Shown one piece after another: positions 1 through 64,000 of a stretch of DNA of 64,000 bases. Under the pieces are notes generated by a model, which saw only the letters and a program-made list of their open reading frames with translations, did not search any database and was not told the DNA's origin. Origin of the DNA: Lingula anatina (Eukaryota; Animalia; Brachiopoda); the NCBI GenBank assembly GCA_051362555.1, contig CM120640.1:57328788-57392787 (forward strand). The letters are read 5' to 3'. Made by a program: the position numbers and the translations under genes. Numbering within the stretch: the stretch's first letter is position 1; each line of letters starts with the position of its first letter.

Positions 1-1878
1 AGCCATATCAACAACAGGCTAGCCGTTGGGACACAGAAGTAGCTTTGCAACAAAGTATGAACAAAATGACCCATGAACCAGCAACTGCTGAAATGTAATT
101 CAAGAAAGCAAACAAAGTTGTTTTAAAAGTTATTATTTGCCAAGTCACTATGAACAATATAGTGACAATATTAATAACATTGCAATAATATCCATTGGTT
201 GAAACTTTGAAATTCTATCAAACTGAAGTATCACTGACAATATGTAAATATATATATAAAGATATATGTGTAACATTAGAAAGACTTGTTTAAAATTTGT
301 TCTGGTCGTAGTACAGACAAGCAAGCAAATACTAGCTTCTCTCAAATTATAACATCAGTATATCCTTGGGTGAAATATTAAATACCTTGTACTTGTCACA
401 TTTGATAAAGGGAATATCTAAGTACATACTAATTTATAGATTAGCCATTTTATTTTTATTAAGTGTCATTCTTGGATGTGGTGCTGTGCTTACAAGTCAT
501 TTAAAAAATCTTATCGGTCTTTCTCATTTTCCACCCAAGTGTCTTTTTAACCCTCTATACACAGTATGACAATAATGAACAAACCTTACATTTATTTACA
601 ATTGTGTTATAATGAGACTTGTTACGTCAGGTATGAGAAACTATCTACAAGTCAAGACTGGGATGCAGCATTCATTGCACAGCAATGGCAATTATATAAT
701 CTCGATTGTACGAAATTTCAAAATATTCTTAATTCTTCAAATTCAAAACCAAATCCAGCAATGTACAACTTGTGAAAATAATAGGGTAAAGCTTAATTTT
801 AGAAGAATTTCCTTGGAAAAAATGTATCATATTCCATTTAAAAATGAATGCACATATGACACTTACCAAAAAGGAACTGCACCTATCAGAAACAATTTTA
901 TTACAAATGAAAGTGTCTGTTCAGATTCTTTAAAATTTCTTATCCTGACTTTTACAACAATGTATGAGTACCAGGTCAAAAGTGATACCTGATTGAGATT
1001 TTTGTAATCAAATTCCTTGAAATTCATCAAATACATTGAAATGTTTTATATACATAACCTTTGTGTCCCCGTTAACCCTCATCTATTGTAATATACAGCC
1101 TTGAGTAGCAGAAAATCCATTCAAAAGCAACAGCATCTCTTCTGACAACTATCAATTAACATTTAAACACAAGAAGAACAACCCTCTTAGTTTTCACCAA
1201 TTTTGAAATGTTCCTTGGTTGTTAGGTATATCAGTGAGATGAAAATCAACCAAATTTAAGTCACCAGAAGCAGCCATGTAGTAATGATTGCCTCAAAAGC
1301 ACCTTAGTAGATTCGACAAACAGGCAGAGCAAGCTTAAATAGAATCCCTCAGCTCGTCATGCACTACTACAATTTGAATTCTATACTGTGCCAATCTTGA
1401 AAATATTTTCTATCTACTTCATTCTATCAAAATATTTTATAACAGGATCTTGTGGACTGACAGGAATCCATCTGTTCATTAAGGTTTTGGATAAATAGGT
1501 AAAACTTAATACGTTCTTGATAAAAGTGATAATAGCTGCATAAGCTTTCTAGCACTTCCAATTTTAAATTAGTTTTGTTCCCCACAAGTTGTAACAGCAT
1601 GGACAAGCCTGCAATTGCAATGTAGACCTCAAAAGACTTTTAGGATTTCAGTATTCAAATGTAAACCTTTTTATTCTATATTAAGAAGTGAAAATAATCT
1701 AAGCAGCTACCATTCACTGTGGTCTACTAGCTGTATTGCTGTCAGATATGTAATGCCTGTGATCACACCATCATTTCTTATCTTAGAGAACTACATTTTT
1801 CAGACAAAAATCAACTCCAAGCAGACAGAGCATTTCCCTTCATTATTCTTTGTCAATCATCTTAGCCACTGGCAACCA

Positions 1879-1880
<2 letters not shown>

Positions 1881-1947
<67 letters not shown>
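1881..1947. repeat. (AT)n microsatellite
   Basis: Direct reading. Confidence 0.97.
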
Positions 1948-1949
<2 letters not shown>

Positions 1950-2182
1950 GTTGCACTTGCAGGCTTCATTTGCTTTATTTATTGTTCAGGAATAATTGTA
2001 CGATATGGAGTATAGTAATGGGTGCTGGGAGCCACTTATCAAGCTGATGTGAGTTGACAATGAAAGTAAAATCTACAAGGCAAGCTTAACATTATCAAAA
2101 TACTAAATTTAACCTTCTTTTCCCTAACCCCCCTCCCTAAAGTTCGCAGCCTCTCTAAGCCTATACATGGTGTTGGTGTGTG

Positions 2183-11988
<9,806 letters not shown>

Positions 11989-12618
11989 GCTGTGTCGGGT
12001 TCTGAGTAAAAGAAGGAATGTAATACGATTAAAACAGAGAGAAATGGAAAACAAATTTTATAGAAAATTTATCTAAAAGACAAATTATTATTATGCTTTG
12101 ATTTACATTCTGATAGTTTTTTATTACAAAATGACCATAAACGCGAAATTCCAATCTCTGCCTGTAATCTATATTTTAGAAGTAGCCATTCATCAATGGT
12201 TATTTTACTGTTTAGTAATAATTTTTTACTGAGGCATATGTTATATGAACAAGTGGATATTTTTTTTAATTGTTTAATGGTATGCTTTTGCTGTCAAATG
12301 AACGCCCACTTTTACTAAAATCAAACATGTATCGATTGAAAAACTGCAGAGCCCGCTATCTTCAGTGGCGCTATCTGGTGTATGCGCATGAATATATGTG
12401 TAAAAGATGTGTTTTTCTTGAGTTATGTGATATTTTGTTGATTTTTAGCTCAGAACATTGGGTGATTAATATAGATTAATATAGATATGTATCTTCAAAG
12501 TTTCTTCCATTCTTGTTTCTTAATATGTTTGCTAGTTCCGAACTATTTTCGGCAGGTGCGTGCAGCTTTTAAGTCGCCATTTTGATTAAAAGCGTGTACG
12601 AGTGGAAGACGATCAAAA
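11989..12618. promoter_or_regulatory. Putative bidirectional promoter shared by CARM1 and the KHDRBS gene
   Basis: The divergent ATGs are only 630 bp apart. The interval has a YY1-type CGCCATTTT at 12575-12583, an NRF1-like TGCGCATG at 12383-12390 and a CTCF-like stretch near 12366-12381. Motif assignments are inference. Confidence 0.7.
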
Positions 12619-15600
12619 ATGAATCAAACAAACCAAATGCCTGGTAATAAGAATGGGGCAAGTGGTCCTCCCATTGACAACGATCTTTTGGAAGTTCTTA
12701 AGTTGGAGAGAGAGAGCATTGGTGACACAACATTTCCGAACGCGGCTCGGCTGCTAGACAAAGGTAAGTTTACAAACCGGCGAACTTCAGCCGGCGAAAT
12801 TTACCTGCTGTATATTCTATAATTAACAAAGAAACCCGTTTCAGAATACTAGTGTTCTATTCTTGGGGCCGATTTTTTCGTTTTTCCATGTTTTTGCTTT
12901 TGTTTTCCTATTGGCCTAGAGGGCCAGTTAAAAGAAATAAAACGTTTTGTTGTCCAACAGGGTCAGTCGACATGCAGGGAAATCGAAACTACTGGGCTAA
13001 AGCCAAGAAAAAAAGTGCTCTGACGACTCTGTAAATGTATTTTTGTCTTTAAAACTTGAAGTTTTTTGTCACTCATTTGAAAATTCAGTGTCCTAAAATG
13101 TGCCTCTTCCAGTATTTCTGCTCTTGAAAAATACAAGGCAACATTTGAAGCGCCCAATTTTAGAACTGTCATAAAGTGCTTTACTCTGTAACAAAAGCAA
13201 TAATTACAATAATTGTAACAATTCTTATGGTACTTTCTTCACTGGGGTTATCTTGCATTAGTTCAAATCTCATCCTTCTCGCTCACAAAGCATTTTACTC
13301 AACAAATAGCAACAAAAGCATCTCTGGAGCTAACTGTAGGAATTGTCTATTCCTCCTGTATTGTGTGGCTTATAGAGAAACTTAGCTTATTTTGCACACA
13401 CTGACTGCATAGTTGTATTGCTGCAATGGTAGAAAGTATTATGTAGGCCATGTTACAGGAGAACTGGGCTCCGTATCTTGAAAGGTTCGCTATGTTGCGC
13501 ACGTGCGCAAGCGTCTCGATTCCCGTATATCGAAATAGAATTGGTTATGGAATCAAGACACTTGTGCATGTGCGCAAGCGTCTCGATTCCATGGCCCCGT
13601 ATATCGAAATAGAATCAGTTATGGAATCAAGACACTTACGCACGTGTGCAACATAGCGAACCTTTCGAGATACGGAGCCCTGGCTTTTCTACTCTCCCCC
13701 CCCCCAAGTGATGACCAACCCAGGGGTCGAAATGTTGCTTTCCCGCTTTCCCGTGGGAAAGCTATTGCGAGCTCGGGAAATCTATGTCAAATCTTACTTT
13801 CCCGTCCGGTAAATCAATGGAAATGCCCGGGAAATGCAAAAACTTTTCGGGAAAGCGCACTTAGAAGTCCCTTTCCCGAAAAACTGTTACCTATAATGAA
13901 ATTTATTCCCTGGCACCAAGCCGTCAATTATTTAACCATTTTCCACAAGCTCGACGTAAGTACTCACTCTGAAACTAAGGACGCACGCACGTGACTAGCT
14001 AGAATTTGTTACGGGGCCTCCTTTTGAATTTCAAGAGAGTTGTCAATCAAAATCGTCTCGAGGCATTTACATGGGGTATATCTGACTCGTTCCCGATCCC
14101 ATTTACACAATGTTAAACACAGAAAGGATCAAGGCTGCGCAGCTAGCAGGTATAACATAGAGAAGTACAAACCTACGCAGCTCACGGAAACAAATTAATG
14201 TGCGGGAACAAAGTTAACGCAGCGTCCAAGCCTACACAAATAACGGGCACCAAACAGCGTAGTACGGGGAACGAATATCGGTCAGCCATTTGTGCACGAT
14301 CAGCTGATGCAAGATTCAGGTTGCGCGCATAAGTCGGGCTCAAGTCTAACGGAGGTTGATGGTCAGAAAATAAAGTTCCTCAAGTGGAAAATCAATGACG
14401 AAAGCAAGGGAAAAGCAAGCAAACTTGCTAAACAAGACACATGTAAACTTCAAGACACGATAAGAAATGAGGGTGAAGCAGGTGCACATGGCGACGATAC
14501 AGGTACCAGTAGGCCTACGAGGCTACGTCGTAATAATAATAATAATGTCAAACAAGTTTCATATCTAATGAACTGTAAATTTAATGATAAACAAGACGTT
14601 TTTACTTTTCTATTACGTAGTAAACATAAAAATTGCCCTACCTCGTTCTCTTTGCTGAAGACATGATGTATTGAAAAACAAATGGGCCTTTTCACCGACT
14701 GAGTTTTTCGGCTCTTCTCAAGAGTTCCACCTGGACTTATTTAATTATTTGATAAGTGATTGAGTTGTTTTTCATTGAACTCCTACCAAACTGATGACCT
14801 TTTTAAAGATGTCACGGGTTATTCTAGCCTTTATAATTAAGGACCTAATACCTTTATTCTCTTTACTTTTGAAAATGCAGTGTTTGTAACATCAAAATTT
14901 CACTGCACTTCTTCAACTTACCCTTTTCTAATTGGTGTGAAATTGTCTACTATTAAGAAAATGCCCCAAGTTTCAAATGAAATTAAACATTGTGCACACT
15001 AGGAACAAGTCCAATTGTTTACTGGTTTGACTTTTACTTTTTAGCTGCCAAAGATGGACCCATGGAGAATATAGACAGTGGCGAGTATGGAGATGAGACA
15101 GTTGAAAGGCTTTCAGAACATTTTAGGACACTGGATAATGCTGGCTTTTAAACAAACATGTGCCAGGCTGAATGGCCTCATTAAAAAAATCCATGCTGGA
15201 ACTTCATGAAAAGGACCAGGACATAGTTGCCTTTTTAAGTAGAATGCTGACTGTACTTAAAGAGATTTACCCTAATATTTGTGCTCTCTTGACCATTGTG
15301 ATGGTCCTTTCAGTCAGCACAACAGATGCAGCATATGTATTTGGTACTAAGATTTCAGTCACGTTAATGTTGACAAATATATCTAGTTGTTATAAAAAAC
15401 ACTATATATGGATGCCATGTTAGTTTATTTCATATCAATAAACATTCATTTCTCAAAGATATGTTCTTACCTATATAATTCATCATCATATTAAAATAAT
15501 CTAATTTAATATCAGGGAAATTGGTTTTCATGAATTTGTTGTCAGGGAAAGCTACTTTCTTGCAGGGAAAATAATGTACAAAATCACTTTCCCGGCAGGG

Positions 15601-18600
15601 AAAGTATGATTTTCTAAACATTTCGACCCCTGCAACCCTGCCTTTGATACTGCAAGGAACAAGGTATTAGTCATCTGTGCATCTATCTAGTAATGCAGAT
15701 ATGAAATCAAGATTGATGTTTGCCTCTTGATGTTTTTCTTAAGGTACTTTGTTATTGAGGATAACCGATGAATTTGTGGTCTTTTTCCTCCCAACACAGT
15801 TAAGGGGACAGTTTGTTGACTTAAAGTAGAATGTTCAGCTTGTAAATAGCTTTATGTCAAAAAAAATTGCAAAGGTGGAAGAATATTTGTATTAAAGGGT
15901 CTTTGTGCCATGGCTGTTGCAATAGTATGTTTAGTTAACATCATAAATTTTTGTATGATATCAGAAATGTTTGTCATATCAAGTTTATCAATTTACGAAA
16001 TGAAGGCATTAATAATAAATTGTTAATAATATTTTTATTATTTTTAAGTACAATATTCCCCTTTTTTTTTTTTTAGAAATTGAGCAAGTAAGCAGAGGGA
16101 AGCTCTCAGACTTCTTAGATGTTACTTCTGACTCTAAGAAGTGCAAACTGAACTCAAAAGTATACATTCCACACAAAGAATTCCCAAAGGTGAGACAGAA
16201 AATTGAACTTCTGCATCAGTTATTTTCATGTTGAATTGTTTTACATTTGAAGTGTCAGAATGATAACCCTTCTCAAATATGTATATGTTAACTGGCTTTT
16301 TATTCCAGTTTAACTTTGTTGGGAAGCTTCTAGGACCTAAAGGATTGTCTCTAAAAAGACTTCAGGAAGACACGGGTACAAAAATGTCAATCCTTGGAAA
16401 AGGTTCAATGAGAGACAAAAATAAGGTGGGTATTGTCATAACACTTAATATATCTGCAAAAAAAATGATTTTGTTTTATTGTACCACCAGCGTTAGCGCT
16501 GGCGGTACACATGGTTTCGGTCCCGTCCGGATCGTTCCGCCGGCTCCGCCGGCTCCGTTGGCTCCGCCGGCTCCGCCGGCTCCGCCGGACGGCTACCGTT
16601 ACCGCTTCTCCTCCTAGGCGGTAAGGCCCCCCGTACCCATCTCTTGGATTTAGGTCACCTATAATCTCAACTCGTTCCACGTAAAATTTGGGCTTTGTCG
16701 GTATTGGGGTCTGGGTGTGGCACTCATTGAAATGCACCCTTGTCCAAAAATGGCAAAATTAAATGCTAATTATCTACCCTACGGAAGGGGTTATGGGAAA
16801 AATTTCTACAGAAGGCTTTCCAAAAGTCATATGTGTAGATTTCAAATATGCCCTTGGATTTGACCTTTGACCTTTACTTCAAGGTCAAACGGGCCAAAAT
16901 TTTCAAAAAAATTAAATTTTTTACGAAAAAAAATTTTTTTGCCCTGTTATTCAGACACCACACAGACTTAACCAATAATATTATTGGAAAGTGTTACCCT
17001 TCAGGTCATCCTTCATCTCCGTGAATTTGGGGTCAATCAGTGCATTTTCACCGGAGTAGCGGCCATAAGATGGCGAAACTGAAAACTGTCTCTAATTCGG
17101 GAACCGTTAATGCTAGAGACCCATTCTTTTTTGCATTTTGTAGAGCATGTAAAGCCCAACACTGGAGGTGGTCTCCGTTTTTTTGTATTCCGTACGGTTT
17201 TCAAGTTATGCTGTATCAGAAAGTACATATTGGTGGTGAAAGCAAAATGTGCAGTACGGTAATGGATAATAAATTTTGAACTCTGGAAAAATAAAACATA
17301 AGGCTTGGCAAAGCAGACAACTTGTGGTCAAAAATGACATTATTTCATCAAATTTGAACTTCTGGAACTTCAGAGCACCTCCCATTTCAAGAATTTTGAC
17401 CAAAATGACCTTTTCTTTATTTTAATTAATTTTTGCTGTAGGAAATTTATGGCACATTAAGGTAATTCCAAAATTATAACATTTAGTCCCTTATATCTCC
17501 AAAACTGGCAGAGATAGGTCCATAGTTACTATTGAAGTTGAATAGGAAGTCATATACTGGCAATCTTACTGTGACCTTGAAATTGACCTTTGACCTACTT
17601 TTCACCATGAACTGAACTTTGCAAATTTTGCTTCCCTTTTATCTCCAAAACTGGCAGAGATAGGTCCATAGTTACTATTGAAGTTGAATAGGAAGTCATA
17701 TACTGGCAATCTAAATGTGACCTTGAAATTGACCTTTGACCTACTTTTCACCATGAATTGAACTTTGCAAATTTTGCTTCCCTTTTATCTCCAAAACTGG
17801 CAGAGATAGGTCCATAGTTACTATTGAAGTTGAATAGGAAGTCATATACTGGCAATCTAAATGTGACCTTGAAATTGACCTTTGACCTACTTTTCACCAT
17901 GAATTGAACTTTGCAAATTTTGCTTCCCTTTTATCTCCAAAACTGGCAGAGATAGGTCCATAGTTTCTATTGAGCTTGAATATGAAGTCATATACTGACA
18001 ATCTAAATGTGACCTTGAAATTGACCTTTGACCTACTTTTCACCTTGAACTGAACTTTGCAAATTTTGCTTCCCTTTTATCTCCAAAACTGGCAGAGATA
18101 GGTCCATAATTACTATTGAACTTGAATAGGTCGTCATATACTGGCAATCTTACTGTGACCTTGAAATTGACCTTTGACCTACTTTTCATCATGAACTGAA
18201 CTTTGCAAATTTTGCTTCCCTTTTATCTCCAAAACTGGCAGAGATAGGTCCATAGTTTCTATTGAAGTTGAATAGGAAGTCATATACTGGCAATCTAAAT
18301 GTGACCTTGAAATTGACCTTTGACCTACTTTTCACCATGAATTGAACTTTGCAAATTTTGCTTCCCTTTTATCTCCAAAACTGGCAGAGATAGGTCCATA
18401 GTTACTATTGTATTGAATAGGAAGTCATATACCGGCAATCTTACTGTGACCTTCAAATTGACCTTTAACCTACTTTTCACCATGAATTGAACTTTGCAAA
18501 TTTTGCTTCCCTTTTATCTCCAAAACTGGCAGAGATAGGTCCATAGTTACTATTGAAGTTGAATAGGAAGTCATATACTGGCAATCTAAATGTGACCTTA

Positions 18601-20302
18601 AAATTGACCTTTGACCTACTTTTCACCATGAACTGAACTTTGTAAATTTTGCTTCCTTTTTATCTCCAAATTTACGCTGTATCAAAAAGTACATATTGGT
18701 GGTGAAAGCAAAATGTGCAGTACGGTAATGGATAATTAATTTTGAACTCCAGAAAAACAAAACAGAAGGCTTGGCAAAGCAGGCAACTTGTGGTCAAAAA
18801 TGACATTGTTTCATCAAATTAGAACATCTGGAACCTCAGAGCACCTCCCATTTCAAGAATTTTGACCAAAATGACCTTTTCTTTATTTTGATTAATTTTT
18901 TCTGTAGGAAATTTATGGCACATTATGGTAACTCCAAAATTATAACATTTAGTCCCTTATATCTCCAAAACTGGCAGAGATAGGTCCATAGTTACTATTG
19001 AAGTTGAATAGGAAGTCATATACTGGCAATCTTACTGTGACCTTGAAATTGACCTTTGACCTACTTTTTACCATGAACTGAACTTTGCAAATTTTGCTTC
19101 CCTTTTATCTCCAAAACGTGCAGAGATAGGTCCATAGTTACTATTGAACTTGAATATGAAGTCATATACTGACAATCTAAATGTGACCTTGAAATTGACC
19201 TTTGACCTACTTTTCACCATGAACTGAACTTTGCAAATTTTGCTTCCCTTTTATCTCCAAAACTGGCAGAGATAGGTCCATAATTACTATTGAACTTGAA
19301 TGGGAAGTCATATACTGGCAATCTTACTGTGACCTTGAAATTGACCTTTGACCTACTTTTCATCACATGAACTTTGCAAATTTTGCTTCCCTTTTTATTT
19401 CCAAAACTGGCAGAGATAGGTCCATAGTTACTATTGAGGTTGAATAGGAAGTCATATACTGGCAATCTTACTGTGACCTTGAAATTGACCTTTGACCTAC
19501 TTTTCACCATAAATTGAACTTTGCAAACTTTGCTTCCCTTTTATCTCCAAAACTGGCAGAGATAGGTCCATAGTTACTGTTGTATTGAATAGGAAGTCAT
19601 ACTGGCAATCTGAATGTGACCTTGAAATTGACCTTTGACCTACTTTTCACCATGAACTGAACTTTGCAAATTTTGCTTCCCTTTTATCTCCAAATTTACG
19701 CTGTATCAAAAAGTACATATTGGTGGTGAAAGCAAAATGTGCAGTACGGTAATGGATAATTAATTTTGAACTCCAGAAAAATAAAACATAAGGCTTGGCA
19801 AAGCAGGCAACTTGTGGTCAAAAATGACATTATTTCATCAAATTAGAACATCTGGAACTTCAGAGCACCTCCCATTTCAAGAATTTTGACCAAAATGACC
19901 TTTTCTTTATTTTAATTAATTTTTTCTGTAGGAAATTTATAGCACATTATGGTAACTGCAAAATTATAACATTTAGTCCCTTATATCTCCAAAACTGGCA
20001 GAGATAGGTCCATAGTTACTATTGAAGTTGAATAGAAAGTCATATACTGACCATTTTTAATTATATTTTTTTGTATATTTTGAGAACTCCTGTTGATTGC
20101 ATTTTATAGAGCTTGTCAAGCACAAGACTGGTGATGGTGTCCCTTTTTGGAGGGGGGGGGTCCATACGAATGCGCTTACTCCAGCTGGTGGTACAATATC
20201 CGGAGGCGGTATCGCCTCTCTGATCCTCTAGTTTTATTTATTATTTATTTTATTTTATTATTTTTTTATTTTTATTTATTTATTTTATTTATTTATTTAT
20301 TT

Positions 20303-20335
<33 letters not shown>

Positions 20336-23251
20336 CTGCAATCTAAACATGATATCCATGGAAGACCAATATTACTTCAGCCTTCAAGAGACTTAACAAA
20401 GAGGAGTGAAAAGAACGAGATTTCTTTTAACTCTAAAAACATTATTTTAGGAGGAAGAGTGCCGGAAAGAGGGTGGCAAGTACGCACATTTGAATGAAGA
20501 ACTCCATGTGTTGGTGGAGGTGTTTGCTCCTCCTGCAGAAGCTTACTCTAGACTGTCACATGCTATGGCTGAACTAAGGAAGTACTTAACCCCAGTAAGT
20601 ACCACCTTTTTGCCAGTATATGACATTTCTAAAACTAACCTGATCTTTTTATGGATTTAGAAAACATAATTGTTATTATTCATAGGCATAAATTACTTTG
20701 GCTGGGGGTTATTGGGGCTAGGTGCATCAGGGCAATAATGATGACAGTGTGACTGAAAAAGTGGCAAAACAAATATTGGCTGTTTCCTCTCGGTTATGTT
20801 GTATAAGACTCCATTCCCACAGATTTTAGATCGATCTATCCCTGTGGGGAGTCTCACTAGATTACTGTCAGCTTAGCCGGCTTAAGCGTCTGTCCCGCGG
20901 ACTATATGCTGTAAGGGGGTAATTAACTGTCGTGCACGCTCAGCTGACTGCGTGAACCCCCAGGGATGGAACGATCTAAATCTCTGGGAATGCACTCTAA
21001 GAATCTAGTATGGCTCTGGACCTATGCCATGAAACAAAATTCATGATTTTTGCTGTGTATAGCAAGGCAATTTTATGATCTTTATATTTTAATTGCAGGA
21101 ATACAATGATGAGATCCGACAGGAACAGTTCCAGGAGCTGATGAACTTGGGTGACCCAGGCAGTGCCGGGGCTCCAAGAGGAAGAGGGGGAAGAGGACGT
21201 GGCATGCCTGGTGGACCAGCCCCCAGGGGAAGAGGGGCTATGGGTGGGGGTCCATTGGGAAGGTGATTAGAGACAGGATATCTCGGACGTTGGAAATGTT
21301 AAAAATTTTAATAGCCAGTTTAGTAATGAAAAATTGCCAAAATTAGTAACTATTTTAAGTATTAAATGTCAAAAAAAGGCCATAGCAATTTCCTGTCTAT
21401 TTTTAGGGGAAGTGCAATGGGGCGTGGTGGTATACCTGCTGGCCGTGGGGCGTCACGAGGGGGATTGTTGTCTGGGCGTGGTGCGATGGGTGGGGGTATG
21501 GTGCCTCCACCAGCACCTACACCATTAGTTGGAAGAGGAGCCCTTGCTAGAGAGCCAGACTATGATGATGGTTATGTGAGTAGATTCCTTCGGCCAGTAC
21601 ATTTGTTAACACCATAACTGGATCTTTACTGCTTAATTTCTGTATATGTGCTCAATTTGCCAGTTTTCTCTCACTAGCTTCAGATTGGAGAATCATAAAA
21701 TGTCTTCCTAATTTACATGTAAATGAAACACAGAAATTTATGATTATCAACAGAAATCCTCATTGCCATAGATATCAGCAGTTTGTTGCATACTTAACCC
21801 TTATTCAATTCTATTATATGCCTTAAATAAACTTTATTTCTTGAACTAGTGCACAATGTCCATAGAAGATTTTGCCTTTAAATTTGATATGTAATAAACT
21901 GCTTCACAATATGGTATTTTGAACAAAGAAGTCAAAACCTCATTAGAAACTTAGTAGTTACCAGTGGACTTATATGTAGTTTCATTTCAAATATTTTTAG
22001 AAAATAATATATTAACTATGATAAATGATAGTATTGTTGTTTCTTTCAGATATTTGTTGGTTAATTGAAGGCTGGTTGTTATCATTCAACAAGATAATTC
22101 TGTTTTTTAGGGTGCTGGTTATGATGATGCCTATGGAGAAAGCAGCTACAGTGCAGGGGGAAGAGATGCTTATGAGGAGGATTACTCTGCAGGAGGTGCA
22201 AGGTTAGTTGCAAGCTTGGAATTGAGAGGAATTACTGTATTTCACATCAAGAGGAATCTTTCCATGTGTTGACATCTATTTCATTATGTTATGGCTAAAA
22301 CCAAGGTGTGCTTGCTGTATTCTTTGCATGATGCTCCTGGTCCTGGTCAGGTGTTTTACCTGTCTTTCCAGTGGTTACACCTTGGTCTTCTCAGCCTATA
22401 CTGACAACAAGATCATAGTGCTGCCAGGAGACTCTGTGCTCAAGGCTGTCTCCAATCTCTGTGACATTGTCATTATATAACCAAAATGTTAAATCCTCAT
22501 ATATTAGTTACATAGGTTATGGTTAATAACAGTACTTCAATAAAGGTGAAGTGTTCTGTGGCCAATGGATTAAGAGTAAATGCGTGACATAAGACAACAT
22601 TGTTGAATGTTTAATGTGCACTTGACATTTTGACATGGTGATTTATACAGTATTGTTTTGTACCTATTTTCAGTGATTCACAAAATGTTGACTATCCAAA
22701 ATTAAATTTAATTTTCTGTGTTAAAAAATTTTCAGTGACACACAGTACTTTGATTATGGACATGGGTCTACTGCAACAAGGGACAGATATGATGATGCAG
22801 GATATGGTGAGCCAGACAGGAATTTTATACAGTGCATGTTTTGATTATATAAATTTATCAGTTATGTAGTTGGGTCATGGTCAGTTAATTTTTAATAGGT
22901 TCTAAGTATATGAGAAAACATGTTAGTCAATATTTGGATGGCTTACTGCCTATTTTGAGCATGGGAATGTCCAGTGGTTATAGCCCCTTTACTGTAACCA
23001 AGTGAACACATGATTTTTTTCCCTTCAAGATATTTCCTTTTATACATGCTATTTCTATAATTCTGGATCCAGTGAACACTGCAGTATATATTTGCCAACA
23101 ATATTTCAGCGGACTTTATGACATTTCACTTCTAGGTGATTCATGGGGATCTGGAAGCCTAGGAGGTGGTCGTGGTAGTGGTAGCACATACAAAGCTCCA
23201 ACAAGTCTTAGAGCAGCACCAAGGCAACACCCATATGGGCGGGGTTACTAA
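12619..23251 (+). CDS. KHDRBS: KHDRBS/Sam68/SLM-family STAR (KH-domain) RNA-binding protein, 9 exons, ~376 aa
   Basis: Exons: 12619-12763, 16077-16189, 16309-16425, 20451-20594, 21099-21262, 21407-21575, 22111-22202, 22736-22806, 23136-23251. All are GT-AG and in frame (1131 nt). The protein has QUA1-like AARLLDKEIEQV, maxi-[41 protein letters not shown]...[13 protein letters not shown]2 [14 protein letters not shown], an RG/RGG region, a Tyr-rich tail and C-terminal RQHPYGRGY* resembling the Sam68 PY-NLS. The vertebrate paralog (1/2/3) cannot be assigned. Confidence 0.95.
13467..13679. mobile_element. PIF/Harbinger-like MITE with an internal tandem duplication
   Basis: TIR GGCTCCGTATCT.GAAAGGTTCGCTATGTTGC, 3-bp TSD CTG (13464-13466, 13680-13682), and a ~70-bp internal direct duplication. 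Confidence 0.8.
13721..15632 (+). mobile_element. Internally deleted hAT transposon with 5-bp TSD in KHDRBS intron 1
   Basis: TIR CAGGGGTCGAAATGTT at both ends and TSD CAACC (13716-13720, 15633-15637). TTTCCC/GGGAAA subterminal repeats occur at both ends, and transposase remnants are inside. Confidence 0.88.
15045..15330 (+). pseudogene. Frameshifted C-terminal hAT transposase fragment
   Basis: [13 protein letters not shown] followed, after frameshifts, by [25 protein letters not shown]. The latter resembles the start of the hAT dimerisation domain (YPNL..L..I.L.LPVSTA..ER.FS) but is truncated before ERxFS. Confidence 0.7.
16474..20235 (+). mobile_element. Non-autonomous Helentron-type element (HINE/DINE-1-like) with central satellite, filling KHDRBS intron 3
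   Basis: 5' T-run followed by subTIR ATTGTACCACCAGC (16478-16491) with an adjacent partial inverted copy (16498-16509) and a (CCGCCGGCT)n microsatellite. Central tandem repeats are followed by a perfect 3' subTIR GCTGGTGGTACAAT (20184-20197), a GAGGCG-GTAT-CGCCTC hairpin (20203-20218) and a CTAGTTTT end. Confidence 0.85.
17210..20050 (+). repeat. Higher-order tandem array: ~290-bp unit S and 146-bp monomer M arranged S-M8-S-M5-S-M(partial)
   Basis: Monomer starts (ATCTCCAAAAC or close variant) at 17495, 17641, 17787, 17933, 18079, 18225, 18371, 18516; then 18961, 19107, 19253, 19397, 19543; partial at 19985. S units (GCTGTATCA.AAAGTACATATTGG...) start at ~17210, ~18676 and ~19700. Confidence 0.95.
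20807..20997. mobile_element. Old Harbinger-like MITE in KHDRBS intron 4
   Basis: Imperfect ~40-bp inverted ends (CATTCCCA...TTTAGATCG / CGATCTAAA...TGGGAATG) with TAA on both sides (20804-20806, 20998-21000). Confidence 0.6.
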
Positions 23252-25857
23252 AGCTGGCAGCCCATGTTTGGCACCTGCCTGTGGACCTGTGTCAGCTATT
23301 GAAGACTACCCAGGAAGCTTTGTTGGCAATGGCACATCAGAGGTAGCCTAGTCCACACACACAATTGGCAGTCAAAAATAGTATATAATAATATGTAACA
23401 ATGGTCACACCTTAAACTCCAATTAGACTGAAAAAAATAATAGCCCTGAAGAACACTCATAACTTCAATTTGAAAAACTGATGTGTGCACAGAAAAACTG
23501 CCCATGATGTCTTTAGTTTTAAAACTTGAACAGTATAATCAAATATCTTGTAAAAAAAAAAACTTTCAAGTAATGGCCTTTTATCATCATTATCAGCATG
23601 GCCAGGGTTGAGCCTTTTAACATATGGTGTGACTTTCTAGGAAATCCTAGTTTATTTTTATGTAAATGTATTTTCGTAGCTTTGTAAAAAAGAAAAATAA
23701 GCTCTTTTTTGCTGAAAAATATGAGTAGATTGAAGTATCATATGAAAAATCAGAATGAGTAATGTATGTTGGGATGTTTTCAAGAAAGTGAATACAATTA
23801 ATGAATATCCATTTGTATATAAGCCAGTTGCACTCAAACTTGTAAAATGTTTTCCATTGAAATATATCAATTAGAAATTTATAAAGCAAAATATATATGA
23901 TGCAAAGCAGTTGATCAGTAGACGTTCTGTCAGCTGCATTATATTAATCGCCAGGTTTACAGTGTTGCCACAAAGCTGCATAAAAAAAAAAAGAAATTAA
24001 TGATTTAATGTCATTTTTTAAATAACCATGCATCAAATAACATTTTTTAAATGAGTTAATGAGGTCCGTCTTTGTTTTACTAGACCCTAGCATGTGCAAA
24101 GGGGCTTGATTTTAATGTAAATGCACCTGATTGCAGTACTTTGATATGTTTGTACAAAAAATATATTTGTCCTCATGGTCGTTTAAAATTAAGGTGTAAA
24201 ATCAAACGTGGCAACACTGATAAATGCTAGGCTAGTGTTTATGTAATATGCTTCGATTAAATGTGTACAAATAAACAAAAACCTAATTACTTTTGTTTGT
24301 TAACAGGAATGATTCCACAAGATGCTGAGAGTTAACTTGAATGGCTTTAAATGTTAAGTTCTGAACTCGTGTAGGGATCCTTATCCTCTAAACATTTCAT
24401 AACTCATTAGTTTGGTTACTATAAACAATGTAAACAACAATACTATAAACAATTTTTAATTTAAGAATCTGGCATTTTATGAAGTTAAAAATTTTTTTAA
24501 TCTTTGTATTCTTTAATTATCTGAATGTAAATGGTGTCAGAACTACATAGCAACAAACTGAACTTGTATCTGACTTGACAACACTACTAGTTGAGGTACC
24601 AATTTTAATTTTCTAAATACACACTGAAAGAGAAAAGAAAAAACAAACAAACAAAAAAAAGATGATGATAGAAATGTAAACCTCCAGTAAGCAGCAGACA
24701 GACATCCCAGATTTAATGCTGTCCAGGTAACGTAACTAGTAATGTCCAGAAATTGAAGCAAAATGTTTACATGATTTCAAGCAACATCGGCTTCTGGTTA
24801 TTGTTCAAGATGAGGATTGACTATTTGCTTGAAGGTTTGCTCTAATGCTAATTAAGAAGTTGTGAAATTAAAATTACATCATTTTTTTAATATTCAATTT
24901 CTTATAATTTGGACTAATGGTGGGTTATCTTTTTATACAATAATTTAATGGTGTGCACTACTGTTGTTAATTTTATGTCTAACCTTTTCTTTTTCCAATT
25001 TTAGGGTCCATAAATTCTTTTCCCTTGTGAGATGGAAATGTGACTCCTGTCACCACATGGCCTACGCTGGTGTGACCCACTTGTCTGGGAGATCTTGACA
25101 TCAATGCCAAAAAAACTTGCAAACTGTGATGCATGAGACTGGATGATGTTGATGCATTGAATGTATTACGTCTTTCAAACTGCGCTGTAATAAGATCGAT
25201 GCAGTTTTACATTTTGGGTGCCCAGAATTGATAACTTTTCCTTTCTATAGAATTTTAACAAATTTTAGTGTAAATCCATACAAAATTGATAAGTGGACAA
25301 AATTTTTCGTCCAGTATAATGTGGGCAATTTTAGAACAAAAAAGCAACAGTATTACTAAGCTCTTCCTAGGGTTTGATCTATTGTTAATTTCTCCCACTT
25401 TCAAACTTCATGTCCACTGCTTTATTTATTATTACTTATTTTTTTCCATTTACAAATTACAAGAGTAGGGAAAATTCATGGGAAAAAATACCCTCGTCTA
25501 CCAACATCAATTTTTTTCTAGGCTAATGTAAACTTTAATGTAAAAACTATATATTTTTATTTTTGATATTTTTACAAGTAAAAGTCCTTTAAACTGTTGT
25601 GTTTGTGCTTTTGTTATACATTTGGTGTGTGTTTGTGGCTTGTTCAAGATTTTCTTGTACCAACATTCAAGAAGAAGGAACACTTGACAAAGGGGCTCTC
25701 TGTACTAGATGTCGGCCGAGTGTTAGTTACATGCAAAGATTATTGCTGGACGAAGTTTTTTTTTAACTGCCTGACATAGTCCAGCCTGATTGCTTACAAA
25801 TGCAATTTCATGCACATCTTCCCTTAATGAAAACATAACGTGGAACATAAACTACAG

Positions 25858-26136
25858 GGCCCAGTTTTATAAAGGACGTTTAGCACTAACCAGTGGTTAA
25901 ATTCTCCTAACGCCCATTAACTAAAAGATGGTTAAAATTGTGTTTCATAAACGGCGTTTAAATAGCCGGTTAGTTAACAGTCCAGTGTTTAACAGGATAT
26001 AATATTTAAAGGTCAGTTAACTAACCGGCTGTTTAAACTCTGCTTATGAAACACAATTTCAACCGTCGTTTAGTTAACGGGTGTTAGGAGAATTTATCCA
26101 CTGGTTAGTGCTGAACGTCCTTTATGAAACTGGGCC
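25858..26136. mobile_element. Palindromic PIF/Harbinger-like MITE
   Basis: GGCCCAGTTT.ATAAAGGACGTT.AGCACTAACCAGTGG... folds back over ~120 bp per arm. TSD is CAG (25855-25857, 26137-26139). Confidence 0.88.
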
Positions 26137-26721
26137 CAGATGTTTAAGTATGGTTGTGATGCCAATATAAAGCTCAAGTGGAACTAGCTGTGTTGTCACA
26201 TGCAGCAAGAACTGTGTCACAATGTGGTATATTTTAACAATAATAATAATAAATTATTGAGCACAATAATGTTATTGCATTTATAAGCTCTCTGGCTTCT
26301 AAAAGAAGGATCAACACAATGTAAGTACACAAAAAGACACTAATAGGTGGACAAGACCTCTGATAATGCTTGTTTGACACAAGTCATTTTAACATAACCT
26401 TACTCAAAACTTCTACAGCAGTCACCCTGCGAAAAGGATAGATTTTAAGAAATTGTGTAAAGTTGTCTAACCTTGTCTACTTAACCCTGCAAGTTTTAAT
26501 GGGATTATTGGGAATAAGTTGTGGCAAAGATTATCAAGAGGGCTTTGTCATGCCCTACGTTCCAAAGCTTAGTCGTGGTGCATCGCATCATGGACAACAT
26601 TTAACTAAATGAAATAATTTACAAAAAATGTTACATAAAATCATGCAAATAAAGTTTTTCATAACTAGCGTGTGTTAGGTTTGATCCATTCGCCGAGTCG
26701 CTGATGACAGCAAGTGGATCG

Positions 26722-26920
26722 CAGTGGTGGATTTACAGGGGGGTTCTGGCTCCCCCCCTTCGATTTCTGGTCCCCTCTTGAAATTAGAATTTTGACTTGC
26801 TGAATTATAGTTCTAAACCGTACCAAAATGGCACCGTTCGACCTCTAAAATACCAAAAATTTTCGGCGCTCTTGAGCGGACCCCCCCCCCCCCCCTTCAA
26901 ATAATCCTGGATCGCACTTG
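26722..26920. mobile_element. Diverged copy of the same hAT-like MITE family as 40950-41212
   Basis: Shares the CAGTGGYGGAT start, AAATTAGAATTTTGACT.GCTGAAT, AACCGTACCAAA and TTCAAAT.ATCCTGGATC near the end. No TSD is visible. Confidence 0.7.
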
Positions 26921-28690
26921 AAATTACCACCTGCAGGATTTATTCAATAGTCATTAGAGTAAACGTGCAACTGATACATTAAAAACCCTTAAGATATTTA
27001 ACAATGCCTGTGATACATACATAAAGAAAGTGTATAACACTGTCTCCATGCCCCTTGTTCATCGTTTGATAGGATTGTGCTAGATGAGATTTGCACAATC
27101 GGGACAAGTCGCTTATCCCCAGGATTTACTTGCATTATGGTCCGCATAAGCGTTTTATAGGTTTGGGTAGCTACTAAAAATCAATGAAAAATGTGAAACA
27201 AGAGAGCTCGTTTCTACTATGGTTATACAAACTTTTTTTTTTTGAAAGAAAATATAAAATTTGCAATATAAAAAAATCTCGTTACTCCCTTATGAATGGG
27301 CATGCTGTAGATAACAATAATTGCTTGGTTGGAAGGCCACACAAAATGCTCAGTCATGAACAGACAGAGATAGGAGTTGCGACAGAAGTCATTAAGCCTA
27401 CAATACAGTGAACAGGCTGGTGATTTGTCGAAAGGTTTTCCAGAACACTTCAGTAACCATAAATAGTACGGAACCTTGTAAAATGGTGTAACCGAGCTCA
27501 TATATCTTTGGACAGTGCCTTCCAACAATGGGATGCTGATAACAATGTTAAAATATTGCAGTGGTATCACAAGACAAATAATAGGAAGAACGACACTGAT
27601 TATGTAGGATGGCATCGATATGATAGATGGCCTAAATGTGGACATGATACACCCTAGATTACAATGTACTAAATGTGTTTTCACCCAAATAAGAGAATAA
27701 AATAAATAATTGAGGATGTAGTTTCATAAATAGAATATTACATAATACAAACCAATCGAACTTAAGATTTCACATTTGCTAGTATAGCAAATGATAATAA
27801 TAATAGTAAATAAAATAATAATAGTAATAATAATGATAATGATGATGTCCGTATAGCTTGGGCAGATAATTTGGATTCTTAGGCAGGTTCTAACAGGCAA
27901 ACTAACATCTGACCATGAAATACATGTTGTAGGCAAAATTTCGATGTAGACTATATGACGTCCTAGGTTGGAGCTTCTGGCGTTACTTTCCTTGTACTGT
28001 ATTAAATTTGGTAATGAATTCAAAGGTGTCATACAAAGTCAAGAAAAAAGCATCATTGCCGTACACTGTCATACATGTATATACATGCAAACCTATTTTA
28101 ATAATAATTAAAATTGATCTACATACCAGCAGTCATTATTATTAACAAGAGACGGTTTTTGTTGACATCTTTAATAGCTGAAAGCCAGTTTCTTTTTTCC
28201 TGTTTCTTTCTTAGAATATAAGAAATACAAAGAAATTATTATGCATCATTAAATACAATGTTTCTTCCGAGGTGGAGTGAAAATTAAATGTCGTGTAAGT
28301 GTAGTCTTAATTCCGAAATGTTTTATACAGTGTGTGGTTGGTTAACCACAACCTCTTTACCCCATATCGCATCGAGCTTTTCTACTCATGATACAAAACT
28401 GCGAAGTAGTCATCATTTGACAAATATGCGTACAGGAAAATCAGAGTTTACCGTATCCTTATTCAATAAACCATTTTAACACAGTCCCCATCCCTCAAGA
28501 AAAAAGACACCCTCTGCTAAAAGATGCTAATTATTAACCGCGAAACAAAAAGTGCCGTGCTCAGTAAACATGGGTATGAATAAACATTGTAAAGACAATT
28601 GTTGACGTTCCTAACATTAAACTGTAAGCTAGTGTGGTTCTCTGTCAGGTGCGTGGTCCGATATGCGTGACAGTGTCACTTAAAGCTGCC

Positions 28691-31251
28691 CAGGTGTACT
28701 ACAGACTTGGTGGCGGGGCTGTGGTGATAAACATGACAGGGCCGTAAAATGCAGGTTTCGTTCCCACACTTAACTCGACACTAACAAAGTTATACACCAC
28801 ATAGCAAGCTTACGCAATCTTATTTGTTTTGATCCTTCTCATGTATCATTGACAAAATGGAGACACAACAACGTATTTTATACGTATCTTCGTTCAGCTG
28901 TGCACGGTGAGGATCTGTATAACACTTGAAGTTTAATTTAAACAACTACCAAGTAATTTACGGTAGTGAGGAAAGGACACGTGCATAGATACGGCGTGTA
29001 AAGGAATGCGGAGGTGTCCACGTGCAAAGCTGGGGAGATAACACCTCTGTATAGATTGACCAGGACGCCGCAGGTGGGCTGCAGACTCAGTGGCGCCGGG
29101 ATAATGACACCCAACACTTCAAATAAAACATCCGACGATTTGTTGGGAGATGGGGGGGGGGGGGGGGGATATTGGGGGGGGGGGGTAAATTTATGTGCAG
29201 ACTTAAATTAAGTGGGTTTTTTTCAGCATAAAAAACGTTGGCTTTCGAGTAAAGTGGTAACTTGTTTAAAGGGATTATGTCAGATTGCGATACTATCACT
29301 TCGTGGCGTTAGATATTGACTTTTAATATTTCCATAAAATATGTTCATTATATTAGTAATCGGCAATAGAGACAATATTATATAGAAATTGCTTAATTAT
29401 TTGACATCTTTAAACCCATAAGTGTAATGAAACCACCTTACTAAATAAGAAAGTAGATTTATTTGTGACTACACCTACCTCGAGTGTTGCATTTTATTAA
29501 TATATCACATAATATTGAATAATCATTATCTTCAAGAATGGTATGACTGATAATCTTGCGCAAAGGAGTCAAACAGAAACAATAAACAATCATTTATTCG
29601 ATATCTACTGTTTCTGAAATGATCATCTAATCCCCTGACTGCTACATACAAAAAAAAGGATTTCCTAACATTCATTGTATAAAATGAACAAAATATCTTT
29701 GTAAATTAGTGCGTTATATATCTATTATATGACGTTTTTCTTTCATTTTGTCCGTTTATTGTTAAGATTCTTTTGATAATAACCGCATTCAAAAGATGAC
29801 CAAGCATAATGTACTCCCGCAGCACACCTCAAGCCGTACGTTGTTGTTGTCAAAATGCGTGGTTCACGTAACATTTAAAGAATGGGCTGGTTTTTCCACG
29901 CTCATCGCCGTCAAGTTTGTGCTTGCACTCGTTAAGAAGGTGTGAAGACATTCATAGTTCTTCACAGAAGGACGTGAAGGAATTTGGTGTGTATGTGTAT
30001 GTTGATAGCTGGTACTTAGACTGGCACAGGTGCAGCGTAGACTGACTGGCGACGGCGAGGAGCTTTCAGGTCACATGACGAACCTATCTTTGCACACCTG
30101 GAAGCACTGAATGTATTATTGTGTTGTTACCTGAGTGTCTGACGGGCAAGCAAGGGAGCATCCGTGTGTGCACTACTTACGTGATGACTTTGTTTTGTAG
30201 AAGTCAGATAGATTGAAATAGCCAAAATGATTTTAAAATATTTACACCAAGATAATGTTAAAACGGTTTTAACATTTTTTACTCTTTTAGTTTTCTTAAT
30301 ACTAAAGTTTGGACATGAAAAGTTCAATGATTCAAATTACTAAGGACCTTCTATTACTTTCTGCAGCATTTAAAACTGTTCTTCAGAATCTTTGTACTCA
30401 ATTGTTCAATTATCAGTAGATAAATTTTCAACTTTCTGAACAATATTTTTTATCACACTTTTCAAGTGGACAGTCGTTCTAGCTAGCAATTTCATTAAAT
30501 AATTTATTGTAATTTTTCTCGTTTGATCCCCAGAACAATGATTTCTTCACATGATATCTAATCGTCTGCTCCAATATGATAAATAATGTTAATTTTCAGT
30601 ACTTCAGCTAGGGACAATAAGTCTGTTATCCACGCACCTGCCCTCCCTTAGATAAGGACCTTGATAATACTGTAAGCTTTGCTCTTCAACTATTTTAACG
30701 CGTTGTGAATATAGCTTTTTCAATAAAAACAAACGTATAAACCCGCATCAGCGCGACACCTCCATAACACCGAAGTATAATGAAACTACATGAAAAAAGT
30801 TGCGGTGGCAGGAAAGGTCGCGAAAAATTGCCATTTTCACATAAACAAACAGGTGTTCGGGTACTACTTGTCATAATCAAATCTAACTTGGAGCACTATT
30901 TTTATCGCCTATTCTATTTGCAAGTTTATCAACTTAAAACTCCACTTCTCACAGTGACTCTCATCACGCACAAGGCTGCAATGGACGGCACACCTGTGAT
31001 CAAAGATCATTGTCATGTGACTAATAACTGTCAAGCAAACAGCCACGTAAATACTGTGCAACAAGGAAGAGTTACTTGATACGCGCCAACATTGTGTAAT
31101 AAAATGGGTTATAAATTAGATTAGAAGCTCGTTTAATGGAAAGGAAATTACAACTCTTCGACTCCATAGTGTTACTCTGAGACAATACCAATACAACTAC
31201 TAGTATACCTTTAAAATACAAGATAATGAAAAGACGTCTTTTATCTTGCTA

Positions 31252-31294
<43 letters not shown>

Positions 31295-32456
31295 TTTTAA
31301 GCATTTGTGTATTTGTTCATTTTCATTTTATTTCATAATATTTATATGTTTATATATTTGATGAAACAGAAAAAATCTTTAAAAAACAGTACCTGAGAGT
31401 GTTTAGAATAAATGGCCTTAATGGGTATGAATCGCAGTTCTTTCGAGTTGATTTTGTAGGACATACAGAACAAAGCCGCAACAACGGCGACATGAGTAGG
31501 CAATTTTTAAACCACAAATTACACAGATGAATATCGCGTCGCAAGCCTACATGTACTTCACTGGCTTTATGGTAGTTATCATTGAAATATGTTTTATATA
31601 GCAGAAAACCAATTCTGGTCGATTTCTCATAAATAAACTGGTCTAAATAATTTTAATCAAATATATTTTGTACTTTGTATCGGTTTTCTAATTAAACGAG
31701 CATATTTTAAGTAATGCATGGTTTCTTTTTTCTTTATTCACGTTCAATCAACTTAGAGTTAAGTTGCCTTTAATCAAGTCAGCTTTTTCATTTGATATTC
31801 AGAAGCAGGGAAATACATCAAAGAAACCATCTTATGGTAAAACCCATTTTATTAAATGTTTCAGCTCCTTCAACAGGTGGGAGGATTGTCCCTCTGTCTG
31901 TACAGATAAAACTGTTATTTCTATAATTACATTTTAATATATTTTCTCATTATCTCACTGCTAAGTTCCCGTCGCTTTTTCTGTGGCACCGCTGCGCATT
32001 GTAGTAAGGCGCCGTAATGAGTTGCACTTGATCAGTTTTCTACACTAGCCGATCGTGCTCAAAGTGGGAGATTAATCGGAGGATATTTTGCCCTTTTTAT
32101 TTATCGTGAAAACATTTAATGTGTAGGAATGTAAACAAGCTCTCACCTTGATAAGTGAGCGTTCGACTAAGCCCAGGTGGGCTGCAGACAGACTGGCGTC
32201 GTCGCGTTTGCATAGTCACCGGAGTGTAAACAAAGTTCTACTGTGAACCATGGGCGCATATCTCAGGTGTGGGGGAGAGCCACCCGTACAAAACACTCAT
32301 CATCCCACAGACGTATTACTGATTGCACGCTATGATTAGATTTGAAAAGCAAGGTAACAAAAAGATTTAGCGATACCTCTTTGTCCAGTTTCGATATACT
32401 GCGATTTAGGACCTGTTAAGTCTGCATTAAAGCCAAGTCGCAGACATAGTGTCGCC
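28691..32456 (+). promoter_or_regulatory. Cluster of Smad composite elements (AGAC-N5-GNCG), four coupled to a CAGGTG E-box at fixed spacing; likely ID distal enhancers
   Basis: Sites are at 28691-28717, 29071-29097, 30027-30053 and 32174-32200, plus an E-box-less site at 32441-32456. Those at 29082, 32185 and 32441 match the GRCGNC-N5-GTCTG Smad1/5-Smad4 consensus on the reverse strand. Confidence 0.7.
31253..31294. repeat. (ATT)n microsatellite
   Basis: Direct reading. Confidence 0.95.
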
Positions 32457-35400
32457 TGGACCACAAATTAGGTGGTGCGTTTCACACCTGAAGGTTGCTC
32501 TGCAATTTACCTTTCCACGTGAATACAAAAGTCGAATCAACACGAGGTGTTCATGCAACCGAAGAAGAAATAGAAAACAAACAAACATCCACGTAGATAT
32601 ATAACAATACAAGAGAAAGGCGGGCCCAGCTGGGAAAACTATACAGTCCCCACGCACCTTGATCCGTAAACCTCCCCGACACTAAGGGCACCAATGTCAG
32701 GGGCGTCTTTAAGAATGTATTGCCTTCAGTTGTGTAATGGAATGCATGGGGACGAATACTGGAAAAAAGTTGAAAAGTTCAAGTCCTTATTGCACTCCTT
32801 TTAACCCATTCTTTTCCGTTGGCTTCGTGTGGAAGGCAACTATTGAACTGCACACCTGTTGGAATATAATACTCACTGTACCAAATATACATAGAATCAA
32901 TGCCAGTGTGGAAAGTTAGGTAATAATAGTATAAATCACCCACTGCTTGCGAGAGGCTGCCCCATGATGAACCCGATGCTATTTTAAAACAGCCACGATT
33001 TATAGTTTACGCAACACCAGTTTTCTAAACATATATGGTTACCTGGCTTTTAAATAAGATTCTACGCAACGCATTAAGAGAAAATGCGTGTTGGTATAAT
33101 CTAACTCAAATGTTATCATGATTATAATGATAAAATGTTAGTTAAACAAGTTGATTAAATCAAAATTTGAGCCAAAGAAAAAAAGATAAAAAAGCGGTTA
33201 ACTTTTAATTATTATATAAATTTTAAGTTGAAATATAATCACTTAAATTTTATAAATTATAATATAATGAAAACAAATTCTGAAGATGGCCAATTGATAA
33301 CCAATTGAAATGAATAAAAAAGAATATTAATAAGAATGAAAAGCACCTTACAAAGAAAACCTTTTTAATGTTTATTACGTTGCGTGAGAGCGGATAAAAC
33401 GAGAAGAATCACTTGAAGAATTTTCACAGTTGTCGCAAGAAGCAAAATATATTTATTTTAGATATTTTACATGATATAAATCAGTTTAGATTATACAGTG
33501 CCCACATATGTGTATAAATACATTTGTTTGTTTGAAAATCTTTTTTTTTTCTTTTAATTATGATTTTATAATGAATATGAACATATTGAACAAGTTTGTA
33601 GAAGTCAGTCATCAAACTGATAGTGTGGCAAATGTAAGCCGAGTTGAGAAGTTATGATGTTGTAATACTAATATTTTGTGAAAAAGCACTCTACGTTGCA
33701 AACACACAGGTTAACTATTATCAAATTATGAATCAAATTGAAGTCTTATTCAGTTGGAAAGCAACGTTTCGTTGCTCTGAGACTCGATGAAAATTACCCG
33801 CGAAATAGATATTGTCAGAATTATTGATGGCCGTTTTCTTTACGAGTGTCATATTTTAGCGCAAGCCTTTTAATGCCTACAATAATAGACTGTTTTTATT
33901 ATGAAATCTTCGCAACGATTAAGAAAATTTATCATTATTTTCGGGGGAAATTCTACATGTTATGGGGTTTCTGACACCACGCTGTCCCCATCTCAAAGCC
34001 TTCAAACATCACACCATACACTGGATACTGATTTATGAATCGTTGAACATATCTTGGAGGTATGCTGGCAATCTAGAAAAAGCGTCAGCTGTTGCTTTAG
34101 GTAAGAGCCTACGTTCAAAATTAAAAAAAAAAAATGTAGGCCTGTACTTTTTACAGACGGTTAAGCTTAACTGAGAGAACCGTTCGACTTCATTGCTGAA
34201 CATTTGCCTACTTGATGGTTGCAATCTATTTCAATTCTTAGTATGACAAATGAAATCTAGTATCATGTAATGCCCTACACCATTTAGCGTAAAATTCCAT
34301 GGATAGACTTTTAACAATCAAAATGTACATTATATTGAATAACAATGGCAATCAAGACGTTACGACATTAAAGAGGATCATTTGACGGGTCCTCATTGTA
34401 GTTTTTTTTTAGTTTTTTCTAATTTGGCTGTATAACAGATTCGCTGAAACAAACTTCACGATAACAACAGAGTGCCAATGTACGCTTTGGTGTAATTTTT
34501 GCAATGAAGCATTTAAAGAGAGGTTGCTTGTTATTGACAACGGTTTTTGCTGACAGACAGAATCAGAGGGAATCTGATTTTAAAAAAGAAATCAAAATGT
34601 GTTTTTGCACAATATTTGTTTGATCAATAAAATTCCGACGGTCAGAAGTTTCACCCAAATCCTCGATAATGAACTGCTTAAGGAACTACCCCTTTGTCTG
34701 CCACCTTCCAGTGAATGAAGAGGTAAACAAGCGTGGTAATATGTAGTCGTTTGAACAGCTGCCGGCTTGTGACGTAGCGCGTCTCTGATTGGCTACTGTC
34801 GGTTATCAGTGACATTGGCACGCGACTGCATTTACTCAGGTAATGGCGGCTTTATCGATAACAAAAGAAAATGTCACTAAGTCCCTCCTCCCTATGGAAA
34901 TATAATACAAATGGCACGCGCCATACTCTTTCTGCACACTCAGCCACGCGACCACAAACTAGTAAGTTCTCCTACAAATTTCTTTAGATATTTTTTACAA
35001 AAATGAAAGAAGTGAAATTTTTGGAAGACTTTTACAGACGACAGACTGTCCAGATGCCGGAATCGTGGGTCTGGCAGCTGGATTTTTTGCCAGCCCGTAT
35101 TCCGAGTGTGGGAAAGTTGAAGCAGATGCATTCTCATGAGGTAAGCTCTTTGTTTAGCAGCAGATGGGACAGATGGCCCAAGCCATACTGGACAACTACC
35201 TGGATCTCACCTGGAACTTCTTCCATGGGAAAATTCAACTTTAAACTAAGATAAACAAATTGCTATTTATTATTATTGTTGTTTCCTAAGAATCAGTGGA
35301 ACAACTCTCCATCTGGTGTAATTTGTGTGATAGATATAGCTGAATAATTAACCCATTTATATTACTACTTATTAATTTAACGTTATAATTCACAAGTTCC

Positions 35401-35696
35401 AATAAAATTGATATATCAGGGGCGCTGATGTTCATCCCATAAAAAATCTAACAATTTTTTTTGCAGGATGATATAGTGAAGCATTATTATCATTTGTTTA
35501 AAAAAAGGAGTGGGAGCACTTTAAAACGAGAAAATTAAGGGCGACATCTTATAAAAATCTGTTTGATTGTGCTTATTGTCATTAAAACAGAAGTGGTAAG
35601 AGGATAATGATTTAGAACTAAAACTAAATGTGCAATTCCTATGGCACTTTGACACTTTTTACAATTCAAAATAAATATTTTTTCTGGATGCAGTTA

Positions 35697-35697
<1 letters not shown>

Positions 35698-35737
<40 letters not shown>

Positions 35738-35857
35738 TGTGTGTGTGACAAAAAGAAATAAAAACAGCACAACTGCTGTTTTTTATTTCTTTTTGACACA
35801 CACACACACACACAGAAATAAAAAAAACAGCAGTTGTGATGTTTTTATTTCTTTTTG

Positions 35858-35922
<65 letters not shown>
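35698..35922. repeat. Compound (GT)n/(CA)n/(AT)n microsatellite with an internal inverted duplication
   Basis: (GT)n 35707-35747, inverted ~45-bp arms around (CA)n, then (AT)n 35860-35922. Confidence 0.9.
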
Positions 35923-35923
<1 letters not shown>

Positions 35924-36607
35924 TCGTACAGGAAAAACACTTACTTTCAATATATATAATTATTATTTTATTTAAATTAATAGTAAATCAAAGAAACCAA
36001 GCCGTGCCTTGATATGCACTGGTATGTGTATGTGTGCCTAAAGTTCAGATCTCCATATTTTACAATTATTCATATGATGGAAGGGATCGCTTTTTTTTTT
36101 TTTTTTACTTGAAGTGTTTTTATTTTCACATATTTATTTTAAAAAACTATTTTAATCTAGATTTTAGACATCCCACTATTATATCAACATCTGTTTTCTG
36201 TTGTTTTATTGTTCGATAGAACGTGTATTTAATTCTCTCTTAATTTAGCGCTTTACTCTTTACAGGTGCGACGATACCACCTGCGAGGCGATTCGGGAGT
36301 AAGAGGAAACTCGTGACATCTTTATGTAGGCTTCAATAACTTCAACAATAATATTACGCCTAAATGTGCGGTGAGAGCATTGAGATAGAGTGGAGTTATT
36401 TAGTAGATGGCCAAGTTTGGGTATTTATTTTTCCTAAATCCTTGTGCGGGCCTGGCGCCGAAGTAAATTCAACCAACAACAGTAAAATACACATGAATTT
36501 ATGCAAATGTGCAGGTGTTCAGAGTGTGAAAGATCTACAGGCCGAAGGTGACGAATTGTAATGCAATTTATCAGTCACCGGTGAGCGGAGGCTTTGATGT
36601 ACACCTT

Positions 36608-36712
36608 GATTGGCAGTGTTGTTACTATAGCGACCGCCGGCCCGGCGCCGAGTCGATGGCTGTATACACAGTATGAATGGGTGACGTCACACGGCTGGCG
36701 CCACACTGCCGG
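36608..36712 (+). promoter_or_regulatory. BMP/Smad-ATF response enhancer resembling the vertebrate ID1 BRE (Bicore1-like)
   Basis: X-box-like GTTACTATAGCGAC 36621-36634, GGCGCC 36644-36649, perfect CRE palindrome GTGACGTCAC 36681-36690 and a second GGCGCC 36697-36702. The element is ~0.6 kb upstream of the ID ATG. Confidence 0.8.
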
Positions 36713-37019
36713 GGGCAGCTGTTGTTGATTGTTGCTTGTTCTCGCCAATTTATCACTTGTCAAACCTGATCGGGTGTCATGTGAAAAATATATACACAAG
36801 AGCTATGGGAATTTAAATTATTCAGCAAACTAAAGGACTCTTGACCACTACTTCACAGTGAAATCTCCTTTTTCATCATATCTATATTTTAAGACCACGT
36901 GCGAGCTCAAGTAGCGTTCTATTATGGTGGGAAAGTAATCAAGTCACCCCAGTTGGCGGTGGGAATCGGCCTAAAGGGGGTGGAGCTTATCACAATAGGT
37001 ATGAAGAATCCTTGATGTT

Positions 37020-37120
37020 GATTGGTGGGAAGGATTCATCCCTGCCAATCAAGTGCCTTCAAGTGCTCAAATTGTTTGTACATAATTAATCGCGAGGCGG
37101 TGCTCAGCAGGATATATAAT
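37020..37120 (+). promoter_or_regulatory. ID core promoter (TATA and CCAAT boxes)
   Basis: TATATAA at 37113-37119, ~140 bp upstream of the ATG. ATTGG at 37021-37025 and CCAAT at ~37045. Confidence 0.7.
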
Positions 37121-37258
37121 GAGAGTATATTCAGCCTGGAAATACACTTCACATCATTCCTTAGCTCGATCGAAACGAGAGAGGACACGAAAGATACCTT
37201 AACTTGTATCAGCATTTTTATCTATTTTAGTCAACGGATATTTACATTTAATATCAAT

Positions 37259-38276
37259 ATGAAGGCTCAGATGAAGGAAACCATCGCTGCAGAACACCCA
37301 GCCCTGAACACATTGAAGGCAAAAATTACTAAGGAGAAAAATAACGATGCCGCTGCGGAAATTCAAGCCTGCTTCGCGAAGTTGAAGGATTTAGTACCAA
37401 CAGTCCCACAGAATAAGAAAGTGTCAAAGGTGGCGTTGATTCAACACGTTATTGACTATATTATGGACTTGGAGTCCGCGCTGGACTATCACCCAATGAT
37501 GAATTTGGCAACTTTATCGTCATTGACCTCTGGTCTCTCCAGACCCCCTCTAATAGAGAGCTCACAGCTCAACAAACAGGTGGGTGTTAACTAAATTGTC
37601 ATGTTGTTTCTATAATTATGTTTGCAATTTAATGATAAAATATTTACAACTTTTAAACACATATTACGACAAACAGTCATATCTACAAGATGGAAATGGA
37701 AAGGGGAAGTATTAACGAGCACTGAATATGGCCTTCAAGACGGGTGTTTTTGAGATGTAGTGATGCATTGAAATATTTTGACACATTGGTGAGTCAGGCA
37801 ACCATATGTCATGCTACTGTACAATTGCAGTCGGCAAATGATGTATTGAAACAATACCATTGCTGATATTTCTCTTAAATATTTTACGAGGAACTGATTA
37901 AAGCATTGACTGCACCTGGGAAATATTGCAAATGGAAAGTTATTATTAATATTGTTATCCGCAAGCTATTGTCCTTCCGCTATGCAGGTGCAGTTGCATG
38001 AGAAATGATTGGCCTGTATCCAAAGAGCGTGATATTTGATATATTTCACGAGGACAGCTGCCTCTTGACACTCAATCACATGATATGCGTAATATCGTAC
38101 GAAGCTATACCAAATAAAATGCATTTCATATCTGATGTCCCGTGGGTCCATATATCATTCAAAAGAAGAACATTTCTGATGCCCTTTTGTTATCTTTTTT
38201 CTAGGAATCTAGCTACACTGAAGAAATGGAAGCTTCTGATGCTGATAGCTGTGAATCTCGGCCCCCGTCTTGCTGA
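37259..38276 (+). CDS. ID: Inhibitor of DNA binding (ID / extramacrochaetae) HLH protein, 2 coding exons, 130 aa
   Basis: Exon 1 is 37259-37579 (MKA...[39 protein letters not shown], an HLH lacking a basic region) and ends at CAG|GTGGG. Exon 2 is 38205-38276 (ESSYTEE...RPPSC*), after a polypyrimidine tract/TAG acceptor. A probable 3'UTR intron runs 38315-39083. Confidence 0.95.
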
Positions 38277-40949
38277 CTCTACACGATCAAGATCAAGAAT
38301 CGTTTAACTTACTGGTAGGTTTATATTCAAACATCCTCTGCAATCTCCTTCTTTATTCCACTGTCTGCTAATCAATATAGTGCTCTGTCGACCTTAGATG
38401 CAGTGAAAACAGACATTTCTCCTGAAAATCAATATTGTAATTGGGATTTGGGAAGGATTTTGCTTTACTTGCGAGCCAACATTTTCTCAACAGAAATATA
38501 CGAGGAAATTAACATTACTACCAACTGCACCTGGCCTAAAAAGCTTCTCTGTTAGGTTAATCATGTCTGTTTAATTGCTTGATGCTTGTTTGGGAGTCGC
38601 TGATCGTGAGAAATCTCCGATGGGCACATGCAGCAGGGCCCAGAGCATTTTTGCACGGGTTGCCATACCCACCTGCGCATCTGGCTATTGTCAAAGCTAC
38701 CTCCTGGCATTTATGATCGTACAAACTTTGACAGGCTGGCATGGTGAGAAGCCAAAACATCAAAACCTTCAGGGCCCCATTTCATAAAAATGCCAGTAGA
38801 TGTGCAGCTGCGGAAGATTCGATTCCCAAAACAAATTGAGTCGATATTTTATAAATGCACTTAGTTTCCGTGCGGAGTCGCATCTGTGGGTAGAGTGGAT
38901 AGACAGGCGGGCACCAGCGTGTTTTTATAGACCCATCATTTGTTTTTCTTTAACAATTTACCCAGATGTTTTCTGTTCAGACGGATGTTTTACTGTGCGT
39001 TACTTTCAAGTTCACGTGAAGTGATACTTTGACTTAAGATGCTATCACGTATTAGCTAAATTTTCTCTTTCTGTTCTTTCCAGATAAAACCACCCAATTT
39101 AGTGTCTCCGTGAAGATACAAACACACTATCGCGCTGGCAGCTGCTGACTGATACTGACACCTGGCGACAGCGGTGATGGTCTTTTTTGGGCTCCCAATC
39201 AGCAAAATGATACGCAACGCCATGGGACATGGCAGACAAACCAACTAAACATAGGTGCCAGGACCAAAGAACAATGAGACAAAATAAATTTCCGTCTCCC
39301 CGCACGACGCCAGTGTTTTTGACGATCATGAATCAAATGGTGCTAAAGCTGTGTACAGCACCTGACACCCAGAGCCCGGCTATGGAGAGTAGCGTGTGGC
39401 GCCAAGGTGCTCGACAGCAAACATTACAACTCAGGGATTTAATCATCACGGGACAACGCACGAGAGAAACCTCCAACCACCTTGTGTCAAAGCAAGGGTT
39501 TGAAAGGAAAACTGAAAACGTGACTAACTTTTGATATCTTTTTGTTGTATGCACGTGAAGTTGGACGTTGAGTCCCGTTTTGTAGATTTTTATTTTCTTT
39601 CGACATCTTGTAAAAATCACCCATGTACTTTAAGTAATAATTTGGGGCTATAGCTAGATATATGTGACCGGTTCACATAGTGTATTGTAACATTCGGTCG
39701 TTGTCTATTGATTTGACGGCTTCATCCTCATCCCATTATCATGACACGGTGACAGCTTGAATGTAATCGACATGAAGCCATTTCTCATTAATTGTTCCAC
39801 GAAATCGATCCTCGATGGTCGTATATAACCACAGCAAACATCTGTTATGTGGTAAACCTGCTTTTACATTGGGTTATCACCCAAACCCAATATAGAGGTG
39901 CAAACGATGTCACAGGCATGTTCCTAAAAATATGTAGTGCACAGATTACAAACTATGATTGATTATTTTAGGGTCCCACATAAAGAAGTTTGTACTAAAG
40001 TTTCACTTTCCTGGAACCACGAATAATAAAAAATAATTAATCATCTAATCCCAAAAAAGAACATACGTTACTGTCACAAATGCATAACGTCTAGCTGTGG
40101 AAAAGTTTTAATCACTTTGAAAATTCAATCATCACGGGTTTTGTTCTTTAATTTATCTCCTACATGTATAACGTTGTAAAAAATTCCGAAAAGATTATGT
40201 ATAGAGCAGTTAATTGTTTTTTAGCGACATAAGTTTGCCTGTCACTGAATATTAAAAAAACGGGGAAAATACACCCTACCGACAGTAAAATAAGCATTTG
40301 ATAAATTATTTTTCCACTCGTGCTCGAATTATTATATCTGAAATGTCAAACTATCATGGAATCACTATATATTTTTCGATCAGCAAAAGAAAACGTTGTT
40401 TTTTTCTTGCACCAAGTACTTAAACAAAGAGAAACATTTTGTCAATTTTTCTAGGGAACATACGTTACCTAGTATTAGCCATGATGCAAAGTCCCATTAG
40501 TTACAGTTAAAATATTAATAAAAACGTCTTACTTCATATTTAATTTAACTTGATCGAATCACTTCAAAATATATAGGAACACGGTATAAGAATTAAAATT
40601 AGGTGGCCTGGAACATACGTTACCGGAACATACGTTACCAGTGGAAAAGCTATTTGTGTTCGAAACCAGCTCCGAAAGAAAAACTAGCTCCTGATCGAGA
40701 TGTCACGTGATTCTTTTTGACGTCTGCTCGAGCTAACGTTAATTAGTGCGTGAGTTGAGGTGAGTTATAAGTGTAAAGACAACATAAAATCCTCAGTGAT
40801 TATGTAGACGAAGTAAATGATTTTGCCGTAATAATAATGTTATGTACATTCTATCAAATACTTTAAGAAATAAATGTCAAACAAGACTATGCTATGAAAA
40901 AAATAATCGCCAACTAGTGCATTGAGTGCAGTGCCAATTAAATACATTG

Positions 40950-41212
40950 CAGTGGCGGATTAAGGGGGGGGGGGGTCAGGGGTTTTCTGATTTCCTTCGA
41001 TATCTGGGTCCCTGATAAAATTAGAATTTTGACTAGCTGAATCAAATTTCTGAACCGTACCAAATGTCACCGTTCGCCCTCCGAACCACACGCGGGGGGT
41101 GGGGGGGGGGATCGGAAGCTTATCGGACATGTGCCGGGGGGGGGGGGGAGGGGGGGAGGGGGGAGGGGTGCGCATCGGACCCCTGCTTCAAATTATCCTG
41201 GATCCGCGCCTG
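40950..41212. mobile_element. hAT-like MITE nested inside the Sola2 element
   Basis: Ends CAGTGGCGGAT...ATCCGCGCCTG, flanked by a 5-bp direct repeat CATTG (40945-40949, 41213-41217). It contains poly-G tracts, and a related copy lies at 26722-26920. Confidence 0.75.
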
Positions 41213-41297
41213 CATTGATGCCGGACGGAAAGATATCATTTTACATGTACATGTATAGGCCCTATTATATATGTACATACAAATAACTGTTCAGAAA

Positions 41298-43718
41298 ATG
41301 GCGAAAACAAGAGCTGAGATTCAAAAAAATTATCGATCTCGTAAAAAGGAAAATGAGCGTGAAGCATATCTGGAAAGGGAAAGAAAAAGAGTTAAAAAAT
41401 ACTATATACCTTCCGCCTCCTTAAGCGACCGTGAAAGACGAAAGAGAAATGCGAAGACTAAAGCACGAAAACTTAGACTTCACCAAAGAAAACAAGAGCT
41501 TCTAGCTGCTATAGAAGTTACGGAGGCAAGTCCACAGCAATCAGTACCGGAGAGGCTTGTTGTACGTGTGAGGTGGCCACAGCGTGGAGATAAAAGATTT
41601 AGAGAAAACTTAAAGCAGGCACAAAGAACAATTAAAGAACTACAGGCACAGGTAAATGCCATGAAAAAGAGGGAGAATGCTATCCGGCAGCGATTTAGCC
41701 GTTGTCGAAGACGAAATATGGGATCACCTGAATTTCCCACAAGCCCCAAAACCAAGACAGAGCGCACCATACGACAGGCTATGTTGAATAGGACCCAAGC
41801 TAACACTGTGAGGAAGCAATTGCTTATAGGAAATGTTTTAGTAGCTGAAGTGGGTCAAGCTAAACGAGTAACACCAAGAAGTAAGATGAAAATTTTGCAT
41901 AATATAGTGGCTGGGAAGATTGCGAAGAAGTATCGTTGTCTCAGGCATCTTTCTGCTGCTACTGGCATGTGCCGGAATCGTTTGTCGAGGACTCGCGAAA
42001 AGGGGATGAACTGGTCGAAAGGTCGACGGATACGAGTAGCAGAAAAAAACAGGCAAGCTGTACAAGATTTTTTTAAAAGAGACGACAATAGTAGAGCCCA
42101 ACCTGGAAAAGCAGATGCGCGCAAATCAGAAGATGGAGAGAAAATGCAAACTAGAGTGCTGACAGACTACATTGCTAACTTATACTACAAGTTTATGAGT
42201 GAGAATCCGAACATAAAGATATCACTGGAAACCTTTCGACGCCTTCGACCCAGACACATTCTGTTAACATCACATATTGCCAGACACAGCTGTCTTTGCA
42301 CAAAGCACCAGAATATGGCGCTGCTTCTAAAGGCTCTCAGACGGGAGGGTATAAATGTACCTCTGAGTCCTGATGCGTTCATTAAAGGTTGTACAGACTT
42401 AAACGAGAGTGAGTGGCAAAAATTACCCGAAAAAGTTAAATACAGTCAGTGGAAACGAGTGGAAATCCAAGACAAAGACCGCAAAAAAAAAGTTATGCGC
42501 GTATGTGAGAATGAAGTCCAGAAAGACGAGTTCTTGTCCTTCTTCAGTAACCAAAAGAAAGAATTCGGCGAGCACGTAGGCAGAGTAAAAACACAGTACG
42601 AGCAATTAAGAAATCTCAAGGAAAATCTTCCAAGAAACCATGTGACTATACAGATGGATTTTGCGGAAAACTATGTATGTAGGTCCGCCGACGAGATCCA
42701 GTCCGCCTACTGGAACAAAACTAGCGTTACCCTGCACCCCGTTGTCATCCACTATCGTGATGAGGATGGGAAGCTGGCCCACCAGAGCCTTATCGCTGTC
42801 TCTGATGAAACAAGTCATTCGGCTTCTACCGTGTATGCAATACTGTCGAAAGTTATGCCACACGTGAAAAGCCTTGTGCCCGTGCTGGAAACCATCCATT
42901 ACTGGACGGACAGTCCGACTAGCCAGTACAGAAATAAATGCATATTTTACATCGTAGCAAATCACGCGAAACTGTTTGGTTCTACAGCATATTGGAATTA
43001 TTTTGAATCAGGACACGGGAAAGGACCCTGTGATGGGCTGGGTGGAACCGCCAAACGCATGGCAGATGCGGCCGTTGAAAGCGGAAAGCACATAATCCAA
43101 GATGCCGTGCAATTCTATGACTGGGGTGCCACATCATCTATGACGAATGTCAGGTTCTTGTTTGTCAGCTCCGAGGAGGTAAAAGTCAAGTCACAAGAGC
43201 TGGAAAAGCTTACCTTAAAGGCTATACGAGGCACTTTAAACATCCATGCTGTGGCAGGGCTAGGAGATTCTAAAGTGAAAGTGAGAAAACTAAGTTGTTC
43301 TTGTCAGTTATGCATCCAGGGCAGATTGTGTGACACGTGGGAAGACACACATTTGCTTGTACCAGCACCCGTAGAAATTGAAACAAGACTGAGCAAAGAA
43401 AAAAGCATAACCCATCGCATCACTGGGCAGACGGTGGCTGTGACGGTAGGCGATTTTGTAGCAGCGGTCTATGAGAAAAAATGGTACCTGGGGAAAGTAC
43501 AAGATATCGACGTATTAGACAGAGAGGCAGAAATCAACTTTTTAGAGAAACGGAAAAGTCTCTTCCAATGGCCAAAGAGGTGTGACATCATTTGGATACC
43601 TTTCGACAATATCTTGTGTCGTGTTGAGGAACCATGTGCGGCGGGAAAATCGCATCGAATGTTTAAAATTACACCAAGCGACCTGGACGCTATTCATGTA
43701 GCCTATAATTTGCCCTAA
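41298..43718 (+). CDS. Sola2-like DDD transposase, ~806 aa (ORF open from 41271)
   Basis: Uninterrupted ORF with QMDFAENY...QSAYW...TLHP, SDETSH, WTDSPTSQYRN and YFESGHGKGPCDGLGG, a pattern recalled for Sola2 transposases. It also has CLCTKH and CSCQLC cysteine motifs, a basic coiled-coil N-terminus and a Tudor/PWWP-like C-terminus. Confidence 0.85.
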   Translation: MAKTRAEIQKNYRSRKKENEREAYLERERKRVKKYYIPSASLSDRERRKRNAKTKARKLRLHQRKQELLAAIEVTEASPQQSVPERLVVRVRWPQRGDKRFRENLKQAQRTIKELQAQVNAMKKRENAIRQRFSRCRRRNMGSPEFPTSPKTKTERTIRQAMLNRTQANTVRKQLLIGNVLVAEVGQAKRVTPRSKMKILHNIVAGKIAKKYRCLRHLSAATGMCRNRLSRTREKGMNWSKGRRIRVAEKNRQAVQDFFKRDDNSRAQPGKADARKSEDGEKMQTRVLTDYIANLYYKFMSENPNIKISLETFRRLRPRHILLTSHIARHSCLCTKHQNMALLLKALRREGINVPLSPDAFIKGCTDLNESEWQKLPEKVKYSQWKRVEIQDKDRKKKVMRVCENEVQKDEFLSFFSNQKKEFGEHVGRVKTQYEQLRNLKENLPRNHVTIQMDFAENYVCRSADEIQSAYWNKTSVTLHPVVIHYRDEDGKLAHQSLIAVSDETSHSASTVYAILSKVMPHVKSLVPVLETIHYWTDSPTSQYRNKCIFYIVANHAKLFGSTAYWNYFESGHGKGPCDGLGGTAKRMADAAVESGKHIIQDAVQFYDWGATSSMTNVRFLFVSSEEVKVKSQELEKLTLKAIRGTLNIHAVAGLGDSKVKVRKLSCSCQLCIQGRLCDTWEDTHLLVPAPVEIETRLSKEKSITHRITGQTVAVTVGDFVAAVYEKKWYLGKVQDIDVLDREAEINFLEKRKSLFQWPKRCDIIWIPFDNILCRVEEPCAAGKSHRMFKITPSDLDAIHVAYNLP

Positions 43719-46700
43719 ATAGCGGCTGGTAAGGGACATTGAAACCCTTGGACTCTAAAGTGAGATCCGTTTCTTACACTCACTCAATAGAAAGACTTAA
43801 AACGCAATTTTGTGAGCCACTTACTTTTTATAGATAAAACAAACATTAAATATATTTTTCGTCAATAATGTCGAAATCCGCAAGAAAATTTAGATCTTTC
43901 AGAGATGATGTTAGTAAAGCTCATTTTGAACGATTTCTCTGCTGTGTTGGAAAACTTATAGCTAGGTGTGTTGAAAATGGCTTCGTTTAAAGAGGTCCTA
44001 GGTTTGATGTTTCTAGGATCTGTATTCCTTTACATACAAATGATTAAGACGTTTGATACGTGGATCCTGTTGTGTATTAGGTTATAATTTTTGATGTCTG
44101 AGTTACTTTTACACACCTCAATAAATTCTACGAAAACACTGAAAAAATATAATTTATATTTATTAAAATCGTCTCCCTTGTTTTCTCTATGGCTGTGGAA
44201 CATACGTTACATTGTGGTCTGCGAAGGATGCGAGGCATATTTGGTATTGTACCCAATACACTGAAAAAATTGCAAGTTTCGATGAAATTTAAATTCACGG
44301 AGAATATGACCAGTGGTAGATAACTTTTAGGAAACAGAGTTTTCAACTTTCTATACAATTGGCAATAACTGCTATTGAAGTAGTCTTCTACATGGACAGT
44401 GTAAAGAAAAATGATCTTTAGTTTGAAAGTTATTTTCCTAGATCTAGTCAAACCAAATGTGTTTTTCTTTCACTTTTCCATTATTAATGACTTATAGGGT
44501 TCTGAAAGTGTGTAGTTTGCACAAATTTCCACAGCGTTCAACTAATGATCGGAATTTATATTAGGCGATTCAGCGGTAACGTATGTTCTTTCTTACACTT
44601 TTTTACTTGAAACGGCCGTCGCTTTATTTGCTTAGAAAACAAAAACACGTGGGCGTAAAATAGAGACATTTGTGGATTTGTGTTCTATAGACATGTAAGT
44701 TTTGAAAAATTGGATAATACATCGAATTCATTCAATTTCATTTTTTGAGACTTGAACTTGTGAAATGCACCTCTATATTGGGTTTGGGTGTTATACTAAT
44801 TAATTGATAAGCTATTAGTTTATTCTTTCCAAGTAGACCATATGGTTCCAGCTGATTAGTGCGTTCAGTTGATTAATTTAGACGTCATTACACATCCTAT
44901 TAAACGGCGTTCACCCAAGTCATAACGAGAATATTTTTCAGTTTATCAAACAGTTCATTTCTCTTCATTTTCGCATCATTTTACGCATTTTATGCCATGA
45001 CTTATTCAGAATGAGTCTTAACACTGATGTACAATTAAGTTTTTTTTAAGTTTTAAATTTTGTACAATTTTGAGATCCCCTAAGGGGTTGCTAGTCCGAC
45101 TGTACACGTAACTTCGCACAGATGTGCTGGTATTGGACTGTGCCGAAATCAAATATGATTTTTTTCTTGATGATGTCAATAGAATAAGTCTATAAAAATA
45201 AAAAATAATGAATCATATGCACGTTGTTTCTCTTTCCTGTTTTTTCCATCGTCATCCTGTACTGGGATATGAAGTTGACAGCAACACACGAGTTAGGAAG
45301 TGTGGTTGAAATGGCGGGCTGCTGATATGGAAGTTTAATATCCTCTTGTCTGCTATCAAACATTGCGAATAGCTTCTCAAGGATATTGCACATTTGTCAA
45401 CGTGCACACCATTTTTTGTGTGAAGAAAGAGTTCGATTATGATCAGATCAAAAGTGGCTAAAATGAAATCAATATATTACAAACTTGTCTATAAGGAAAA
45501 CATATAATGACCAACTTCAGATGAACGTAAGAGTGGCTCCAGCACTCAACGGGTATTATTAATGTAACACTAGCACAGTTATGAATTTGCGGAAATATTC
45601 AAGCTCACATCTCATGATATTATGGTTCTTCAATATCTGCACTTAAGACAAAGACCTAATCATTTCACTGATGAAGCCTATGTGTTTAAGACCCACGTGA
45701 CACTAATGAGTCCCCATATTACAGTAGGAACTGAAGGTTACACAGTAATCAAGAGTATCATCGAGTACAATTCTAACATTAGTATCCATGTGAAATTTAT
45801 GCTGAGGATACTCTGAATTATGTATGTTATTTCTTCTGGCGACGGTGCCGATGTTATCAGAGCTCCTTTGACCTGTGGTCAGGTGGTGAGAGGGGAAAAA
45901 GGGCCCCACCACCACACCTGTCTTCTCAATCAGAGCAGGCTCACTGGCGCACAGGTGCGTTCCAGTGGTTTTAACAGGCTTCCTACCTAAGATTGCGATC
46001 TTAATTGTTGTTGTAAAGACAGGTCATCTTTGAGGTGAATAAGGTCATCTATTAGCGATAAGGCGTCTCATGTCACCGAGGACCATTGTTGTATGTTAAA
46101 ATAGCTGTTCTTTGCACAAACTGCCAAGCAGTGCCGATATCTTGAAGAATGCCGAATGTTTTAATGGATCTTTATGTCATGTTAAAACCAATCCACCTTT
46201 TATGAGATTGAGCTTGGCGCTTTATCTTTCACGAATTGTTAGCATGCGTTGTCTGAAAATATCTTATATAGATAATTTATTTCCAAATTCGATAAAAGAG
46301 CATTTCGTGTATATTGGCTATTACAATTGGGGTCGAGTCCCGTACGTCATCTGCATTTGTTGGTGGTAGGCTTATAAAACCTGTTACGTTAAAATACCTC
46401 CAAAACTACAGACTGTTTTACGTTCTATTTGGTTTTATAAAAAAGAAGAGGATATACCATCAAGGCTCTCGAGGAATTTTCGCCTCGTACACCATGTTTA
46501 ATGAAAAGCGCCCTGCTTAAAATATTTATATTGTCAATTTTCATAAGTACTTTTTCAATCATGAAAAAGTATGCGATTTGACCGACGTTGATTGTTAATC
46601 GAATGTCTGTTGTTGCAAGTAAAATATCCTGTTTCCCACCGACATGACCGTCAGCTGGTGGGTTTCCCAAGTGATCTTCACGTTGTCCTCGGTCCCATGA

Positions 46701-46987
46701 GAAACAGTTGGGGCATATGCTATATCATATTATATTGACTGAGAAAATCAATACAGTAACCGGTTAAAGTCAACAGAAGAGTCAGAAGCAGTCTCGGTAA
46801 TCTTACTGTATAAATATGACCAAGTAATCTTGTCATCGGGCTAACTGAGAAAACAAATTATGAACATTTTCACCTTCATATATAGTATATGGGGAAACGT
46901 TTGTGAACGTTTTTATTATCTAAAACCTCATTCAAAACTGTATTCATGAAAATGATAACAACCAACAAGTCAACCTCTCACCATGTA

Positions 46988-47026
<39 letters not shown>

Positions 47027-50000
47027 AAAGGCACTTAATAATATACAAGCTCTCTCACTCCCTTGCTATGCCTCTCTGTCTCTCTCTCTCTCTGGTTTTC
47101 GATTAACATGCATTCAAGGTGGGCCACGCCGCTAAAGCCGACAGGTGCAGCGCGGCAAAGGGAACACAAAAACCTGAAAAGATACAAACATGGCTGTGAA
47201 TAGAAATCTAACAACCACCAGGGGCAAAAGGTACGCACAACATTGTTCAGTAGTGTTAACCGTAATATTGATTGACTACAGGCCGTTTTCTTCACTTTTC
47301 TGTGTCGATGAAAGCGACGAATTAAATATGTAAATAACCGTGTTTCACTTTTCACAAGATCACGCACAGTGGGCGAATGGTCCTCTGATCTTTTCACCCG
47401 ACATTCACCTTCGCTGTGTTGTTCCCTTGTCAATCTTTTGGCAAATTTCTCGCCTCTTTTTCCGTGAAATGTACAAAAAATAATCTTATGTTGTGCTGCT
47501 GTGTGAAAATAATTCTAAAAATTGCACCTCTAAAATTTCCCCTAAGATATACACAAAATATATAATATTCGGAATTTGTTAAATACCTTAACAGTGAGTT
47601 TCAAGAAATGAATTTTTTTTGTCTATCGTTATTGATGCAATGCGATACAAGAAAATGTAACAAAACCCACTTGCTATCATCAAATGTCTAAAATCACGAC
47701 ACGGTCGCAACATCACATGACGAGACCCCTCTGGTGCAAAGTATAAAAGAAAGAAGTAAGTTGAATTGCATGAATAGAAACAAGGTTATATATCAAATTT
47801 CCCGACCAATTAAGTGCTATTATCAATTTTGCTTAGCAGAAATTGTTTATTTTTTATCACATGTTATGGAAATATTGACGCATGATTCCCCCTATAAACC
47901 TGTGTAATTGAGCATATCCTGAATATTTTCCCAAGCATTAGTTGTGACAGTGTTGTCATTGCTAACCCAGTCGAGACAGCAGATATAATTTTGATACAAT
48001 TGCACACCTGCAAAATTTTGATATCAATTACGACCGACGTCTCATTATTTGACCCCGCGTGGCATTTGGAGAAGGCGCAACCGTCTTGTGTCCTTTTTAC
48101 CAGCTCTTCGCTGGTGACAGCAACTGGCACCTGCATGTATTGTGTGTTTTTTCCTTGCATTTTAGAATGGTTAAATTCTATTCGAGCAATAGTTTATGGT
48201 ATTTCGGGCTTCTCTGTTAAATAACCAATGCATTTTCACAGTAAAAGTAGCTAACGGTAGTGACCCCCCCCATACACATATGCGAATTATCCTAACCCCC
48301 CACATTAAAGGATTGTTCATTTTTGGGGTGTTTTGCTCACAGGTGTATAATAGGAAATTAGTCTCTTAACATCAACAGCTGGTGATATAAATTAAACTTC
48401 ATTAAAAAATCGAAAGATGCGTCCTTCAAATGCCTCCTATTCAAATGTTCAAGTAGTGGGGGCTTATGCACGCATTTAACACGTCACAATTTTTTTAGTG
48501 TGACAGGGAAAGTAACCCTTTTGCACTTCAGCAGCTCGGGATTTTCTGTAAGCGGCATATACAAAATTCTTGAAACTACTATGTGAAACTGCGACAAATA
48601 CATCAGAGGTCAAGATAAAGCCAGAATGTCGCATAATGACCTGTCGAAACTTTCCCTGTGCCGAAATGTTAGGAAATTTAATCGTTATGTTACACATTTC
48701 CTGCAGGTGGGCAAACGAAGGTGCTATTTCTTTACTAAGTCTAAGTTTCGTTCGTAAGTAATTAAAAGCTGATCAAAGGATCGAATAACTTCTTACCCTA
48801 CAAGAAGATTCAGTTTCTGCGTTAATGGCCAGGTGTATAAATAACGCGGTCTTAATTGTTGACTTACTTACACACAAAGTGAATGGGCACTAGAAAACAC
48901 TTTCAAGTTCGCAGATTATGCCGTCCGGCACGAAGAAATGTCAACTGAAAGAAGACACGTTGTATCACCTGACAAAGTAGCTGTTTTACCTCCCACCCTC
49001 TGAGCTGGAGGACATGATGAATCAAGTCGTATGTCAGAGCGATGGATGTAGATAAAACAAAAGCGGTGCAATAAATTTACAGGAAATCCCCTTTCAATCT
49101 ACGCAACTGTGTTAGGTCACGTACTAGAGGGCTGGGAAAGGAAACGGGTAGAGAAATATATATTTCATTCAGGAAACAGAACCGCCCACCTGTATACCTA
49201 AATATCCCAACTCGTTACGAGTCATTTTAAAAGTAAAAGCTCTGTCACATATTGGAATCTTAAAATATAATTATCTGTTTACTTATTCCACCAAATTTAA
49301 GAGTTCTGAACACGGAGCTGTAATAAATACTATTTCCACACAAACTGGTGGGCAGTTCTCCGCTCATCGTGTCAATGATCAAGTACATTAATCTTATTTG
49401 ATGTATTTAGAAGTCAATGTCTGGTCTAAAATGGACTCTTGCATATATACAGTATGTTTTTGCAGAATTCTACATAAAAGCCATCGTTGGATGGATAACA
49501 AAGTGGATGTTTTCACCATTACAGAGAATGTTCACCAAATCACTATTTGCCCTCACCGCCCCCCATCCCCGCCTACATACACGGCTACTTCTGTGCAAAT
49601 ATATGATAAGTGATGAACTGAGGAAAACATATAGTCTACTTTGACCTAATATTCAGTAAACAGAGACGTATGCCAGGACTTTGACATGGACAGGTGTGTT
49701 TGTGTAATATACAGAGTAGGATGCCACATTTTGCCACAAACAACAACAACACATCATGTAAACATGCCATGTTAGTGCTATATACCTAAGTGATTGAAGA
49801 TTACTAAAGGTCGGTTGACCAGTGTCAGGAATATACCTTACGGTATTGTTTAGGATATTCTGATGTCTACGAAACCAAGGCGCGACCCTTTTTCATCCAA
49901 ACCGAACGGAACCTTTACAATTTTGTTGTCACGCAAGAGAAATGAGAAATGATGGCCTAGAATTTCTCCAACTTATGTCAGCAAACATGTGTCATAAAGC

Positions 50001-50798
50001 ATTGGTCATGCTTGTCCGCTTCCTTTCTTACCCGTACACAATCTAAATACAAAACGATTAATCTTTTCTGTCATTTTCAGTGTCAGTCATATCTGTCATC
50101 TCTTATGCATTACGACGACAGAGGCCTCTTTAAACATATTAATAAGCAATTTTAAAGTGTTTTACACGAGCCTAGCACGATAACAGGGGAAATCATTTGT
50201 TTGCGTTTCCGAACTTTGCAGAAAATACCACAAATCCAACCGTTATACATAAAGATACATGTAATTGGTACGAAAAAAAGCACGCTTGCTTACAATATTT
50301 CTATTTTTCAAATACCCAGTTGTTTGGGGACTCTGCTCATGTTAGGCGACAGTTATTTATTTCGTAATACCATTCTTTTAAGTTTAATATTTTAAGTTTT
50401 CGATTAAAATCCCCAGGACGGCATTCGAGTAGAAACAAAAATTTATGATAGATTTCCTAACTCAAAGAATAAAAATATTCGTAGGTTCCAAAGTAAATAA
50501 AATAATATTATAAATATTGAAAAAAAATCTTGCAAATACGAAATTGTGCCGGAAAGGTTTTTTTTACATGATTAAGAGACAAGGACCGTAGGCCTAATGT
50601 GATGATAGCATTGTCTGTATAAAGAATCTATGACTATGATGATCGAAAAAATTTTACTAAAAAAACTAAATTTTAAGCGTTGTATGATATTTCCCCTCTG
50701 TCATAAAGCAAGTGTTCAAGTGATCTTAAGACCTTTAGAAGTACCGAAACATTGGCATGTTAGTTTTGGTTCATTTCCAATGAAACTATTGTTCTACG

Positions 50799-53058
50799 TA
50801 GATTGATCCAAGAAGTTATAAAGAGAAGGAGTAGAAACAAGGGGTTTCCTTTCATCCTATCCTCGTAACGGGCTTAATCCTAATAATTACCCAGCTGGTG
50901 GTCTTAGGGAGAGCTTGTGCCTAATACATATGCAAGAGACCGTCCACGTGGGTTGCTTCAGCCAATTGGGATAAACCCTCGCGAAGTTTCTAATAATCTC
51001 ACAGAGAAAACATGGTGGGATTACAGAAAGGTGTAGAGAGAGATTTCAAGCCTGGACGCAAACATTTTGGAAAATAAAACTCAAATCATGCGAGATACAC
51101 CTTCATTTGATCTAGGGCCGATTAGTTATACAAAAATTAGTTTCACATCAAGAATGTATGAGAACAATTTCACAAACCCACCTTCAACGCTAAAATTTGC
51201 ACCTGTAGAAGTCTCATATTTATTTTAAATTCTTTTTGTCGTGTAAAGGCGTGTAAAGGAAATTTACCTTCATCCAGGAATGACACATTCAATTTACAGC
51301 CGTGTACACAAAACAGTAGTACTTGCAATTTCCGTATGCCAGCCTCGTTTCTTTTTCTTTTGGCACATTATTGCTTATATACCAAGTAGAGCTTAAACAG
51401 GAAAATTGGGGAAATGAAAATAAGTTATTGCACTAAGTATGATTCTAAATAAAATTTCATTAATACATATTTTTGTTTAACTCTTTGTCTATTACAGGAG
51501 GCCAACTAATAGTAGACTGATAGTTTAAATTCATTAGAAGAAAAAATCAAAGAAATATTTTTATTGATTGATATTGCTTTATTTCAACATTCGAGCAACT
51601 TGTATAATATCTATAACAAAGTACCAGCAATGAAAATATGTCAATATTGTTACACCCAACAGTGATTAAAGCAATACAAAAATGGTTAGTTTTTATTTTG
51701 ATGTGGTGATTATTTTATTTTATACTTTAGACAATTAGCCAGTTAACACTAAATTCCCTTTTAAAACTTGGACCACTAAATTCCCTTTTAAAACTTGCAC
51801 CTCTTGTGCACTATAGTTTAATATTAGTGGCGGTAAGAAAACAGAGCCTTGTGCCTCATCAAGTTGCTGCTGGAAACAATCATTTTGACTGTTCAATTAT
51901 GGCTACTTGTACATCTGCCAGCAAAACTAAAGATCTTTCACCTGCATTCTCTTCAACCTGAAATGAGTAAGTGCGGAATTCATTATAAAATGTAACTCTA
52001 TATCCTAAACGAAACTCTGCAAACATCATATTGCAATAAAAAATTGAAAAAAAATTCCGAGAGTTCCCTGTCATCAAATTTTGAAAAAGTCCCATTGAAA
52101 AGTTGTTTATTTGAAACGATGTTTTTCATCTAAAGGATTGATTCATTTAATATCACAATGTTATATTGTAATGGTGCGCGTGCTTAACTAACCAGAAAAA
52201 CATAAATTATGTGCTTACACCACGTTAAAATTACCAAGAATTGTCCCAAACTGTCACCCAACTGTCTCTAACCAATTTAGGGACCCGCCATTTTGAAAAA
52301 GTCGGATGAAAAGTTGTCTATTTGAAACGATGTTTTTTATCTAAAGGATTGATTCATTTAATACCAAAGTGATGTATTGTAATGATGCACATGCTTAACT
52401 AACCAGAAAAACATAAATTATGTGCTTACATCACGTTAAAATTACCAAAAATTGTCCCAAACTGTCACCCAACTGTCTCTAACCAATTTAGGGACCCGCC
52501 ATTTTGAAAAAGTCGGACGAATAGTTGTCTATTTGAAACGATGTTTTTCATCTAAAGGATTAATTCATTTAATACCAAAGTGATGTATTGTAATGATGCA
52601 CGTGCTTAACTAACCAGAAAAACATAAATTATGTGCATACATCACGCACTTAAGAAGAAAAAAGTCCTAAACATGGAGGTCCCGCTGAATCGGCCTCAGA
52701 TCTTCGAGCTAACGCTGCTTTCTGCACAGGCAAATTTGACTGACAGCCACCGTATGAACATAAAACAATGCTCAAAGCAGATTATCAACTCTCACTTACT
52801 TTTATATCGCTCGACTTGGCGTTTTTCTACGTATAACTTCCAAATATTCGCATTAAACATGAATAAATCAAGACGTATACGCACTGGTTCAGCTTCTCCG
52901 TCTTGAGTCACGCGGAGGCGAGTGGAGGATTAGACCAGTTACGAGGATCGAATTTCAAAGGACGCCGCTTTGAAAAGAATGCTGCGATCTGATTGGACGA
53001 GAGAGATAATTGATGTCCCGTTTCTACTCCTTCTCATTATAACTTCTTGATTGATCTA
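50799..53058. mobile_element. Degenerate non-autonomous DNA transposon with TAG...CTA termini (Academ-like)
   Basis: Imperfect ~40-bp TIR: TAGATTGATCCAAGAAGTTATAAGAGAAGGAGTAGAAAC vs GTTTCTACTCCTTCTCATTATAACTTCTTGATTGATCTA. The flanks ACG/ACT match only partly, and there is no ORF. Confidence 0.55.
52079..52646 (+). repeat. ~211-bp tandem repeat, ~2.7 copies
   Basis: TTTTGAAAAAGTC recurs at 52079, 52291 and 52502 with high identity between units. CCGCCATTTT occurs at the unit junctions. Confidence 0.92.
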
Positions 53059-56000
53059 ACTCCAACTCGGATTAAAAGATAAACACGCCTCCTCCTGGCG
53101 TTGAGTAGAAGATACAGATAAGCTGGTGATTATACGGGCACGTTAGAAACAAGAGAAGCCGTGTTGATCTGTAAATCTGATTACATTCAGCGAGAATCCA
53201 CGCGGAATATGATCGATCTAAGTAGAACGATAGTTTCATTGGGAATGGGCCCCTAGACGGTATTCTAAGCCATAGTAACATTAACTTTTATGTGATATTT
53301 CCAATCCCAAAGTCAGCACAAATCTTTTATGAGATAATTGTAAATGATTAATGTTTTTTTTTGTTTAATTGTTTTTGGTTTTACATAATTAATAACTAAC
53401 ATTTATTTTCAAAAACTTTATCTTTTATATTTCATTTGAGTTGTTTACTGAGTGGTTAAGTAGAATGACACAACCAAAGTATTCAATAAGAAGGCAAAAT
53501 CGAAAACGCACACCAGTTTATTAATGCATGTACTTCATTAATGAAAGAGAAAGTCTCATTTTCTTACTAGTCCAGATAGAATTATTGATAGAGTTCAGAT
53601 TTGCCGTCTGCCGGACACAATGTCGGTAATATAAATCAAGTCCATCAGTAAACTTAATTTGAAATGTTATGTGAATACAATAAAATGAAATATACTTTGT
53701 GAAGGGCAACTGTAAATAAACGTTCAGTTCATGTAGATTCGCATAGTGTTCAACCGCTGGTAATACAAATCATAATGAAAATGTATGCACCTCGACTATA
53801 TTACTTAAGGCCTTTTATACACACACACACACATATATATATAAAGAAAATCTGATTATAGATATGAGGTTTAGTAATAACAGAATATTTGTAATTCATA
53901 AAATGGGTTTCTTTAACGGTTGGAGATGTAATCTGTTACAGCTAATAACTCAAATCAATTAAATGATTGTGTGTCAGCTTGAGCAGGGCAAAGCCGCATA
54001 TTGAAGACCGCATCTGCGCAGGTGTGTGCAGGTGTACGAACGTCACACACGTGCAGTCTGTGCGCGGCACACGTTGTCTTAATTACTCCTGGGGCGAATG
54101 CCTCATATTCTCTCTCTCATTTCTCCCACCTCCTAACAGCCATTTCCTCTTAGAGGTTATTTCATTAATATTTACATACGACAGTGCCTGACCTATTAAA
54201 ATTTAAATTCTCGGCTTTGTTATTACTTAATAGTAAGGCCATATATTGAGAGACAGAAAATACAGCAACGACAAGTACAAGAACGTTCTCTCGTCGTTTC
54301 ATTATAACTAAAAAGATTTTTCAAAACGAAAAAAATTACGAGTAAGGCCTACAAGCCTGACCAGCTTGCCCATTGTTTGAATATTCTTGTTTTCTGAATG
54401 AACATTCGCTTTTATCTAAGTGCATTCTGTGAACTACGATAGTTGGAACTCCCAAGAAAATGACAGAGTCAATTTTCCTCACCTGAGCAAAAGATATCGA
54501 TTTATTCATCATTCCTGGTAACGATCATTTAACCAGGGAAAATTTCATACTCGTGGGAAGTTCAATTTCTACGATAGCTTTCTGGAAATTCTGCTTGATT
54601 GATTGTAAAGGCAAAAAAAAAAAAAAAAAAAGGTTGTTGCGCCATTTTTCTTCGCCTCCTCTCTCTCTCTTAATTATATGAAATCACGTGATTTGGACTG
54701 ATAATGGCACTAATATAGAACTTTCGAACAAACTGTTGTTGGTGGACGAACCTTAGGCTATTTCCTTTCAGTTTATTTAGATGAACACTCTACATGAAAC
54801 ACAAATATGCAACTGCATCCACCCTACATTCCTGTTTACAGTTTTCTAAAAATGATACGTTAAATTCACAAGTTAAACTTTTGGGTTAATACATTTTTGT
54901 GTTTTCATGATAAAAGGTATAACGGTCGATGTAGCCCCGAATCTAAAAATAAAAAAAAAAGTCAAGCGCCTCACAGAAATTACAGCAGTAAATGGCCATG
55001 CGGGATTTAACAGTTATTATACATATAATCATCTCTAAGAACTTGATCTCAAATTGACAAAATCACGGCAATTGAGGTTATCCAAAGGGAAGTATATAGA
55101 GAGTTAATGGCGTGGGAAAATCCCCCTCTAACCACACGAAACAATTGTCCACCATAACGGGCAGCCGGAGCAAAGAGGGAATCACCTGCTTTAGTGTAAT
55201 ACCTGGATTAATGATGTGAAGGGCTGTTGTTGGTACTCTTAGACAACCTGTTTGAACATCTGTCTCAATGTATGCCAGCTAGTGCGAATTGTATGACAAA
55301 GCTGGGTGGCTGTAATGTTAGTTACACAAGAAACTCTCAAGGACTCACTTTGTCATTAACTTACTTAGTCTTGATGGTTGATTCTATACAGAAAAATAAC
55401 TTCAAATTTGACAGCATATAACGGATGTCCTGTAGAAATAAAGATAAAAGTCAGTTCTTTTTCTCCATGTGTGTTCAATCGTGTCATTGCTTATAATAAA
55501 AGACAATCCGTTTTGCGTATTAAACTTTTAATCTCAAATATCTTTTTATAGATTACAGACTCCAAATAAACATACATCATAACTAGTTTCTTAGATATAC
55601 GAGATGGGTCTAAATAACGTTTACTTCTCGTGAAGTATTGGACAAAAAATTAAGTGGTTGGTTGGGAGAACGCATTGCATATTTGCAATTTTTAAAATTC
55701 TTTTTTATATAACAGCTGAGCTGGAAAGGCCACGATTAATTTGGCTTTTAAATGGCCAGTCAGTCCGCCTCCAAAGAATGATATCTATGAAATATGAGCG
55801 ATTGAGATTTCCCCTAATTTGCAAGACTTGCGATACGAAGTGTCGAATGGGTGGGGGAAAGGCACTTGCAGAGAATCTTTTTTTATTATTTTATTTTATT
55901 TACGAAATAGCATATAAGACTCCATCATTTTTGTGAGCAGTCAATCAATCTACGCAAGTGCCTGTCCAGAGAGAACAGCGCATATTATGGCCTCCTTTCA

Positions 56001-58484
56001 AGAGAAGGTCGTTGACCGGTCGTCTGTCGCAATGAATGCTTGAGTAATGTTTACCAGAGGGCCTATCTGTCACCTACTTTGATATTTTCTCACATACAGA
56101 ATATCATAAACCTCCCAAGAGTTACCGATTTTCTCTGTTCATCTATTTTCATGAAAACAAAATGGCGAAACTAGACAAATCTGGCCCCAAACGGTAAAAG
56201 CAGAAATTGTTGAATAATCCTAAAAATATAAAACAACCCCCTTTATTATTTCGTTCAAAAATTGTTTCAGTTGAACGATCTCGCGCGGAAGAAGGCGTCA
56301 TAGCTTAAATTATAGTTCCCTGTCTCAGAAAACTGTAATGTATTCCTAAGCACAATTATATTACGTACAGAGCTCCTTGTTACGTTCTAAGACAAACCAC
56401 CCCTAATCAATTTCTGCTGAAGACACTTTCACTCTGATTTTTCTCAGCCTGACCACAATCAAGACTCCACTCTGAAACACACGTTCATTTATGGAAAGAA
56501 CAAAAGCTCTGGCACTCAGCAGGCTTCCTCTGCGCGGACAAACGTAAATACATGCCAGAGAGAAGTCGGTTTTACTAATTACTAGCAATTTCTTGAGAGA
56601 TAAAAGCTTTCTCAGATCGCAGGATGCAGCTGTGCTTATTTAAAGTAAAATGCAGGGAAACTCTTGATCAATAATCCAGAAAATAATTATTCTCGTATAG
56701 ATTTCGCCTTAATAACCTTCACCGTGATTTCCTGTAATTTGTGCGCGAGGCTGCAGAAGCTTCAATCCGAGGTAAAAATCTATATTCTTTTATTTAGTTT
56801 CAACTGTTCGAGGAGAAGAAACTGGATTCGATTTTATTACCACTGCATTTTTACCGCTATTTCTTTTCTTCTTTAGTTCGCCCCCTGTCTTATGTGCAGA
56901 TCCGAGGAATGCGATTTAAGGTGCATGAAAGTCATGTTCAAGCTGGCAAAAAAAAAAATAAATAAATAAAATAAAAATAATAATAATAATAAAAATAATA
57001 ATAATAATAAAAAAATCGCCTTTTTTGAGTATTCTAAAACCGCATTTCTATACGGTTGAAACATTTTCAGTTAGTGTCAAAACTACACAAAAGTCCACTT
57101 AACCAATTTACCGTTGTTTTCCTCCTTCATATGACAGTTGAAAGCGAAACCCGTCTAAAATAAAGAAGAAAAATTGACATATTGAGCATCAAATGACTTG
57201 TAACCATGACGACAGTTAAGTAGGTCCGGATAAATAGAGCCCAAGAGATGAACGTAAAGATCAATCTTGTAAATTGATGCAGCTACATGGCAAACGCTAG
57301 TTGCATTTAAAATCTTTCTTCTGCCTCTGTCATCAATGAAAAAAGTAAACTGGGAATTTTAGAAAATGTGGCCAAAGACTAATTAAACGAGAAGTTAGAC
57401 ATCGAGTCAATCAAGGTTCTCCTCAAGTTCAGTTTACCGAGGTTGTTTTTATGTAAAGAAACGACCCACATACTTTTCTCTTAAGAAGCAGGAAATTTCA
57501 ACGAATCCTTCTGCCAAAGAAAATGCATATCAACGCTGCACCACCACCTTGATTGTGGAGGAACAGTGTGTTAGTTGTGCGCTGCGCTGGTCAATGTACA
57601 GAGCACCAATCGCAATGATTACCATTTACGTGCCACCCAACGCGTTGTTCGCGTAGAAAAGGATGCCCGGCACATGACCAGTGGCCGTAAAACAAATACA
57701 AAATGAAATCCAAATAAATATGATACATTGTAAGTCTTTCCTTGTGCAGATGATACAGACATAAATCACACATTAATAATGAAATTGTTATCATATTTTT
57801 AATTTTATTAACAGCAATGTAAGCAAAGGTTTAAAAAATATTATTTTGAATTTAAAAATAGTTTTGAACGTAATTTCAAATGTAATGTATAAAAAACATG
57901 ACAATGAAATATTTGCAGTACTATCAAAAAAAAAATTGTTACAAACTACTGAAATTATAATGTGAACAAAACATTAATTTACTTTCATCCAGTAAGACTA
58001 CAGAAATGACAAGGGTTGCTCTTCTAGTTAAATCTTCTACTTAAAGATATTTAAAGTATGAAAATATATTTAAATCTGTTCATCTTACATCAAGTACACA
58101 ACAAGAAACAATGTTAGCTTTGAAAGATCTTGAAAAGTTACTGATTGTAAAGTGACATACAATATTAAGTGCATCTCAGTGGATGATATTTTATATTTAC
58201 AGCAATAATTATGGACGATCATATTGGTAAATGTCCTGACAAAAATTTACCAATGTAGGACTCTGTCTCTATGCTGAACAACAGCTTACAGTGCAGAGCA
58301 AAAATAAAGTTATAACAAAATAGTTTCCATTTTTCCTTCAAATTATGCATTGAATAATGCTTTACTTGCAATTGCCAAAGAAAGATAAATACAAAAGTCA
58401 GTAGAATGAGTTTGCACAAATTCAAAAATCACAGCAAATCTCCATAAAATAAGCCTCTGTAACAACCTTCAAGATGTTAGAAGC

Positions 58485-61400
58485 TCATTTAATTTCAACT
58501 TCTTCTAGATTAGACCCCTTAACAGGGGGCACTTGGGCAGAACTTCCATAATCATCAGACTTCTTGTAATCATTTCCTGGTAACGTGTAAATATGCCTGT
58601 CTTTAAACAAGTCGGAGACAAGTGCACTCTGAAAATCGAAAAATAATGGAAAAATATTAACAAGTAAATAAAATTTCATATCAGAATTTCTAACATAAAG
58701 AGAATGAAGAGGTACTGAATAACAATTGATTACTATAAGTATTTTAACTATCTTTGAGGCAGACATGGGTTTAAAATTGAAATGCAAGAAGCCACCTAAA
58801 GCTGACATATCTGCAGACAACTTACCACAACTAGAGCTACAGCTGCGCCAAGACTCAGTCCAGCTAGCACATCACTCCAATGGTGTTTATAGTCAGAAAT
58901 TCTGGACAGTCCAGTCAGCAATGCCATGGTTATAACCACCAACTGTAGGAATGGTTTTAAAAGTCTGCTTCTATTCCACTGCATCCTAGCTTGTATGTAG
59001 ATCTATTAATGAATATAATTAATATTTGTTATCAATCCAGTGTCTCATGGGAGCTGGAAGGTCATGTATTACACATAAAATGTAATTCACATGCATGAAC
59101 TCATACTTTATTTGTTTCCTCTGTCAAAGGCAGTATTTAGAATCGAGATGTGTTCAAAGAAGACATGTATGGCACGTACAATGTAGTTGCTGAAAATTGA
59201 TACACTGGACCACAGCATGGTCTTTCAAGTAGCACATTGCATAAATGGAAGCAACATAAGACAGAAATGTGTAAGTGGCATGCAATACATGTACAATAAT
59301 AACAATGATTACTTACAGCTAGATACATCATACAATACATGGAATATGAGGCATGACCTGATAAAAATGACAACCTGTGTAAAGACAAGAAAATTGTTAA
59401 TAATAATAATAAAATGACATTTGCAACATTAAGTTCACTTAATTAACAACATTCATTCATCTATTACATATTAATTATAGATCAGTTGATGTCATAGTAC
59501 AGAAATGCCTTTACCTGGCTTCATGAACCAGTTTAGCATCCCCCATGCATGTATAATCCACAATATACCGCATCAAGTCATCTGCAGTGCTACAGTTCAA
59601 TGCTGAGAATTCTGGCTTACATACAGAGATGAAGTGGGGTCTTAGGCGCCCAATGCTGTATTTACAACAGTCTGTGAGGAGCTGACATACCAAGGCTCCA
59701 AACAAAAACACTCCTATGACCTTGTAACAAGACCAAACAAATGGATGGACCTCACGTGAACACATTTGGTGACTCTTGTGGCCTGATCCTCGACAATAAA
59801 TTAAAGCTTCTCCTAGCAACATCTGAAAGGAGCAAGAATAAGGAAATTTACTACTAGTTTTACATCTTTTATGACAAAATCAAGATGTAATCTGTACATA
59901 CAGTAAAAAAGTTATCCAAAGATTTGCATACAAACACATTTTTTTCTTAAAACAAATAGCTGTCTCACATATAAATCAATGGTATAGATATTAAGGTAAA
60001 TAAAATACAAAAACCCTCTTGTTATCTCAACAAAGTTAGGGAAAACATTAAATGGTTCATATCCAAGCAAATCTTATGTCCTTTATCAGTGTTAGTACTA
60101 AAGGGCCATCATTTTTTAAGTTCTGAAAATACTACAAAATTAGATTATGATTTTGAAGCAGCTAGTTATAATACAATTTTTGAGCAGGGCTATAAATTTT
60201 ATTACTAGTATTTCAATCATAATGATGCAACATGAGTGTAGGAAATTAGCACTAGCCTATCTACAAAGGAAATGGAAAGATTTAATGCAACAAAAATATA
60301 TTTATATGAATGATATTTTAGGGAAGCTACTTGGTTAATATGCTCATTATTGAACACTTTCTATTGAATTTGAAGAAACAAATCAAAAGTTAACATAAAT
60401 CTATCACAATAAATTGCGACTTACTGAAATGATAGGTAGACCAATGGATACTGTGAACATCACTGCAGCAGAAATGGTGGAATTTTTGAAAGGGTATTTA
60501 ATACTCTCATCATCACAGAAGAAACCTCTATGGAAAGGTTTGATTAGAAATTCTAAGAAGAAGAGCGGTGTTGCCACTACAACAAAAGCATATTGTTAAA
60601 TTCTAAATTGTTTGTTATGAATAAGCATCAGCAGACAGCAAATCTGTGCCTACTAGACTGTATCTATAATCACACAGCTCAAAGATCGACCTCTGATATT
60701 GGTATTGTCATTGATCTTTCTGCACAAATTTGAAGATCAAAACCAGCTCCAAAATCAAAAGTTAATCAGTGAAAAACATTTCTGAGGTCTAAGATATGGA
60801 TGGTCTATAAACAAATTTATATAATTCAAAATATATATGAATTCCAAATAATCTTATTTATCAATGGGAGCTTTCAATTTCATTTGTGTAAACCCTTGTA
60901 AATTGTTTCTGCCTTGACATTTGAAGCAATGTCTGCCATCCATATCTTCCTCTGTTCTCCCTGTACCCCACACTTACACAAAGTACAGGTAAACCTGTCC
61001 CCACAGCAATCAGCACACCTGTGGACACTGTGCTCTCTTTAAATGGATGCTTGATACTCTCATCATCACAAAAGAACCCTCGATGGAAAGGGTCAATGGC
61101 AAAATTTAAAATAACAACTACAACTCCAACTGAAAAGAAGATAAAGACTTAAATGGATATATGCAATTATTCATAGTCTGCTGCAAGACTTAGAATCTCT
61201 ATACATCATTTTGTGCTGTAAATGGGATAGGAGGACAAATATTAGTTATGAATCAATTGTATAGAGTTACAAATATTGTAGCTTGAATGGAAAACTTATC
61301 AAATTCTAAAAGTAAAGAATGTCTTGAAAACGGGTGGCATGATCCGATCTACCGGTGAATTCATGTTCCTTTGGTTCTACGTCTGGTAGTTGAGTAGGCC

Positions 61401-62179
61401 CGATATAGTACACATCAGAAAACTAAATTTGAGAGCTAACACATTAAACTTTGTGCCATGCTTTGCTTTGCTTTGTGACATATCCCACAATGAGCAGGCT
61501 GGATAATAGTTTTGCCAAAAAAATTAAACACCACATTCTGACATCTCATAACCATATTTTATATAAATCAGAATTAATCAGTATTGTAACTTGTAAGGCA
61601 CTTGTTAGGCCCTTTTTGTGAACCAGTTTGAGGGATTAAAGGGATAACAACTCTTAGTATGAGATACATATTTTATAATAAATACACTGTAACAACTCAC
61701 AAAAATATAACCAAATCTATTTTACCACCAAAATGGTGGTTATCTCAATTATTCTGGAAACTGTGATGACACAAGACCATGTGACCTCCATAAATGTCTA
61801 CTTTTAACAGTAAATCCATTAAAAGTAAATAAATAAATAAATAACCAAGGACTAACTTTGAATGTTAGATAGATTCATTAACCATTGGCAAGTCTGGATA
61901 AATTAACCACAGGAAAATCCTTTTGTTCCCCAAAATAACCAGTATTTACCACTTTAACCTGACTACCAGTGTACTAGTATCGAAACTGAGGGTCTGTGTA
62001 ACAGAAAGTCCGTCCTCATTTTAGTTATAAATTATAATGGTTAGGGTTAGCTTTACCTAAGTGGGTCAAAATCTAGGGAGAGGCTTACCTGTACAAATGA
62101 ATGGGAAACGAATACTCAAACATGGAAGACTCTGTCACGCTACACCGTAATTAGCATTACGTACGATAAGAAAGTCAAC

Positions 62180-62227
<48 letters not shown>

Positions 62228-62499
62228 CCCCAGCTCTCCACACGGGGTTGGGAAAGGGAGCAAATCACCGTAGCGTACTAACATGTTAGCACCAGTCTAA
62301 TTAATGCGAAACAGAAAACGGAAACATTTTGGATCGATTCAGAAAGAGAAAGTACACTGATATAAATCATATGCATCACCCCACCGTATACCGCTTAACG
62401 ATGTTTGACAGTGTGTATGGCACTTTCTTTCTCACAAAATATCTGATTACCTGTAGCAAGGACAAGGCCATCGATTAACATTTGGATCCAACTGCCCAT
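58485..62499 (-). CDS. PLPP: Phospholipid phosphatase (PAP2/LPP, PLPP1-3/wunen family), ~295 aa, with mutually exclusive exon 2
   Basis: Exons (minus): 62499-62451, [61129-60978 OR 60576-60425], 59822-59515, 59374-59317, 59002-58826, 58628-58485. Total is 888 nt in frame with either exon 2. Motifs are PFHRGFFCDDESIKxP, C1 KYSIGRLRP, C2 SFLSGH and C3 SRISDYKHHWSDV. AATAAA is present on the minus strand at 57809-57804. Confidence 0.95.
60425..60576 (-). CDS. PLPP: PLPP alternative exon 2B (152 nt)
   Basis: Acceptor TTTTGTTGTAG, donor GTAAGT. Encodes (V)ATPLFFLEFLIKPFHRGFFCDDESIKYPFKNSTISAAVMFTVSIGLPIIS. Confidence 0.9.
60978..61129 (-). CDS. PLPP: PLPP alternative exon 2A (152 nt)
   Basis: Acceptor CTTCTTTTCAG, donor GTAAGT. 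Encodes (V)GVVVVILNFAIDPFHRGFFCDDESIKHPFKESTVSTGVLIAVGTGLPVLC. Confidence 0.9.
61323..61401. mobile_element. Diverged one-arm fragment of the 10879-11195 MITE family, in PLPP intron 1
   Basis: CTTGAAAACGGGT...GATCTACCGGTGAATTC...GTCTGGTAGTTG.GTAGGCC matches the right TIR of 10879-11195. Confidence 0.7.
62181..62225. repeat. Poly-A tract (45 nt) in PLPP intron 1
   Basis: Direct reading. A poly-T tract also occurs at 46989-47021. Confidence 0.9.
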
Positions 62500-62831
62500 T
62501 TTCCTTTTTCGGAGACAGTAAAGAAAACACATCAGAAACTTCCTACTCGCTAGTGAGCATCCTGTACGAACTAACGACACCTGCGCATGTGCGAATGGAG
62601 CATACCGCCAGGGCCTCCTTTTACAAGACAAGCTGAATTTCGTACAGCATGACAGATGTTGACACACAAGATTTTACTTGTGAGAAAGAAGGGGGTGGAG
62701 GAAATTTTGGTTTGCTTGCCTGCCAGCGAGTCCTTTATGGTGTTTGTTTAAATTTTGGCAAATAACATGTTTCTAACATTATAATATTACAGAGAATAAT
62801 AAAACAAGCTTCTACAATTAATTTTTTCTCA

Positions 62832-63930
62832 TTATTACCTCCGCCAAGGAGGTTATGTTTTTACCCCTGTTTGTTTGTTTGTCTGTCTGTCATCATAACT
62901 CAACATAACTGAAAAGTTATAGACCAATTTTGATGAAATTTTCAGGAACTGTCAGAAGTGGGCCAAGGAACAGATGGTTAGTTTTTGGTGGTGATCCGGA
63001 TCAATAATCAATCAATAATCAATAATAATCAAAAACTAGACTGCAACTGGCTTAAGCCAGTGGCCAAGGATTCCCCTGCAAAAAAGGGGTGTGGAAAGGC
63101 TCTTACAAGGGCATGTGAAGGTCATGGGTAAAATTTGACCCCATTTTCTGAAAGAGCATGTGCGAATGGGGGGGGGGGGGGGGGGGGGAGGGGGGCGGGT
63201 CAACAAAACATACTTTTAGCCCACTTCAATATTTCTCCATGAAATAGCCTAATGACCTTGAAAATGAGGGTCAAGGTCAAATTTGACATTTGATTTAGAG
63301 GTTTTGGGTATATGTTTGGGGTAGTTTACTGCCATGACCAAAAACCAGTGTTTCATGGAGAAATTGCCAAACACAAGATTTCTGCAATGTCATAAATATT
63401 TAAAAATCTATATTAAAAAAAGTAATTAGGCAGTCGCTACCAAAGTATGGCTAACCTAAGATAAATATATAGGGCATCATTTGCCACTATGATCGGGGCT
63501 CTGGGCCTTCCGGTTTTTGAGATCTCGGAAACAAACCTTTTTTGAGCCCGTTTGGCAATTAGCGACCTTGACCTTGACCTACTTGCATAAATGTAGGTCA
63601 TTATCTGTGGATTTGGCTCAGTATTATTGGCCATAAGCCCCTTAGCCATATGGCTTATACTTTAGGCCTAATGGCAATTTCAAATTTTACAAATTTTGCC
63701 TTTAAAAGCTCCTGTGACCTTGAAAAGTAGGTCAAGTTCACTGAAACTGGGTCTATGGCATATTCTTACCATAGGCTACCTATGTAAATTATTTCAGATT
63801 TTTTGCGAAAAAAAACGCGCAGAAAGAATAACTATAATAATAATACTACCAAAAACAATAGTATTCCCCTATGGGGAATCCTAATTACTGCCTTGGTGAT
63901 GGTCTGCGCTCTCGGGGTGTTTTTCTAGTT
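62832..63930 (+). mobile_element. HINE/Helentron-type non-autonomous element interrupted by a second HINE
   Basis: 5' ATTACCTCCGCCAAGGAGGT hairpin/subTIR, a GTTT/GTCT microsatellite, a degenerate 3' subTIR CCTTGGTGATGGT (63891-63903) and a CTAGTT end. Confidence 0.75.
63032..63885 (-). mobile_element. Nested HINE/Helentron-type element in opposite orientation
   Basis: On the minus strand: ATTAGGATTCCCCATAGGGGAAT 5' end, (TAT)n, internal TGACCT-rich segments, 3' subTIR GGGGAATCCT, hairpin ACTGGCTTAAGCCAGT and CTAGTTTT end. Confidence 0.75.
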
Positions 63931-64000
63931 TACAAATAGTTTTTTAAAGATGCATATCAAGCTAGTAGAAACTGTCTGGTAAACATTGTAAATTTACTAG

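Follow-up and report, generated by a model that had tools for sequence, protein, structure and literature searches.

The ID locus of Lingula anatina

We analyzed a 64-kb stretch of Lingula anatina DNA (the window, meaning the whole of that stretch), in which an HLH-only ID gene on the plus strand lies downstream of four copies of a three-part motif. The original prediction had assumed such a gene, and it is real: its HLH domain matches Pfam PF00010 (E 2.8e-11), and the first 107 residues of ID are identical to the NCBI protein named Lingula anatina DNA-binding protein inhibitor ID-2. The four copies are located 5.1-8.6 kb upstream of its start codon. The gene and its immediate upstream region contain the following features:

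34807..35138, plus strand: upstream exon of ID, joined to 36264 by a GT..AG splice in the two spliced-contig runs
36422..36800, plus strand: known proximal Id enhancer (Bicore1, or the Id enhancer of Frith and Ni), which holds GGCGCC-N5-GCCG-N4-CAGCTG at 36697
37259..37579, plus strand: ID coding exon, HLH protein of 107 codons, with the start codon at 37259; further exons at about 38204-38313 and 39083-39877

The cover of the upstream KH-domain gene ends near 25.8 kb in the spliced-contig runs and the upstream ID exon starts at 34807; therefore, the four copies are intergenic. An alternative ID transcript, in which 34807-35138 is joined to 36264, runs through the proximal enhancer, and there is a CCAAT-like site at about 34786. 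Exons of neighboring genes were found at 6261-23251 and 59511-61148, with the KH-domain protein on the plus strand (Pfam match); by eye, single exons without Pfam support resemble CARM1 (minus strand, upstream) and a phospholipid phosphatase (minus strand, downstream). An intronless ORF of 806 aa at 41298-43718 (plus strand) has no Pfam match and looks transposase-like by eye; the G-rich stretches flanking it resemble those near 29143-29186. A 139-nt inverted repeat at 25845-26149 and a high-copy short repeat at about 26768-26913 (depth in the tens of thousands) are likely to be small mobile elements. BMP signaling is active in the Lingula embryo and patterns it (PMC13121700); the main text, preprint passages and three supplements of that paper do not mention ID.

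Sequence and distribution of the four copies

An exact search of the window for CAGGTG-N5-YAGAC-N5-GGCG returned four matches (28691, 29071, 30027 and 32174), all on the plus strand, compared to none in 100 dinucleotide shuffles, so that the four same-strand 27-mers originally predicted are borne out. The last letter of the second spacer is fixed as well, the pattern reading CAGGTG-N5-YAGAC-N4-TGGCG in all four copies. The copies, and a related element downstream of them, are:

28691..28718, plus strand: copy 1; E-box, N5, CAGAC, N4-T, GGCGGG; weakest GC half
29071..29098, plus strand: copy 2; E-box, N5, CAGAC, N4-T, GGCGCC; read from the minus strand, an exact match to the ID-type BMP element (definition of PMC11907993)
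30027..30054, plus strand: copy 3; E-box, N5, TAGAC, N4-T, GGCGAC
32174..32201, plus strand: copy 4; E-box, N5, CAGAC, N4-T, GGCGTC
32441..32456, plus strand: fifth Smad-type element, CAGAC-N5-GTCGCC, without an E-box at the fixed distance

The 15 positions claimed to be invariant are so, and two more were found: a C at position -2 and a G three bases after GGCG. Every AGAC-N5-GGCG site in the window (4/4) is accompanied by CAGGTG at the identical distance, with no case at other distances of 0-15 in either orientation. A search of the window with the 28-nt consensus, allowing up to three mismatches, detected no copy beyond the four. CAGGTG itself is frequent, with 57 occurrences in 64 kb; a post hoc estimate of chance occurrence, with the choice of hexamer free and 42 possible positions, comes to about 1e-8. 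The four-copy motif is real and non-random.

On the opposite strand, the motif takes the form GC hexamer-N5-GTCT-N6-CACCTG. The GC site and the GTCT site stand back to back across a 5-bp gap in 4/4 copies, and the centers of the three sites are 10, 11 and 21 bp apart, i.e., in helical phase. The original prediction linked the motif to the Smad element AGAC-N5-GGCGYC, and a BMP/Smad reading agrees with published definitions (PMC11907993, PMC9508838). The full GGCGCC hexamer occurs in copy 2 only, the other-strand readings being CCCGCC in copy 1, GTCGCC in copy 3 and GACGCC in copy 4. The invariant part of the hexamer across the four copies is the linker-side CGCC. Copy 1 deviates from the GNCGNC consensus; GRCGNC-N5-GTCTG is matched strictly by copies 2 and 4, and the relaxed GNCGNC-N5-GTCT by three of the four.

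If the 27-mers were remnants of a dispersed repeat or of transposon ends, or splice-site-like strings without a regulatory role, homology extending into the flanks and numerous genomic copies would be expected. Neither was found by flank alignment, repeat finder and DNA depth, the count of degenerate copies being that of the window. In an alignment of the 190-nt stretches around the copies, likeness stops at the motif edge and the flanks are unrelated; the repeat finder reported one 34-nt family with four copies (62-74%). The depth at copies 1, 3 and 4 is that of single-copy DNA in two runs (87-112 in run X2 and 48 in X4), compared to thousands at true repeats nearby; the depth bin of copy 2 is confounded by a poly-G run, and the single-copy statement covers the other three. 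Furthermore, the identical motif is found upstream of ID in two other animals (see below) whose ID proteins are only about 45% identical to that of Lingula. The original prediction of a selected grammar, as opposed to a repeat family, is thus supported by the unalignable flanks, the single-copy depth at copies 1, 3 and 4 and the recurrence of the spacing. The four copies are not a young repeat family; the view that they are repeats or have no role is already largely refuted, and we consider it extremely improbable.

It should be noted that no listed within-species difference in runs X2, X4 and X8 falls inside a 27-mer, where only about one is expected, too few to be informative, and X8 leaves copies 1-3 uncovered. 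Run X11 of organism B covers the motifs only by low-complexity pieces. One poly(A) RNA run (about 6% read, no positive control), which we do not count as evidence, gave no reads on 28300-32700 except at the poly-G run.

Recurrence of the spacing at other ID loci

The held-out set comprised 73 ID-relative loci, many of them short or redundant, from metagenome contigs (284,796 nt), retrieved with an alignment of 44 ID proteins. YAGAC-N5-GGCG occurs at 19 sites in these loci, or 18 distinct sites after merging one duplicate. CAGGTG stands beside them at N5 in three cases (once in locus L125 and twice in L190), at N6 in one (L125) and nowhere else between spacings 0 and 20, in keeping with the predicted preference for N5 over shifted spacings. 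When CAGSTG was counted, the numbers were five at N5, one at N6 and two at N9, and 12 of the 18 sites lacked CAGSTG at both N5 and N6. At the N5 register, CAGCTG comes from two related bivalves (the bivalve-type loci L127 and L130) and belongs to a different element. The spacing is not absolute, the second L125 site being one base longer (N6). The binomial p is 1e-7 for 3/18, 4e-5 counting two animals, and 4e-4 for three lineages compared to the local off-register rate; it should be kept in mind that the seven exact copies (four in the window and three held-out) may share one old ancestor and are not independent trials.

The exact motif did not occur in 60 shuffles of the held-out loci. A phage control (120 of about 240 loci) showed no preference for N5, with 15, 27, 9, 15 and 14 distinct matches at N3 to N7, respectively. 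All three held-out exact copies share with the window copies their orientation and their location upstream of ID, and all three retain the T before GGCG and the G three bases after it, both of which had been left free in the search. Among the loci with about 3 kb or more upstream, 2/12 carry the exact motif and L130 carries the CAGCTG form; it is absent from two of the four loci with at least 5 kb upstream (L178 and L189), both of which also have no match to the proximal enhancer. Downstream of the bivalve-type ID in L127 (3690, minus strand), there is a full Smad element with CAGGTT in the N5 register, i.e., one base from an E-box and not an E-box. Offset-15 matches in L160-163 and L169 were dropped as chance, since they lie inside the ID coding sequence and fit a looser pattern.

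The ID protein of L125 is 45% identical to the query over 79 residues and that of L190 is 43% identical over 74 residues; with identities this low, the two animals are distant from Lingula. L125 probably falls in a clade with an N-terminus like that of the annelid Ridgeia protein, and L190 appears to form a long branch whose N-terminus is gastropod-like. L127 and L130 are placed among heterodont bivalves (80-83% to named proteins; quick-tree support 98). Judged by these sequence comparisons, the motif with the predicted spacing is conserved in at least two distant animals.

The original prediction also proposed an alignment of ID loci. Copy 4 matches L125 (81% over 62 nt) at the same distance from ID:

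32149..32154, plus strand: GATA-like site, 25 nt before copy 4; its L125 counterpart is 14 nt before the L125 copy
32170..32230, plus strand: conserved block around copy 4, in common with L125 2951-3012 (blastn, 80.6% over 62 nt, E 2.5e-7)
32226..32232, plus strand: forkhead-like site, 52 nt downstream of the first base of copy 4 (53 nt at the L125 copy)

The block lies 5.09 kb upstream of the ID start in the window and 5.04 kb upstream in L125, in the same orientation. One A/T-rich stretch aside, it is the sole strong non-coding match outside the proximal enhancer (blastn, window 24001-40000 against the 73 loci). The GATA-like and forkhead-like sites, which we take to be such from their consensus, are displaced between the two loci by 11 and 1 nt, respectively, whereas both inner spacers are unshifted. 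A second possible shared non-coding block (window 27182-27214 and L125 13258-13290, minus strand; 85% over 33 nt, E 0.098) is upstream of ID in the window and downstream of ID in L125.

The proximal Id enhancer

The distal copies are a different element set from the known proximal Id enhancer. The segment 36422-36800 appears in Fig S28 (supplement of PMC10735318) as the shamisen shell row and matches loci L123, L125, L127, L130, L139, L142 and L143 (blastn). Like this Bicore1, or bilaterian Id enhancer (Clarke 2012; Frith and Ni Fig S28), the distal copies are deeply conserved, Smad-site-bearing, non-coding and upstream of ID. However, Bicore1 is 4-8 kb closer to the gene and contains an ATF palindrome with flanking GC/Smad sites; the distal copies have no ATF palindrome, the homologue of the published alignment is 36422-36800, and the text of Fig S28 does not contain the distal copies.

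The E-box of the proximal enhancer (CAGCTG; window 36697-36715) is at offset 13 after the GC site, with a GNCG site, two bases closer than in the distal copies. Offset 13 is also seen in two rows of the published alignment (PMC10735318), those of velvet worm and peanut worm, where comparisons rest on unbroken row segments of partly disordered text; the header text of Fig S28 shows no E-box label. In the bivalve-type proximal element (L127 2063 and L130 2755), CAGCTG is at offset 15, with GTCT.

Possible mechanism and alternatives

We propose that the four copies are likely cores of BMP-responsive ID enhancers, a reading that we consider about evenly balanced between right and wrong. The GC and AGAC parts would be sites for a Smad1/5-Smad4 complex, with a bHLH dimer containing an E protein as the likely occupant of the adjoining E-box. 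The BMP/Smad part of this proposal fits the published element definitions (PMC11907993, PMC9508838). Given the distances of 10, 11 and 21 bp, the three sites are expected to share one face of the helix, and the bound factors could cooperate. Such a ternary Smad/E-box complex may form; one CAGGTG site (L125) is one base off. BMP would then switch ID on only in the presence of free E protein; the resulting ID protein would take away the E-protein partner, limiting its own induction. In published work on other animals, E proteins increase ID/emc expression and are themselves inhibited by ID, and the Da-emc feedback is described as conserved (PMC3961188). An E-protein bHLH partner is favored because of this conserved feedback and because CAGCTG replaces CAGGTG in register in L127 and L130, both CAGCTG and CAGGTG/CACCTG being Daughterless sites (PMC3961188).

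Two other readings are serious rivals. The same BMP elements may use CAGGTG to bind a ZEB/Zfh1 or Snail repressor that contacts the Smad complex, so that ID is kept off in some of the cells receiving BMP. Zeb sites are CACCT(G), and Zeb2 binds CACCTG half-sites and phospho-Smads and regulates Id2, with Smad sites close to Zeb2-bound E-boxes (PMC10048071). In this respect, it is relevant that all seven distal copies read CAGGTG, never CAGCTG, and that copies 1, 3 and 4, like one L190 copy, have another CAGGTG/CACCTG at a distance of 45-90 nt, as bipartite ZEB binding would need; given the 57 occurrences of CAGGTG in the window, such second sites are weak evidence. An argument against a ZEB or Snail repressor is that L127 and L130 have CAGCTG at this register. 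Snail prefers a purine before CAGGTG, which is absent in copies 1 and 4. We consider gating by such a repressor unlikely. Alternatively, all copies might derive from one old core by local duplication, the three sites being selected and the 5-nt gap merely inherited, without any spacing-dependent complex. Copies 2 and 4 share all five bases of the first spacer; copies 3, 4 and L125 share 3-4 of the four bases of the second; indels will seldom strike a gap of just 5 nt; one L125 site is longer by one base; and the Smad6 promoter tolerates N3 and N4 (PMC10735318). Yet most other pairs of copies are at background in the spacers and 40-nt flanks, and hence old, while 7/8 of the CAGGTG-linked distal sites keep N5, and the bivalve-type proximal element seems to have arrived at offset 15 independently, the layout having offset 13 in Lingula, velvet worm and peanut worm. 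Mere inheritance of the gap therefore seems quite improbable to us.

A Schnurri-type silencer, through which BMP would repress ID or the upstream KH-domain gene and in which the E-box would bind the quenched activator, is suggested by the match of copies 2 and 4 to the Drosophila silencer consensus GRCGNC-N5-GTCTG (PMC9508838). Conversely, this motif has an activating effect on ID1-3 reporters in human cells (PMC11907993) and on genes in fly neurons (PMC9508838), id is BMP-induced in the sea urchin (PMC3410860), and in L125 and L190 the motif goes together with ID, which makes a silencer very unlikely.

Within the preferred reading of BMP-responsive enhancers, a stronger version is tentative and, in our judgment, somewhat doubtful: a spacing-dependent Smad1/5-Smad4-E-protein complex, kept since brachiopods separated from other spiralians, would act as an AND gate, with ID stripping the partner from its own enhancers. 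If this is true, the distal copies, the Smad6 promoter and the proximal Id enhancer would jointly point to a Smad pair plus in-phase E-box as an ancient syntax general to BMP feedback genes. It has yet to be explained how a single BMP signal leads to cell-specific output, and there are few Smad cofactors with a fixed DNA geometry. The motif would offer a 28-bp, naturally repeated test case, conserved across lineages at a core BMP target, in which the E-box with its 5-bp gap is the one clear variable, and this in an animal in whose embryos BMP can already be raised and blocked. The copies also point to conserved distal enhancers of ID, which screens anchored on vertebrates would overlook.

Comparison with known elements

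One of the closest known systems is the ID-type BMP element, GGCGCC-N5-GTCTG, of vertebrate ID1/2/3, which answers to BMP and needs the 5-bp gap (PMC11907993). In reporters, this element depends on orientation and on the linker-side C, and the 5-bp spacing is essential for GC-GC pairs; the last C of the linker-side CGCC is essential, whereas a change of the outer G is partly tolerated (PMC11907993). The window copies are alike in the back-to-back GC and Smad4-type sites, the 5-bp gap and the nearby ID gene, but the full GGCGCC with GTCTG is present in one of the four (copy 2), and the others keep the linker-side CGCC alone. The Drosophila elements are BMP-SE, GRCGNC-N5-GTCTG, and BMP-AE, GGCGCCA-N4-GNCV (PMC9508838); the A adjoining the GC hexamer in BMP-AE is also found in the window copies.

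Smad sites combined with an E-box are known from feedback inhibitor genes of BMP/TGF-beta signaling. The SMAD7 promoter has an SBE and E-box pair, in which the E-box is needed for TAL1-SMAD3 activation (PMC5889486), and TFE3-Smad3 is listed as a cofactor pair (PMC11063908). The Smad6 promoter of human, many invertebrates, Lingula and corals carries GCGCC-N5-GTCTAGAC-N3 or N4-E-box, labeled E2F, Smad and E-box (PMC10735318, supplement Fig S21). The order of parts, i.e., GC site, N5, GTCT and E-box, is the same in the window copies. The Smad6 element differs in having a palindromic GTCTAGAC, an E-box of the CACGTG/CACATG/CATATG type (CAYRTG, 3-4 nt away) at a variable offset of 16 or 17 after the GC hexamer, and a single promoter copy, whereas the window copies have a non-palindromic site, CACCTG, offset 15 and several distal copies at ID. 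The original suggestion that the three-part grammar is undescribed thus holds for the version with a CACCTG-type box at offset 15 repeated in distal ID enhancers, which was not found in the open-access literature searched, but not for the layout: the window motif is a variant of a GC-SBE-E-box arrangement already in print.
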